Part shown: positions 1-64,000 of the stretch, piece by piece
Numbering within the stretch: position 1 is the first letter of the stretch
Layout of the letters: every line of letters starts with the position of its first letter
Source of the DNA: a virus
IMG/VR virus record: IMGVR_UViG_3300021091_000014
Coordinates: 92,638 to 156,637 of that record
Length of the DNA stretch: 64,000 bases
Direction: 5' to 3' (one strand)
Translations under genes and position numbers: made by a program
The notes under the pieces: model-generated
Databases searched by the model: none
What the model was told of the DNA's origin: nothing
What the model saw: the letters and a program-made list of their open reading frames with translations, nothing else

Positions 1-174
1 TTAAAATCGCAATTTAAAACAATAAGTACACTTAATGAATTGACAGACGTTGTGGAAACGGCGCCAGAATCTGGCCAGACGTTAGTTTACGATGCTACAG
101 TTGATAAATATATAGTAAAGAAACTTACAACAGCAGACTTAGACTTAACGTCCTTGGACGGGGGAACCTTTTAA
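1..174 (+). CDS. 3' end of a fibre-associated protein (partial), ends in LDGGTF
   Basis: Open frame 1 reads LKSQFKTISTLNELTDVVETAPESGQTLVYDATVDKY...LDGGTF*; the LxxLxDV...GQxLVYD repeat also occurs in ORF 175-2187. Confidence 0.7.
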   Translation, partial: LKSQFKTISTLNELTDVVETAPESGQTLVYDATVDKYIVKKLTTADLDLTSLDGGTF

Positions 175-2187
175 ATGTCAGAGACCATACTCCAAATTAA
201 ACGCAGTACCACAACATCAGTACCTGCAAATCTACAACCCGGAGAATTAGCATATACCAGTAACGGACAAGTTCTATTTGTTGGAAGTCCGGAAGGGTCT
301 AATACTGCTAACGTTATAGCTATTGCCGGGGAAAGATTTCCCGGAGTCTTAACTGCTAATCAAGCGTTAGTCTCTAATACCTCAGCCTGGATTGACAATA
401 TTCAAACAGCCAAGTTAATACTTGGACCTGTAGGAACATCAACAAACGTAACCTCTATTGTAACGGATAGCTCTCTAGCAAGCGTTTCAAATAATACATT
501 AGCAACTGCCTGGGCTGTTAAAACCTATATTGATACACAGGCCGGCTCTTCTACACTCGGCGGTCTTTCTGATGTAACAATAACCTCTGCTGGCAATAAT
601 CAAATATTAGTATACGATGCAATTAGTGGCCAGTGGGAAAATCATTCAATTTCTGGAACTGCAAATGAAGTAGAAGTTACATTTGATGGACAAGACATAA
701 CAGTTGGACTGCCTGATGCTGTAACAGTAACATCATCTATTACTGTTGGTACCGTTGGAATAAATGGATCATCTTTCCATGTTGGTAACAGCACTGTTAA
801 CACATTTATCAATTCTACAGCGGTAGCAATTGACGGGGTATTCTCAGCTGGCAATACAACAATTAATGGATCAGCAACCATTACTGGTGAGTTGATTTTA
901 GGTTCTAACCTCAGCGTTAATACTACTCATATCTCTGTCGGTAACAGCACGGTTAATACAACCATTAACGCTGTTAGTATTGATACAGATGGTATTTTAA
1001 ATGTAGAAGGCACTGCAAGACTCGGTAACACAACGATTGTAGGCTGGGCTAATGTTTCAGATACAATAGCTGTAGGTGCAAACGTTGTTGTTAATACAGC
1101 AGGAATTTCAATTGGAAATTCTACAGTTAACGCACAAATTTATTCTGCTAACGTTAATTTAAACGGTACGCGTTTACACGTTGGTGATGCAACAAACAAT
1201 ACTGTAATTACTGGGGTAGGAATAACTGCCACCGGCAACGTTAATATCACCGGATCAGCTAACGTCGGATCTCATATTCACGTTGGTTCGAACCTACAGA
1301 TTAATACGTCGACAATTACTTTAGGCAACTCTTCAGTTAACACGACGATTACATCCTCGTTTATAACTGTCAACACAGTATCTACTTCTAACGTATATGT
1401 TACCGGTAATGCTCAAATAACTGGCGATTTAAGAGCAGATAATGATGTAAGACTAGGTTCAAACCATACAGATGCAATTTCAATTCTTGGAGCTGTTAAT
1501 ACTAGTGTTGTTCCATTCAGTAATACCACATACGACTTAGGTAGTGCAACTCAGCAATGGGCTAATGTATACGGTAATAATATTATCGGGATGTATGGCA
1601 CGTTCCATAACGATGTAAGCATTAGTGGAAACCTTACAGTCACTGGTTCTTTAGTAACAATTAACGTTTCAACATTATCAATCGTTGACCCGTTAATTCA
1701 ACTTGCATCTAATAATACTGTAAGTGATGCTATCGACATTGGTTTCTTTGGCTCGTTTAACGTAGGTGGTGGCAATCACGAACACGCCGGTTTATTCCGT
1801 GATGCTACTGACGGCAAATTTAAATTATTTACTAATTTAGAGCCATCGCCAACTACCACAGTTGACACATCAAATAACACCTACACTGTTGCTACGTTAA
1901 ATGCATTCTTAGAGTCAGGTGCATTTATATCTAATAGCTCAGGTGTTACAATTACTGCAAACTCTTCCTCTGCAGTTAATATAACAGCTAACTCATTAAG
2001 TTTAAGCACCGCGCTAACAGTTCCAAATGGCGGTACAGGTCAAGCAACATTTACTAACAATGCTGTTCTATTAGGCAATACAGCCGGAGCATTGAAATCT
2101 GTTTCAAGCTCAACACAAGGGCACGTATTACAGATTAATGGCTCAGGCGTTCCTACATTCGCAATGCTTGACGGAGGCACGTTCTGA
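175..2187 (+). CDS. Tail/virion fibre protein with beta-rich repeats
   Basis: N-terminal ILQIKRS...PxxLxPGELA fibre domain, repeated VGNSTVN motifs, TYDLGS motif, C-terminal LDGGTF; late-promoter-like GATAAATA at 103-110. Confidence 0.75.
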   Translation: MSETILQIKRSTTTSVPANLQPGELAYTSNGQVLFVGSPEGSNTANVIAIAGERFPGVLTANQALVSNTSAWIDNIQTAKLILGPVGTSTNVTSIVTDSSLASVSNNTLATAWAVKTYIDTQAGSSTLGGLSDVTITSAGNNQILVYDAISGQWENHSISGTANEVEVTFDGQDITVGLPDAVTVTSSITVGTVGINGSSFHVGNSTVNTFINSTAVAIDGVFSAGNTTINGSATITGELILGSNLSVNTTHISVGNSTVNTTINAVSIDTDGILNVEGTARLGNTTIVGWANVSDTIAVGANVVVNTAGISIGNSTVNAQIYSANVNLNGTRLHVGDATNNTVITGVGITATGNVNITGSANVGSHIHVGSNLQINTSTITLGNSSVNTTITSSFITVNTVSTSNVYVTGNAQITGDLRADNDVRLGSNHTDAISILGAVNTSVVPFSNTTYDLGSATQQWANVYGNNIIGMYGTFHNDVSISGNLTVTGSLVTINVSTLSIVDPLIQLASNNTVSDAIDIGFFGSFNVGGGNHEHAGLFRDATDGKFKLFTNLEPSPTTTVDTSNNTYTVATLNAFLESGAFISNSSGVTITANSSSAVNITANSLSLSTALTVPNGGTGQATFTNNAVLLGNTAGALKSVSSSTQGHVLQINGSGVPTFAMLDGGTF

Positions 2188-2214
2188 TATTATAATTGAG
2201 TTTTAAGGATTGTA

Positions 2215-2415
2215 ATGGAAACTGAATTTATTAATGCTTTTATTGATAAGCAAAGAAAACTAATAGAAGAGTTAGTTTCAAAAAATCTACTAGCAGAGGC
2301 AAAGATCACTATCTTAGAAAAAAAGGTAGCTGATCTTTCCTCCCAGGTAGAATCTCTATCATCAAAATCCAATAAAAAAGAGAATGTGAAGCATGACGAA
2401 AATACTGGTGATTAA
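2215..2415 (+). CDS. Small coiled-coil protein, possible fibre assembly chaperone
   Basis: 66 aa, heptad pattern, AAGGA RBS, directly follows the fibre gene. Confidence 0.5.
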   Translation: METEFINAFIDKQRKLIEELVSKNLLAEAKITILEKKVADLSSQVESLSSKSNKKENVKHDENTGD

Positions 2416-4405
2416 TTTATCATCCAGACCTGATAGGCTTTCTTTTATGAATCAACAGCTTTCAGGTTTAGAGTGGGAGAGAATTGATGCTCTTAATGGA
2501 TATAATCTAGGACTTAATGATTTTAAATCTCTCGGGTTTACACCCTATAGCCAATGGACTGACCCACTTTTAGGTCGCAACCATACTAACACAGATATTG
2601 CTGCAATGATCTCCCATTACCGGGCATGGGAAAAATGTATCGAATATGACTGCCCGGTTTTAATTTTAGAAGATGATGCTGAAAAAATTAATAAATTAGA
2701 TTTAAATGAAATAGAAAATTTGCTTCAGACATATGATGTAGTGTATCTTGATCATAGAGAAATGGTAGAAGAAAAAACTCAGTATATTGATAAAAACTTT
2801 TTTAAGCCATACTACCCTTACTGGAATAGCGCATATGCTATTTCACCAGCAACAGCTAGAAAAATAGTAGAACTATCTAACTATAAAAATAATTTAATAC
2901 CTGTAGATGAATTTTTTCCTAGCTTGTTTCTTGTTGATTATAATGAATACTGCCTATCAAAAAATAAAAATGTAATTAATAATTTTAATAGTTTACAACG
3001 CATTTTTACCGAGCATTTTAGCTTATCACCAATAGCTTATAAGAATAAAGTATTTAAACAAAAACCACGCAGTGAGCTTGGTTCTGATATTGAAAGAGGT
3101 ATTTTAATGAACACAATTGAAAACTTGCACCTACTTACTGTTGCAACTGATATTACAAAACTAGGATACCTAAACAAGTCTGTTAATGAAATTGGAAATC
3201 AATTTGTTAATTTAGGACAAAATAAAATGTGGACCGGTGGTGACATGAGTAAGCCCGGCGGAGGAATGAAATTAAACCTGGTAAAAAATTATATTAAATT
3301 CCTGTCTGATAACGATATAATTTTATTTGTTGATGGATATGATGTCTTTATTAATGATGATAGGAATACTATACTTGAAAGATTTAAAGGATTTAATGTT
3401 GATGTACTTTTTGCAGCAGAAAAAAATTGCTGGCCCTCTAATGAATTAGAATCTTTCTTTCCAAAAAGCAACACTGAGTATAATTATTTAAACAGTGGTG
3501 TTTATATCGGATACGTTCATGCATTAAAGAAATTACTTGACCAAACTATTTCAGATAGTGAAGACGATCAGTTGTTTTTACAAAAACAATATTTAAAGCA
3601 AAAAATTCTTTCAACTGAAAGCCAAGTTAAAATAGCATTAGATCATGAAAATTATATTTTTCAATGTCTGGCTGGAGCTGAAAAAGAATTATCTATTAAA
3701 AAGAATAAACAGATACTAAACAATGCCACAAGATGCTGCCCATGTATTCTTCACGGGAACGGAGGCAGCAGCACAAAAGCAAAATTTGATAGTTTAGTGA
3801 ATGATATTTTAAACAATAATATTTTTATCACTAGAAAGACTTCAGTTGAAATGATTCATACAACTGAATTCAATGAAATTTCTCCCGGTTCAGATATTAT
3901 TGAAATGGATTTTATGACGCCAGAAAATTGTCAAAAGCTTATAGATCTAGCAGAACAAAATGGCAAATGGGAATCTATGTACGGTGATAAATTTCCAGGT
4001 CAAGAAATAAGGATTAGAGAATTTTCTATGGACTTCTGGAATGATTTAGAAGAACACTTTAAGAATACTATTAATCCTGTGATAGAAAAACACTGGTGGC
4101 CATTAATGATGTATGGTTTGAGAGATGCTTTTATTATTAAGTACGATCAAAAAACTCAATCTAATTTAAAATGCCATCACGATGCCTCTTTAGTTTCCGG
4201 GATGGTCAAATTAAACGATGGATACACAGGTGGTGAAACTTATTTTTACAGGCAGAATTTATCAAATATAAATACTTCAGTAGGAAAAATGATTCTATGG
4301 CCTGGGCAAGTTACCCATGGACACGAAGGTAGAACGGTACATACCGGCACCAAATACAATCTTGTTATTTGGACTTCACGACATAGAAACGATATTAATT
4401 ACTAA
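2393..4405 (+). CDS. Trifunctional collagen-modifying enzyme: GT25 (COLGALT-like) + PLOD/LH3-like glycosyltransferase + 2OG-Fe(II) lysyl hydroxylase
   Basis: aa1-236: VINLxxRxDR, SHYxAW, LILEDD, YWxxAYxIS, LIPVDEFFP, SDIE. aa239-475: LLTVAT, GGGMK, FVDGYDV, FAAEKNCWP, YLNSGVYIG, DDQLF, LDHENYIFQ, HGNG. aa490-670: FIIKY, HHDAS, HGHEG, GTKY (HxD...H facial triad). Confidence 0.88.
   Translation: MTKILVINLSSRPDRLSFMNQQLSGLEWERIDALNGYNLGLNDFKSLGFTPYSQWTDPLLGRNHTNTDIAAMISHYRAWEKCIEYDCPVLILEDDAEKINKLDLNEIENLLQTYDVVYLDHREMVEEKTQYIDKNFFKPYYPYWNSAYAISPATARKIVELSNYKNNLIPVDEFFPSLFLVDYNEYCLSKNKNVINNFNSLQRIFTEHFSLSPIAYKNKVFKQKPRSELGSDIERGILMNTIENLHLLTVATDITKLGYLNKSVNEIGNQFVNLGQNKMWTGGDMSKPGGGMKLNLVKNYIKFLSDNDIILFVDGYDVFINDDRNTILERFKGFNVDVLFAAEKNCWPSNELESFFPKSNTEYNYLNSGVYIGYVHALKKLLDQTISDSEDDQLFLQKQYLKQKILSTESQVKIALDHENYIFQCLAGAEKELSIKKNKQILNNATRCCPCILHGNGGSSTKAKFDSLVNDILNNNIFITRKTSVEMIHTTEFNEISPGSDIIEMDFMTPENCQKLIDLAEQNGKWESMYGDKFPGQEIRIREFSMDFWNDLEEHFKNTINPVIEKHWWPLMMYGLRDAFIIKYDQKTQSNLKCHHDASLVSGMVKLNDGYTGGETYFYRQNLSNINTSVGKMILWPGQVTHGHEGRTVHTGTKYNLVIWTSRHRNDINY
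4267..4274 (+). promoter_or_regulatory. T4-type late promoter inside the hydroxylase coding region, upstream of the collagen gene
   Basis: Exact TATAAATA about 160 nt upstream of ATG 4432. Confidence 0.5.
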
Positions 4406-4431
4406 CAAAATTGTTAGATGGATGATGCCAC

Positions 4432-7836
<3,405 letters not shown>

Positions 7837-7843
7837 CTAACTA

Positions 7844-10991
<3,148 letters not shown>

Positions 10992-11002
10992 TAATTAAGC
11001 CG

Positions 11003-11010
11003 TATAAATA
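11003..11010 (+). promoter_or_regulatory. T4-type late promoter
   Basis: TATAAATA in the intergenic gap before gp13, followed by AGGAG RBS. Confidence 0.8.
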
Positions 11011-11031
11011 CTTCTAACTATAGGAGTTAAT

Positions 11032-12003
11032 ATGGGCGTTCCTTCCTCTCGCGCAGAATTCAAAGAATATTGCCTTAGAAAACTGGGCAAACCAGTTATT
11101 GAAATCAACGTTGATGATGATCAAGTTGATGATAGGGTTGATGAAGCTCTTAAATACTTCTGGGATTATCACTTCGATGGCTCAGAAAAAGTATTTTACA
11201 AATATAGAATTAATGGTAGTGAATCAAGTAACGCTATTAATAATATTGTAATTAACAGCGGTGGTACCGGGTACTCAAACTCTCAAACAGTCACGTTTAC
11301 TGGAGGCTCTGGAGCACTTGCTAACGTATCAACTTACTCCAACGGCACAATAAAATCCCTAAATTTTACTTCCTACGGATCAGGCTACACTACTAGCTCG
11401 GCAGCAGTATTTTCAAACAATACTGGAAGCGGGGCTAACCTTGCAGTGACTGTTGGTGATGGCGCAATTATCCTACCAGATAATATTATTGGTGCAGTAA
11501 GAGTGTTCCCAATTGGCGATCCAACGGTTGGAACTAATGACATGTTTAGTATTCGCTATCAGATCGCTCTAAACGACCTGTATACACTTACATCAGTATC
11601 AATGGTTCCATATTATATGGTTATGCAGCACCTTGCGCTAATACAGGAAATATTAGTTGGCCAGCAGCCTATCAGATATAACAGACACAGAAACAGACTC
11701 TATGTAGATATGGACTGGTCTAAAATGAAAGTTGGCGATCATCTTTTAGTAGAAGCATATGAGGTTGTTAATCCTGATATTTTTACTGACGCATGGGGTG
11801 ATCGCTGGTTACAAGAATACGCAACAGCTAAGATTAAATATCAATGGGGTACTAACCTTACGAAATTCATAGGTATGCAGCTCCCAGGAGGTGTACAGTT
11901 TAACGGTGAAAAAATATTAGACGATGCCAAAGCTCAAATAGATAAGCTAGAAGAAGCAATGATAAACAACTATAGCCTTCCAGTATACGACATGATAGGA
12001 TAA
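11032..12003 (+). CDS. gp13: Neck protein gp13, with an inserted beta-rich segment
   Basis: YCLRKLGKPVIEINVDDDQ, DYHFDG, KYQWGTNLTKFxGMQLPGGV motifs; T4 synteny. Confidence 0.92.
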   Translation: MGVPSSRAEFKEYCLRKLGKPVIEINVDDDQVDDRVDEALKYFWDYHFDGSEKVFYKYRINGSESSNAINNIVINSGGTGYSNSQTVTFTGGSGALANVSTYSNGTIKSLNFTSYGSGYTTSSAAVFSNNTGSGANLAVTVGDGAIILPDNIIGAVRVFPIGDPTVGTNDMFSIRYQIALNDLYTLTSVSMVPYYMVMQHLALIQEILVGQQPIRYNRHRNRLYVDMDWSKMKVGDHLLVEAYEVVNPDIFTDAWGDRWLQEYATAKIKYQWGTNLTKFIGMQLPGGVQFNGEKILDDAKAQIDKLEEAMINNYSLPVYDMIG

Positions 12004-12012
12004 GGAAGAAAA

Positions 12013-13734
12013 ATGTCACTTACGCAAATTAGAACAGAAAGTCTTGCAGCAGAAGTTACAACTGCTATTGTAAGCGCAGCCGGGGTACCTCCTAAGATTA
12101 CTTCATTAGATTATCCAGGTGATGATACTGCAGCTGACCCTGCTGGAGGACAGACTGTTGTAATTAACGGAGCAAATTTTACAGCAAGCAGCACTGTTTA
12201 TATTAATGGTAATCAAGCTGGTGTTGTTAGCTACATTAATGCAACAGCTCTTTCCTTTACGACTCCAGCAGGCTCAGCCGGTGTTGTCTCACTCTATGTT
12301 GTTAACGCTGATGGAGGAACGGCTATTGCTGTTCCTGGTCTTTTGTATTCTGGTACCCCTACCTGGACAACATCCGCAGGCACATTAGGATCACCATATG
12401 AAGCTAATTCTTTTTCAGTAACTCTTCAAGCATCAGGTGACGGCAATGTTACTTTTAGCGTATCCGCGGGCAATACTATTCCTGCCGGGCTTACTTTAGC
12501 GTCTAACGGACTTCTATCAGGCACAATCCCTGCCACGGACCCTACTACAACATATACATTTTATGTTGATGCTATTGACGCACAAAATCAAGAAACTACT
12601 AGAACATTTAGTGTTACCTATACTAAAGATACAGTCACCTGGTCCTCACCAGCAAACGGAGCTGCTTATTCTTTTAATACAGGAGCTGCTAACACTATAG
12701 CACTAGAAGCAAATAGCGCGGCTGGAAAGTCAATAACATACACTATTCAATCTGGCTCATTACCAGCTAACGTCTCAATTTCAGGTTCAGATATTACAGG
12801 CACACCAAACACGGGGCAAAATAATACATCGGTTATTATTAGAGCTACAGCTGCTAGTACAAATAGATTTGCTGATAGAACGTTATATTTTACTATAATT
12901 GCAAATACACCTTATAGCCTGAGATATCCCAGCAATAATGCACCAGCACCACTGCTGCAGGAACATAACGGAACATTTGAGTCTGACACGTTTGGAGATA
13001 TTTTTATCTCCAGCGATGGTACTAAGTTTTATTCCACTCAATCATCAGTAATATATCAGTACGCCCTAAGTCCTGCATACAGCATCACTACCTTAACACA
13101 AACAAGAGTGTTTAGTGCAGGATCAGGTGTATCGGGAGTCTTCTTTAAACCTGACGGTACAATTTTATATGATGTAAATTATTCTACTAAAAAAATCACT
13201 CAGCGACCATTATATACTGCATGGCAAATTGGTGACGATGGATACATTAATACATCAGGGGTGAAAGAATTAAGTGTTCAATCAGTACAAAATTTTCCTT
13301 TTGGTATGCACATCTCTCCTGATGGGACAAAGTTATTTATTATAGGTAACGCTGGCGGTAACAAAAACGTTCACAGGTATGACCTAGGTACAGCTTGGGA
13401 AATAGACACTGCTGTCTTTAATTCAGGGACAACATTAAATCTTCCTACAGCATGGAACGCATGGAATCTTACATTTAGTTCCTCTGGTGACAAACTTTTT
13501 GTTAGTCAGGGACTTGTTTCTGGAAATAACGTTATTTTAGAGTATGGTCTTTCTACTCCCTGGAACCCTTCTACCGGAACATTAAACTATACTCTCGATA
13601 CTGGAGGCAGTCAATCGTCGGGATATCGAACAGCCGGACAAGGCGGTATATGTTTTAGTGCTGATGGATCTAATTTCTATATGGGAGTTCCTGCAAGCGG
13701 CACATATCTCTACAGGTTTAATACATCACTATAA
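12013..13734 (+). CDS. Virion surface protein with IPT/TIG, Ig-like and beta-propeller-like domains
   Basis: GGQTVVINGANF...VVNADGG TIG motif, IPAGLTLxSNGxLSGT Ig motif, repeated SxDGTK(F/L)...YxLxTAW propeller motifs. Confidence 0.7.
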   Translation: MSLTQIRTESLAAEVTTAIVSAAGVPPKITSLDYPGDDTAADPAGGQTVVINGANFTASSTVYINGNQAGVVSYINATALSFTTPAGSAGVVSLYVVNADGGTAIAVPGLLYSGTPTWTTSAGTLGSPYEANSFSVTLQASGDGNVTFSVSAGNTIPAGLTLASNGLLSGTIPATDPTTTYTFYVDAIDAQNQETTRTFSVTYTKDTVTWSSPANGAAYSFNTGAANTIALEANSAAGKSITYTIQSGSLPANVSISGSDITGTPNTGQNNTSVIIRATAASTNRFADRTLYFTIIANTPYSLRYPSNNAPAPLLQEHNGTFESDTFGDIFISSDGTKFYSTQSSVIYQYALSPAYSITTLTQTRVFSAGSGVSGVFFKPDGTILYDVNYSTKKITQRPLYTAWQIGDDGYINTSGVKELSVQSVQNFPFGMHISPDGTKLFIIGNAGGNKNVHRYDLGTAWEIDTAVFNSGTTLNLPTAWNAWNLTFSSSGDKLFVSQGLVSGNNVILEYGLSTPWNPSTGTLNYTLDTGGSQSSGYRTAGQGGICFSADGSNFYMGVPASGTYLYRFNTSL

Positions 13735-13753
13735 TAACTAGTGTTTTAGGATA

Positions 13754-14479
13754 ATGACAACTAATTTCTTCTTTAATAACTATACTAATAGTCAAGAACA
13801 GCTTCTTATAGAAGACCTTGTTGTTGAGTCTATTAGAATGTATGGTCAGGACATGTACTACATGCCCCGTGCATTAAAGGCTAAAGATGAAATATACGGT
13901 GAAGATCCCTCTTCAGAATATAAAGCATTTTATAATGTTGAGCTTTACATTAAAAACGTGGAAGGGTTTGAAGGAGAAGGCGAGTTTCTTAGTAAGTTTA
14001 ATTTAGAAATAAGAGACAAAATTACATTTACTATTGCTAAGAAAGTTTATGATAATGAGATAGCTGCAGTAGAGGCGACAACGAGACCTCAAGAAGGTGA
14101 TTTAATTTACTTCCCAATTAATCAAAAACTATACCAAGTTAAGTTTGTTGAGCATGAAGCAATCTTCTATCAGTTAGGCTCTATACAGACATATGATTTA
14201 CAATGCGAACTGTTTGAATACAGCGGGGAGCTGCTTCAAACAGGGCTGTACGAAGTTGACGATCTCATGGCCAGATACAGCTTTATTACATCGTCATACG
14301 CTCTTTATACAGAAGATAAAAACTACTTCTCTTTAACAGATGAGGATGGCTATAAGTTGTCTCTAGAGTGGGAATTGGATACCGTCGATCCTATCGCTGA
14401 CAATAATGAAATACAAGCAGAGTCCGACGCATTTGTTGACTTTTCAGAAATAGATCCATTTAGTACTGGAGCAATTTAA
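13754..14479 (+). CDS. gp14: Neck protein gp14
   Basis: EQxLIEDLVVESIRMYG, RPQEGDLIYFP, CELFEYS, DFSExDPF. Confidence 0.92.
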   Translation: MTTNFFFNNYTNSQEQLLIEDLVVESIRMYGQDMYYMPRALKAKDEIYGEDPSSEYKAFYNVELYIKNVEGFEGEGEFLSKFNLEIRDKITFTIAKKVYDNEIAAVEATTRPQEGDLIYFPINQKLYQVKFVEHEAIFYQLGSIQTYDLQCELFEYSGELLQTGLYEVDDLMARYSFITSSYALYTEDKNYFSLTDEDGYKLSLEWELDTVDPIADNNEIQAESDAFVDFSEIDPFSTGAI

Positions 14480-15291
14480 TGTTCGGTCAAACGTTCTATC
14501 ACGGACATCTACGTAAATACGTTATACTTTTCGGTACATTATTTAATGATCTTTATATTAATAGAGATGATGCTGATGGTGATCATATTTCTTCAATAAA
14601 GATACCAATTACATACGCACCAAAAGACAAATTAATTACTCGCAATGTACAGGACCCCAATCTAAAAAAGCCCTTCTCAGTAATTCTTCCTAGAATAAGC
14701 TTTGAGCTAACTTCTTTAAATTACGCCCCTACAAGAAAATTATCTACTGTAAAAAAAGGCTTTATTAAGCAAGACAGTTTAGATAAAAATCAACTCAAGT
14801 ATGCTTACAATCCTGTACCATACGATTTAAACTTCTCTCTTTATATTGCTGTAAAAAATACTGAAGACGGTACAAGAATATTAGAGCAAATTTTACCTTT
14901 TTTTACTCCAGAATGGACAGCTACAGTTAATTTAATTCCGGAACTAGATGTTAAATTAGATATTCCTACTACTTTAATAAACGTTACATCTGAAGATATT
15001 TACGAAGGTAGTTATGCCGAGAGAAGAGCGTTAGTTTGGACACTTGATTTCACAATGAAAGGTTATATATTTGGACCTATCAGAAAATCAGAAGCTATTA
15101 CTCTTGCAAATACAAACTTCTTTTCTTCCTTTAATACTAATACTGATCATGAAAACGTAACAATATATCCAGGTCAACTTGCAAATGGTAGTCCTACTAA
15201 TAGTGCTAACGACACTATAAATAGATCACAGATAACAGCCAACAGCAATTATGGATACGTAATTAATTATGAATCAATTAAAGAAGAGTGA
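14479..15291 (+). CDS. gp15: Tail sheath stabiliser/terminator gp15
   Basis: FGTLFNDL, PITYAPKDK, LPRISFE, PVPYDL, EQILPFFTP. Confidence 0.92.
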   Translation: MFGQTFYHGHLRKYVILFGTLFNDLYINRDDADGDHISSIKIPITYAPKDKLITRNVQDPNLKKPFSVILPRISFELTSLNYAPTRKLSTVKKGFIKQDSLDKNQLKYAYNPVPYDLNFSLYIAVKNTEDGTRILEQILPFFTPEWTATVNLIPELDVKLDIPTTLINVTSEDIYEGSYAERRALVWTLDFTMKGYIFGPIRKSEAITLANTNFFSSFNTNTDHENVTIYPGQLANGSPTNSANDTINRSQITANSNYGYVINYESIKEE

Positions 15292-15664
15292 TACCATAAG
15301 TCAAGCACTAGATCTTGCCCCTATAGAGATAGTTGAAGCAGAAAAGATCAAAGTTGATAATGACGAGATAAAAACAGACTTTGAGTATGCAAGAGGCAAT
15401 CTAATAAACATTATTGAGAAGGGCAATGAAGCTCTCGATGGCATTCTTGACGTTGCAGGAATGTCTCAACATCCACGCAGCTTTGAAGTAGCTGCTACTA
15501 TAATCAATTCTCTCGCTGCAGCAAATAAAGATCTTCTTGAACTTTCAAAAAGAAGAAAAGAACTAGAAGGAGAGAAATCTCCTACTACAATAAACAATAA
15601 TTTATTTGTTGGTAGCACAGCTGAATTACAAAAATTAATTAAAAATAATGGTACAAAAGAGTGA
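15269..15664 (+). CDS. gp16: Terminase small subunit gp16
   Basis: DFEYARxNL, HPRSFEV, NNLFVGSTAELQKL; position before gp17. Confidence 0.9.
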   Translation: MNQLKKSDTISQALDLAPIEIVEAEKIKVDNDEIKTDFEYARGNLINIIEKGNEALDGILDVAGMSQHPRSFEVAATIINSLAAANKDLLELSKRRKELEGEKSPTTINNNLFVGSTAELQKLIKNNGTKE

Positions 15665-17282
15665 TATCTATCTTGGTAATAAAAACCTAAAACGCAACGA
15701 TGTACAAGTAGAATGGACTAAAGAGCTAGTTCAAGAGTTTTTAAAGTGCTCTAAAGACCCTGTTCATTTTATAGAGACATATGTTAAAATAGTTAACGTT
15801 GATTTAGGTTTTATACCGTTACAGCTGTACGACTATCAGGCCGATATCGTTCGCACAGCATCACAAGAGCGATTTCTCATATGTAAAATGCCTAGACAGG
15901 TTGGTAAAACAACCACTATCGCAGCATTTATTCTTCATAGTGTTATCTTCAATGAAAACTATTCCGTAGCTATCTTAGCTCATAAGGCCGAACAAGCTAG
16001 AGAAATTCTGGGTAGAATTCAGATGGCCTACGAAGCTTTACCTAAATGGCTTCAGCAAGGAATTATTAAATGGAATGAAGGTTCTGTTGAATTAGAAAAC
16101 GGATCAAGGATTATAGCAAGCTCTACCGCTTCTAGTGCTATTCGAGGAACTTCTCAGAACTTAGTTTACTTAGATGAGTTTGCATTCGTACCAAATCACA
16201 TACAAGAAGACTTCTTTGCTTCTGTCTATCCTACTATTTCTTCTGGTAAAACAACTAAAGTATTAATTACCTCTACACCAAAAGGATTAAACTTATTTTA
16301 TAAAATTTGGAAAGATAGTGAAGACGGAAGAAATGATTATAAAAGAATTGACGTACATTGGAGCCAAGTTCCAGGACGAAATGAGAAGTGGAAACAAGAA
16401 ACTATTCGCAATACTTCTGAAGAACAGTTTAGAGAAGAATTTGAATGTGAGTTTTTAGGCTCTACTTCAACTTTAATATCTGGTACCAAGCTAAGAATGC
16501 TCTCTTATTCTAACCCAATAAAGTCTGATAAGCATTTAAAGGTATATTTTGAACCGGAAGAAGGACATGTATATTTTATAGTGGTCGATACGGCGAGAGG
16601 AAAAGAGGGGGACTATTCTGCGTTTAAGGTATTTGATGCAACCGAGCTCCCATATAAAGATGTAGCATCATATAGAGATAATTTAATAGATCCAGTTTTA
16701 TACCCTAATATTATTATTCAAGTAGCAAAGCACTATAATAATGCTTTTGTATTAGTAGAAACTAATGATGTAGGACAGCAGGTAGCCGACATATTATATC
16801 AGGATTTAGAATACGATAACATGCTTTTTACAGCTGGCACTAACATCACCGGTATTAAAATATCTGCAGGATTTGGAACATCGTCACATGCAGGAGTTAG
16901 AACCACAACATCAGTTAAAAAACTAGGATGTAGTAATTTTAAATCTTTAATTGAAAATGACAAATTAATTATTCACGATTATGATACCATTCAGGAAATG
17001 TTCAGATTCATACATAAAGGTACATCCTTCGAAGCCGAAGAAGGTAACGATGATTTGGTAATGTGCTGTGTGCTTTTTAGCTGGATGTCTGATCATAATT
17101 ATTTCAAGGAATTAACCAGCCTTGATTTCCGCAAACGTCTTTCTATGGAGAATGAGAAGAGACTAGAAGATAATTTACTTCCTTTTGGTATTAAAGAAGA
17201 CGGTCGAGACGAATATGTCGTCCAAGAAGAAAAAATAGTAGATTTAGAAAACATGTCATTCGAACAGTGGATGAGAAATTAA
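15648..17282 (+). CDS. gp17: Terminase large subunit gp17
   Basis: PRQVGKTT Walker A, YLDEFAF Walker B, ITSTPKG, C-terminal nuclease with DDLVM. Confidence 0.97.
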   Translation: MVQKSDIYLGNKNLKRNDVQVEWTKELVQEFLKCSKDPVHFIETYVKIVNVDLGFIPLQLYDYQADIVRTASQERFLICKMPRQVGKTTTIAAFILHSVIFNENYSVAILAHKAEQAREILGRIQMAYEALPKWLQQGIIKWNEGSVELENGSRIIASSTASSAIRGTSQNLVYLDEFAFVPNHIQEDFFASVYPTISSGKTTKVLITSTPKGLNLFYKIWKDSEDGRNDYKRIDVHWSQVPGRNEKWKQETIRNTSEEQFREEFECEFLGSTSTLISGTKLRMLSYSNPIKSDKHLKVYFEPEEGHVYFIVVDTARGKEGDYSAFKVFDATELPYKDVASYRDNLIDPVLYPNIIIQVAKHYNNAFVLVETNDVGQQVADILYQDLEYDNMLFTAGTNITGIKISAGFGTSSHAGVRTTTSVKKLGCSNFKSLIENDKLIIHDYDTIQEMFRFIHKGTSFEAEEGNDDLVMCCVLFSWMSDHNYFKELTSLDFRKRLSMENEKRLEDNLLPFGIKEDGRDEYVVQEEKIVDLENMSFEQWMRN

Positions 17283-17294
17283 GTGTTTTAGATT

Positions 17295-17302
17295 TATAAA
17301 TA
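17295..17302 (+). promoter_or_regulatory. T4-type late promoter
   Basis: TATAAATA upstream of gp18. Confidence 0.8.
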
Positions 17303-17346
17303 ACAATAAGCTTTGTGCTAAATAAAACCTTTTGAGGGAGATCAAA

Positions 17347-19464
17347 ATGCCATTTCAAGTAAGTCCAGGAGTAAATGTTTCTGAGATCGACTTGACCACG
17401 GTAGTCCCTGCAGTCTCAACTACCGAGGGCGCTATTGCTGGCGTCTTTCGCTGGGGACCAGTGGACAAACGTGTTCTGGTTGATTCTGAAGCTAACCTAG
17501 CTGCACGCTTTGGTAAGCCAACAAATCACAATGCAGAAACATTCTTTACTGCCGCCAATTTTCTTTCTTACGGTAACAAACTTTATGTCGTAAGAACAGC
17601 CAATACTACTGATTCATCTGGTACAAACGGCGTATTAACCGCCTATGGTGCAGTAGGTGCAGTTAGTAACGTAGCCAATCTTATTGTAAAAAACGATGAT
17701 GCAATCGATGAGACAGCCGTTATTTCTGCTCTAGTAGGAGAGTCAGCTGCAAAATACGTTGCACGCTATCCAGGCTTAATTGGTAACTCTTTAAAAGTTT
17801 CAGTTTGCGATACCGCAACCGCATATTTTTCTAACACATTAATTACCGGTGGTAATGCAAATCTATCAGCAAATGGTGAACTTACTTGCATCGTTGCTAC
17901 AACAGGCTCAAACAGCCACATCTTAAAGATAGCTAATTCTTCTTCTGGAACAGTAACAGAAGCCAACACAAGAGCTACAACTCTTAACGGATTTCTTACC
18001 GTTGGAGATTTAATTGAGCTTGGTAACTCAACAATTGGTACTCAGTACTTAAGAATTACATCTATAGGTTCTGTATCGACAAACTCTACCCACGCTTACT
18101 TTAATATTAATACTGAATCTAACTATACATTAACATCGTTTGGAGATGTTGTAACTTCAAACAATGCTACCGTAGCTAGCGGTTATTTAAAGCGTCATTG
18201 GGAGTATGCATTTAGTGTTGATTCAACACCTGGTACTTCTAACTACACAAAGAATTTTGGTAACTCTAGTGCAGTGGATGAAGTTCACGTTGTCGTAGCA
18301 GATCAAGACGGTCTTATCTCTGGTGTGCCTGGAACTGTTTTAGAAGTATATCAAGGACTTTCTAGAGCAACAGACGCAAAATTAGAAGACGGTGCTACTA
18401 ATTATGTTAAAAATGTAATTAATCAAAGCTCACAATTTGTATACTTTGCTAACGATAGGGCAACTGGTGGATCCAATACAGCTGTTAATATGGCCTCTTT
18501 AGCAAATACAGTTCCATTAACCCTCTCCTTAACCGGAGGTTCCGATGGACTCAACGAAGAGAATGTTCCAATGAATATTCTTCAGGCTGGCTACGATATG
18601 TTTGAGTCAGCAGAAGATGTAGATATCTCTTTAGTTCTTCAAGGTAAAGCAAGAGGCGGTACAAATAGTGCCCAGCTCGCACAATACATTATTGACAACG
18701 TTGCTGAAAAGAGAAAAGATTGCGTGGCTTTCATTTCTCCAGATAGAGCAGACTCTGTTCTTAATTCTTCTAAGCAGGAATCTCAAGATACCGTCTCGTA
18801 TCGTAACAGTCTTTCTTCAACATCGTATGCCGTGCTTGATTCCGGATACAAGTATCAATATGACAAATACAATGATGTCTACAGGTACATTCCATTAAAC
18901 GGTGATGTAGCTGGCTTATGCGTGAGAACAGATGATACAAGAGATCCTTGGTTCTCTCCAGCAGGATTCAATAGAGGTGTAATTAAAAATTCTGTAAAGC
19001 TTGCTTTTAATCCAAGCAAGGCAGACAGAGACCTTCTCTATAAGAATGGCGTTAACCCTGTAGTAACATTCCCAGGTCAAGGCACATTGCTGTTTGGTGA
19101 CAAGACTCTGCTTACCAAGCCTTCTGCATTCGATAGAATTAACGTTCGCAGATTGTTTATTGTGCTTGAGAAAGCAATTGCTACAGCAGCTAAATTTACA
19201 CTGTTTGAATTTAACGACGAGTTTACTCGTGCACAGTTTAAAAACTTAGTAGAGCCTTTCCTAAGGGATGTGCAAGGTCGAAGAGGTATTTACGACTTTA
19301 GAGTAGTTTGCGATGAAACAAATAACACCCCAGAAGTTATTGATCGTAACGAGTTTGTTGGAGACATTTACATTAAGCCAGCTCGCTCAATCAACTATAT
19401 TCAATTGAACTTCGTGGCAGTTAGAACTGGTGTTGAGTTCTCCGAGATTGTTGGACAGTTTTAA
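17347..19464 (+). CDS. gp18: Tail sheath protein gp18
   Basis: MPFQVSPGVNVSEIDLT start after a GAGGGAG RBS; PWFSPAG, FDRINVRRLF, IKPARSINYIQLNF. Confidence 0.97.
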   Translation: MPFQVSPGVNVSEIDLTTVVPAVSTTEGAIAGVFRWGPVDKRVLVDSEANLAARFGKPTNHNAETFFTAANFLSYGNKLYVVRTANTTDSSGTNGVLTAYGAVGAVSNVANLIVKNDDAIDETAVISALVGESAAKYVARYPGLIGNSLKVSVCDTATAYFSNTLITGGNANLSANGELTCIVATTGSNSHILKIANSSSGTVTEANTRATTLNGFLTVGDLIELGNSTIGTQYLRITSIGSVSTNSTHAYFNINTESNYTLTSFGDVVTSNNATVASGYLKRHWEYAFSVDSTPGTSNYTKNFGNSSAVDEVHVVVADQDGLISGVPGTVLEVYQGLSRATDAKLEDGATNYVKNVINQSSQFVYFANDRATGGSNTAVNMASLANTVPLTLSLTGGSDGLNEENVPMNILQAGYDMFESAEDVDISLVLQGKARGGTNSAQLAQYIIDNVAEKRKDCVAFISPDRADSVLNSSKQESQDTVSYRNSLSSTSYAVLDSGYKYQYDKYNDVYRYIPLNGDVAGLCVRTDDTRDPWFSPAGFNRGVIKNSVKLAFNPSKADRDLLYKNGVNPVVTFPGQGTLLFGDKTLLTKPSAFDRINVRRLFIVLEKAIATAAKFTLFEFNDEFTRAQFKNLVEPFLRDVQGRRGIYDFRVVCDETNNTPEVIDRNEFVGDIYIKPARSINYIQLNFVAVRTGVEFSEIVGQF

Positions 19465-19492
19465 TAAATAACAACAGACAAGGAGACACTAA

Positions 19493-20044
19493 ATGGCTTT
19501 CAATGTAAACGAAATTAGAAGTCAATTAACACTTGGAGGAGCTCGTAACACGCTCTTCCAAGTTACGATTCAAAACCCCGCTAACAGTGTTGCAGATATT
19601 AAGGTTCCTTTTCTAGTTAGAACAGCTCAGATTCCTTCTTCCGATCTGGGCGTTATAGAAGTGCCTTACTTCGGACGCAAAATTAAATTAGCTGGAGACA
19701 GAACGTTTGCCGATTGGACAGTCACCGTTATTAACGACGAGGACTTTTTAATTCGTAACGCTATGGAGCAGTGGTCAAATCAGATTAACTCCCTTAGAGG
19801 TAATCTGCGCACATTTGGTGCTGCATCCCCATCGCTTTATAAAGCAAACGCTCAAGTTGTTCAGTATTCAAAAACAGGTGTGCCTATTAGAACTTACACC
19901 TTCAACGGTATCTTCCCACAAGTGGTGTCAACCATTGATTTAGATTGGAATGCAACAGATACTATTGAAGAGTTTACAGTTACCTTCCAGTACGACTGGT
20001 GGGAGGTTACTGGTGGAGTAACTGGCAACGCCGGTGGCGCTTAA
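19493..20044 (+). CDS. gp19: Tail tube protein gp19
   Basis: GGARxxLF, GRKIKLAGDRTFxDWTVTVINDEDF, IEEFTVTFQYDWW; AATAAATA at 19463-19470. Confidence 0.96.
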   Translation: MAFNVNEIRSQLTLGGARNTLFQVTIQNPANSVADIKVPFLVRTAQIPSSDLGVIEVPYFGRKIKLAGDRTFADWTVTVINDEDFLIRNAMEQWSNQINSLRGNLRTFGAASPSLYKANAQVVQYSKTGVPIRTYTFNGIFPQVVSTIDLDWNATDTIEEFTVTFQYDWWEVTGGVTGNAGGA

Positions 20045-20054
20045 TATTAATGAT

Positions 20055-20078
20055 AGCGGGCCCTCGAGGCCCGCTTTT
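20055..20078 (+). terminator. Rho-independent terminator after gp19
   Basis: Hairpin agcgggcc-ctcga-ggcccgct followed by T run. Confidence 0.8.
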
Positions 20079-20093
20079 CCTATTGAGGTTTAA

Positions 20094-21659
20094 ATGAGAT
20101 TATTCGGATTTGAAATAAAACGCCAAGATAAAGAACCTGAACCACAATCGTTCGCACCGCCACAGGAAGATGACGGTGCTGTAATTGTTGCTGCTGGTGG
20201 TGTATATGGCACCTATGTTGATCTAGAAGGATCAGCTAAGACAGAAGCAGAACTAGTAACAAAGTATAGAGATATGACTAACCAGCCTGAAGTTGATCAG
20301 GCTGTAGATGACATAGTTAATGAAGCAATTGTAAGTGAACCAGAAGTAGAAACTGTTTCACTTAATCTAGACAAGACAAATACTTCACCTAACATAAAAA
20401 AACTTATTATTGAAGAATTTGAAAATATTAAAAAGCTTTTAAATTTTGATAATCAAGCCTTTGATATTTTTAGAAGATATTATGTTGATGGACGCCTTTA
20501 CTATCATGCTATCATAGATGATAAAAAGCCTGAACTTGGACTTAAAGAATTAAGATATATTGATCCTAGAAAAATTAGAAAAATAAAAGAGATTAAAAAG
20601 AAAAAAGATCAAGTTACTGGAGCAACACTTACAGAAAAGGCTGCAGAGTATTTTCTTTATAGTGAAAAAGGATATTACAATGCCGGTAATAGTAACCTTG
20701 GCAATCAAGGAATGACTGGTGGTATAAGAATTGCTAAAGATAGTATTATTCATATTACATCCGGCCTAATGGATACAAATAATACTATAGTTTTATCGCA
20801 TCTGCATAAAGCAATAAAAGTTCTTAACCAGCTTAGAACTTTAGAAGACGCTACAGTAATTTATAGAATATCTAGAGCGCCTGAGCGTAGAATATTTTAT
20901 ATCGACGTCGGTAACTTGCCAAAGATGAAGGCCGAGCAGTACCTACGTGACATGATGATACGTCATAAGAATAGAGTCGTTTACGATTCACAGACAGGTG
21001 AAATAAGAGACGACCGTAAGTTTATGACAATGCTTGAAGATTACTGGCTGCCAAGACGCGAAGGTAATAAAGGTACAGAAATTACTACTCTTCCCGGGGG
21101 TCAGAACCTAGGTGAGATGACCGATGTAAATTATTTTCAAAAGAAATTATATCGCGCATTAAATGTGCCTGGATCAAGATTAGAAGCTGAGCAGACATTT
21201 AATGTAGGAAGATCAACAGAAATTACTCGCGATGAAGTAAAGTTTTCTAAGTTTGTAAATCGTTTAAGAAGCAAATTCTCTTCTTTGTTTTTAAAGAGTC
21301 TAGAAAAGCAACTAGTGCTAAAAAAGATTATGACTCTTGAAGAATGGCAAGACATTTTACAAAGCATTAAGTTTGATTATGCTAAAGACAATTACTTTGC
21401 CGAGCTTAAAGAGATAGAAGCAATAAGAGAGCGTGTTTCAATACTTAGAGACATTGATGACTTTGCTGGTAAGTACGTATCTCATGCATGGGTTAGAAAG
21501 AATGTTCTTCGTCAAACGGAAGAAGAAATAGAACAAAATGATGAGGAAATGCAAGCAGAACTTGATGATCCTAGATACGCAGCACCTGATCCTCCTCCTA
21601 GTGAAACTGATGGAAGTCAAGGTGATAGTACGCAATTAGACAATGAAAGACCACAATAA
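20094..21659 (+). CDS. gp20: Portal protein gp20
   Basis: YRISRAPERRIFYIDVGNLPKxKAEQY, EDYWLPRREG, EITRDEVKF. Confidence 0.97.
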   Translation: MRLFGFEIKRQDKEPEPQSFAPPQEDDGAVIVAAGGVYGTYVDLEGSAKTEAELVTKYRDMTNQPEVDQAVDDIVNEAIVSEPEVETVSLNLDKTNTSPNIKKLIIEEFENIKKLLNFDNQAFDIFRRYYVDGRLYYHAIIDDKKPELGLKELRYIDPRKIRKIKEIKKKKDQVTGATLTEKAAEYFLYSEKGYYNAGNSNLGNQGMTGGIRIAKDSIIHITSGLMDTNNTIVLSHLHKAIKVLNQLRTLEDATVIYRISRAPERRIFYIDVGNLPKMKAEQYLRDMMIRHKNRVVYDSQTGEIRDDRKFMTMLEDYWLPRREGNKGTEITTLPGGQNLGEMTDVNYFQKKLYRALNVPGSRLEAEQTFNVGRSTEITRDEVKFSKFVNRLRSKFSSLFLKSLEKQLVLKKIMTLEEWQDILQSIKFDYAKDNYFAELKEIEAIRERVSILRDIDDFAGKYVSHAWVRKNVLRQTEEEIEQNDEEMQAELDDPRYAAPDPPPSETDGSQGDSTQLDNERPQ

Positions 21660-21679
21660 ATAAATATTTGGAGACAATA

Positions 21680-21910
21680 ATGGAATACTCAATACAAGAT
21701 ATTATTGACGGAGCTGTAGAAAACGAACCTACTAAAGTGCAAGCAGCTTTTGACGGTATTATTGGCCCAAGAGTACTTGCTGCTTTAGAAGCTAGGAAGA
21801 GAGAGATTGCTACAGCAATGTTCTCTCAACAAGAAGCAGAAGTAGAACAAGAAAACAACACAGAGGTTTCTAACGATGAAAACACTGAGCCAGCTACAGA
21901 AAATAATTAA
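21680..21910 (+). CDS. Prohead core protein (gp67-like)
   Basis: Small acidic ORF right after the portal, GGAG RBS, AATAAATA upstream; synteny. Confidence 0.6.
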   Translation: MEYSIQDIIDGAVENEPTKVQAAFDGIIGPRVLAALEARKREIATAMFSQQEAEVEQENNTEVSNDENTEPATENN

Positions 21911-22694
21911 GCAAGCTCAAGGTACAACTGGTACCACAGCTTATCGTCCCAAAGGTGGAGACGAACAACAGTTTATGGATAAACATGTTATTCAAAAAAC
22001 TGATGATGCTAATGGAAATGGAGACGAAGTCTTCAATGGTACAGGTGTAAAAAAAATTGATCGTAAAAAAGAGCTCCATGGATACGAGCCAGGTGAAGAC
22101 GCCGCTGTGCATGAAGAGATTAATGAGATTAGCAAATCAACACTTGGATCGTATGTTAAAAAAGCATCTGTTGACATGTCTAATAGAAGTGCAGAGGTAG
22201 AAAAAGATTTAGCTACTGCAAAATCTGATTATAGCATGATGAGAAGACATGGATTTAAAAAGAAAATAGCACAAAATATGATGAAAAAAGATGTTGACAC
22301 CGCACTTTCAAAAGTTGGTAAAGTATCAAAACGTATGAGAGGAATTGATAAAGCTACAGATCGTTTAACAAAAGAAGAAGTCAATGAATTAGAAATTGAT
22401 GAGCGCACTTTATCAACAGGCGAAATGAAAAAGCGTGAAGATATTGTTAAGGGCATGAAAAAAGGTTTAAAGGATTTTAAATCACGTTACGGTAAAGATG
22501 CTAAGTCGGTAATGTATGCTACTGCTACCAAGCTTGCAAAAGAAGAAACCGAAGAAGAGTATGATGTTCAAATTTTAGAATTATTTGCTGGTCTGGATGA
22601 TGAGAACAGACAGTTTATGTTAGAGATGCTTGACAAAGGTCTTGAGAAAGAAATTTTAGAATACATTAAAGAAAGCGAGTCTGATAATGGCTGA
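21876..22694 (+). CDS. Prohead core/internal head protein (gp68 position)
   Basis: Highly charged, INEIS/VNE motifs, between gp67-like and gp21. Confidence 0.55.
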   Translation: MKTLSQLQKIIKQAQGTTGTTAYRPKGGDEQQFMDKHVIQKTDDANGNGDEVFNGTGVKKIDRKKELHGYEPGEDAAVHEEINEISKSTLGSYVKKASVDMSNRSAEVEKDLATAKSDYSMMRRHGFKKKIAQNMMKKDVDTALSKVGKVSKRMRGIDKATDRLTKEEVNELEIDERTLSTGEMKKREDIVKGMKKGLKDFKSRYGKDAKSVMYATATKLAKEETEEEYDVQILELFAGLDDENRQFMLEMLDKGLEKEILEYIKESESDNG

Positions 22695-22959
22695 TTTAGT
22701 AAAGTTTTTAGCTCAAGAAATTACTCTTGGTACTGTTGCTAATAACGTTAGTACAGGCTCACTTGTTAGAGTTGTGAACACCACAGCCGGATTAGTTTTA
22801 ATTACTCAAAAATTTGCTAACGGAACCACGATATCTACATTTACCCTTAGCGCAGCAACTGCGGATTTTGCTGGAACGTTTGTAATTAAACAACCAACGG
22901 ACACGCTTCAATCAAATGCTGCATCTGGTGTACTAGCCGTATCAGTAGGATACTATTAA
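22687..22959 (+). CDS. Hypothetical protein in the head module
   Basis: 90-aa ORF overlapping the upstream gene and ending 8 nt before gp21. Confidence 0.6.
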   Translation: MADLVKFLAQEITLGTVANNVSTGSLVRVVNTTAGLVLITQKFANGTTISTFTLSAATADFAGTFVIKQPTDTLQSNAASGVLAVSVGYY

Positions 22960-22967
22960 GGACTAAC

Positions 22968-23627
22968 ATGAAACTTATTTCCGAATTAGTCGAACAAGTT
23001 AATGTGCTAGTTGAAGAAAAAGAATCTGGCAAAAAAGACTTTTTTATTGAGGGTGTATTTCTTCAAGGCAATTTAAAAAATAGAAACAATCGAGTATACC
23101 CAATGGAGATTCTCGATAAAGAAGTTAAAAGATATAATGAAGAGTATATTGATAAGAATAGGGCCTATGGTGAATTAGGTCACCCTCAGGGACCAACGAT
23201 TAATTTAGAGCGCGTCTCTCATATGATTAAAGATCTTAGACGCGAAGGTACTAATTATGTTGGCCGAGCTAAGATTATGGACACTCCTTATGGAAACATT
23301 GTAAAAAATTTGATGCAAGAAGGCGCACAACTTGGTGTTTCTTCTAGAGGTATGGGAAGCTTAAAAGAAACAACTAAAGGCGTTAGTGAAGTTCAGGATG
23401 ATTTTTATCTTGCTACAGCTGCAGACATCGTAGCTGATCCTTCCGCACCTGATGCTTTTGTTAGAGGTATTATGGAAGGTGTTGAGTGGGTTTGGGATAA
23501 TGGCGTTTTAAAGGCTCAAAAAATAGAAGAAATGAAAAAAGAGATTATTAAAGCCTCCTCTAAATCTATAGAAGCTACTAAAGTTAAAGTATTTGAAAAT
23601 TTCTTCAAAGAATTGTCCAAGAAATAG
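22968..23627 (+). CDS. gp21: Prohead protease gp21
   Basis: IEGVFLQ, NRNxRVYP, GELGHP, GVSSRGMGS, DIVADPSAPDAFV. Confidence 0.96.
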   Translation: MKLISELVEQVNVLVEEKESGKKDFFIEGVFLQGNLKNRNNRVYPMEILDKEVKRYNEEYIDKNRAYGELGHPQGPTINLERVSHMIKDLRREGTNYVGRAKIMDTPYGNIVKNLMQEGAQLGVSSRGMGSLKETTKGVSEVQDDFYLATAADIVADPSAPDAFVRGIMEGVEWVWDNGVLKAQKIEEMKKEIIKASSKSIEATKVKVFENFFKELSKK

Positions 23628-23630
23628 ATT

Positions 23631-23638
23631 TATAAATA
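23631..23638 (+). promoter_or_regulatory. T4-type late promoter
   Basis: TATAAATA before gp22. Confidence 0.8.
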
Positions 23639-23668
23639 ACTATAATAAATTCCATTAAGGAGCTTAAA

Positions 23669-24640
23669 ATGAAAGAAAAAGAATTATATGAGAAGGTGAT
23701 CAACAAAGGTGGCGAGAACGGCGACACCGAAGTTGCAGATCCTGTTGCAAAAAACACAACACTTCCAGGTAATAAAGAAGGCGGAGAAAAAACACCTCCC
23801 CTCAGATCAGCTAGCGATCTCGATTCTGCTACTCCTACAATGGGTGGGAATGATTCTGCTGACACCAACAAAGCAACATTAAACATGAAGCCATCAGCTG
23901 CATCCGCCAAGATGGAAGATTTTACTATTGAAGTTGCATTTGAAGGTGAAGAGCTTTCAGAAGAGTTTAAAGAGAAAGCTGTTACAATATTTGAAGCTGC
24001 AGTTAATGCTAAGGTAGAGATGTTGAGAGCAGAAATTGAAGCTGAGTCGGTTAAGAAATTAGAAGAGCAAGTAGCTGAAATTACTACTAAACTTTCCGAT
24101 CAAATCGACAACTATCTTAATTACATTGTCGAGCAGTGGATGCAAGAGAACGAAATTGCTATTGAATCCTCGCTCCGTACAGAAATTACAGAAGAGTTTA
24201 TTGGTGGATTAAGAGATTTGTTCGCCGAGAATTACATCGAAATTCCTGAAGAAAAGTTAGATGTTTTAGAAGAGCTTGCTTCCATAGTTGAAGAGTTAGA
24301 AGCTAAGTTAAATGAGACTATCAACACAAATATTGATCTGAATAATTCCGTTAAAGATTATGCCAGACAGTCGATTTTTAGTAAGGTGGCAGAGGGATTA
24401 ACAGTATCGCAAAAAGAGAGACTTTCTTCGTTAGCAGAAGGTGTTGATTTTATTGATGAAGACTCGTATGCTAAAAAACTTCAGATTGTTAAAGAGAACT
24501 ATTTTAAAGAGAAATCAGTTACTCAGACAATCAGCGAGACAGAAGTAGAGTCAGCAGAAGAGCCTCAAGCAGAAAAGCAAAAGCTTTCTGGACCTGTTGC
24601 TAACTACGTTCAGGCTATTTCACGTACCATTAAGAAATAA
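23669..24640 (+). CDS. gp22: Prohead scaffold protein gp22
   Basis: LSEEFKEKAxTIFEAAV, YLNYIVEQWMxEN, KLQIVKENYF. Confidence 0.93.
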   Translation: MKEKELYEKVINKGGENGDTEVADPVAKNTTLPGNKEGGEKTPPLRSASDLDSATPTMGGNDSADTNKATLNMKPSAASAKMEDFTIEVAFEGEELSEEFKEKAVTIFEAAVNAKVEMLRAEIEAESVKKLEEQVAEITTKLSDQIDNYLNYIVEQWMQENEIAIESSLRTEITEEFIGGLRDLFAENYIEIPEEKLDVLEELASIVEELEAKLNETINTNIDLNNSVKDYARQSIFSKVAEGLTVSQKERLSSLAEGVDFIDEDSYAKKLQIVKENYFKEKSVTQTISETEVESAEEPQAEKQKLSGPVANYVQAISRTIKK

Positions 24641-24644
24641 TTTT

Positions 24645-24652
24645 TATAAATA
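24645..24652 (+). promoter_or_regulatory. T4-type late promoter
   Basis: TATAAATA before gp23. Confidence 0.8.
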
Positions 24653-24689
24653 AAAATAACCCAATTTTTAATAGGAAGGGGAAACTCAA

Positions 24690-26042
24690 ATGTATTTAAA
24701 TGAAGAAATTCAAAACAAGTGGAAACCAGTACTTGAGCATCCTGATCTTGACCCGATCAAGGATACGCACAAGCGTGCTGTAACCGCTCAAATTCTCGAG
24801 AATACAGAGAAAGCTCTCCGCGAAGCATCGTATCAAGTTCGTGGAAGCCAGAGTCTGTTTGAAGCCAACAACCCAACAAACGCTATGGGAGCTTCTTCTT
24901 CCACAGCTGGTGATGGCGCAGTTGACATTTTCGATCCAGTTTTAATCTCGTTAGTTCGCCGTGCAATGCCTAATCTTATTGCTTATGACATCTGCGGTGT
25001 TCAGCCAATGACTGGTCCTACAGGTCTTATCTTCGCAATGCGTTCGCGCTTCACTTCACAGTCTGGCGATGAGGCATTCTACAACGAAGCAAATACAGAG
25101 TTTTCTTCGCACAATAAGAATTCTGCTGCTCTCGGCAATAACCACGTTGGTACAACAGGTGCAGGTGCAAATCTGACCCAACTAGCCACCAACACAGAAG
25201 TTAACTTTGCTGGTGGCGTTCCAACCTCCGAGTTAGAGCGTTTCGGTAACGGTACAATTACATTCCCTCAGATGGCTTTCTCTATCGAGAAAGTAACAGT
25301 AACAGCTAAAGGTCGTGCACTAAAGGCTGAGTACTCTATGGAACTTGCCCAGGACCTGCGCGCCGTTCACGGTTTAGATGCAGAGACTGAGCTCTCCAAC
25401 ATCCTGTCGGCAGAGATTCTCGCCGAAATCAATCGCGAAGTTATTCGCTCAATCTATGTAACAGCTAAAGTTGGTGCTACAGAGAACACAACAACATCTG
25501 GTGTGTTTGACCTGGATACCGATTCTAATGGTCGTTGGTCCGTTGAGAAGTTCAAGGGTCTGATGTTCCAACTCGAAAGAGAAGCTAATAAGATTGCAAA
25601 AGACACCCGTAGAGGTAAAGGTAACATCGTTATCTGCTCATCGGACGTTGCTTCCGCACTGCAGATGGCCGGTGTTCTGGACTATGCTCCAGCTCTGAAC
25701 TCCAACAACCTTCAAATCGATGACACAGGCAATACATTCGCCGGTGTTCTGAACGGCCGTATCCGCGTTTACATCGATCCATATGCTGGTGGTAACTACT
25801 TCGTTATGGGCTACAAGGGCTCGTCAGCATTTGACGCAGGTCTGTTCTATTGCCCATATGTTCCTCTCCAAATGGTTCGTGCAGTTGACCCTGACACATT
25901 CCAGCCAAAGATTGGCTTTAAGACTCGTTATGGAATGGTTGCAAACCCATTCAACGACGGTTCGTCAGCCGCTGGTACAGGCGCACTTGCCGAGGACACA
26001 AACGTGTACTATCGCCGCGTCCGCGTTAACAACATTATGTAA
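24690..26042 (+). CDS. gp23: Major capsid protein gp23
   Basis: LVRRAMPNLIAYDICGVQPMTGPTGLIFAMR, RALKAEYSMELAQDL, FQPKIGFKTRYG. Confidence 0.98.
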   Translation: MYLNEEIQNKWKPVLEHPDLDPIKDTHKRAVTAQILENTEKALREASYQVRGSQSLFEANNPTNAMGASSSTAGDGAVDIFDPVLISLVRRAMPNLIAYDICGVQPMTGPTGLIFAMRSRFTSQSGDEAFYNEANTEFSSHNKNSAALGNNHVGTTGAGANLTQLATNTEVNFAGGVPTSELERFGNGTITFPQMAFSIEKVTVTAKGRALKAEYSMELAQDLRAVHGLDAETELSNILSAEILAEINREVIRSIYVTAKVGATENTTTSGVFDLDTDSNGRWSVEKFKGLMFQLEREANKIAKDTRRGKGNIVICSSDVASALQMAGVLDYAPALNSNNLQIDDTGNTFAGVLNGRIRVYIDPYAGGNYFVMGYKGSSAFDAGLFYCPYVPLQMVRAVDPDTFQPKIGFKTRYGMVANPFNDGSSAAGTGALAEDTNVYYRRVRVNNIM

Positions 26043-26080
26043 TTCAAATAATAAGAATAATAACATAATGATGTACTTAA

Positions 26081-26105
26081 AGGGGATCTTCGGATCCCCT
26101 TTTTT
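26081..26105 (+). terminator. Rho-independent terminator with a cUUCGg tetraloop after gp23
   Basis: aggggatc-ttcg-gatcccct followed by T run. Confidence 0.9.
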
Positions 26106-26125
26106 ATTATAGGATAAATATCAGT

Positions 26126-26674
26126 ATGACAGCTATTTCAAGCCTACCAGAAAATAAAAACTTCCTATCACCTCTAGGGTTTACTTTTACTATAAAGAAG
26201 ACCCCCGGGGTTAATTACTTTGTTCAATCAGTCTCTCTACCAAGTTTAACTCTAGGTCAATCAGACATACAGACACCCTTTGTTAAACTGCCTATTCCAG
26301 GGGATCACATTGACTTTAGTACTCTCTCTATTACCTTTCGTGTAGATGAGAACCTAAAGAATTATAAAGAGATATTTGATTGGATTATTGCATTAGGATT
26401 TCCAGAAGGATTTAATCAATATAACGCCATTGCTCCGAGCAGGGGCAAATTTGGCGGATCGATTAATAATCCTGTGGCAGGAACAGGGGTTTATTCGGAT
26501 GCATCTTTAATGATACTTAACTCAGTGAAAGCGCCTATCGTTGAGTTTGCATTTAAAAATTTATACCCTATTTCTCTTTCAGACATTCTGTTTGATACAA
26601 GAGATACAGACGTTAATTATGTTGACGTTACTGCAATGTTCGCATTTGAACAATTTAAGTTGAATTACGTGTAG
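26126..26674 (+). CDS. gp3: Tail tube terminator/completion protein gp3
   Basis: NFLSPLGFxF, FRVDENLxNYxEIFDWI, SDASL; GATAAATA at 26113-26120. Confidence 0.88.
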   Translation: MTAISSLPENKNFLSPLGFTFTIKKTPGVNYFVQSVSLPSLTLGQSDIQTPFVKLPIPGDHIDFSTLSITFRVDENLKNYKEIFDWIIALGFPEGFNQYNAIAPSRGKFGGSINNPVAGTGVYSDASLMILNSVKAPIVEFAFKNLYPISLSDILFDTRDTDVNYVDVTAMFAFEQFKLNYV

Positions 26675-26688
26675 CAGTAGTCTATAAT
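26660..26688 (+). promoter_or_regulatory. Sigma70-like early/middle promoter before uvsY
   Basis: TTGAAT-N17-TATAAT. Confidence 0.65.
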
Positions 26689-26711
26689 ATTATGATTACT
26701 GTGAGGTGAGT

Positions 26712-27146
26712 ATGAAATTAGAAGAAATTCAATCCATGTGGGAAAAAGATAGTAGTATAGACAGAACCGAGCTCGGTGAAGAGAGTCTTCGTATCCCGCA
26801 ACTACATGCAAAGTACTTCAAGATCTTTTCTGAAGAAAGATTAACTTTAAGAAAATACGAAACTGCATATAAAAAACTACACAAATCAAAGTTCGAATAC
26901 TATAACGGAACTATTAGTGAGGAAGACCTGAAAGAGAACGGATGGGATCCTTTTCAGTTAAGAGTTCTAAAATCAGACATTGGTGTGTACTTGCAGTCTG
27001 ATAGTGAAATGTGTGACTTAGAGTTACGTGTAGAACTACAAAAAGAAAAAGTAGAATTTTTAGAATCAATAATAAAAAATCTTCCTGCGAGAGGCTACCA
27101 AATTAATGCCGCTATCGCATGGGAGAAGTTTAAGGTTGGTGCGTGA
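26712..27146 (+). CDS. uvsY: Recombination mediator UvsY
   Basis: WEKDSxID, IPQLHAKY, RGYQINAAIxWxKF; position before uvsW. Confidence 0.88.
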   Translation: MKLEEIQSMWEKDSSIDRTELGEESLRIPQLHAKYFKIFSEERLTLRKYETAYKKLHKSKFEYYNGTISEEDLKENGWDPFQLRVLKSDIGVYLQSDSEMCDLELRVELQKEKVEFLESIIKNLPARGYQINAAIAWEKFKVGA

Positions 27147-28597
27147 TAACCGTAGAAAAAATTAATGACGTTCACATTAAACTACTTTGTGAGAGTGACG
27201 TTGCACAAGAATTAAGCGAGTACTTTACCTTTAACGTGCCAGGTGCACGATTTTCACCTGCCTTTAGGAACAAGATGTGGGATGGAAAGATTAGACTCTT
27301 TTCAACAGCCACACATTTAATTTACGGCGGGCTCTTACTCCATGTTCAAAGATTTGCAAAGGAACGAGATTATGAAATTAATTTTGCCGGTAATTATTTT
27401 TGTGACGAGAGCCTTTCACTGCATGAAGCCAATGAATTTATTAAAGAATTAAACTTATCAATAACTCCCCGTGATTATCAAATTGATGCTTTTGCCCACG
27501 CTGTAAGAAAAAAAAGAGCACTTTTATTATCCCCTACAGCATCGGGTAAGTCCCTTATAATTTACCTTCTTAGCTCCTATTATCTTTCCGATACTGATAA
27601 AATTTTAATCATTGTACCTACAACGTCACTCGTACATCAAATGGCGTCTGATTTCGTGGATTATGGTTGCGATAAAAACTTTATCCACAAGATATTCTCG
27701 GGACAAGAGAAAATGACAGACTCTCCGTTTGTTATTACTACTTGGCAATCAATTCACAAACTACCTAAGCCATGGTTCCATCAATTTAACTGTGTTATTG
27801 GTGACGAAGCGCATCTCTTTAAAGCTAAGAGTCTTTCATCAATAATGTCAAAGCTTGTAACTTGTCCGATGAGGTTTGGATTTACCGGTACTCTAGATGG
27901 CTCACAAACTCATAAACTTATACTAGAGGGACTGTTTGGTGAAGTTAAAAAAGTCACTACAACTGCTGAACTAATAGATCAAAAACATTTATCTCAATTT
28001 CAAATAAAAGCAATTGTACTCTCTTATACAGAAGAAACTAGAAAGCTTTTAAGGGGTATTGATTACCAAACAGAGATAGATTATATAAACGGCAATGAAC
28101 ATAGAAATAATTTTATTGCAAATCTAACAGCTTCACTTAAAGGTAACACCCTTGTTCTTTTTAAGATTATTGATCACGGAAAGGGACTTTTTAATTTAAT
28201 TAGTTCAAAATGTAATCAACAAAAAGTATTTTATGTTGATGGTGCTGTAGATGGGCTTTTAAGAGAAGAAATAAGAAAATCTATCGAAGAGGAGAAAAAT
28301 GGTATTATTGTTGCTTCACTTGGCACTTTTTCAACAGGTGTAAATATCAAAAACCTACATAATATTATATTTGCAAGCCCAAGCAAGTCTAGAATTAAAA
28401 CATTGCAGTCAATTGGTAGAGGGTTAAGATTAAGTACCAATAAAGAGATTGCAACTCTATATGATGTCGTCGACGATATTTCTTGGAAATCAAAAAAAAA
28501 TTACACTCATCAACATTTCTTAGAAAGAGTTAAAATGTACGATGATGAAAGATTCGATTATAAGATTTATAACGTTAATTTAAAGGACCAAGCTTAA
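27143..28597 (+). CDS. uvsW: SF2 helicase UvsW
   Basis: WDGKIRLF, SPTASGKS, DEAH, LQSIGRGLR. Confidence 0.95.
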   Translation: MITVEKINDVHIKLLCESDVAQELSEYFTFNVPGARFSPAFRNKMWDGKIRLFSTATHLIYGGLLLHVQRFAKERDYEINFAGNYFCDESLSLHEANEFIKELNLSITPRDYQIDAFAHAVRKKRALLLSPTASGKSLIIYLLSSYYLSDTDKILIIVPTTSLVHQMASDFVDYGCDKNFIHKIFSGQEKMTDSPFVITTWQSIHKLPKPWFHQFNCVIGDEAHLFKAKSLSSIMSKLVTCPMRFGFTGTLDGSQTHKLILEGLFGEVKKVTTTAELIDQKHLSQFQIKAIVLSYTEETRKLLRGIDYQTEIDYINGNEHRNNFIANLTASLKGNTLVLFKIIDHGKGLFNLISSKCNQQKVFYVDGAVDGLLREEIRKSIEEEKNGIIVASLGTFSTGVNIKNLHNIIFASPSKSRIKTLQSIGRGLRLSTNKEIATLYDVVDDISWKSKKNYTHQHFLERVKMYDDERFDYKIYNVNLKDQA

Positions 28598-28993
28598 ATG
28601 ATTTCTATTGTCAAATTACTTAATAGCTCTGAGTTAATTGGAGATATTGTTAATGATGAAAAGGAATCTATCACATTAAATAATCCGCTTGTAATTAATT
28701 ATCGTTACAAGAATGAACTTTCCCCTCCTATTATTTCCCTTTTAAGATATTCTTCTTTTACTAGTACAAAAGATATTACACTTAAAAAAGAGCATATCTT
28801 AACGATATTATCTCCTACAGATAATATGATAGGTTACTATAAAACGACTTTAAAAAATATAGTTGAACATATTGATCCTGCTGTTGATCAAGAACTTGCA
28901 GCAGCTGCTGGAGAACAAAGCGATCTTTCTCCTGAAAGCAAAGCCAAGCTTGCATTAATTGAAAGACATGTTACAAAGGCAACTCTCAATTAG
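28598..28993 (+). CDS. Hypothetical protein in the uvsW-gp55 interval, possible Sm-like fold
   Basis: IVKLxxxxELIG...LxNP pattern. Confidence 0.55.
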   Translation: MISIVKLLNSSELIGDIVNDEKESITLNNPLVINYRYKNELSPPIISLLRYSSFTSTKDITLKKEHILTILSPTDNMIGYYKTTLKNIVEHIDPAVDQELAAAAGEQSDLSPESKAKLALIERHVTKATLN

Positions 28994-29023
28994 TTGTATA
29001 AACATCCTAAAGTAAATTATAAT
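28994..29023 (+). promoter_or_regulatory. Sigma70-like promoter before gp55
   Basis: TTGTAT-N18-TATAAT. Confidence 0.5.
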
Positions 29024-29051
29024 TAATACGTTTACTACGTATGAAAGATTT

Positions 29052-29639
29052 ATGGCTAACGCGCACTATGTTGATAATAAAAAACTATATCAGGCAATTG
29101 TAGAATATAGAAAAATTGTAAGAGAAAAAGAAGAACAGGGACTAGAGATACCACCTATTCCTTCTTATATTGGGCATTGTATGTTAATGATCGCTCAAAG
29201 ACTTTCTCTTAAACCAAACTTTGTTAACTATTCATATAGAGAAGAAATGATCTCCGACGGAATAGAAAACTGTGTGTGTTATTTTGATAATTACAATCCC
29301 GATCGCTACGATAATCCATTTGCTTATTTTACGCAAATTATTTACTTTGCATTTCTTCGAAGAATTCAAAAAGAAAAAAAGCAACTTTACATAAAGCATA
29401 AAACTCTAGAAAATTCATTTATAATGAATGAGCTTGTAGAGCAAGGAGAGCATGATGATGGTGACTTTACACCGGTGTATATTGATTTAGAAAACGAAAA
29501 TATGAATGAGTTTATTAAAGCGTTCGAAGATGGTTTAGATAAAAAACGAAAGAAAAGAAAACAAGGTTTAGAAAAATTTATAGAATCAGAAGAGCAAGAA
29601 GAAGTTATTGATACTGACGACGAAGAAGAAAATACATAA
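29052..29639 (+). CDS. gp55: Late transcription sigma factor gp55
   Basis: HYVDNKK, KPNFVNYSYREEMISDGIENC, NPFAYFTQIIYFAFLRRIQKEKKQ. Confidence 0.96.
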   Translation: MANAHYVDNKKLYQAIVEYRKIVREKEEQGLEIPPIPSYIGHCMLMIAQRLSLKPNFVNYSYREEMISDGIENCVCYFDNYNPDRYDNPFAYFTQIIYFAFLRRIQKEKKQLYIKHKTLENSFIMNELVEQGEHDDGDFTPVYIDLENENMNEFIKAFEDGLDKKRKKRKQGLEKFIESEEQEEVIDTDDEEENT

Positions 29640-30697
29640 TGCAAATTGCAATCTTAGGTGATACTCACTTCGGTGCGAGAGGTGATAGTCCTTTCTTTCA
29701 TAAGCATTTCAAGACATTTTACACCGATGTCTTTTTTCCTTACCTAGAGAAAAATAATATTGAACATATTATTCAGTTAGGGGACGTATTTGATAGACGC
29801 AAGTTTGTTAACTATCAAACTTTAAATCACTGTAAATTATATTTTTTTGAAGCATTAAACTCAAAACATAAATCCTGGTTATTAGTTGGTAATCATGATA
29901 CCTATTATAAAAATACTAACAAAGTAAATTCCCTCGATCTATTACTTAAAGAATATAAAAATATTAATCAAGTACAGCAACCATACGAGATTTCTTTCGA
30001 TGGAGTTAGCGTTCTTATGGTACCTTGGATATGTGCCGATAATTACAACGAAGTAATGCATGCAATAGATATTTCACAATCGCAAATACTTATAGGGCAT
30101 TTTGAAATAAACGGGTTTGAGATGCACAAAGGTTCATTCTGTGATGGTGGTATTGATCCATCAGTATTTAATAAATTTGACTTAGTAATATCAGGTCACT
30201 TTCATACTAAATCTACTAGAGGCAATATTGTTTATACAGGTACTCCTTATGAGATGACGTGGAATGATTATGAAGACAAAAAAGGATTCCATATTTTCGA
30301 TACCAACACAAGAGAGCTTAAGTTCGTACCAAACCCTCTTTCTATGTTTCACAAGATATGGTACGATGATAGCAACTCCTCGATGAACGAAATTGTTGCT
30401 CAGGACTTCGACAAGTATAAAGATACGATCGTAAAAGTAATTATCAAGAATAAACTTAATCCAGTATGGTTTGATATCTTTATTGAGAAGCTGGAGAAGT
30501 CCGGAGTTATTGACATGCAAGTAGTTGAGGATCACCTTAACCTAAATCTTGAGGATGATTCCGATATTGTTAACGAAGCGGAAGACACTCTTACGATACT
30601 TAACAAGCATGTGTCTCAATTGGAACTAAAAGCGGATAAACAAAAGCTGGAAAACTTATTACGTACACTTTACAATGAAGCATTATCTATGGAGTAA
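29639..30697 (+). CDS. gp47: Recombination endonuclease subunit gp47 (Mre11/SbcD-like)
   Basis: GDTHFG, GDVFDRR, GNHD, SGHFH metallophosphoesterase motifs. Confidence 0.95.
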   Translation: MQIAILGDTHFGARGDSPFFHKHFKTFYTDVFFPYLEKNNIEHIIQLGDVFDRRKFVNYQTLNHCKLYFFEALNSKHKSWLLVGNHDTYYKNTNKVNSLDLLLKEYKNINQVQQPYEISFDGVSVLMVPWICADNYNEVMHAIDISQSQILIGHFEINGFEMHKGSFCDGGIDPSVFNKFDLVISGHFHTKSTRGNIVYTGTPYEMTWNDYEDKKGFHIFDTNTRELKFVPNPLSMFHKIWYDDSNSSMNEIVAQDFDKYKDTIVKVIIKNKLNPVWFDIFIEKLEKSGVIDMQVVEDHLNLNLEDDSDIVNEAEDTLTILNKHVSQLELKADKQKLENLLRTLYNEALSME

Positions 30698-30699
30698 TC

Positions 30700-31185
30700 G
30701 TGAATATTTTCTTTCTTAGTAATAAACCTAATGATTGTGCTCGTCAACACTGCGACAAACATGTCGTAAAGATGATACTTGAGACAGCCCAGCTGCTATC
30801 AAATGCCCATCATATGCTAGACGGTGATCAAGTTATTAAACCAATCTATAAACTAACACATAAAAATCACCCATCAGCAATATGGACACGTTCAAGTATT
30901 GTGCATTATGAGTGGCTCTGGCTACTGCTTGGTGAACTATGTAAAGAGTATACACATCGTTATGGTAAAGTACATAAAGCAGAACGCGACGGACTTATTG
31001 AAATACTTAAGACACCCCCTAAAAATATCCCAAAAGGTGTCTTAATGTCCGAACCTCCTCCTGCCATGCCCGATGAGTATAAAGTATCTAACGTAGTAGA
31101 GTCGTATAGAAATTACTATAGAGGTGCAAAACGTTCATTTGCACGTTGGACCAATAGAGAAATTCCTGAATGGTTTAATGGATGA
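30700..31185 (+). CDS. Pyrimidine-dimer DNA glycosylase (DenV/endonuclease V-like family)
   Basis: MNIFxL...HCDKHVVKMILExAQLL, THxNHPSxIW, EYTHRYGKxH, YRxYY. Confidence 0.75.
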   Translation: MNIFFLSNKPNDCARQHCDKHVVKMILETAQLLSNAHHMLDGDQVIKPIYKLTHKNHPSAIWTRSSIVHYEWLWLLLGELCKEYTHRYGKVHKAERDGLIEILKTPPKNIPKGVLMSEPPPAMPDEYKVSNVVESYRNYYRGAKRSFARWTNREIPEWFNG

Positions 31186-32897
31186 TTATATTTGAAAAAG
31201 TAAGATGGAAAAATTTTCTTTCTACCGGTAACGCGTTTACAGAAATAGCATTAACAAAAAATAAGTCTACTCTTATTATTGGTGAGAATGGTGCAGGTAA
31301 AAGTACCATTCTCGATGCTCTTTCTTTTGGCTTATATGGTAAGCCTTTTAGAAAGATTAATAAACCTCAACTACTCAATACTATTAATCAAAAAAGTCTT
31401 GAGGTAGAGATTGAGTTTAGAATTGGTAAACGTCAATTCTTGGTAAAGCGTGGAATGAAGCCCTCGCTATTTGAAATATATCAAGACGGCAAACTTCTTA
31501 ACCAAGATGCCGAGTCAAAAGAATATCAAGAGATGTTTGAGAGAAATATTCTCAAACTAAATCATAAGTCATTTAACCAGATTGTAGTACTCGGTAGCGC
31601 ATCGTTCGTACCCTTCATGCAGTTACCAGCAGCACATAGAAGAGAGGTAATCGAAGATCTCTTAGATATTCAGATCTTCTCTACAATGAATCTTCTGCTA
31701 AGGGATAAAGTACAGAAAAATAAAAACGATATTACTGATATAGATTATAATATGCGGTTAGTTGCCGAGAAGATTGAAATGCATAAAAAGCATTTACAGG
31801 CAATGAAGCAAAGTAATGAAGAAGTTATTGAGCAAAAGAAAAACAAAATTATTGAGTTAGAAACAAGTATTGCAGACGTTAAGACTAATATCACGAGACT
31901 TAATAATCAGCTTGAAAAAGCAACAAGTAGTATTTCTGATCAAGAAAAAGTTAAGCTAAAATTTGACAATATTGTTGATCTTAAAACAAAGCTTGACATA
32001 AAGCTTGACAAGCTACAAAAGGAAATAGAATTCTTTAGAGATCACGACGACTGCCCGGTATGTAGACAAGGCATTGATCATGTACATAAGAAAGAGATTG
32101 TCTCTAATGATAACGATCAGATACTCGAAGTACAGAATGCAATTCAGAAACTGAATGAGGACATATCTTGGTATACTCATCGTATAAAAGAAATCAGTTC
32201 AGTTAATGATAAGATTACTCTCTTGAACAGAGACATATCAAACGATAACGTTCAAATTACTACTCTACTCTCATTCATTACAGGCCTTAATGATGAGATT
32301 GATAAACTTAAAAAAGATAAAACTGTAACAGAAGATAACTCAGAAGAACTTAAGCAACTAAAAGGTGAATTAAAAGAGCATGTAACTAATAAAGAAGAAT
32401 TATTACAAAATAAATTAGTTCTTGATGTTGCGTCTATGCTGTTAAAAGATAGCGGTATTAAGACCAAGATTATTAAGCAGTATGTGCCTATAATGAACAA
32501 GCTAATTAACAAATACCTGGCTGCAATGGACTTTTTTGTTAATTTTGAACTTAACGAAAATTTTGAAGAAAAAATAAAGTCGAGATTTAGGGATGAGTTT
32601 TCATATGAGTCGTTCTCTGAAGGTGAAAAAATGCGTATCGATTTGGCACTCCTGTTTACTTGGCGTGCTATTGCTAAGCTTCGTAACTCTGCTAGCACAA
32701 ATTTACTTATTATGGACGAAGTATTCGACAGCTCACTCGATCATAACGGCACAGATGAATTCCTAAAGATACTCAGCACTTTGACTACTGATACAAATGT
32801 GTTTATTATAAGTCATAAAGGTGATACATTATTTGATAAATTTGAAAATATTATTAAATTTGAAAAACATAAAAACTTCTCACGGGTAACCGCATGA
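31182..32897 (+). CDS. gp46: Recombination ATPase subunit gp46 (Rad50/SbcC-like)
   Basis: GENGAGKST, CPVC zinc hook, FSEGEKMRIDLA signature, MDEVFDSSLD. Confidence 0.96.
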   Translation: MIIFEKVRWKNFLSTGNAFTEIALTKNKSTLIIGENGAGKSTILDALSFGLYGKPFRKINKPQLLNTINQKSLEVEIEFRIGKRQFLVKRGMKPSLFEIYQDGKLLNQDAESKEYQEMFERNILKLNHKSFNQIVVLGSASFVPFMQLPAAHRREVIEDLLDIQIFSTMNLLLRDKVQKNKNDITDIDYNMRLVAEKIEMHKKHLQAMKQSNEEVIEQKKNKIIELETSIADVKTNITRLNNQLEKATSSISDQEKVKLKFDNIVDLKTKLDIKLDKLQKEIEFFRDHDDCPVCRQGIDHVHKKEIVSNDNDQILEVQNAIQKLNEDISWYTHRIKEISSVNDKITLLNRDISNDNVQITTLLSFITGLNDEIDKLKKDKTVTEDNSEELKQLKGELKEHVTNKEELLQNKLVLDVASMLLKDSGIKTKIIKQYVPIMNKLINKYLAAMDFFVNFELNENFEEKIKSRFRDEFSYESFSEGEKMRIDLALLFTWRAIAKLRNSASTNLLIMDEVFDSSLDHNGTDEFLKILSTLTTDTNVFIISHKGDTLFDKFENIIKFEKHKNFSRVTA

Positions 32898-33412
32898 TAC
32901 ACAAACTAATTGAATGTGATAATCCAATACTACTCACTCCAACTGATCATTTCGATTTTAATAATCCTCCCATTAATCCTGTTGAACTAGTAAATGATTT
33001 AATAGAGACATTAGCTCACTATAAAGGAATGGGCCTTGCCTCACCACAGATCGGTCTTTCTTATCGCGTGTTCGTTTTATGGTCTCAAGAAACGCTTGCA
33101 TGCTTTAATCCTAAAATTGTTGATCAAACTACTGAAGAAGTTTTATTAGAGGAAGGATGTCTATCTTTTCCTAATTTGTTTATACCTATTAAGAGACCAA
33201 AATCTATTAAGGTAAGATTTGCTGATCCATTTGGTAACATAAGGACAGAAAAATTTACTGGTATGACAGCAAGATGTTTCATGCATGAGCTTGATCACCT
33301 AGATGGGATAGACTATACTAGGAGAGCTACTCAATTTCATCTTGAACGCGCACAAAGAAAACAAAAAATTATGAGTCGTCAAATGCGACGTAATGAGAAG
33401 GTCGCTATATAA
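32894..33412 (+). CDS. def: Peptide deformylase
   Basis: GMGLASPQ, EGCLS, HELDH motifs. Confidence 0.93.
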   Translation: MIHKLIECDNPILLTPTDHFDFNNPPINPVELVNDLIETLAHYKGMGLASPQIGLSYRVFVLWSQETLACFNPKIVDQTTEEVLLEEGCLSFPNLFIPIKRPKSIKVRFADPFGNIRTEKFTGMTARCFMHELDHLDGIDYTRRATQFHLERAQRKQKIMSRQMRRNEKVAI

Positions 33413-33449
33413 TAATACGTGCCCTTCCACGTAAACTAGGAGTAATAAC

Positions 33450-34298
33450 TTGTCAAAACTAAAAGTATCAGAATTATTTTATTCTATTCAAGGTGAGGGG
33501 CGCTATATGGGCGTTCCTTCAGTCTTTTTAAGAACGTTTGGTTGTAACTTTACTTGCTCGGGCTTTGGAATGCCTAAAGGAGTACAAAGTGATGAACGTC
33601 TTAACATCAATCCAAAAAAATATGAAAAGTATAATGAACTTCCCCTTGTTCATACTGGGTGTGATAGTTATGCTTCCTGGGATCCTCGCTTTAAGCACCT
33701 TAGTCCTGTTATTGAATGTTCCCAACTGGCTAAAGACATCGTTAACATCTTACCGGAAAAGAAGTGGCAGGACGAGCACTTAGTTATTACCGGCGGTGAG
33801 CCTTTATTAGGGTGGCAACGCTCGTACCCTGATTTACTTGAGCAAGAATGTATGATGGGATTAGAAGAACTAACCTTTGAAACAAATGGTACGCAGGAGC
33901 TAACAAAAGAGTTTGCTGATTATTTGTTTGTAGAGTTTACTAGACACGGTCGAGGATACGACAAACTTACTTTTTCTGTATCACCTAAACTTTCTATTTC
34001 TGGGGAAAAAAGAGATGAAGCAATTCGTCCAGAGATTGTTGCCCAGTACAGTTCAATCGGATACACCTACGTTAAGTTTGTTGTTGCTACAAAAGAAGAT
34101 GTAAAAGAGGCAAGACAGGCTGTGAACGATTACAGAGCAGCAGGATTTGCAGGACCGGTATATATTATGCCTTGTGGTGGTACTGATGAACTTTACTATC
34201 TTAATCACAGACAGGTAGCAGAGTTAGCAATGAAAGAAGGGTTGAGATATTCTGATCGGCTACAAATACCTCTATTTAAAAATGCCTGGGGTACATAA
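33450..34298 (+). CDS. queE: 7-carboxy-7-deazaguanine synthase (radical SAM)
   Basis: ELFYSIQGEG, FLRTFGCNxxC...CDS, ITGGEPL, ETNGT, SVSPKL; cluster context; TTG start after a GGAG RBS. Confidence 0.9.
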   Translation: MSKLKVSELFYSIQGEGRYMGVPSVFLRTFGCNFTCSGFGMPKGVQSDERLNINPKKYEKYNELPLVHTGCDSYASWDPRFKHLSPVIECSQLAKDIVNILPEKKWQDEHLVITGGEPLLGWQRSYPDLLEQECMMGLEELTFETNGTQELTKEFADYLFVEFTRHGRGYDKLTFSVSPKLSISGEKRDEAIRPEIVAQYSSIGYTYVKFVVATKEDVKEARQAVNDYRAAGFAGPVYIMPCGGTDELYYLNHRQVAELAMKEGLRYSDRLQIPLFKNAWGT

Positions 34299-34741
34299 TG
34301 GAACATTTAGTTTATAATTTTAAAAACTACATGGATGATTTTGTAGATTTAGTTTACAACATAGAAAAATCTAACATAAAATATGACTTAGTGGTTGGTA
34401 TTCAAAGAGGTGGTTTGATTGCAGCAGTTCACATATCAAATGCACTTAATATACCATTTGCTAATTTAAATTGGTCACACAGCGAAGGTAAGGTACGTGA
34501 CAGTTCTAACCCTCATCTTAAGACATCACTTGAAAGAGGTAGAAGAGTGTTAGTTGTAGATGATATTTGTGATACAGGAATAACTTTGTGTGAAGTTCAA
34601 CTAGCTTACCCGGGTATAGACACTGCTGTATTAGTCTATAATGAAGAGAATGAAAAACAATTTATACCGACATATTATGGATGGAAGTTAAAAAGATCTG
34701 AAATTCCAGAATGGTTAGATTTTTGGTGGGAGAAGAAATAG
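34298..34741 (+). CDS. Type I purine phosphoribosyltransferase (Gpt-like)
   Basis: VGIQRGG, PRPP loop VLVVDDICDTGIT, WLDFWWE C-terminus. Confidence 0.85.
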   Translation: MEHLVYNFKNYMDDFVDLVYNIEKSNIKYDLVVGIQRGGLIAAVHISNALNIPFANLNWSHSEGKVRDSSNPHLKTSLERGRRVLVVDDICDTGITLCEVQLAYPGIDTAVLVYNEENEKQFIPTYYGWKLKRSEIPEWLDFWWEKK

Positions 34742-35248
34742 ATGTCAAATTTAAAACCTATTACTTATAAGTTTGTTTCTACAAAAGAGTATGTTGATCA
34801 ATTTCCGTGCGCATATCGTCAATGGAAAGCGGACAGTCACTGTAACTTAATTCACGGTTATTCTTTTTCAATGAGGTTTTGGTTCGGTAGTAATGACTTA
34901 GATATTCGCAACTGGGTTGCTGATTATGGAGGATTTAAAGAACTTAAAGAAATATTGCAAGATCAATTTGATCACACTCTGCTTGTCGCAGAAGATGATC
35001 CGGAATTAGAAGTATTTAAAATGTTACAGGAGAAAAAGCTTGCCAAGCTGACCATACTTCCTCGACTTGGTTGTGAAGGACTAGCTGACATGCTTTATAA
35101 GTTTGTTAATGGTGTTTATGTCCCTGACTACTGGGGGCCAGGTGAAGCAAAACGTTTATGGTGTTTTAGAGTTGAGGTTAGAGAGACTCAATCAAATATG
35201 GCCTTCAGAGAAGGGCACCGTGAATGGAATGAAAATTTATTGGACTAA
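34742..35248 (+). CDS. queD: 6-carboxytetrahydropterin synthase/PTPS family
   Basis: HCNLIHGY, DYGGFKxLK, FDHTLLV, ExLA, VRET; between queE and folE. Confidence 0.82.
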   Translation: MSNLKPITYKFVSTKEYVDQFPCAYRQWKADSHCNLIHGYSFSMRFWFGSNDLDIRNWVADYGGFKELKEILQDQFDHTLLVAEDDPELEVFKMLQEKKLAKLTILPRLGCEGLADMLYKFVNGVYVPDYWGPGEAKRLWCFRVEVRETQSNMAFREGHREWNENLLD

Positions 35249-35251
35249 ATT

Positions 35252-35944
35252 ATGGAAAAAAATCTTGCACAAGTATTAAGAGAGCAAATGAAAGCTGATG
35301 GCAAGCGTTTTTGGGCCGGTGATAATATTTCTGAATATGTCGATCCCATCACAAAAGAAATTTTAATTGATGAAGCAGCCAAAGCATTTGAAAAAGTATT
35401 AGATACACTGCTTATTGACCGAGAAACGGATCCTAACTCTAAAGGTACAGCAAAACGTCTAGCTAAGATGTACTATAATGAAATTATGGCCGGGCGATAT
35501 GATCCATCTCCTGATTGTACTGCATTTCCTAACGATAGTGAAGAGAGGTATGAGGGCATGCTTGTGGTAAGGTCAGAACTTAAATCACTTTGTTCTCACC
35601 ATCATCAGCCTGTAAGAGGCGTTGCTTACATCGGTATTATTCCTGGCAGTAAGGTTATCGGGCTATCAAAGTATACTCGTATTGCTCAATGGCATGCTCG
35701 TAGAGGTACTTTACAAGAAGAACTTTGTAATGAGATTGCTAAGTCAATTAAACAAGCAACTGAGTCACCTGATGTGGCGGTTTATATTGCTGCCAAGCAC
35801 GGGTGTTGCGAAAATAGAGGTATTATGGCTCAAAGTTCACTAACTCAAACTACTGTACTGCACGGTCAGTTTCACGAAGCTTCAGTTAAGAAAGAGTTTT
35901 TTGATAACATAGCATTACAGCAATCATATGGGGAAAAGCTGTAG
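35252..35944 (+). CDS. folE: GTP cyclohydrolase I
   Basis: SLCSHH, IGLSKxxRI, LQEEL, HxCxxxRG. Confidence 0.95.
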   Translation: MEKNLAQVLREQMKADGKRFWAGDNISEYVDPITKEILIDEAAKAFEKVLDTLLIDRETDPNSKGTAKRLAKMYYNEIMAGRYDPSPDCTAFPNDSEERYEGMLVVRSELKSLCSHHHQPVRGVAYIGIIPGSKVIGLSKYTRIAQWHARRGTLQEELCNEIAKSIKQATESPDVAVYIAAKHGCCENRGIMAQSSLTQTTVLHGQFHEASVKKEFFDNIALQQSYGEKL

Positions 35945-35970
35945 ATTTAATATTCCGTAAATGTTATAAT
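35942..35970 (+). promoter_or_regulatory. Sigma70-like promoter inside the deazaguanine island
   Basis: TAGATT-N17-TATAAT. Confidence 0.5.
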
Positions 35971-35983
35971 ATAGGTTCTAATT

Positions 35984-36256
35984 ATGAAAGGAACCTCTAT
36001 GACTCAGACTAATTCTCGTCCTCGTGTAAAAGAAGACGGTATTGGACAACAAGCTATGACTCAACTATTTGCACTTTTTCCAGTTGCAACAATAGAGCTG
36101 TTTAGAGATCAATGCATCGGTCTTATTGAGCAATCTAACGGTAAAGAAAGTACAAAGTTACGTTTTAAGGATGAACTTAATCGTTTACAAAGTAAGACAG
36201 TTATGATGCAGAAAGTTACTAACTACTTCCTTGCCGGAGAAGGCAAAGGTGTATGA
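35984..36256 (+). CDS. Hypothetical protein
   Basis: ORF after a promoter; the true start may be the second Met, after AAAGGA. Confidence 0.6.
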   Translation: MKGTSMTQTNSRPRVKEDGIGQQAMTQLFALFPVATIELFRDQCIGLIEQSNGKESTKLRFKDELNRLQSKTVMMQKVTNYFLAGEGKGV

Positions 36257-36543
36257 ATGAGATATTTTTAAATACTTGGGATTGGATAAAAAGTGACTGG
36301 AAAAGTAACAATATTCGTTTCACAGTTGAAGTTATTGCCTGGGCTGTTAGTATCGGTTGTTCTATCACCATGGCACTTACAGTCCCTAACCCACCTTTAC
36401 TTATTTTATATCCTATTTGGATTGCTGGTTGCGCTATGTATGGGTGGGCTGCTTATACTCGTAGATCCTTTGGCATGCTTGCTAATTATGCACTGTTAAC
36501 GAGCATAGATACTATTGGATTAATTAGGATGCTTGCAGTTTAG
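36253..36543 (+). CDS. Small integral membrane protein
   Basis: Three hydrophobic segments in 96 aa. Confidence 0.65.
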   Translation: MNEIFLNTWDWIKSDWKSNNIRFTVEVIAWAVSIGCSITMALTVPNPPLLILYPIWIAGCAMYGWAAYTRRSFGMLANYALLTSIDTIGLIRMLAV

Positions 36544-36590
36544 TAGTAATTGTAGATGTAATTGATGAACTTACTCCTTAGGAGAATTGT

Positions 36591-36977
36591 ATGTTAGGTA
36601 AAATGTATTTGGCTCGTTTCACCAATAAAGAAACAAAAGAAATAGATTTTTATAAATTTGGACACACCTCTTCGTGGGATGCTGCTGACAGATTTAAGTA
36701 TGAACCTGAACAATATAGTAAGTGGGAAATAAAAATTATGAAAACTATCGCTGGCCCACTAGATGAAATGAAGGGTATTGAAGAGGCATTTAAAGCATTC
36801 TATCCAAAAAATTTATGGGTAGAGGAAAAGATTAGCGGGGTTACAGAAATTGTAACCCTCTCTAGGGAACAGGTAAACGAAATAATTAACAAAATGGAAG
36901 TTCTTGGTACAAAATACTACCAAAGACGAGAGCGTGACAGACAAAAAGCACAACAGGAATATAATCTCAATGGCTAA
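36591..36977 (+). CDS. Putative GIY-YIG/T5orf172-like nuclease-domain protein
   Basis: GKMYL...FYKFGHT...RF...E motif spacing; AGGAG RBS. Confidence 0.45.
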   Translation: MLGKMYLARFTNKETKEIDFYKFGHTSSWDAADRFKYEPEQYSKWEIKIMKTIAGPLDEMKGIEEAFKAFYPKNLWVEEKISGVTEIVTLSREQVNEIINKMEVLGTKYYQRRERDRQKAQQEYNLNG

Positions 36978-37776
36978 AATCGCACACGAAGCACCCATTT
37001 CAATCTTTAATGATGTACAAGCGCGCACAGACTATGATTATGCGCTTGTACATCTTTTTGAAGAAAGTGAACAATACTTTCAACTTTTTAAACAGGCACT
37101 TAATAATAAAAGAGAGGTTATTTTAGATAATTCTGTCTTTGAATTAGGTACCGCATTTGATTCAGAAAAATATGCTGAATGGATTGTTAGACTTAAACCA
37201 ACTTATTATATTATTCCAGACGTATTAAATGATGCAAATGGAACAATAAAAAATTATGATAACTGGGTAAAAAATTATAAAGATAGCGTGCCAGGCAAAA
37301 TGATTGCAGTCGCGCAAGGCAAAACTTATAATGAGTTTTTAGAATGCTATAACCATCTTACCAGCGGTGTTGATAAAATTGCTATTTCATTTGATAGCGA
37401 GTTTTATGATACATGGATTAGTCGCTTTAGTACAAAGCAACCTACAAAGTATCATGCCTGGGCTCTAGCAAGACAACTACTATTTGTTAAAATGGTAGAA
37501 ATGAAGCACATAAATGAGAGCATTCCCCATCATCTACTCGGTTGTGGAGTGCCCCAGGAATTTAGTGATTATAGAAATTACAAATTCATAGATTCTATTG
37601 ATACTTCTAATCCAGTGGTTGCTGGCTTAAAGGGACTGCGCTACAATAACGAACGAGGACTTGACGATAAGCCTAGCGAAAAACTTCATACAATGATTAA
37701 TTCAGAAGTAAGTATTGAGCAACTAGCAAACATTACTTATAATATTACCTGGTTCAGAAAGATCGTAAATGGCTAA
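36970..37776 (+). CDS. Divergent TGT-fold protein (DpdA-like deazaguanine transglycosylase)
   Basis: Likely start MAKIAHEAP; ILDNSxFE, IPDV, VAQG, HHLLG, SIDTS follow the TGT/DpdA barrel motifs; que-gene context. Confidence 0.65.
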   Translation: MAKIAHEAPISIFNDVQARTDYDYALVHLFEESEQYFQLFKQALNNKREVILDNSVFELGTAFDSEKYAEWIVRLKPTYYIIPDVLNDANGTIKNYDNWVKNYKDSVPGKMIAVAQGKTYNEFLECYNHLTSGVDKIAISFDSEFYDTWISRFSTKQPTKYHAWALARQLLFVKMVEMKHINESIPHHLLGCGVPQEFSDYRNYKFIDSIDTSNPVVAGLKGLRYNNERGLDDKPSEKLHTMINSEVSIEQLANITYNITWFRKIVNG

Positions 37777-38332
37777 AGGTGTATGGCTTGCACTCTTTAG
37801 TCAATCAGGGAGTGAAATTAATTTTCTTGCAAAAAACTTAAAAGTACAGCCCCTCATACTGACTAATAATATGAGATCGAGTTGGGTCACCGGTCTTAAA
37901 GTATGGCAACAAAAACCTCATAACGAATTAATGGAGTGGCTGCGAAAAGCTTATCCAGAAAACGAATATAGAAAAAATGTTCTTATTACTCTTCACGGGT
38001 ATATGAGAATTATCCCTCAAGATATTTGCGAACGCTATAACATCTATAACGGACATCCAGCCGCTATAGATTCATACCCTGAATTAAAAGGAAAAGATCC
38101 ACAGATTAGGACGTGGAATGAAAAAGAAAAATATTCTATAATTGGTAGTGTTGTACACAAGGTTGTACCAGAAGTTGATGAAGGAGAAATAGTTAGCTCT
38201 TCTTACTACACAAATAGAGTGGAATCTGAAATTGAAATGTTTGCAAAGCTTAGAGAATCATCACAAGAGTCTTGGCTTTGGTTCTTGAGGAAAAAATTAT
38301 GCGAATTGGAATTGCTGGAGCACAGTCAGTAG
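37769..38332 (+). CDS. Formyltransferase (PurN/Fmt N-terminal family), candidate preQ1 formyltransferase
   Basis: ALFSQSGS, LHGYMRII, NGHP, LKG, GSVVHKV...VDEGEI. Confidence 0.8.
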   Translation: MAKGVWLALFSQSGSEINFLAKNLKVQPLILTNNMRSSWVTGLKVWQQKPHNELMEWLRKAYPENEYRKNVLITLHGYMRIIPQDICERYNIYNGHPAAIDSYPELKGKDPQIRTWNEKEKYSIIGSVVHKVVPEVDEGEIVSSSYYTNRVESEIEMFAKLRESSQESWLWFLRKKLCELELLEHSQ

Positions 38333-38880
38333 GTAAAACTACTCTACTGAATGCATTGCGTTCGGAGAAGATGTTTAGAGACATGAGAGTGTGTAATGAA
38401 GTTACACGTAGGGTGATGAGTTACGGTTTGCCGATTAATGAACAGGGCAATGACGTTACTCAGAAACTAATTATGCAAGAACATATTGTTAACGTATTCA
38501 TGTATAATAATTTCATTACAGATCGTACTGCGCTTGATGGTGTGGTGTATACAAAATACTTGCATGAGATCGGTAAAGTGTCCGATGAGACTATGACATT
38601 TGCTACTGACGTATTTCTAAAACTTTACCCAAAGTATGACATAATGTTTTATATTGAACCTGAGTTTGAAATAAAAAATGATGGCATTAGAAGTGTAGAC
38701 TTAACATTTAGAAATAGAATTGTTCAAATATTTAATGAATATTTTGAGACTTATAAACTATCATCAGTACGTTTAAATGGGTCAGTGAGGGAAAGAGTAG
38801 AACAGGCTATTGAAGCATATAAAGAAAAAGAGAGACTAATAACATGGAAGGAGGAGTTGGATAGTGACTACGGACATTAA
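38299..38880 (+). CDS. P-loop nucleoside/nucleotide kinase-like protein
   Basis: GAQSVGKTT Walker A, ITDRTALD (dNK/TMK-like DR motif), DGIR lid. Confidence 0.75.
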   Translation: MRIGIAGAQSVGKTTLLNALRSEKMFRDMRVCNEVTRRVMSYGLPINEQGNDVTQKLIMQEHIVNVFMYNNFITDRTALDGVVYTKYLHEIGKVSDETMTFATDVFLKLYPKYDIMFYIEPEFEIKNDGIRSVDLTFRNRIVQIFNEYFETYKLSSVRLNGSVRERVEQAIEAYKEKERLITWKEELDSDYGH

Positions 38881-39796
38881 TCAAAAGCAATTAAATGAAT
38901 TAGTATCAGTACACCTAGGTAAGGCAGGTGATGGTACAGTAGTTAAGCCTTACGTTACTCCTGATAATGTAGATCCTTCTCTTCTTGTATCTGTACCAAG
39001 ACATCTTAATAGGACAGGCTACGGTATTGATGATAATAACTTACCATTCGTAGGTATGGACGCATGGAATGGTTATGAATTTTCTACCCTGCTTAAAAAT
39101 GGCTTTCCCGTTTCCGGGTGGATTAAGTTTACATGCCCATCCGACACACCTAACATTGTAGAATCAAAATCGGTAAAGTTGTATCTAAACTCTTACAATA
39201 TGGCTCGTCTAATTGAATCAACTGACGATATGTGGATTATTGAAGATAATATACAACGTGATCTTTCTAAAGCTGTAGGAGGGCATGCCGAAGTATTCAT
39301 TCGTTGGGGAGACATTGATACAGTAAAACCTATCATCGGTGACTTTATTTCTCTTGAGCATTACTGTAACATTCAAAAGATGACATTTGACAACTACAAT
39401 GAGTCTGCAGACATTCTCAAAGTAGTTCCATCTATTGGCAGATATGAAAGATGGCGTTCATATTCACTGCGTTCAAATTGCCGAGTAACTAATCAGCCAG
39501 ACTGGGGTGATGTATATGTTCATATTAAAGGTGATACGTCGGTTACTCCGGAATCGTTACTCCAGTATATTATATCAATGCGTAAAGAGAATCACTTTCA
39601 CGAAGAGATTTGTGAATGCATTTATAAACGTCTATGGGACTTATTACAACCCGAAGAACTATTCGTGGCATGCCTTTACACTCGGCGAGGAGGTATTGAT
39701 ATTAACCCAGTGCGAGCTTCGGATAGTAGAGTATTATGGAAGTACGGTATGATTGCCGATGTTCTACATTTTTGTACAAAGACTGCGAGACAATAA
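38864..39796 (+). CDS. queF: NADPH-dependent preQ0 reductase, two-domain type
   Basis: DxWNxYEFS, VESKSxKLYLNS, SNCRVTNQPDWG, FHEExCE, YTRRGGIDINPxR. Confidence 0.93.
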   Translation: MTTDINQKQLNELVSVHLGKAGDGTVVKPYVTPDNVDPSLLVSVPRHLNRTGYGIDDNNLPFVGMDAWNGYEFSTLLKNGFPVSGWIKFTCPSDTPNIVESKSVKLYLNSYNMARLIESTDDMWIIEDNIQRDLSKAVGGHAEVFIRWGDIDTVKPIIGDFISLEHYCNIQKMTFDNYNESADILKVVPSIGRYERWRSYSLRSNCRVTNQPDWGDVYVHIKGDTSVTPESLLQYIISMRKENHFHEEICECIYKRLWDLLQPEELFVACLYTRRGGIDINPVRASDSRVLWKYGMIADVLHFCTKTARQ

Positions 39797-40239
39797 TGAT
39801 TACAAAATATCCTTTTCCTACTGACGGCCCACCAAACAAAAGCCCAGACAATAACGTTAATCAAATTTGTGACGAATTTGTTAAACGTTCCCAACACGGC
39901 TTTACTAAGTACGGGGTAACTACAGAGCGCACAGATCTAGAATTTGATCAATGGCTACAGCATTTAAAAGAAGAAATGATGGATGCAGTGGTTTACCTTC
40001 ATCGAATTCAAAAAGAGCGCGCGCTTGACAGAATGACTCAAGTTAATGAGCAGTTTAATTTGTATAATGATACGAATATGAGTACAGTTACGGTGGGGGG
40101 AGATACTATAATTAGTACAGTAGACTATGGAGCTGGTATGCCGGCTGCTATGGAAATTGTTGATTTAAGTATGTTAGGCTCCGGCGATACAATTACTATA
40201 TCATTGGATAATAAAAATGAATCTAAAAAAGGCTCTTGA
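39796..40239 (+). CDS. MazG-like all-alpha (d)NTP pyrophosphohydrolase candidate
   Basis: RSxxGxxKYGxT...WLxHLxEExxDAxxY (EExxD metal motif); ATG overlaps the queF stop. Confidence 0.55.
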   Translation: MITKYPFPTDGPPNKSPDNNVNQICDEFVKRSQHGFTKYGVTTERTDLEFDQWLQHLKEEMMDAVVYLHRIQKERALDRMTQVNEQFNLYNDTNMSTVTVGGDTIISTVDYGAGMPAAMEIVDLSMLGSGDTITISLDNKNESKKGS

Positions 40240-40969
40240 TTTTTTACCTAGTACAGATAAAAATGTTTTAGTAGTTTTGTCTGGGGGAATGGACTCTTCC
40301 ATTCTCACTATGATATTGACAGCAAAGTATGGAAGTAAAAAAGTAAAAGCTCTTTCGTATGATTATGGTCAAAAGCAAAAGAGAGAATTAACTAAGGCTA
40401 AAGAGCTCTGTTCTATATTAGAAGTAGATCATAAAGTATTAGATTTAAATATACTAGGAGAGATAGCTAGACCTATTTCTGCAAACATTGGCGGCAGTGA
40501 TGTTGTAATGCCTACAATAAAAGATGTACTTGGCGACCCTCAACCTAAAACGTATGTTCCTTTTCGCAATTTAATACTATTATCACTTACTCTTGCCCAA
40601 GCGGAAGCTAGCATCGCAAGTCATGTATATACAGGATTGCAAGTACATGATGAATATGGTTATTGGGATACTACCCAGAAGTTTGTTGATAGTATAAATG
40701 TTGTTGCTGAGCAGAATCGCTCACATAAAGTCAAAGTGCTAGCACCATTTAGTCATTTGTCTAAATTTGATGAGTTGGAAATTTGTAAAGAGCTTAATTT
40801 AACAGAACTCCTTGCATATACTCTCACCTGTTACAATCCAGATAGTATTGGCAACTCTTGCGGTAAATGTCCTGCGTGTTCTGAACGCATTGCTAATTTT
40901 GCAAAAGCTGGTATGGTTGACCCAATACCCTATTCTATTAATATACCATGGGATAAAATTATAAAATGA
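40217..40969 (+). CDS. queC: 7-cyano-7-deazaguanine synthase
   Basis: LSGGMDS, YGQKQxxE, TYVPFRN, Zn motif TCY...CGKCPACxER. Confidence 0.95.
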   Translation: MNLKKALDFLPSTDKNVLVVLSGGMDSSILTMILTAKYGSKKVKALSYDYGQKQKRELTKAKELCSILEVDHKVLDLNILGEIARPISANIGGSDVVMPTIKDVLGDPQPKTYVPFRNLILLSLTLAQAEASIASHVYTGLQVHDEYGYWDTTQKFVDSINVVAEQNRSHKVKVLAPFSHLSKFDELEICKELNLTELLAYTLTCYNPDSIGNSCGKCPACSERIANFAKAGMVDPIPYSINIPWDKIIK

Positions 40970-41478
40970 TTACAACTATTTACTTAGATATGGACGGAGT
41001 CATTTGTGACTTTGATGCCCTCTACAGTGAAACTTATGGACTAAACTGCAGAGACGATCCTAACGATGACCATTGGTTTGAGTTTGTGAATAACGATGGA
41101 TTCTATAACCTATCAACCACAAAAAACGCTGATAAACTTTTAGATAAGCTATTTTCTCTTGATGTTAATGTGGAGATTTTATCTTGTGTTGGAACTAAAA
41201 AGAATAAAAATCAAGTCCGTAGTCAAAAGATTAGATGGCTACATGCTCACGGTCTAGGACATTTACTAACTAATTTTACTTCTACCAAGCTAAACAAATC
41301 AAGGTACGCAAGTAATTCGAGCTTGCTTATAGATGATTCTGAAACATGCATTAATCCATTCAAAGAAAAAAATGGATATGGGATTTTACATATGAACGTA
41401 AAAGATACTATTAAACAAATTGATTACTTGACTGAGAAAGGTTTATTATGTGCGCTATCGTTGGTTCAAGAAACGTAG
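40966..41478 (+). CDS. HAD-family 5'(3')-deoxyribonucleotidase-like protein
   Basis: YLDMDGVICDF, ILS, KxxWL, LLIDD. Confidence 0.8.
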   Translation: MITTIYLDMDGVICDFDALYSETYGLNCRDDPNDDHWFEFVNNDGFYNLSTTKNADKLLDKLFSLDVNVEILSCVGTKKNKNQVRSQKIRWLHAHGLGHLLTNFTSTKLNKSRYASNSSLLIDDSETCINPFKEKNGYGILHMNVKDTIKQIDYLTEKGLLCALSLVQET

Positions 41479-42107
41479 AAAAATTAATAGAGCTAGTCAG
41501 GTTAAATTCCTATAGAGGCTTTCATTCATACTCCCTATCCGTATACAATTATTATAGTGGAATCTTAACTATTCATAAAAAAAGACTGGGCACTATTAAT
41601 TTAGATGGTTTTAGTTTAGCCCCTAATGAATATGCTATTGTTCATATTCAAGCTCCTACAACAGATGCTAGAACAGAGGATTTCATTCACCCTGCGGTTC
41701 TTAACATTGACTCACAGTCAGACTCTAATCCAGATTTAGCACTGTGGCACAATGGGATAATCAAGGCTGAGATAGTAAAAAACAACGTAGACAAATACCT
41801 CTCATCCTGGGATACAATGCAAATTTTGAGAGCACTAACTCAAGCTAATTCCTTTAAAGTATTGAATGAGTTCGATGGGACTTTTAGCTGCTTATTGTAT
41901 AACAGAGCTGATCTAAGTCTTAAATTGTTTAGAAATGAAATTTCCCCTATGTTCATTGATGATAATTTAAACATATCATCAACAAAGTTTGAAGGAAGTA
42001 GAGAGACGGTAGCAGATAATGTTATTAAGTTGAACTTTAAGAATAATTCTGTTATACTTGAGGATGAATTTAAAACTGTAGAGAACCCATATTATTTTGG
42101 AGATTAA
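41448..42107 (+). CDS. Stand-alone class II (Ntn) glutamine amidotransferase domain
   Basis: N-terminal MCAIVG (Cys2 nucleophile), YRG, HxQAPT, HP, WHNGII, WDT. Confidence 0.75.
   Translation: MCAIVGSRNVEKLIELVRLNSYRGFHSYSLSVYNYYSGILTIHKKRLGTINLDGFSLAPNEYAIVHIQAPTTDARTEDFIHPAVLNIDSQSDSNPDLALWHNGIIKAEIVKNNVDKYLSSWDTMQILRALTQANSFKVLNEFDGTFSCLLYNRADLSLKLFRNEISPMFIDDNLNISSTKFEGSRETVADNVIKLNFKNNSVILEDEFKTVENPYYFGD
42030..42058 (+). promoter_or_regulatory. Sigma70-like promoter inside the GATase gene
   Basis: TTGAAC-N17-TATACT with the same AGTTGA -35 as other early promoters. Confidence 0.4.
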
Positions 42108-42608
42108 ATGAAGCATATTTTAGGACCTAATTCACGAAGTACTCTATCAGCTGTCGAGGAAGGCGATAGTCAACCTAACGCCGTCGACCTTAGATTAGGT
42201 AAAGTATTTCGTATTCAACCAACAACTTTTGAGGTATCTAATGAACACAAACACCACAGAGGAACTTCAGAAGTTGTACCTAATGATAACGGATACTTTC
42301 ACCTGGAGCCTGGTCACTACGAAGTTGTCATGGAAAACATCATCAATGTTGGTGAAGGTGAAGCTGGTTGGGTTATTACTCGTAGTACTCTTAATCGCAA
42401 CGGCCTATTCCTTACTTCGGGTCTTTATGACTCTGGTTACCATGGCGTTATGGCCGGTGTACTTCACGTCACTGTGGGTCCGGCAAAAATTAAGAAAGGT
42501 ACTCGCATTGGACAGTACTTAAGTTTTAATGCTGAATCAATAGGTAAGTATAAAGGGTCGTATGGTATTGGTAAAGAACACGATAAAAAGTACGGAGTGC
42601 AAAAATGA
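42108..42608 (+). CDS. Trimeric dUTPase/dCTP deaminase family protein
   Basis: QPNAVDLRL, RSTLNRNG, GLYDSGYHG, GTRIGQ. Confidence 0.8.
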   Translation: MKHILGPNSRSTLSAVEEGDSQPNAVDLRLGKVFRIQPTTFEVSNEHKHHRGTSEVVPNDNGYFHLEPGHYEVVMENIINVGEGEAGWVITRSTLNRNGLFLTSGLYDSGYHGVMAGVLHVTVGPAKIKKGTRIGQYLSFNAESIGKYKGSYGIGKEHDKKYGVQK

Positions 42609-43456
42609 AAATTGAAATTGCTATTGAAGAACTTAGAAAGAAAAAGCTGTTTGTTGCCACTCCCATGTATGGCGGGCAGTGTGCAGGGATGTATACAAAG
42701 TCGATTGCTGATTTGTCTGCATTATGTGCAAAATACGGTATCCCTCTCCAACTATATTACCTGTTTAACGAATCATTAATTACTCGTGCACGTAACTACT
42801 GTGTAGATGAGTTCTTGAGATCTGAGGCAACCCATCTTATGTTTATCGATAGTGATATTGGTTTCAATCCTCAAGATATTTTAGCCTTACTAGCTCTTCA
42901 GACCGATGAGTCAGAATATGATGTTATCGCAGGCCCATATCCTAAAAAGTGTATCTCTTGGGAGAAGATCAAGCAAGCTGTTGATAAGGGAGTAGCTGAC
43001 GAAGACCCAGGCCAGTTAGAGCGTTACGTTGGTGACTATGTCTTTAATCCTAAGACCACACAGCGCGAGATTCCTCTTGGTGAGCCTGTCGAGGTACTTG
43101 AACTCGGTACTGGCTTTATGATGATTCGACGTAAGACATTTGAGATGTATGAAAAGGCTTATCCTGAGTTGCATTATAAGCCTGACCATGTACGTACTGA
43201 GCACTTTGACGGTAGTCGTGAAATTATGGCCTACTTTGACTGTATTATTGATCCAGATTCTAAACGCTATCTTTCTGAAGATTATAACTTCTGTTATCAT
43301 GTATCTAAGATGGGCGGTAAGAACTGGTTATGTCCTTGGATGAAACTGTCTCACGTTGGTAGTTATATCTTCGGTGGAAGCTTGATTGATTTAGCTACTA
43401 TCGGTGCAAGTGCTACCGCTGACGTGTCTAAAATTAAAAAAAGTCAAAAGAAATGA
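42605..43456 (+). CDS. GT-A-fold glycosyltransferase-like protein
   Basis: VATPMYGG, ESLITRARN, FIDSD (DxD), GTGFMMI, SEDYxFC, HVG. Confidence 0.65.
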   Translation: MKIEIAIEELRKKKLFVATPMYGGQCAGMYTKSIADLSALCAKYGIPLQLYYLFNESLITRARNYCVDEFLRSEATHLMFIDSDIGFNPQDILALLALQTDESEYDVIAGPYPKKCISWEKIKQAVDKGVADEDPGQLERYVGDYVFNPKTTQREIPLGEPVEVLELGTGFMMIRRKTFEMYEKAYPELHYKPDHVRTEHFDGSREIMAYFDCIIDPDSKRYLSEDYNFCYHVSKMGGKNWLCPWMKLSHVGSYIFGGSLIDLATIGASATADVSKIKKSQKK

Positions 43457-44112
43457 AATTTGAAGCAAGAACACTCCAGATACTAAAGAACTTTTCGGTT
43501 ATTAATCCTTCCCTACAGTTTAAGGAAGGAAGTATTCTGGCAACTGTTTCACCAAATAAGACCGTAATGGCAAAGGCGTTTATAAAGGAGAATATCCCAA
43601 GCACCTTTGCTATTTACGATCTATCTAAATTTTTGGGAGTCCTATCTTTATTTGATTCTCCTGAAATTGCTTTAGAGGACAAATACCTTATCATTAAAGA
43701 TAACAATAAACAGGTTCAGTACACCTATGCTGATCCCCGTAATATTGTCTTACCAGGTGATAAGGAGATTAAGTTACCAGAGTTAGAAATTAAATTTACT
43801 CTTTCAAGCGACACACTACAAAGCGTTTTAAAAGCAATGGGTGTACTTGGTCTTCCAGAGATTGCAGTAACAGGTGAAAACGGAGTGCTAAGTGTACAGG
43901 CCGTTAACGTTAAGAACCCTTCAAGTGACAATTTTAGTATTGATTTGGGACAAACACCCTTGACGTTTAAGATGATTTTTTTAGCAGAAAATATTAAAAT
44001 TATTCAAGATGATTATGACGTAAGCATTTCATCCAAGGGCATTGCCCATTTTAAAGGTAAAGATATTGAGTATTGGGTAGCTACTGAAAGCAGTTCAACA
44101 TTTAAAGGTTAA
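43453..44112 (+). CDS. gp45: Sliding clamp gp45
   Basis: TLxILKNFSxIN, FAIYDLxxFL, YWVATE. Confidence 0.93.
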   Translation: MKFEARTLQILKNFSVINPSLQFKEGSILATVSPNKTVMAKAFIKENIPSTFAIYDLSKFLGVLSLFDSPEIALEDKYLIIKDNNKQVQYTYADPRNIVLPGDKEIKLPELEIKFTLSSDTLQSVLKAMGVLGLPEIAVTGENGVLSVQAVNVKNPSSDNFSIDLGQTPLTFKMIFLAENIKIIQDDYDVSISSKGIAHFKGKDIEYWVATESSSTFKG

Positions 44113-44114
44113 TA

Positions 44115-45056
44115 ATGAATTTTGATAATGTATTGTGGGTGGAAAAGTATCGTCCGCGCACAATTAGTGAAACTATTTTACCTGATCATCTTAAAAGCAC
44201 ATTTCAAGAGTTTGTAAATAAAAAGGAGGTTCCAAACCTCCTTTTGTCTGGTAGAGCCGGTACCGGTAAGACTACTGTTGCTAAAGCTATGCTAGAAGAA
44301 CTTGGCTGCGATTATATCGTGATCAATGGTAGCCTTAACGGTAACATTGACACATTGAGAAATGATATCAAGTCATTTGCCTCTTCTGTATCATTGTCCG
44401 GAGGCCGTAAATATGTTATTCTTGATGAGGCCGATTACCTCAATCCTAACTCTACTCAACCAGCATTACGTAACTTCATTGAAGAGTTTAGCGTAAACTG
44501 CGGGTTTATACTCACGTGTAATTTTAAAAATCGTATTATCGATCCTTTACATTCAAGGTGCTCAGTTGTTGAGTTTAAAATTAATAAAGACGATAAACAA
44601 AAGCTTGCACTAGCATTTTTTAACCGAGTACAAGATATTTTAGGTAATGAAAAGATATATTACGATAAAAAAGTAGTTGCTGCTGTCATAAGCAAGTTTT
44701 TCCCAGATTACAGACGCACTCTTAACGAGTTGCAAAGGTATTCAGTAACAGGTAAAATTGATACCGGCATGCTTACTGACCATAAAGAGGAAACTCTTAA
44801 AGAGGTTATGGGGTATCTAAAGCTTAAAAACTTTACCAGTGTAAGAAAATGGGTTGGTGAAAATAGTGATGTAGATTCTTCATCATTCTTTAGAAGTATC
44901 TATGATGTAGCAGCAGACTATCTGAAACCATCTAGCATTCCTCAACTAGTTTTAATTTTAGCGGACTATCAGTATAAGGCTGCTTTTGTGGCTGATCATG
45001 AAATTAATATCACAGCATGCCTTACTGAACTCATGGTTGAATGTGAGTTTAAATAG
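44115..45056 (+). CDS. gp44: Clamp loader large subunit gp44
   Basis: LWVEKYRP, GTGKTT, ILDEAD, PLHSRC, DYRRxLNELQ. Confidence 0.96.
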   Translation: MNFDNVLWVEKYRPRTISETILPDHLKSTFQEFVNKKEVPNLLLSGRAGTGKTTVAKAMLEELGCDYIVINGSLNGNIDTLRNDIKSFASSVSLSGGRKYVILDEADYLNPNSTQPALRNFIEEFSVNCGFILTCNFKNRIIDPLHSRCSVVEFKINKDDKQKLALAFFNRVQDILGNEKIYYDKKVVAAVISKFFPDYRRTLNELQRYSVTGKIDTGMLTDHKEETLKEVMGYLKLKNFTSVRKWVGENSDVDSSSFFRSIYDVAADYLKPSSIPQLVLILADYQYKAAFVADHEINITACLTELMVECEFK

Positions 45057-45057
45057 T

Positions 45058-46296
45058 ATGGAAGAAGATATTACTGACGTGTTAAAAGAGCTTGATACTA
45101 TGTTAAAACGTCCTTTTTTTAAAAGAAAATTAAAAAGAAAAATAAATAAAAAAAATTTAAGAAAGGGAGGAATGAGAAAACAGCGATGGGAACTTACTAG
45201 TGCAGTTTATAAAGATGACGAAATGTATAGAAAATGGGAAGATGGAGCTATGAAATTAGGTGCTGAAGTTGACGACCATGCGAGTTCTTTAGCTGATGAG
45301 AGAGGAGAGTACTTTCTTGCAGGTACAAGTATAAATGACCATTATATTTCCAAGTTAATAGATTATAGAACTAATTGTTTAAAAGATACTTTTTACAAAG
45401 GTGAAGACATTGTATGCTCAAAGGAAGCATGGATTAAATTTACTAGAAGTAAATCAGATAACGAGTGGCAAGTTATTGAGTTTGGTGATCAAGCAGGAAT
45501 GCTTGTCGATAAAATGCATGATAGTTTTATTGATTACTCCGTTACTTCTAATTCTGTTACAGTAAAATTATATGGTGACAGGGATTGGGTAGAAAATATT
45601 TACGACGAAATTACTAATTTATTTTTAGTAGCCAAATGTCATATTGAATGGATTTACTCCGGAGATGGAAGCTCGGTAAATGTTCCTTTACTAGGAGATA
45701 AACTTCCTATCTCAGAAATGTATCCATTTTTAAATGGTGAATCTGTTGAAGAATATTATGAGAGATATCTTCAGTCAGATGCTTCCATTCTTTTACTCAT
45801 AGGACCTCCCGGTACAGGTAAGACAACTTTTATTAGAGGGTTATTACACCACACTGGAAAAAATGCTATAGTAACTTACGACGAAGCAATCTTACAGAAA
45901 GATTATGTCTTCGCTAGATTTATTGAGGATGATACCGGCGTTATGGTTTTAGAAGATTCAGATAATTTTCTTAAATCAAGACGAGATGGCAATTCAATGA
46001 TGCATAGATTTCTTAATGTCGGTGACGGACTAATTACTGTGAAGGGTAAAAAATTAATTTTTAGTACTAACCTCCCCTCTATTAATGAAATAGATCCTGC
46101 TTTAGTTCGTCCTGGAAGATGCTTTGATATTCTATCATTCAATAACTACACTACCGAGCAAGCTCGCTCTCTTGCAAGTAAACTTAATATTACTTTTAAA
46201 GAATCAGATGATAAAAAAGATTACTCTCTTGCCGAAATTTTTCATCAGCAACGTTCATCTAAAAAATTAATTAATAGAAAATTTGGCTTTATATGA
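45058..46296 (+). CDS. AAA+ ATPase with N-terminal extension
   Basis: GPPGTGKTT, VLEDSD, STN, IDPALVRPGRCFD second region of homology; likely start MEEDI. Confidence 0.85.
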   Translation: MEEDITDVLKELDTMLKRPFFKRKLKRKINKKNLRKGGMRKQRWELTSAVYKDDEMYRKWEDGAMKLGAEVDDHASSLADERGEYFLAGTSINDHYISKLIDYRTNCLKDTFYKGEDIVCSKEAWIKFTRSKSDNEWQVIEFGDQAGMLVDKMHDSFIDYSVTSNSVTVKLYGDRDWVENIYDEITNLFLVAKCHIEWIYSGDGSSVNVPLLGDKLPISEMYPFLNGESVEEYYERYLQSDASILLLIGPPGTGKTTFIRGLLHHTGKNAIVTYDEAILQKDYVFARFIEDDTGVMVLEDSDNFLKSRRDGNSMMHRFLNVGDGLITVKGKKLIFSTNLPSINEIDPALVRPGRCFDILSFNNYTTEQARSLASKLNITFKESDDKKDYSLAEIFHQQRSSKKLINRKFGFI

Positions 46297-46865
46297 AAAC
46301 ATTCGTTGAAATAGGATGTAGTGACTTTAATAATCTTGAAAATTTTTTAGATTATGGCTGGAGAGGTTTTTTTGTTGAGCCAGTTCCAAAATATTTTAAT
46401 TCTCTATTTACAAAAGTAAAAAATAAACCAAACTGTGTTTGTGTTGAAGCTGCTATTACAGATAAAGATGGTAGTGTGAGAATGGATGTTCTTGAACCAT
46501 TTGAAGAAGAGCAATGGCAAAGAGGAATAAGTCATATACATGTAGAAGGCAATTATAGCAATATCGCTTCTAATCTTGTTAATAGAAACAGAAACGTAGG
46601 TAATGTTACTACTATAAATGTCCCATGCATGACATTAGACTCGTTTTTAAACAATTTAAAGATTACAGATATTGATTTCTTACAGTTAGATGTTGAAGGA
46701 CATGAGTTAGTCATTCTGGAAAATTATTCCTGGAAGGTTAAACCAAAAATGCTTAAAATAGAGCATAAATTTATTGATGACAAAAGACTTACCTCTCTAT
46801 TAAATAAAAATAATTATAAATGGTGGCTAGAAAAAGATGACCTCTATGGAATACTAATGTCATGA
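46293..46865 (+). CDS. FkbM-family methyltransferase
   Basis: FVEIG, FVEP, AAIT, MTLD, IDFLQLDVEGHE, IEH. Confidence 0.82.
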   Translation: MKTFVEIGCSDFNNLENFLDYGWRGFFVEPVPKYFNSLFTKVKNKPNCVCVEAAITDKDGSVRMDVLEPFEEEQWQRGISHIHVEGNYSNIASNLVNRNRNVGNVTTINVPCMTLDSFLNNLKITDIDFLQLDVEGHELVILENYSWKVKPKMLKIEHKFIDDKRLTSLLNKNNYKWWLEKDDLYGILMS

Positions 46866-47242
46866 ATCCTTTTGATTACGTTAATAGTATTTCAAGCAAT
46901 AAGAATAATTTAATGAGAGGGTCAGAAAATGATGAGCTCTCCCAGAAAGAGTATATTCCCTTCGTAGTAAACAGAGCACTCTCATACTATACCGATACTC
47001 TGCTCTATGCCAATGAGATGAATAAATTCAGTGATCTCGATAATTTAATGCAATATGAGTATCTTTTCCATAGTATTAGAAAGGGTAGAAGGTTTAGTAA
47101 GTGGTCAAAATCCAAAACTACCGAAGAATTATTAGCAATCAGTAAGTATTTTAACGTTAATATTAAAAGATCACAGGAATATAAAAGTCTGCTATCACCA
47201 GAACAAATACAGGAAATAGCTATGATTATAAATAATTCATAG
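46862..47242 (+). CDS. gp62: Clamp loader small subunit gp62
   Basis: PFDYVNSI, YIPFVVNRALS, ANEMN, RKxxRFSKW. Confidence 0.92.
   Translation: MNPFDYVNSISSNKNNLMRGSENDELSQKEYIPFVVNRALSYYTDTLLYANEMNKFSDLDNLMQYEYLFHSIRKGRRFSKWSKSKTTEELLAISKYFNVNIKRSQEYKSLLSPEQIQEIAMIINNS
47227..47234 (+). promoter_or_regulatory. T4-type late promoter upstream of regA
   Basis: Exact TATAAATA. Confidence 0.6.
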
Positions 47243-47271
47243 TTGTTCCTATAACAATAATAAGGTGAAAT

Positions 47272-47667
47272 ATGACTGTTTTAGAATCTCTCGTGGAAGT
47301 GAGATTAGTAGATGAGGACGATTTTTTAAAGGTCCGTGAAACTCTAACTCGAATCGGCGTTGCTTCCCGCAAGGATAAAATTCTATATCAATCTTGCCAC
47401 ATTCTTCATAAGCAAGGTAGGTATTATATTGTTCATTTCAAAGAGCTGTTCTCCCTTGACGGAAAGCCGGCAAATTTTTCTGAAGATGATATAGCAAGAC
47501 GTAACACCATTGCCAACCTTTTAGCTGAATGGGGTTTAGTGCAGTTAATCAATCCCACAGCAAGCAAAGAACCTGTTGCTCCTCTTTCTCAAATAAAAAT
47601 TCTTCCGCATAAAGAGAAAGATGACTGGGAACTTGTAGCAAAGTACAATATAGGTAGAAAAAGGTAG
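47272..47667 (+). CDS. regA: Translational repressor RegA
   Basis: DDFLKVRETLTRIGVAS, LYQSCHILHKQGRYYIVHFKELF. Confidence 0.97.
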   Translation: MTVLESLVEVRLVDEDDFLKVRETLTRIGVASRKDKILYQSCHILHKQGRYYIVHFKELFSLDGKPANFSEDDIARRNTIANLLAEWGLVQLINPTASKEPVAPLSQIKILPHKEKDDWELVAKYNIGRKR

Positions 47668-47696
47668 TTGATTTAATTCTTCGTAACGTCTATAAT
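47668..47696 (+). promoter_or_regulatory. Sigma70-like early promoter
   Basis: TTGATT-N17-TATAAT, then AAGGAG RBS. Confidence 0.7.
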
Positions 47697-47714
47697 AAGA
47701 TGTAAGGAGAATAT

Positions 47715-48065
47715 ATGATTATTACGATTTACGGTGGAAGTAAAAAAACGCGTAAACAACGTGAAAAAGAGAAGCAGGCCTGGAAGGATCAGCAGGAAAA
47801 GTATAAATTTGCTTATTCTCAAAATCCTAAAAAAGCCTGGACTCCTGAAGTAGTAAATAGTACTAGTAGTAGACTTAATCTCAATAGCCATAGACTGAGC
47901 AGTAATTACCCTTCTAGAGATTCCGGTATCGGTGTTGCTCCTAAAAAAGCTAATACTACCTATACTGGAGATAATCTTATAGGAATAGGTAACTTACATA
48001 AATCTAATCTCGTGCCTGTTTTTAAGGGCGAGGAAGCAATAGATTTAGCAAAGATGCGGCGATGA
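47715..48065 (+). CDS. Basic hypothetical protein
   Basis: C-terminal YTGxxLIGIxxLHKSNxVPVF...MRR; strong RBS and promoter. Confidence 0.7.
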   Translation: MIITIYGGSKKTRKQREKEKQAWKDQQEKYKFAYSQNPKKAWTPEVVNSTSSRLNLNSHRLSSNYPSRDSGIGVAPKKANTTYTGDNLIGIGNLHKSNLVPVFKGEEAIDLAKMRR

Positions 48066-48133
48066 GAGCTAAATAACTTTGTCACGCCTAATGGGTGACA
48101 TTTTAACTCGCTTAATTTAAAAGGAGAATTACA

Positions 48134-48352
48134 ATGCATACGTATATTTCTACGGCTATTGATTCCATTCAATACGCCAAAACACAATTCCTCAATACAT
48201 TTGTTAAAGAAGAGTCACTCAGAAAGCCTTTGCAGGACTTTGTGAATGCTCAAGCGCTATTTGCTCGCAATATGGTAAACGTTAACAACGATCTGTATTC
48301 AGCAATGACAACATTTGATATTTCAAAATATCTGACTCCAGTTAAACAATAA
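48134..48352 (+). CDS. Small helical hypothetical protein
   Basis: AAGGAG RBS, first gene of the hsp20 unit. Confidence 0.65.
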   Translation: MHTYISTAIDSIQYAKTQFLNTFVKEESLRKPLQDFVNAQALFARNMVNVNNDLYSAMTTFDISKYLTPVKQ

Positions 48353-48362
48353 GGGGAATTTC

Positions 48363-48836
48363 ATGAACGCACTTTCACTACTCAAAGATTTTGAGCGCAG
48401 CTTTATTGGCTTTGACAAAGTATTTAATGAGTTTGCAAACGCTCAATCAAACTTTGCTAAAGCATTACCATCTTTTCCTCCATACAATATTAAGAAAGTA
48501 GATGATAAAACATTTACAATTGAGCTTGCAGTTGCTGGCTTTAGTAAGCAAGATATTGATGTTGAACTGGATGGGGATACTCTTAAAATTTCCGGTCGTA
48601 CAAATAGTGACGATAGCGAATATATTTACAAAGGTATCGCCGAGAGAGCTTTTGCTCGTCAATGGAAAATTGCTGACTCTATTGAAATTAAGAATGCCGC
48701 TTTAGTTAATGGCATGCTTAAAATTACTCTAGAAAATATGATGAAAGTTCTTCCAACTAAAAAGATTGAAGTAGTTGATGCGGAAGAGCAAACTTTAAAG
48801 GGTAAAAAGCAACTTCTCCAGGAGAGTTCTAGATGA
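48363..48836 (+). CDS. hsp20: Small heat-shock protein (Hsp20/IbpA-like)
   Basis: FPPYNIKK, IELAVAGF, YKGIAERAF, NGMLKI. Confidence 0.95.
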   Translation: MNALSLLKDFERSFIGFDKVFNEFANAQSNFAKALPSFPPYNIKKVDDKTFTIELAVAGFSKQDIDVELDGDTLKISGRTNSDDSEYIYKGIAERAFARQWKIADSIEIKNAALVNGMLKITLENMMKVLPTKKIEVVDAEEQTLKGKKQLLQESSR

Positions 48837-48973
48837 ACTGGCTAAAAAAGATGTTTGATAAACTTGTTGACTCAATGGAAGCATACAACAGGTATAAAAC
48901 AGCCGCTATTTTATCTACACACGTTAGAGATAAAAAAGAGCTGGATAAAATACTTAAAGATCTTTATAAGTAG
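48833..48973 (+). CDS. 46-aa hypothetical protein (absent from the ORF track)
   Basis: MNWLKKMFDKL...KDLYK*, overlaps the hsp20 stop (ATGA), GGAG upstream. Confidence 0.55.
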   Translation: MNWLKKMFDKLVDSMEAYNRYKTAAILSTHVRDKKELDKILKDLYK

Positions 48974-48977
48974 TTCG

Positions 48978-49006
48978 ATGGGTGGCAGTGCCACCCATTT
49001 TATTTT
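48978..49006 (+). terminator. Terminator-like hairpin immediately before gp43
   Basis: atgggtggc-agt-gccacccat followed by a T-rich run. Confidence 0.7.
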
Positions 49007-49017
49007 ATAATGTAGAG

Positions 49018-51567
49018 ATGTCAAAATTCTATACTAGCGTCTACTTAAATCGTAGCGAAATATTATTGCGTGGTTATGAAAACGGTCAACGTATTCAACA
49101 TGCAATTCCTTACAAACCTTACCTGTTTGTTACCTCAAGAATAAAAAATACAGAATATAGAACTCTCAAAGGAGTATCTGTTGATAAAATCACTTTTGGA
49201 AGCGTTTATGAAGCTCGCGAATATATTAAGCGATACAAGGACGTTGAAGGTCTTGACATCTATGGCCTTACTAACTTTGTGTATACTTTTATTCATGACC
49301 ATTATTCTGGTAGCATTGATTACGACCCTTCTCTTATTTCTGTTGTATCCCTTGATATCGAGACCGATTCAACTGGAGGATTTCCAGACATTAGTGCTGC
49401 TGATAAACAAATCACCGCTATTACTCTAAGCAAAAAGGGAAAGATGGTAGTAATGGGATATAATGATTTTGTTATCCCAAAAGGTAGTGACGAAGAAATA
49501 ACTTATTTAAAGTGTAAAGACGAGCAGGACTTGCTTGAGAAGTTTATTAAGGTGTGGAGATCTACTCAGTTCTTACCTGATGTAGTTACGGGATGGAACG
49601 TTGAGTTCTTTGATATGCCTTATATTATTAATCGTATTACTCGACTACTTGGACCGGAAAGTGCGAAGAGACTTTCTCCATGGGGCATTCTGAGTCAGCG
49701 TGAAATTGAGCTTGCAGGCCGTCAATACGTTATTCCAGAGATCGTCGGTCTTACTATCCTTGACTATATGCAGCTGTATAAGAAGTTTTCTTTTACGATG
49801 CAAGAAAGCTACAAACTTGACTATATCTCTTGGGTTGTACTAGGGGAGCGTAAGTTAGATTATGACTCACTTGGGTACAGCAGTCTGGACGAGCTGTATA
49901 AGAAGAACTACCAGAAATATATTGAATATAATATTCAGGACGTTAGACTTGTAGACAGACTGGAAGATAAGCTTAAATTTATTGAGCAAGTGTTTGCCCT
50001 TGCTTACGATGGAAAGATTAACTATTTAGATACTTTCACTTCTGTGCGCTCATGGGATATGTACATTCATAATGAGTTACTCTCAAAGAATATTGTCATA
50101 CCTCAATTTGATCCATCTGAAAGAGTAAAAGACGATCCTATTGAAGGAGCTTATGTTAAGGATCCTCAGGTAGGTATGCATAAGTGGGTTGTATCATTTG
50201 ACTTGAATAGTCTATACCCTCACTTGATTATGCAGTATAATATTTCACCCGAAACATATACCGGGGTCATTTCCTCGCTTAACGTTAGCGATGGTGTAGA
50301 TAAAATTCTTAATGGAGCATTAAACGATCCTGCTATTCGTAATGAAATGGAATCCCAGAATATTACAGTAGCTGCGACAGGTTGTATGTTTGATAAGGAC
50401 TATCAAGGCTTTTTACCTCAGATGATGCAACGACTGTATGATGACCGAGTTAAGTATAAGAATCAAATGATCGAAGCAAAGAAGAAGTATGAGAAAGAAA
50501 AGACGTATGAGCTTGAAAAGGAAGTAGCTCGATGTCATAACATGCAGCTTGCAAAGAAGATTCAGCTTAACTCAGTTTATGGTGCATTAGGCAATCGGTA
50601 CTTTAGATGGTTTGATGCAAGACTTGCCGAATCAATTACTAAGTCCGGCCAGCTATCCATTCGGTGGATGGAAAATAAAATTAACGCCTACCTTAATAAA
50701 GTGCTTAAGACAGGCAACGAGGACTTTGTTATTGCTGTTGATACTGACTCAATGTACATTGATCTCGGAAAGTTTGTAGAAAAGACCTGTGAAGGCAAAT
50801 CAAACGAACAAATTGTCAAGTACCTTGATAAAGTTTGTCAGGAAGTATTTGAGCCTTACATTGATAAATGCTACGAAGAGTTAGCATTATACGTTAACGC
50901 GTATGATCAAAAGATGAAAATGAAACGCGAGGCTATTGCTAATAAAGGAATCTGGACAGCTAAGAAACGATATATCTTAAACGTTTATGATAATGAGGGG
51001 GTGTTATATTCTGAACCTAAACTAAAAATTATGGGTATTGAAGCTGTGAGAACCTCCACACCCGCTGTTGTAAGAGATAGTATTAAGAAAGCCCTAACTA
51101 TGATTATGACGATGACTGAGGATGACTTAATTAACTACATTACTTCAGAGCGTGAACGGTTCGGTACGCTTCCGTTTGAGGATATTGCCTTTCCGAGAGG
51201 CTGTAAAGAGCTTGATAAGTGGATAGAAAAAAGCAGTTCAGCTAAAATATATAGAACGGGAACTCCTATTCATGTCAAAGGAGCAATCATATATAATTAC
51301 CTACTCAAGCAAGCTAACCTCTTAAACAAGTACGAGCAGGTGCATAAAGGTGATAAGGTTAAATTTTGCTATTTGAAGTTACCTAATAAAATTAATGAGC
51401 ACGTAATTAGTACTCCTGGTAAGTTACCCCCTGAGCTAAATTTAAATGACGTTATTGATTATGACGTACAATTTGAGAAGTCGTTTGTTGAGCCACTTAA
51501 AACTATACTTGACGCTATTGGTTGGAAGACAGAGCGTAGAAATACTTTAGAGGAATTCTTTGCATGA
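49018..51567 (+). CDS. gp43: Family B DNA polymerase gp43
   Basis: Exo DIETD, GWNVEFFD, SFDLNSLYPH, KIQLNSxYGALGN, DTDS, KKRY; likely start MSKFYT. Confidence 0.97.
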   Translation: MSKFYTSVYLNRSEILLRGYENGQRIQHAIPYKPYLFVTSRIKNTEYRTLKGVSVDKITFGSVYEAREYIKRYKDVEGLDIYGLTNFVYTFIHDHYSGSIDYDPSLISVVSLDIETDSTGGFPDISAADKQITAITLSKKGKMVVMGYNDFVIPKGSDEEITYLKCKDEQDLLEKFIKVWRSTQFLPDVVTGWNVEFFDMPYIINRITRLLGPESAKRLSPWGILSQREIELAGRQYVIPEIVGLTILDYMQLYKKFSFTMQESYKLDYISWVVLGERKLDYDSLGYSSLDELYKKNYQKYIEYNIQDVRLVDRLEDKLKFIEQVFALAYDGKINYLDTFTSVRSWDMYIHNELLSKNIVIPQFDPSERVKDDPIEGAYVKDPQVGMHKWVVSFDLNSLYPHLIMQYNISPETYTGVISSLNVSDGVDKILNGALNDPAIRNEMESQNITVAATGCMFDKDYQGFLPQMMQRLYDDRVKYKNQMIEAKKKYEKEKTYELEKEVARCHNMQLAKKIQLNSVYGALGNRYFRWFDARLAESITKSGQLSIRWMENKINAYLNKVLKTGNEDFVIAVDTDSMYIDLGKFVEKTCEGKSNEQIVKYLDKVCQEVFEPYIDKCYEELALYVNAYDQKMKMKREAIANKGIWTAKKRYILNVYDNEGVLYSEPKLKIMGIEAVRTSTPAVVRDSIKKALTMIMTMTEDDLINYITSERERFGTLPFEDIAFPRGCKELDKWIEKSSSAKIYRTGTPIHVKGAIIYNYLLKQANLLNKYEQVHKGDKVKFCYLKLPNKINEHVISTPGKLPPELNLNDVIDYDVQFEKSFVEPLKTILDAIGWKTERRNTLEEFFA

Positions 51568-51854
51568 AGCCAGTAATAACTCTCGACGAAGATGATTTTG
51601 GATTTTCTGCTGTTAGTGAAGAAGAATTAAAAGTATTGGAGAAAGAACTTCAACAGCAAGTTACTATAAAGTCAAAAGAGCTTGAAGAGGTTGAAAAAAC
51701 ATATAAAGGTAAGTTAGAACAGCTCTACCGTACCGTTCTCCCTCTTTTACAAAACTTAGCAAAAGATTCTGATAAGGAATATATTTACTGGCCCAACAGA
51801 ACTCAAAAAATGCAACAGTTTATAAAAAAGGTAGAAGCCATAGTAAATGATTAA
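51564..51854 (+). CDS. Hypothetical protein
   Basis: DFGFSAV...PLLxNLxKD...YIYWPNR; coupled to the gp43 stop. Confidence 0.7.
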   Translation: MKPVITLDEDDFGFSAVSEEELKVLEKELQQQVTIKSKELEEVEKTYKGKLEQLYRTVLPLLQNLAKDSDKEYIYWPNRTQKMQQFIKKVEAIVND

Positions 51855-52863
51855 CTATCTCGCTTTAATAACAGCTTTAATTCTTTCAGCTATTGCCGCA
51901 TATTATTCGGTAGCCGGGCTTGCAGCTATATTTGCTGCGGCCGTTATTCCCATTGTTATTATGGGAGCATCGTTAGAGTTAGCCAAAGTTGTAGCAGCAT
52001 CTTGGGTGTATAGCAATTGGGGAACTGCTCCAAAATTAATTCGATACTATCTAGTTATATCAGTAATTGTTTTAATGTTTATTACTAGTTTGGGTGCCTT
52101 TGGATTTTTATCTAAAGCCCATTTAGATCAAAACTTGGTTGGAGCTGATACAAACGTTGAGTTAAAAATAATTGATCAGCAGATTCAAAATGAACAGAGG
52201 AGATTAGATAATGCTCAGAGAGCTCTTAACTCTTTGGATAGATTGGTTGATAATGTTGATCCAGAAGCCGCTAGCAAAATACGTAATCAGCAGGCAAGGG
52301 AACGCTCCCGTATTCTTTCTGAAATTAGTAGTGCGTCTAACTCTCTTAAGACACTTAATACTCAGGCAGGGCCCCTCCGAAAAGATTCGGCAAGAATTGC
52401 TGCTGAAGTTGGACCGATCAAATACATTGCAGACCTTATCTACGGAGAAGAGGCTCAAGGAGTACTTGAAAAAGCTGTAAGAGTAGTTATTATTCTTATT
52501 GTGGTAGTTTTTGATCCTCTTGCTATTGTTTTGTTAATTGCTGCTAATCATGGGTTACGTAATTCTCAGAATGATCCTGTAGTTAATAATTTGTTATCTT
52601 TTCCTGTTACAGAGCAAAAATCTTTTCGTAGAGTAAAAAACGTTACTAAGCAAGATAATAGTATAAAAAACGTTACTAAGCAAGATAATAGTATAAAAAA
52701 CGTTAAAAGAGAATGGGATCCTAGATTCTTTAGAAGATTTGAAAAAATTAAACTTCCTAACTGGATAGAAAGAGTCAAGAAGTTGAAAGAAAAACGAGAT
52801 CCATCTAAAATAGAGATTGATAAGAGCAAAGTTAAAGATATACGAGACGGAGGAACATTTTGA
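51847..52863 (+). CDS. Membrane protein with coiled coil, C-terminus RDGGTF
   Basis: Three N-terminal TM-like segments, coiled coil, EVGPIKYIA, fourth TM with VFDPLA. Confidence 0.7.
   Translation: MINYLALITALILSAIAAYYSVAGLAAIFAAAVIPIVIMGASLELAKVVAASWVYSNWGTAPKLIRYYLVISVIVLMFITSLGAFGFLSKAHLDQNLVGADTNVELKIIDQQIQNEQRRLDNAQRALNSLDRLVDNVDPEAASKIRNQQARERSRILSEISSASNSLKTLNTQAGPLRKDSARIAAEVGPIKYIADLIYGEEAQGVLEKAVRVVIILIVVVFDPLAIVLLIAANHGLRNSQNDPVVNNLLSFPVTEQKSFRRVKNVTKQDNSIKNVTKQDNSIKNVKREWDPRFFRRFEKIKLPNWIERVKKLKEKRDPSKIEIDKSKVKDIRDGGTF
52634..52705 (+). repeat. 30-nt tandem repeat, about 2.4 copies (KNVTKQDNSI)
   Basis: taaaaaacgttactaagcaagataatagta twice plus a partial copy. Confidence 0.9.
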
Positions 52864-53084
52864 CTTTACCTGATGAAAGATACAAAGCTGTTCTGTATAC
52901 ACAACAGTTTTTAATTGATCTTTTAAACCCAAAAACTTCTCCAGGCGTACCTCGGGAAATAAGACAGCGGGCCAGCGCACTTCTCAAACACTACCCAAAC
53001 GGTTTAGATATGGAAAGAACAAGTGAAAAAATTCCTGAAGTATTTGCTAAAGATTGGACAACAAGGAAAATAAATTATGAATGA
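52860..53084 (+). CDS. BPSL0761-like small protein
   Basis: MTxPDERxxAV...FLxxL...VPxxIRxxAxxLLxHYP. Confidence 0.6.
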   Translation: MTLPDERYKAVLYTQQFLIDLLNPKTSPGVPREIRQRASALLKHYPNGLDMERTSEKIPEVFAKDWTTRKINYE

Positions 53085-53253
53085 TTTTGAAGTTCATCCT
53101 ATCGGGCATTTTGAAGAAATAAGGCTGGCTCGTAAGCTAATGAATGCAATTTGTGACTATCAAAATTTTGAAGCTCTTCATCCAAGCGTTCTAGAGGAAG
53201 TAAAAAAATTAAAAAAACTATATGAGCGTCAAATTGAGGAAGGAATACAATGA
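53077..53253 (+). CDS. 58-aa hypothetical protein (absent from the ORF track)
   Basis: [10 protein letters not shown]...EGIQ*, AAGGA RBS, stop overlaps the uvsX start. Confidence 0.6.
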
Positions 53254-54326
53254 ATGATTTTTTTAGAAATTTAGTAGAGGAAATAAAAGATGAAGATACT
53301 TCTATTGCCGCTGACGGCGCCGGCAGTGCTGAGTTTAGCGGTTTTATTGATACTGGCAGCTTTATGCTCAACGCTGTTCTCTCTGGCAGCCTCTACGGTG
53401 GCGTACCTGATAACAAGGTTACTGCTTTTGCAGGAGAGTCCGCTACTGGTAAAACTTACTTCGTTCTTGGTGTCGTACGAGCATTCCTCGAAAAGAATCC
53501 ACAAGGAGGAGTCGTCTATTACGATACAGAGGCCGCGGTCACAAAGAGAATGATGGAAGAACGTGGCATTGATACTTCACGTGTAATTATTTCAGAACCA
53601 GATACTATTCAGAAGTTTAAAACCCATGCGTTAAAAATGATTGATGCATATGAGAAGCAACCTGAAGATAAACGACCTCCTATGATGTTTGTTTTGGATA
53701 GTCTTGGCCTCCTATCAACCAGTAAAGAGATGGAAGATAGTCTTGAAGGTAAAGATACAAGAGACATGACAAAGGCTCAGTTAATAAAAGCTGCCTTTCG
53801 TGTATTGACTTTAAAATTAGCTAAAGTCAAAGTGCCCATGCTCGTGACTAATCACGTTTATGATCTTGTTGGAAGTTATGTACCTATGAAGGAGCTCGGA
53901 GGTGGAACGGGACTTAAATACGCTGCCAGTACTATTGCAATGCTTACAAAAAAGAAAGAAAAAGATTCAACAGGCGAGATTGTCGGAAATATTATCAGAG
54001 TCAAAATGTATAAGTCCAGACTCTCAAAAGAGAACCAAAACGTTGAAGTGTTACTTACTTACGACAAAGGGCTTGACCGATACTACGGGCTCTTAGATCT
54101 GGCCGAGAAATATCAGATTATTAAAAAAGTATCAACTCGCTACGAACTTCCTAGCGGAACTAAAGTATTTGGAAAAGAAATTAATTCTAACCCTCAAAAA
54201 TATTTTACTGAAGAAATAATGGTGCAACTTGAAGATGCAGCTAAAAAAGAATACTCATACGGAGGAACGGGACCCTCTTCTACCGGAGATAATGAAGAAT
54301 CTGTCGATGAGGTTTTGGCAGAATAA
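53250..54326 (+). CDS. uvsX: RecA-like recombinase UvsX
   Basis: [33 protein letters not shown], GGGxGLKYAAS. Confidence 0.95.
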
Positions 54327-54459
54327 TAAGGAATATTATAAAGAACCTCCTACCTGGCCATTTACGAGATTAGAACCTCATCAAGTTCGTTATCTCCTAC
54401 ATAAACAAATAGAGGATGTAAAAAACAAAGTAAATAAACTAGGAGAAGCACTTCTATGA
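54292..54459 (+). CDS. Small hypothetical protein (start uncertain)
   Basis: Fills the gap between uvsX and the next ORF with overlapping ends. Confidence 0.4.
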
Positions 54460-54683
54460 AGGGTAGGTCTACTTTAGCTCCTCGTGACTTTTGTAATTTA
54501 AGATATGCTCTTTCGCTTGATAAAGCACAATTTTCAATTTTTTATAATAATTTAGACGTAGAAGATCAAAAATATCTTTCTTCTTTATTAGAGACTCATA
54601 GGTTAGATATTTTAGATTTTGTTTTTGACATTGGTGATATTCCTAGACCAGATATTGAGGAAGTAATTAATAAAATAAAGTGA
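54456..54683 (+). CDS. Hypothetical protein
   Basis: AGGAG RBS, gene packing. Confidence 0.55.
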   Translation: MKGRSTLAPRDFCNLRYALSLDKAQFSIFYNNLDVEDQKYLSSLLETHRLDILDFVFDIGDIPRPDIEEVINKIK

Positions 54684-54693
54684 GGAGAATTTT

Positions 54694-54975
54694 ATGGCAT
54701 GGGTTCTGGTAGATACAATTTCTCAATATCGTGTGCGATATATGGTAGAAGTTTCTGATTCGTCAAAGGTTGAGTGGGCTCTCGATACCGTCACTTGTAA
54801 CGAAGCAAAAGAATTTTCCCAGCATTGGCTAGGAGAAACAATTTTTAGTTATAGTAAAATAAAAGAAGAAGATGCAATTGCTCTTTTTAAAACTGACAAT
54901 GATTATCTAAAAGATTGGGATAACGAAGTTATTAAGAAAAACGCTTTTACTTATATTAAAGAACAAAATGTTTGA
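54694..54975 (+). CDS. Hypothetical protein
   Basis: GAGGAG RBS; VDTISQYRxRY...WALDTV...EFSQxWLGE. Confidence 0.7.
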   Translation: MAWVLVDTISQYRVRYMVEVSDSSKVEWALDTVTCNEAKEFSQHWLGETIFSYSKIKEEDAIALFKTDNDYLKDWDNEVIKKNAFTYIKEQNV

Positions 54976-55297
54976 ATTACTTGTAATAGGATTTTCCTCA
55001 GGGATAGTTACCGCTGTCATTCTTATTGCGTACCATCGCTACCGCTATTACAAAATGCTTCTTCGCATGAAAGATCATGCTGAAGGAATTTTAGAAGAAT
55101 TTGAAGAGAGAGTAGTTAGAGCAAGACTTGAATTTGATTCAAATAACATGCTATGTTATAATAGAGAAACAGATGAGTTTTTAGCCCAGGCAAAAACATG
55201 GGATGAACTTAACATCGTTCTTAAAAATAGATTTCCAGATAAGATGTTTGATGTCCCTCAAGAACAAATTAATAGAGCACAAACCTATGGAAAATAA
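54968..55297 (+). CDS. Hypothetical protein with N-terminal membrane anchor
   Basis: Hydrophobic N-terminus; FLAQ...RFP motif. Confidence 0.6.
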   Translation: MFELLVIGFSSGIVTAVILIAYHRYRYYKMLLRMKDHAEGILEEFEERVVRARLEFDSNNMLCYNRETDEFLAQAKTWDELNIVLKNRFPDKMFDVPQEQINRAQTYGK

Positions 55298-55499
55298 ATC
55301 CTACTCTTGTAGCGTTTTAGAAATTTTAGATAATGGTGACACTATAATTGAACTACCTGCCGAATTCTTATCAGACGTAGGATGGAAAATAGGGGATGAG
55401 TTAGATTTTATTACAGAAGACAAAAAAATTATAGTGAAGAATCTTACAAAGGAAAATGATCATGCAAGAAATAACAACAGTAAAACTAGTGTCGGGTGA
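55287..55499 (+). CDS. AbrB/MazE-like swapped-hairpin DNA-binding protein
   Basis: IELPxEFLxxxGWKIGDELDF pattern; likely start MENKSY. Confidence 0.6.
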   Translation: MENKSYSCSVLEILDNGDTIIELPAEFLSDVGWKIGDELDFITEDKKIIVKNLTKENDHARNNNSKTSVG

Positions 55500-55737
55500 A
55501 GAAATTATTGGTAGGTTAGTTAAAAAGAAAGACAACACTCTAACTCTCTCAAAGCCAGTTCAAATAGTAGCATCACAAAAAGGCATGGGCTTTGCCCCTC
55601 TTTGTATCTCTATTGATGATGCATCAGAGTTTACCTTTAAAGATGAGCACATTCTCTTTACTGCAACAACTAGAAAAGAACTAGAAGAAGCTTATATTAA
55701 ATCTACTACTGGCATTCAACTTGCTGGTGGGCTGTAA
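55456..55737 (+). CDS. Sm/LSm-like small protein
   Basis: TVKLVSGEEIIGR...LxxP...YxxxTTGI. Confidence 0.55.
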   Translation: MIMQEITTVKLVSGEEIIGRLVKKKDNTLTLSKPVQIVASQKGMGFAPLCISIDDASEFTFKDEHILFTATTRKELEEAYIKSTTGIQLAGGL

Positions 55738-57128
55738 TGGCATTAGAGAAGCAAATACTTTCAAAGCTAGTCTTTGATGAAGACTTTTTAAGAAAAACAA
55801 TTCCCTTTCTAAAAGAGGAGTATTTTACTTCTAACTCTGATAAAAGAATATTTAAGTTAGTAATTGAATATGTAAAGAAGTATAATAGTTGTCCATCAGT
55901 TCCTGCGCTTGTTATTGAGATTGATAACGTTACAGGTATAAGTGATGATGAGCATAAAGAGATAGTTGATTTTGTTAGAGGTATTAAAAATGATGAGGTA
56001 GATAAACAATGGTTGCTCGATCAGACAGAGAGATTTTGTCAGGACAAAGCAATCTACAATGCCATTATGACGTCCATACAGATTTTAGACGGGCGCAATC
56101 AAAAGCAAGACAAAGGAAGTATTCCTACTATACTTTCCGATGCGTTAGCAGTATCATTTGACAGTCACATAGGTCATGATTTTTTAGAGGATTATTTAAA
56201 TAGATATGATTTCTATCATAAAAAAGAGCATCGTATTCCGTTCGATCTGGAGTACTTTAACAGAATCACCAAAGGTGGTTTACCCAATAAAACTCTTAAC
56301 GTCGCTCTTGCTGGTACTGGCGTCGGTAAGTCTCTTTTTATGTGTCATTGCGCTGCTAGTAACCTCTCTGCCGGACATAACGTTTTATACATTACGTTAG
56401 AAATGTCTGAGGAGAAGATTGCTGAGCGTATCGATGCTAATCTTCTTAATGTTCAGATAGATGAACTGACGGTACTTCCTAAAGATGCTTATGAAAAAAA
56501 GGTTAACAGAGTAAAAGATAAAACTACTGGAAAACTGGTTATCAAGGAGTATCCCACAGCGGCCGCTGGTGCAAATCATTTTAGACATCTTCTTAATGAA
56601 CTCAGCCTGAAGCGTAATTTTGTACCGGATATCATTTATATTGATTATCTGAATATTTGTATATCATCTAGACTTAAATTTGGTTCTAACGTTAATTCAT
56701 ATTCCTATATTAAATCGATTGCTGAAGAGTTAAGAGGGTTAGCTGTTGAGCATAACGTTCCAATTGTTACGGCTACTCAGACGACTCGCTCTGGCTACAC
56801 GAATACAGATCTAGGTCTCGAAGACACATCAGAATCGTTTGGATTACCTGCAACTGCTGACTTTATGTTCGCATTAATATCCTCTGAAGAACTGGAGACG
56901 CTTGGGCAGATCATGGTTAAACAACTAAAAAACAGGTATAACGACCCAACGGCTTATCGAAAGTTCGTAATAGGTATAGATAGGGCGAAAATGAAGCTCT
57001 ATGATGTAGAACAGCGCGCACAAGATGATATTTCTGATGATAAACCCGCTTTCGATAGTTCCGAAAGCGGTAAGAGAATAAGTACTGAACGTAAGTTCAA
57101 CAAGGATTTATTTTCTGATTTTTCGTAA
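55737..57128 (+). CDS. gp41: Replicative DNA helicase gp41
   Basis: AGTGVGKS, LEMSEE, IDYLNI, ATQTTR, SESFGLPATAD, KNRY. Confidence 0.96.
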   Translation: MALEKQILSKLVFDEDFLRKTIPFLKEEYFTSNSDKRIFKLVIEYVKKYNSCPSVPALVIEIDNVTGISDDEHKEIVDFVRGIKNDEVDKQWLLDQTERFCQDKAIYNAIMTSIQILDGRNQKQDKGSIPTILSDALAVSFDSHIGHDFLEDYLNRYDFYHKKEHRIPFDLEYFNRITKGGLPNKTLNVALAGTGVGKSLFMCHCAASNLSAGHNVLYITLEMSEEKIAERIDANLLNVQIDELTVLPKDAYEKKVNRVKDKTTGKLVIKEYPTAAAGANHFRHLLNELSLKRNFVPDIIYIDYLNICISSRLKFGSNVNSYSYIKSIAEELRGLAVEHNVPIVTATQTTRSGYTNTDLGLEDTSESFGLPATADFMFALISSEELETLGQIMVKQLKNRYNDPTAYRKFVIGIDRAKMKLYDVEQRAQDDISDDKPAFDSSESGKRISTERKFNKDLFSDFS

Positions 57129-57667
57129 TGGATGAATATACAAAAACCCATAAATATTGGTATCCTAAGGGTGCAATTATGCAAATCGAGGTTACCGGAC
57201 ATCGATCAACTCGATACAAAAAATTAATTTCTAGTGCTGTAGAATTCTACTGCGCTAAACTTATGTCCAAGAGAATGTGCAATTCTCTTGATATAAAAGT
57301 TTTAATGAAAAAGCGGTTAGATGATGATGAAGATTTTGAAGCCTTTTGCAATTACGTGGGAAAAAATGAGGGATATAGAGAGTTTGAAATAGAAGTAAAA
57401 AAAGGTCTATCGGTCAGAGATACTTTAACATATTTGGCACATGAGTGCGTTCACGTTAAGCAATTTGCTACAGGTGAAATGAGGGACGGGGCTGTGTATG
57501 CAATTACAACTAAATGGAAAGGAAGAGAAATTAACGAGCAGCGCGTTGATTACTGGGACCTTCCATGGGAAATAGAAGCATACGGACGCGAAAAAGGACT
57601 TTATAGCAGGTTCATTTTAAACTCAAGCATAATAGATGAAAAGTTTTTAGATTCTGTTTTGTTTTGA
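57128..57667 (+). CDS. HExxH zinc metallopeptidase-like protein (start may be 57179)
   Basis: LAHECVHVKQ and YWxxPWEIEAY. Confidence 0.75.
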   Translation: MDEYTKTHKYWYPKGAIMQIEVTGHRSTRYKKLISSAVEFYCAKLMSKRMCNSLDIKVLMKKRLDDDEDFEAFCNYVGKNEGYREFEIEVKKGLSVRDTLTYLAHECVHVKQFATGEMRDGAVYAITTKWKGREINEQRVDYWDLPWEIEAYGREKGLYSRFILNSSIIDEKFLDSVLF

Positions 57668-57909
57668 TGGATAAATCTAATCAAAAAGTAAGGAAACTTG
57701 ACCTTACAACTCTTAAAACGGAAAGCGGCTTTGAGCTGTTTTCTTTCAACACAGTGCTTTTAAAAAACTGGTTTATAAAAGCATCTATATCAAATGCTGA
57801 TACTATTTGTGTTCTAATGATGAACATTGAATCAGAAGAGTTAGTAGTTGGGTTTTTTACTGACGAAGTAAAAGCAAATGATTTTGTCAACTTCTGGACA
57901 CAATTCTAG
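57664..57909 (+). CDS. Hypothetical protein
   Basis: Coupled to the upstream stop. Confidence 0.55.
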   Translation: MMDKSNQKVRKLDLTTLKTESGFELFSFNTVLLKNWFIKASISNADTICVLMMNIESEELVVGFFTDEVKANDFVNFWTQF

Positions 57910-57916
57910 ATAAATA
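57909..57916 (+). promoter_or_regulatory. Late-promoter variant
   Basis: GATAAATA; similar NATAAATA sites at 58562, 60178 and 63401 each precede an ORF. Confidence 0.5.
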
Positions 57917-57958
57917 AAATAGCGTCATTTTTGGCGCTTTTTAACCTAAAGGAACAAT

Positions 57959-58063
57959 ATGAAGAAGCCTTTAATAGTCTTCTTCGTCATGTTTTTATTC
58001 TATGGTTGTGTGCTAGCACAAACCACATATAATTCGAAAAATGCCCGAACAAAAACCACCTAG
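57959..58063 (+). pseudogene. 34-aa signal-peptide-only ORF, probable truncated remnant
   Basis: MKKPLIVFFVMFLFYGCVLA-QTTYNSK...* with AAAGGA RBS. Confidence 0.4.
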
Positions 58064-58484
58064 TGTAGCTAAGCTTGCTGTTAACACTATTAAAGAGGCT
58101 AAAGATGCTGGTGAAGAATTAGGTAGAATGATTGTTGAGATGCAGCAACAAAATGAAAGACAAATTAGACAATATCAAAATAATGTTTTAAAGGAAAGAA
58201 GAGAAGCAAGATATCACGATCGTGAGTTGGATCAGCGAGCATTGGATGAATGGATTGCAGAAGAAAAACGTGCAAAAAATTTAGAGAATGTTAAGCAAGA
58301 AGTAGAAAAAACTTACGGGAAAGGTGCTTGGGAAAAAATCCAGGCAACAAAACAAAGAATGTTAGAAATAGAAAAGCAAGATAAAAAAGTAGCCGACGAA
58401 TTACGTAACAAAATGAATGATTTGTTTTGGTGGTGCTTAGGTGCAGCTGCATTAATTACATTTGCTTTTAAGCTTTACAAATAA
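58041..58484 (+). CDS. Coiled-coil protein with C-terminal TM segment
   Basis: Charged helical body, hydrophobic C-terminus. Confidence 0.65.
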   Translation: MPEQKPPSVAKLAVNTIKEAKDAGEELGRMIVEMQQQNERQIRQYQNNVLKERREARYHDRELDQRALDEWIAEEKRAKNLENVKQEVEKTYGKGAWEKIQATKQRMLEIEKQDKKVADELRNKMNDLFWWCLGAAALITFAFKLYK

Positions 58485-58587
58485 TGCGCCCAGCTCAATT
58501 ATTCGCTATAATTAGTATAGCGTCATCACTCTTTCTGATTTGGCTCGAGCATCAAAAATAACATAAATACTGAAAAGTGGAGGTATT

Positions 58588-59013
58588 ATGTATTTGTATA
58601 GATGTAAAATTATTAAAGTGCTTGACGGAGATACTGTCGATATAGATTTAGATCTAGGATTTAACATAATCCTTGCTAATCAGCGTGTAAGGATGGCTGG
58701 TGTCGATACCCCTGAATCAAGAACTGCTAACGAAGAAGAAAAAGTTCGTGGACTTTTATCTAAAAAGAAAGTTCAGGAAAAATTGCCTATTGGTTCTTGG
58801 CAAAAAATCCAAACAATGAAGGCAAATAGTAACGATGATAAATTTGGTCGTATACTTGGCGTATTTGTTTTAGAGGATGGTGTAAGCCTTAACCAATGGA
58901 TGATTGATAATAACTATGCTGTCCTTTATCAAGGTGAAAGTAAGGAGCTCGTACAAGAAAGCCACAAGTATAATAAGAAAAAATTAATTGAAAGAGGTGA
59001 ATTGAGTGCCTGA
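58588..59013 (+). CDS. Thermonuclease (SNase-like)
   Basis: KVLDGDTVD, RVRMAGVDTPES, KFGRILG; GGAGG RBS. Confidence 0.88.
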   Translation: MYLYRCKIIKVLDGDTVDIDLDLGFNIILANQRVRMAGVDTPESRTANEEEKVRGLLSKKKVQEKLPIGSWQKIQTMKANSNDDKFGRILGVFVLEDGVSLNQWMIDNNYAVLYQGESKELVQESHKYNKKKLIERGELSA

Positions 59014-59308
59014 TGCACCATTGTTCCCTACTCAATCTGGCTTAAAGTTTGAAGAAGAGATTGATATAAATCAAGATGGTATAGTTTCTTCTAAAGAAGA
59101 AGAGATATATGAAAAGAAAGCTATAAACAGAAGAAGAATGGCTTGGGTATCTCTTGTAGCAATGATTATTTCTGGCTTTGCTCTTATGTTCCTTATTCCC
59201 GAAGCAAGATTACAAAAACTAGGTGCCATGTTAGACCTCTATTGGATTTCCCTCGGAGGAATTACAGGTGCTTATGTTGGTATTTCAACTTGGATGTCAA
59301 AAAGATGA
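59006..59308 (+). CDS. Two-TM membrane protein with an EF-hand-like loop, possible holin
   Basis: DINQDGIVSSKE, RRRMAW, two TM segments. Confidence 0.55.
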   Translation: MPDAPLFPTQSGLKFEEEIDINQDGIVSSKEEEIYEKKAINRRRMAWVSLVAMIISGFALMFLIPEARLQKLGAMLDLYWISLGGITGAYVGISTWMSKR

Positions 59309-59571
59309 ACGATAAAAAACTTTTTTGGTTTTTAGGATTCTTAGTCCTACTGCCAATCGGCTTAGCAGCCTTTGGTGGAGATAGGTTTAGATACCCTTGC
59401 CAAGACCCAGCTAACTGGGAATCAGATATTTGTAAAAAACCTCTTTGTGATGTGACTAGATCTTGTCCAGAGCATGTATTTAAAGGTGGTAGAGATCCAA
59501 GATTAGGACCTCCTTCTGAAAACACTCCAACAACTTCTCCTACAGCACCAAGTATAGGTAATTGCAAATGA
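59305..59571 (+). CDS. Small exported Cys-rich protein
   Basis: Likely start MNDKKLFW; hydrophobic leader then RYPCQDPxNWxxxxCxxPxCxxxxxCP. Confidence 0.65.
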   Translation: MNDKKLFWFLGFLVLLPIGLAAFGGDRFRYPCQDPANWESDICKKPLCDVTRSCPEHVFKGGRDPRLGPPSENTPTTSPTAPSIGNCK

Positions 59572-60113
59572 ACTTAAATCTATTAAAAAAAGAATCTAAA
59601 GAAGAGACACAGGAGCCCTTTATGTATACTGAAGATCAATTGATGGCTCGATTAAAATTTTTTATTGGTGTTTGCTTGTCACTCACTTTAACGGGTATTG
59701 TGTTTGTTGTTTTATATTCTATTATCTTTGTTACGCAGCCTCTTAATGCAATTTCACCTATCGATCAAAAGTTCTTTGAAATGCTTATTCCTATCTCTAC
59801 ATTTTTAACTGGAATTCTTTCTGGTATAATGTTAGCTGATAAAGGTGATAAAGAAGCTAAAATGAAAGCAATCGAAGCAGCTACTAGACCTACTCCAGTC
59901 TCTCCAAATCCTACTAGCACTTCGACAGGGCTATCTTCTTCTTTTACACCGAGACCTTTTTCTCCTGCCATGCCTTCAATGGGACTGTCTCAGTCTTCAG
60001 TAATGCCTCAACCAGTTGTAGGCACTGCTCCTCCTCCACCTCCTAACATCGCCCCACCCCCTCCTCCATTAAATGGAATGCCTCCTCCTCCTAACATACC
60101 AAAGCCGCAATGA
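59562..60113 (+). CDS. Two-TM membrane protein with Pro-rich tail
   Basis: Two hydrophobic helices; poly-Pro C-terminus. Confidence 0.7.
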   Translation: MQMNLNLLKKESKEETQEPFMYTEDQLMARLKFFIGVCLSLTLTGIVFVVLYSIIFVTQPLNAISPIDQKFFEMLIPISTFLTGILSGIMLADKGDKEAKMKAIEAATRPTPVSPNPTSTSTGLSSSFTPRPFSPAMPSMGLSQSSVMPQPVVGTAPPPPPNIAPPPPPLNGMPPPPNIPKPQ

Positions 60114-60213
60114 TAGCATTATTATTTGATCAAATAGTTAACCTATTTTTATTTGTTTATTTTTCTTTTTTTGACTTGATAAATAAACTTAACTAATTTT
60201 TTTAAAAAATAAT

Positions 60214-61227
60214 ATGCCTGTAAAAAGCTCTGGCTCATTAAAACTCAATAGTGACCTTGGATGGGAGTACGGTAAAATCACCTCTCAAAGCACCTCTATG
60301 AGTTGGATTAGAGCTTCTGGAGAGGCTGGTAGTTCAGGTAAATTTAGTGCATATTACGGAACAAAATCCGCTAGATCAGTTCCTTATTACACCTCCCCGG
60401 TTAACCTGTTTCACCTGAATGTGCCAAATAATGACAGATTGCTTGAATGGACATTCAGTATACAAGATTTTTCGCATAGAATTTATAATGCTACTGCCGG
60501 AGGAGCTCCTGTAATTAATTTTTATAATGTAAATTTTCCATCTGGGCTAGAGCCTTTTGGACACGATGGTTATTATTGGATTCTTAATCAAGGAAATGTT
60601 CCGGGTGTTTTTTCTTGTGATACAAACGGATCCATATCTTACAGCCCTGGCAGCTCTAGGAGGGTTGAGCTTACAAAAATTCCTTCCTACCCTGGAAATG
60701 CTCAATTTAATCCAGGCCATGGCGCAGTTATGGCTGAAGACTCTGGTGAACCTAATTCGGGGGCATATGATATAAAAGTAAATGTTACCGGATATTCTTC
60801 CGGCCCTAAAGGGTTTTGTGGGTTTTTTAATCCTCGATTGTGGTTTAATAGAACTGCTACAATTCTAGATGATAATCAAACTCAAACTTTTTATATTCCT
60901 TTTGTAAAAGATCCGCAAGTTAATATATTATCCGGTTCCGTTTTTCCATATTATAATCCTAATTCTGCTTTAGGAGGCCCACAAGCCCTAGAAGTAGTTA
61001 CTTTTGATATTGGAGGAGTGTATATAAGAAATAGGTTTGCAGGTCAATCTGGAATTAATCCGTCAAGCTATGATGTAGATTATGTAAACACCGGTACTCC
61101 ATACGCTGCAAGCGTAATACAAGTTAATTATACCGCTTCTTATCAAGGACAAAATTGGTCATCTAGTTTTTACCACTGGGTAAACTATAGAAGACTTAAC
61201 GTAGCTTCCGGCGGCGGGGGATATTAA
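60214..61227 (+). CDS. Probable virion/adhesin protein
   Basis: MPVKSSGSLKL...E(Y)G...S(A)YYG N-terminus typical of fibre-tip proteins; Gly/Asn/Tyr-rich; GATAAATA upstream. Confidence 0.55.
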   Translation: MPVKSSGSLKLNSDLGWEYGKITSQSTSMSWIRASGEAGSSGKFSAYYGTKSARSVPYYTSPVNLFHLNVPNNDRLLEWTFSIQDFSHRIYNATAGGAPVINFYNVNFPSGLEPFGHDGYYWILNQGNVPGVFSCDTNGSISYSPGSSRRVELTKIPSYPGNAQFNPGHGAVMAEDSGEPNSGAYDIKVNVTGYSSGPKGFCGFFNPRLWFNRTATILDDNQTQTFYIPFVKDPQVNILSGSVFPYYNPNSALGGPQALEVVTFDIGGVYIRNRFAGQSGINPSSYDVDYVNTGTPYAASVIQVNYTASYQGQNWSSSFYHWVNYRRLNVASGGGGY

Positions 61228-61760
61228 TTTTTTTTATTTTTTGTATATAGAATATATTCAGCTGCTTCAGGCGATCTTCCCCAAATCATTCCTTCTTCTA
61301 ATTCAAATCCCCTTCTTTCTTTACCAGTAATAGGATTGTGCATCCATCGTCTTCCTTGAATAGGATCTCTACCTTTTCTTGCAAATGCAATTAGTTTTTT
61401 TGTATGCTCGGAGTGTTTTTGCCCTTCAAAAATAGACTTTCCTTTTCTATATTTTGAAATACTTTCTGAATGTTCTTTAGTTCGAACATATCTTTTTAAT
61501 GCAAAAGAAATATTATTACTAATTTGCTTTTTCATTTCATCAGACCAGTACTTCCATCCAATCTTTTTCTTAATGTGGCAGTCTTTTACGACTTCTTGTG
61601 CGTTGTATTGCTTAAATAATTTTTCGCATGCTGAATCAATGTTATCTTGATCCTTAACGGAAAAAATCTGTTCGTAATTTGTTCCGTACTTTTCACGAAA
61701 TTCTTTTTCTGATTTATCGTAAACAATAAGTTTTTTTTCAATTAGAAAAATTCTAAACAT
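61224..61760 (-). CDS. NUMOD3-repeat DNA-binding protein, homing-endonuclease-related
   Basis: SDEMKKQIS, RTKEHSESISKYRKG, GQKHSEHTKKLIAFARKG, GRRWMHN; the only credible minus-strand gene. Confidence 0.6.
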   Translation of the reverse strand: MFRIFLIEKKLIVYDKSEKEFREKYGTNYEQIFSVKDQDNIDSACEKLFKQYNAQEVVKDCHIKKKIGWKYWSDEMKKQISNNISFALKRYVRTKEHSESISKYRKGKSIFEGQKHSEHTKKLIAFARKGRDPIQGRRWMHNPITGKERRGFELEEGMIWGRSPEAAEYILYTKNKKN

Positions 61761-61819
61761 AGTGGTAATTTTTAAAGTAATAGGTTATAATGTATGTATT
61801 AAAAAAAATAAATATGTAA

Positions 61820-62173
61820 ATGAAACTCTGGAAAAATCTTAACGAATCCGATCGCAGTCAAGTAATTATTACCATTCTGCTTTTTTCTTTTTTTACTATT
61901 CTTATTCTTATTGCTTTCCTAACAAGCAGGGGGCAGGATATTGAATACTTTAAAAATAGAATTGATATGGTTGACCAGCGCACTCTTTACATGGATCAAA
62001 AAATTGACAAGATGAATGAAAAAATGGCTGAAAATCGCCTTCTTCTTAATGAAGTGAGAAAAAAAGATGATGAGTTAGAAAAACGAATTGATGAATATGG
62101 TCGATGGATAGAATACTGGAAAACTCTACCTCAACTACCTAAACCCCCTATCTCACCCCCTCCAAAACGTTAA
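61820..62173 (+). CDS. Membrane-anchored coiled-coil protein
   Basis: N-terminal TM, coiled coil, Pro-rich end. Confidence 0.6.
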   Translation: MKLWKNLNESDRSQVIITILLFSFFTILILIAFLTSRGQDIEYFKNRIDMVDQRTLYMDQKIDKMNEKMAENRLLLNEVRKKDDELEKRIDEYGRWIEYWKTLPQLPKPPISPPPKR

Positions 62174-62205
62174 AAATACCGTATCTCTTTAGTACGGTAA
62201 TCAAT

Positions 62206-62227
62206 AAACCACAGCTAGCTGTGGTTT
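62206..62227. repeat. Perfect 22-bp palindrome
   Basis: aaaccacagctagctgtggttt equals its own reverse complement. Confidence 0.85.
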
Positions 62228-62234
62228 TTACCAG

Positions 62235-62263
62235 TTGATCTAATTTTCCGCTTCAGTCATAAT
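62235..62263 (+). promoter_or_regulatory. Sigma70-like early promoter
   Basis: TTGATC-N17-CATAAT, AGGAG RBS downstream. Confidence 0.65.
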
Positions 62264-62289
62264 AGATGTATGATGAATAGGAGAATGAT

Positions 62290-62595
62290 ATGAAGATCTG
62301 CTTTTATACCCAAGACTACGAAAACTACGGAACCGATACCGATCCTTATTGGAAGGCCAAGGGCGGGGAAGACTTTATCATCGAGGCTCCAGAATGGACG
62401 GAGGAGATGGCAAACAATGTTTGTGAGGCTATCTCGGAGAACAATCCGTTCTTTGAGCGCTCGGTGATTGGCTTTGACAAGGTCAGCGACGATTACATGA
62501 CTCAGTTCGAGCGTGATCAGCTGGACTATGAGGGTAAGATTGATTACCCAGCCGTTAGAGCATCGTACGAAGAATTTGTTAAGGAAACTGTATAA
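62290..62595 (+). CDS. Hypothetical early protein
   Basis: TQxxENYG...YWKxKGG...FExxQLxYEG; strong RBS. Confidence 0.7.
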   Translation: MKICFYTQDYENYGTDTDPYWKAKGGEDFIIEAPEWTEEMANNVCEAISENNPFFERSVIGFDKVSDDYMTQFERDQLDYEGKIDYPAVRASYEEFVKETV

Positions 62596-62774
62596 TGGGA
62601 TATTTTAAATCGGTTGCTATTGATATTGAAGAAGCTATCGCTGTGGAGGTAGCAAAAGGATTCGAATCTCGGGATGAGATGCGAGAGGTTTTTATTGAGA
62701 TCGCCCAAGAGTATGATGTATCTGTAGAGGAGGTATGGGCAATCTATCGAGAGGCTGATCTTGCTCATTGCTAA
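62595..62774 (+). CDS. 59-aa acidic hypothetical protein (absent from the ORF track)
   Basis: MGYFKSVAIDIEE...LAHC*, TAATG coupling, AAGGA RBS. Confidence 0.6.
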   Translation: MGYFKSVAIDIEEAIAVEVAKGFESRDEMREVFIEIAQEYDVSVEEVWAIYREADLAHC

Positions 62775-63102
62775 AGAAGTAACTGTATGGAATGAGACAT
62801 TTGACTGTAATCATGTCTATCTTTTCAACGATGCTATGACTAAGGCATATGCATATGTTCGCAATCGTGACTTAAATTTACACATATTTAAAAACCCTAT
62901 GGCTATTAGCACTAAGGGGAGAAAATTTGAAATACTAGAACGTATACAAGAAGAGGATCCTTCTAGAATAGAAGTTAAAGGATCAAAAGGAAGCATTTAT
63001 TACGTTACTAGCAAAGAAGGAAAATATAAATGTACATGTGTCGGATACAAGTATCATGGAACGTGTAAACACATTGAACAGGTCAAAAGTAAAAATGTTT
63101 GA
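62761..63102 (+). CDS. SWIM zinc-finger protein
   Basis: VxGSKGxxYxV...CTCxGYxxHxxCKH. Confidence 0.8.
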   Translation: MLIAKEVTVWNETFDCNHVYLFNDAMTKAYAYVRNRDLNLHIFKNPMAISTKGRKFEILERIQEEDPSRIEVKGSKGSIYYVTSKEGKYKCTCVGYKYHGTCKHIEQVKSKNV

Positions 63103-63256
63103 TACCTGGTTAGAGGATCGTGATATTGAACGCATTTGGAAAGTAGTTCATGGAGAACTTCCATTAGAATTTTGCTCAAAAGAAGAAATAGATGAGTTTT
63201 TTAACATTATAGAACAAGCAGGAAAAAATAAATGGAAATCAATAACTCTTCAGTAA
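63095..63256 (+). CDS. Small hypothetical protein
   Basis: Likely start MFDTWLED, overlapping the upstream stop. Confidence 0.45.
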   Translation: MFDTWLEDRDIERIWKVVHGELPLEFCSKEEIDEFFNIIEQAGKNKWKSITLQ

Positions 63257-63429
63257 AGTGCTGTAATCATAATTGTAATGAGGGGAGAAACTGTCCTCTT
63301 AGATTTTCTTCTCCTGAACTAAAAATATATCAAATTCTTTGGTGCACTTTTTTAGGGCTTTTATTAGGAGCAGTTGTTTCCTGCTCTATTTTTTACCTTT
63401 AATAAATACAGTATCCATATGGGGGTACT

Positions 63430-64000
63430 ATGACTAGATTTTCTAAGTTTAATAAAAGCTTTTCTAAAGCTATAGTGTCAAGAGCGGAATCCACAGAACC
63501 AGAACTCAAACATAGAGTGTCAGTGACTATTTCTGACCCTCTGCATAGCATGGTTTCTAAGCAAGGGGAAAAAATGGAAAAGAAAATCCGTCTCTACGCT
63601 AAAGATGAAAAGCATGCCCAGGAACTAGCCAAGCATCATTTTAAAAAACAGGGCTACAAAGTCCATGATTCTAACTATATTGGTGTCGTAGAAGCAAAAG
63701 AAAGTGTAAATGAAATCTCGGCTAATACCGCTATGAGCTATCTCCATAAAACTTACGACACAAAAGGATATAGAGATCATACTCCTCAAACTAAAAAAGG
63801 TATTGAGCGGGCTACTAAAAAGGTATCCCAAGATGCTATGAGAAAAGATTATGAAAGATCATCTAAACTTGGTCTCTCTACTGAAGAAGTAGAGAAAGTA
63901 GATGAAATTTCAAACGAACTCTTACAACGCTATAAACAAAAAGCTGGCGCTCAGGTAGACAATCCTGCTACACCTTCAAGTATGAAATACAAAAGAGGTA
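63430..64000 (+). CDS. Probable internal head protein (partial, runs off the window)
   Basis: MTRFSKF start; repeated VNEIS/VDEIS modules shared with ORF 21876; AATAAATA at 63401. Confidence 0.6.
   Translation, partial: MTRFSKFNKSFSKAIVSRAESTEPELKHRVSVTISDPLHSMVSKQGEKMEKKIRLYAKDEKHAQELAKHHFKKQGYKVHDSNYIGVVEAKESVNEISANTAMSYLHKTYDTKGYRDHTPQTKKGIERATKKVSQDAMRKDYERSSKLGLSTEEVEKVDEISNELLQRYKQKAGAQVDNPATPSSMKYKRG

Follow-up and report, generated by a model that had tools for sequence, protein, structure and literature searches.

The locus at positions 33450-42608 of the 64,000-nt window (positions 92,638 to 156,637 of IMG/VR record IMGVR_UViG_3300021091_000014) raises the question of which base is made by a set of 7-deazaguanine genes lying beside a transglycosylase gene and a formyltransferase gene, and into which nucleic acid that base is placed. 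The record (156,637 bp, 91% complete) was taken to be a T4-like phage by the initial annotation, and the identification of T4-type TerL, gp6, family B polymerase, gp45, gp44 and gp46 bore this out. It is an uncultured phage from water, and its nearest TerL proteins were those of cyanophages and Methylophilales phage Melnitz. The island lies between gp46 and gp45, and islands of this kind were found to be common at that site in T4-like contigs of IMG/VR. All island genes lie on the + strand and are as follows:

33450..34298, +, QueE (7-carboxy-7-deazaguanine synthase), radical SAM (PHROG phrog_2076, QueE-like, 2e-55)
34298..34741, +, small purine (xanthine/guanine-type) phosphoribosyltransferase, PRTase (PF00156, 2e-16)
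34742..35248, +, QueD (6-carboxytetrahydropterin synthase; PF01242, 2.7e-14)
35252..35944, +, FolE (GTP cyclohydrolase I; PF01227, 6.5e-39)
35984..36977, +, three small ORFs of unknown function (35984-36256; 36253-36543, hydrophobic; 36591-36977)
36970..37776 (ORF 36904-37776), +, DpdA3-type guanine transglycosylase, 268 aa (by homology and model)
37769..38332, +, DpdN-type PurN-like formyltransferase (PF00551, 29.9 bits against a cut-off of 26.1)
38299..38880, +, P-loop kinase, dNK/TMPK/NadR-RNK fold (PF13521, 2.7e-15; phrog_2107, 1.3e-27)
38864..39796, +, bimodular QueF, preQ0 reductase giving preQ1 (PF14819, 2.8e-29; PF14489, 7.3e-19; TIGR03138, 3.2e-68)
39796..40239, +, small conserved protein of unknown function (PHROG families without an assigned function)
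40217..40969, +, QueC (preQ0 synthase; PF06508, 6.3e-51; TIGR00364, 165 bits against a cut-off of 150.3)
40966..41478, +, NT5C-like 5'(3')-deoxyribonucleotidase, HAD (phrog_2643, 2.4e-28; weak PF06941)
41448..42107, +, stand-alone class II (Ntn) glutamine amidotransferase (catalytic residues; GlmS/PurF glutaminase-domain matches)
42108..42608, +, dUTPase/dCTP-deaminase-fold enzyme (PF22769, 2.4e-14; NF002598 dUTPase, 1.9e-24; PDB 9w59 dUTPase, 4e-10)

Six of these genes, coding for the PRTase, the kinase, the small conserved protein, the nucleotidase, the glutaminase and the dUTPase/DCD-like enzyme, were additional to those previously described. The small conserved protein has a 60-residue helical core and occurs only in kinase-bearing loci; no Pfam or PDB match was found for it, and it is not DUF1599. 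The three small ORFs gave no Pfam match, with a weak endonuclease PHROG match for the third only, and were found in 9-12 of 83 related loci; the nucleotidase was present in only 12 of the 83. By its profile matches, the dUTPase-fold gene is a common type of pyrimidine-pool gene whose tie to the island is loose.

[quoted passage not shown] QueE keeps its Cys32/Cys36/Cys71 pattern in 27 of 27 relatives, with partial matches to the NCBIfam QueE models; QueC has the PP-loop SGGMDS and, near its C terminus, a cluster of Cys residues; the QueF motif and catalytic Cys are intact in QueF. QueA (PF02547) and QueG (TIGR00276), previously reported as missing from the window, were found nowhere in the 156,637-bp record (91% complete), nor was a canonical tgt found in these 157 kb, and the pathway is therefore not headed to tRNA queuosine.

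The true start of the DpdA3 gene was placed by alignment at the ATG at 36970 (the ORF opens at 36904). Its product shares 50.7% identity with the DpdA of phage immuto_2-6A, 39% with the CP220 group and 23% with phiST. The description of this TGT/DpdA-like gene as divergent is apt for its sequence, which had no Pfam or NCBIfam match (PF01702 was unmatched even at E<=10), but not for its orientation, the gene lying on the same + strand as its neighbours. With an AF2 model (pLDDT 97), the top 50 Foldseek matches were all TGT (E about 1e-9), and VIA-align superposed the model on the DNA preQ0 insertase DpdA (7ui4_A) with Z 17.2 and rmsd 3.0 over 228 aligned residues. Asp53, Asp84 and Asp211 do not vary among 122 relatives, and hhalign aligned Asp211 with the TGT nucleophile Asp264; we propose these three as the putative catalytic and base-binding aspartates. 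The TIM-barrel TGT fold (Z 15-17) and, by motif and hhalign, the acid/base, base-recognition and nucleophile aspartates are common to DpdA3, the bacterial DpdA of Salmonella Montevideo (PDB 7ui4) and tRNA-guanine transglycosylases; however, identity is 11-14%, and DpdA3 has 268 aa against about 375-413 aa. It lacks their structural CxCx2C..H zinc site and large Ins8 helical insertion; the CxCxxC motif occurs in 0 of 122 relatives, and the chain continues for only some 57 residues past the nucleophile Asp. Since the zinc site and Ins8, which hold the nucleic acid in bacterial DpdA and TGT, are missing, the action of DpdA3 on DNA is assumed here. The island showed no sign of a DpdB-like ATPase partner. 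Published attempts with DpdA3 and DpdN in E. coli failed (PMC10516641).

As the initial annotation had noted, the transglycosylase and formyltransferase genes overlap (by 8 nt, 36904-37776 and 37769-38332), and two natural DpdA3-formyltransferase fusions were found (447 aa; P0043 and P0095). DpdN is 38% identical to the immuto protein YP_010114479.1 (E 1e-30). Its likeness to the PurN (GAR transformylase) family, PF00551, lies in the formyltransferase fold of the N-terminal part and in the catalytic triad Asn-His-Asp (Asn94/His96/Asp137, as in PurN), which is invariant in 56 relatives. Similarity to PurN itself is, however, very weak, with a PDB E-value near 0.015 and 33.5 bits on the NCBIfam PurN model, whose cut-off is 150, and DpdN always stands beside DpdA3 and QueF, outside a purine operon setting. 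Of the 64 related IMG/VR loci whose downstream DNA was long enough to assess, the formyltransferase was present in 61 and QueF in 63, adjoining DpdA3.

The initial annotation had referred to fdPreQ1 in a phage with a divergent DpdA and a predicted formyltransferase, correctly so: in immuto_2-6A, 100% of dG is replaced by fdPreQ1, as determined by LC-MS/MS against a synthetic standard, with no dPreQ1 found and with DpdN activity predicted only (Cui et al., PMC10516641). Its DpdA belongs to the same DpdA3 subfamily, its other orthologues show identities of 45% (QueF), 42% (FolE), 38% (QueD), 34% (PRTase) and 33% (kinase), and the order PRTase-FolE-DpdA3-DpdN-kinase-QueF is common to both islands; QueE is too diverged for a tblastn match to immuto. 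The phage studied here has a T4-like backbone with family B polymerase and gp45/44, whereas a family A polymerase adjoins the island in Immutovirus. Here QueC also lies inside the island with the glutaminase, the nucleotidase and the small conserved protein, whereas immuto QueC is about 15 kb away and no glutaminase was found in that phage. The orthology of DpdA3 and DpdN, together with the shared gene order, supports the earlier prediction of fdPreQ1 in the phage DNA; no extra tailoring enzyme points to the further derivative that it had allowed for, but the stand-alone glutaminase beside QueC leaves a small doubt over the final base. Complete G replacement was observed in all three DpdA3 phages tested, the base being dADG in Campylobacter phage CP220 and dDG in Cellulophaga phage phiST (PMC10516641), and high substitution is therefore a fair inference. 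These two phages have transglycosylases of the same subfamily but no QueF or DpdN, and end at CDG-derived bases.

Judged from these comparisons, the island is likely to be a DpdA3/DpdN-type system that would swap guanine in the phage's own DNA for fdPreQ1, probably at or near every G, against host restriction and other DNA-targeting defences. FolE, QueD and QueE would convert GTP into CDG, from which QueC would form preQ0, the class II glutaminase next to it probably releasing the ammonia from glutamine, and QueF would reduce preQ0 to preQ1. DpdN would then formylate the aminomethyl group, with 10-formyl-tetrahydrofolate as the most likely donor, while the base is still free or once it has been inserted. 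DpdA3, with its minimal TGT fold, would exchange guanine for the deazaguanine via a covalent Asp211-deoxyribosyl intermediate. As each exchange would free one guanine and each new base would cost one GTP, the PRTase and kinase are best read as an optional salvage loop, which would take guanine to GMP, GDP and then GTP and so feed FolE. Weighing against this reading, identity to the characterised phage immuto is only 38-51% and that phage has no counterpart of the glutaminase; moreover, we know of no complete, sequence-independent post-replicative exchange outside the DpdA3 family.

The base may instead be exchanged before replication, DpdA3 acting on a free deoxynucleotide or deoxynucleoside (e.g. 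dGMP), the kinase re-phosphorylating the product, the family B polymerase incorporating the modified dNTP and the PRTase recycling guanine. This route would account for complete replacement, as with hmC in T4, and to our knowledge the complete base replacements of phages are all pre-replicative. The bare 268-aa barrel of DpdA3, as described above, is consistent with it, as is a homologous kinase of the dNK/TMPK/NadR fold adjoining DpdA3 or DpdN in three very distant phage lineages (directly 3' of DpdA3 in CP220, after DpdN in immuto and in this phage). Helper genes found elsewhere point the same way, CP220 having an HD-plus-P-loop protein immediately upstream and phiST a MazG-like gene in the vicinity, and ADG nucleoside has been reported in the cytoplasm of CP220-infected cells (cited in PMC10516641). 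The kinase model (pLDDT 88.7) gave Foldseek matches to deoxynucleoside kinases, NadR and TMPK; its substrate would be a nucleoside or nucleoside monophosphate, the modelled fold having no power to tell GMP from another nucleoside monophosphate or a nucleoside. The kinase is, however, present in 41 of the 64 assessable loci and missing from 23 that retain DpdA3, DpdN and QueF, and the PRTase and kinase are therefore dispensable; nor did five kinase-less contigs, 22-83 kb long and all incomplete, yield the kinase. The best PDB matches of the PRTase were the purine PRTases 4z1o and 1vdm and its best NCBIfam match was xanthine PRTase; guanine salvage is its probable role. As it occurs only where the kinase does (13 of 13 loci, against 0 of 7 without), the two are best taken as an optional guanine-salvage module, and their pairing, equally compatible with salvage, is not read as proof of a nucleotide-level route. 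Furthermore, the genome has no recognisable dGTP-removing enzyme and no HD domain, its sole MazG-like match is sub-threshold and far from the island, and the profile scores of the dUTPase-fold gene are those of a pyrimidine enzyme. The authors of the sole experimental paper argue for post-replicative insertion (PMC10516641), and no pre-replicative route for 7-deazaguanines is discussed in the literature searched. Overall we consider exchange before replication unlikely.

Alternatively, the same pathway could end at another base, either unformylated dPreQ1 or a mixture, or an archaeosine-type dG+ if the glutaminase and QueC were to aminate preQ0 in the manner of Gat-QueC, fusions of which have been linked to G+ formation (PMC10516641). 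The glutaminase begins Met-Cys, its profile matches the GlmS and PurF glutaminase domains, and across 28 relatives Cys2, Arg23-Gly24 and His101-Asn102-Gly103 show little or no variation. It accompanies QueC in 13 of 24 fully assessable loci, never occurs without it, and was not found in immuto, CP220 or phiST; its absence from the characterised immuto and the fact that DpdN activity is a prediction both lend some weight to a different base. Here, though, it is a separate gene 3' of QueC rather than a fusion, and its probable role as ammonia donor to the two ammonia-dependent QueC steps would suffice. QueF and DpdN, with catalytic residues intact, moreover lie in one tight co-directional cluster here and are retained in 95-98% of related loci, and the DpdA3/DpdN/QueF set of immuto yielded fdPreQ1 only, which makes another final base improbable. 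It is very improbable that the island serves RNA by boosting preQ1/queuosine-type modification of host or phage tRNA in infection: bacteria do use the FolE-QueF genes to make the precursor of tRNA queuosine, and tRNA enzymes have the same transglycosylase fold, but canonical TGT, QueA and QueG are all missing, the three tested phages of the DpdA3 clade all have fully modified DNA, DpdA3 has none of the insertions with which TGT reads the anticodon loop, and tRNA queuosine synthesis has no step for a formyltransferase.

The preferred reading thus stays with DpdA3/DpdN-type replacement of guanine by fdPreQ1 in the phage DNA, and this island is a new member of a system known from one phage in culture, to which it adds a few helper genes.

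The window forms the end, 64 kb in length, of an IMG/VR virus record that spans 156,637 bp and has an estimated completeness of 91%. The source phage is T4-like. Its T4-type large terminase shares 56–58% identity with the terminases of cyanophage P-RSM6 and Methylophilales phage Melnitz, and further T4-like markers include a gp6-like baseplate protein, a class I ribonucleotide reductase and a family B DNA polymerase; a gp45 clamp, a gp44 loader and a gp46-like Rad50 ATPase are also encoded. Several large fibre genes with collagen repeats and Ig/TIG domains are found elsewhere in the genome (window 12013-13734, and 6100-7626 and 11073-13736 of the stretch L088). The 7-deazaguanine island is bordered upstream by gp46 and a peptide deformylase gene and downstream by a conserved phrog_1574 gene and gp45. 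All ORFs of at least 90 aa within 30700-46296 lie on the + strand, and are separated by short gaps or overlap.

Genes of the 7-deazaguanine island (window coordinates, strand, assignment and its basis)
33450-34298, +, QueE (profile searches)
34298-34741, +, purine phosphoribosyltransferase, PRTase (profile searches)
34742-35248, +, QueD (profile searches)
35252-35944, +, FolE (profile searches)
35984-36977, +, three small ORFs with no assigned function
36970-37776, +, DpdA-like gene, DpdA3 (similarity to immuto_2-6A, CP220 and phiST proteins; fold match)
37769-38332, +, PurN-like formyltransferase, DpdN-type (PF00551)
38299-38880, +, P-loop kinase (profile searches)
38864-39796, +, bimodular QueF (profile searches)
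39796-40239, +, small gene, family not assigned
40217-40969, +, QueC (profile searches)
40966-41478, +, NT5C-like deoxyribonucleotidase (profile searches)
41448-42107, +, stand-alone class II glutaminase (class II residues, profile match)
42108-42608, +, dUTPase/dCTP-deaminase-fold protein (profile searches)

[quoted passage not shown] Profile searches confirmed the presence of these genes, all in a common orientation, and found no canonical TGT, QueA or QueG in the whole 156,637-bp record; the inventory was incomplete, as six genes inside 33450-42608 had been omitted. Comparison of the island with 50,697 phage records by megablast gave no match, and a promoter/terminator scan returned a number of sites not above that of shuffled sequence.

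Three features of the island and its flanks were observed in passing. In QueE (33450-34298), Cys32, Cys36 and Cys71 are invariant in 27/27 relatives with the spacing CX3CX34C. The usual radical-SAM spacing is CX3CX2C, and a 34-residue insertion seems to have shifted the third ligand of the cluster. A denV-like pyrimidine-dimer DNA glycosylase gene (30700-31185) is located immediately upstream of gp46. The phrog_1574 protein encoded between the island and gp45 (42605-43456) carries a DxD-like FIDSD motif with a faint match to Anp1 glycosyltransferases, and is 57–98% identical among related phages, a conservation that exceeds that of the island genes.

The DpdA-like ORF is 290 aa long and showed no Pfam or NCBIfam match; alignment sets the true start at ATG 36970, giving a protein of 268 aa. 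This protein is 50.7%, 39% and 23% identical, over 87–92% of its length, to the DpdA3 proteins of phages immuto_2-6A, CP220 and phiST, respectively, the three on which the DpdA3 subfamily was founded (PMC10516641). On sequence grounds, the transglycosylase of the window belongs to this subfamily, and it is co-encoded with the genes for 7-deazaguanine synthesis. An exhaustive search identified matches in 1,776 clusters at 50% identity (E ≤ 0.001), 122 of which were used to build an AlphaFold2 model with a mean pLDDT of 97. The link to TGT required a fold search because sequence profiles found none: the DpdA3 profile gave no TGT match among PDB sequences, and a PF01702 search of the genome returned nothing. 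With Foldseek, the top 50 matches to the model were all tRNA-guanine transglycosylases (E about 1e-9, TMq 0.62-0.68). An independent all-against-all comparison with VIA-align ranked the bacterial DNA preQ0 insertase DpdA (7ui4) first (Z 17.2, rmsd 3.0, 228 residues), followed by the archaeosine TGT ArcTGT (Z 16.9), bacterial TGT (Z 16.2) and QTRT2 (Z 15.4), with generic TIM barrels at Z 14.8 or below. DpdA3 is thus modelled as a TGT-type (β/α)8 barrel.

Three aspartates, Asp53, Asp84 and Asp211, are invariant in 122 DpdA3 relatives. Asp211 (SIDTSNP) was aligned by hhalign with the nucleophile Asp264 (MFDCVMP) of E. coli TGT, the counterpart of which in bacterial DpdA is Asp256. Asp53 (LDNSxFE) and Asp84 (IPD) resemble the TDSGGFQ and FDEC motifs in order and spacing, a mapping by motif likeness only, for which the E. 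coli TGT references are the general acid/base Asp89 and the base-recognition residue Asp143. In the DpdA family, a conserved CxCx2C..H zinc site pins the 128-residue insertion Ins8, which flanks the nucleic acid (PMC10164549). Whereas TGT and bacterial DpdA possess both features, DpdA3 has neither: the window protein contains only two cysteines, CxCxxC occurs in 0/122 relatives, and the sequence beyond the nucleophilic Asp has a median length of 57 residues in these relatives versus 111 residues in E. coli TGT. With the zinc site and Ins8 missing and the C-terminal part short, DpdA3 is a pared-down representative of its superfamily.

The adjacent formyltransferase matched PF00551 with 29.9 bits (cut-off 26.1) and is 38% identical (E 1e-30) to YP_010114479.1, the DpdN of immuto_2-6A. 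The Asn-His-Asp triad of PurN is kept as Asn94, His96 and Asp137, and is invariant in 56 relatives. Its start codon lies 8 nt within the DpdA3 gene, and in two natural DpdA3 relatives of 447 aa, P0043 and P0095, a DpdA3 domain is joined to a formyltransferase domain of PurN-like type; the existence of these fusions ties the two activities together. Prediction of a DpdA3–DpdN complex gave a score of 0.22 against a mark of 0.32, a value that speaks neither for binding nor against it. Since only the catalytic N-terminal domain is present in the formyltransferase, its substrate seems more likely to be a small molecule than DNA. Clustering at 90% identity divides the family into at least 540 clusters, and its members, where the sources name them, carry generic labels (PurN, Fmt or formyltetrahydrofolate hydrolase); DpdN is also present in three uncultured caudoviral genomes (PMC10516641). 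The peptide deformylase gene (32894-33412) was considered as a partner of the formyl chemistry and rejected, as it appears to be part of a conserved T4-like flank found in 26 related loci. Other long DpdA3 proteins with unassigned extensions were noted (P0004, of 586 aa, P0098 and P0103). Neither of two suspected DpdA3–kinase fusions was retained: the N-terminal half of P0004 is not kinase-like, and the gene annotated as “NadR” in Bacillus phage BSTP12 is, despite that name, an ordinary DpdA3-like gene of 263 aa. The latter (4896-5684 of the stretch L093) is located between a deazaguanine gene cluster and the gene for DNA polymerase I, which it overlaps.

The best reading of these data is that the published DpdA3/DpdN pathway can be carried over to the window by orthology. 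The predicted formyltransferase DpdN would add the formyl group at the 7-aminomethyl position, and DpdA3 would exchange guanine for the product, yielding DNA that contains 7-(formylamino)methyl-7-deazaguanine (fdPreQ1). The gene set of immuto_2-6A leads to complete replacement, with dPreQ1 and dG undetected, and all three DpdA3 phages tested were fully modified (PMC10516641). The initial interpretation that the phage DNA carries formylated preQ1 is supported by homology. Judged from its sequence, the island is a further instance of the known DpdA3/DpdN fdPreQ1 system, differing in its phage backbone and in having an extra glutaminase.

In a scan of IMG/VR, relatives of DpdA3 were encoded by at least 552 stretches, of which the best 80 (49–77% identity) were analysed by tblastn and HMM searches. 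In 64 of these loci the sequence continues for 2.5 kb or more past the end of DpdA3, and there this gene is adjoined by QueF in 63, the formyltransferase in 61 and the kinase in 41. The 29 loci with long flanking sequence both upstream and downstream encode FolE (29/29), QueD (28/29), QueC (24/29) and the kinase (22/29), and less often the PRTase, the glutaminase and the dUTPase-like gene (13/29 each) or the nucleotidase (3/29). The minimal core, as tested, consists of QueE, QueD, FolE, DpdA3, DpdN, QueF and QueC, and the optional modules are two pairs, PRTase–kinase and glutaminase–QueC. The PRTase is confined to kinase-bearing long-flank loci (13 with the kinase versus 0/7 without), as is a small gene like 39796-40239 (9 versus 0/7), and the glutaminase never occurs without QueC in the related loci. 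A search of five kinase-less contigs, all incomplete, found no kinase. The order gp46, peptide deformylase, island is maintained in at least 23 related loci, and gp45 and gp44 are carried by 29. As this placement and these genes recur, the window falls within a sizeable clade of T4-like phages, all uncultured, in which the cassette occupies one fixed position between gp46 and gp45. Among cultured phages, DpdA3 relatives were found in 32 records only, none of them in the cyanophage or Melnitz-like group that is nearest by terminase.

Possible roles can be proposed for the accessory genes. The PRTase most resembles purine (xanthine/guanine) PRTases from archaea and bacteria. The kinase model (pLDDT 88.7) is matched about equally by deoxynucleoside kinases, the NadR ribosylnicotinamide kinase domain and thymidylate kinases, so that the modelled fold cannot discriminate between nucleoside and NMP kinases. 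Each base exchange would free guanine and each new base would cost GTP; a guanine-type PRTase and a kinase could close this loop, a reading that their strict co-occurrence and dispensability fit. A kinase homologue follows DpdN in immuto_2-6A and DpdA3 directly in CP220, a dADG phage. Directly upstream of DpdA3 in CP220, gp055 (7862-8893 of the stretch L003) joins an HD phosphohydrolase to a P-loop domain and, together with the kinase, is a candidate nucleotide-pool pair.

The glutaminase begins with Met-Cys, retains the class II residues and matches the glutaminase domains of GlmS and PurF by profile; it was not found in immuto_2-6A, CP220 or phiST. The amide step of QueC needs ammonia, and a neighbouring Ntn glutaminase probably makes glutamine available to the pathway as a source, an arrangement reminiscent of asparagine synthetase B. 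In Gat-QueC, which is linked to G+ synthesis, a glutaminase and QueC form one polypeptide, whereas the two genes are separate in the window, with the nucleotidase gene between them; in related loci the glutaminase gene directly follows QueC and is still separate. BLASTP revealed no similarity between the glutaminase and the “Gat/QueC” of BSTP12. The dUTPase-fold protein scored best against an archaeal-type dUTPase. The small gene 39796-40239 encodes a strongly conserved 60-residue core (KYG.TTER.D..W..HL.EE..DA.VY), extended in the window copy by a long C-terminal tail. Its EE..D motif had suggested a MazG/DUF1599-type NTP pyrophosphatase, which found no support: searches of Pfam at E ≤ 10, of PDB by profile and with the DUF1599 and MazG models gave no match.

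The recurrent kinase, the nucleotide hydrolases adjoining DpdA3 in CP220 and phiST and the absence from DpdA3 of a nucleic-acid-binding insertion speak for a pre-replicative route. Here DpdA3 would be no DNA insertase but a minimal TGT-fold enzyme that puts formyl-preQ1 or preQ1 in place of guanine while the deoxynucleotide or deoxynucleoside is still free, and the modified dNTP would then be polymerised. Such a route, the main rival of the preferred reading, would be contrary to the published model, and would make the PRTase, the kinase and the small gene 39796-40239 a nucleotide-pool module; our literature search found no papers proposing or testing it for 7-deazaguanines. We consider it unlikely. 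A route of the T4 hmC type expects the kinase always, yet a third of otherwise complete cassettes lack it. No dGTP-removing enzyme was recognised in the genome, in which no HD domain was found and the only MazG-like match (18 bits) falls short of the cut-off for that family and is distant from the island. Moreover, the dUTPase-fold gene looks pyrimidine-specific, and guanine salvage explains the same genes. That the final base is instead dPreQ1 or an archaeosine-type dG+ is also improbable; the presence of the glutaminase and the predicted status of DpdN activity speak for it. A role for the island in tRNA modification is very improbable.

On the preferred reading, fdPreQ1 formation by DpdA3 and DpdN, a formyl-preQ1 system known chemically from a single cultured Flavobacterium phage is a standard cassette of aquatic T4-like phages that make up a large, uncultured clade. 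Its distribution, its core and the features of DpdA3 are not specific to the window. The absent zinc site and insertion sharpen the question of the substrate of DpdA3, which is likewise family-wide. DNA of the fdPreQ1 type should resist many restriction enzymes, and the modified bases may affect the sequencing and recovery of such phages.
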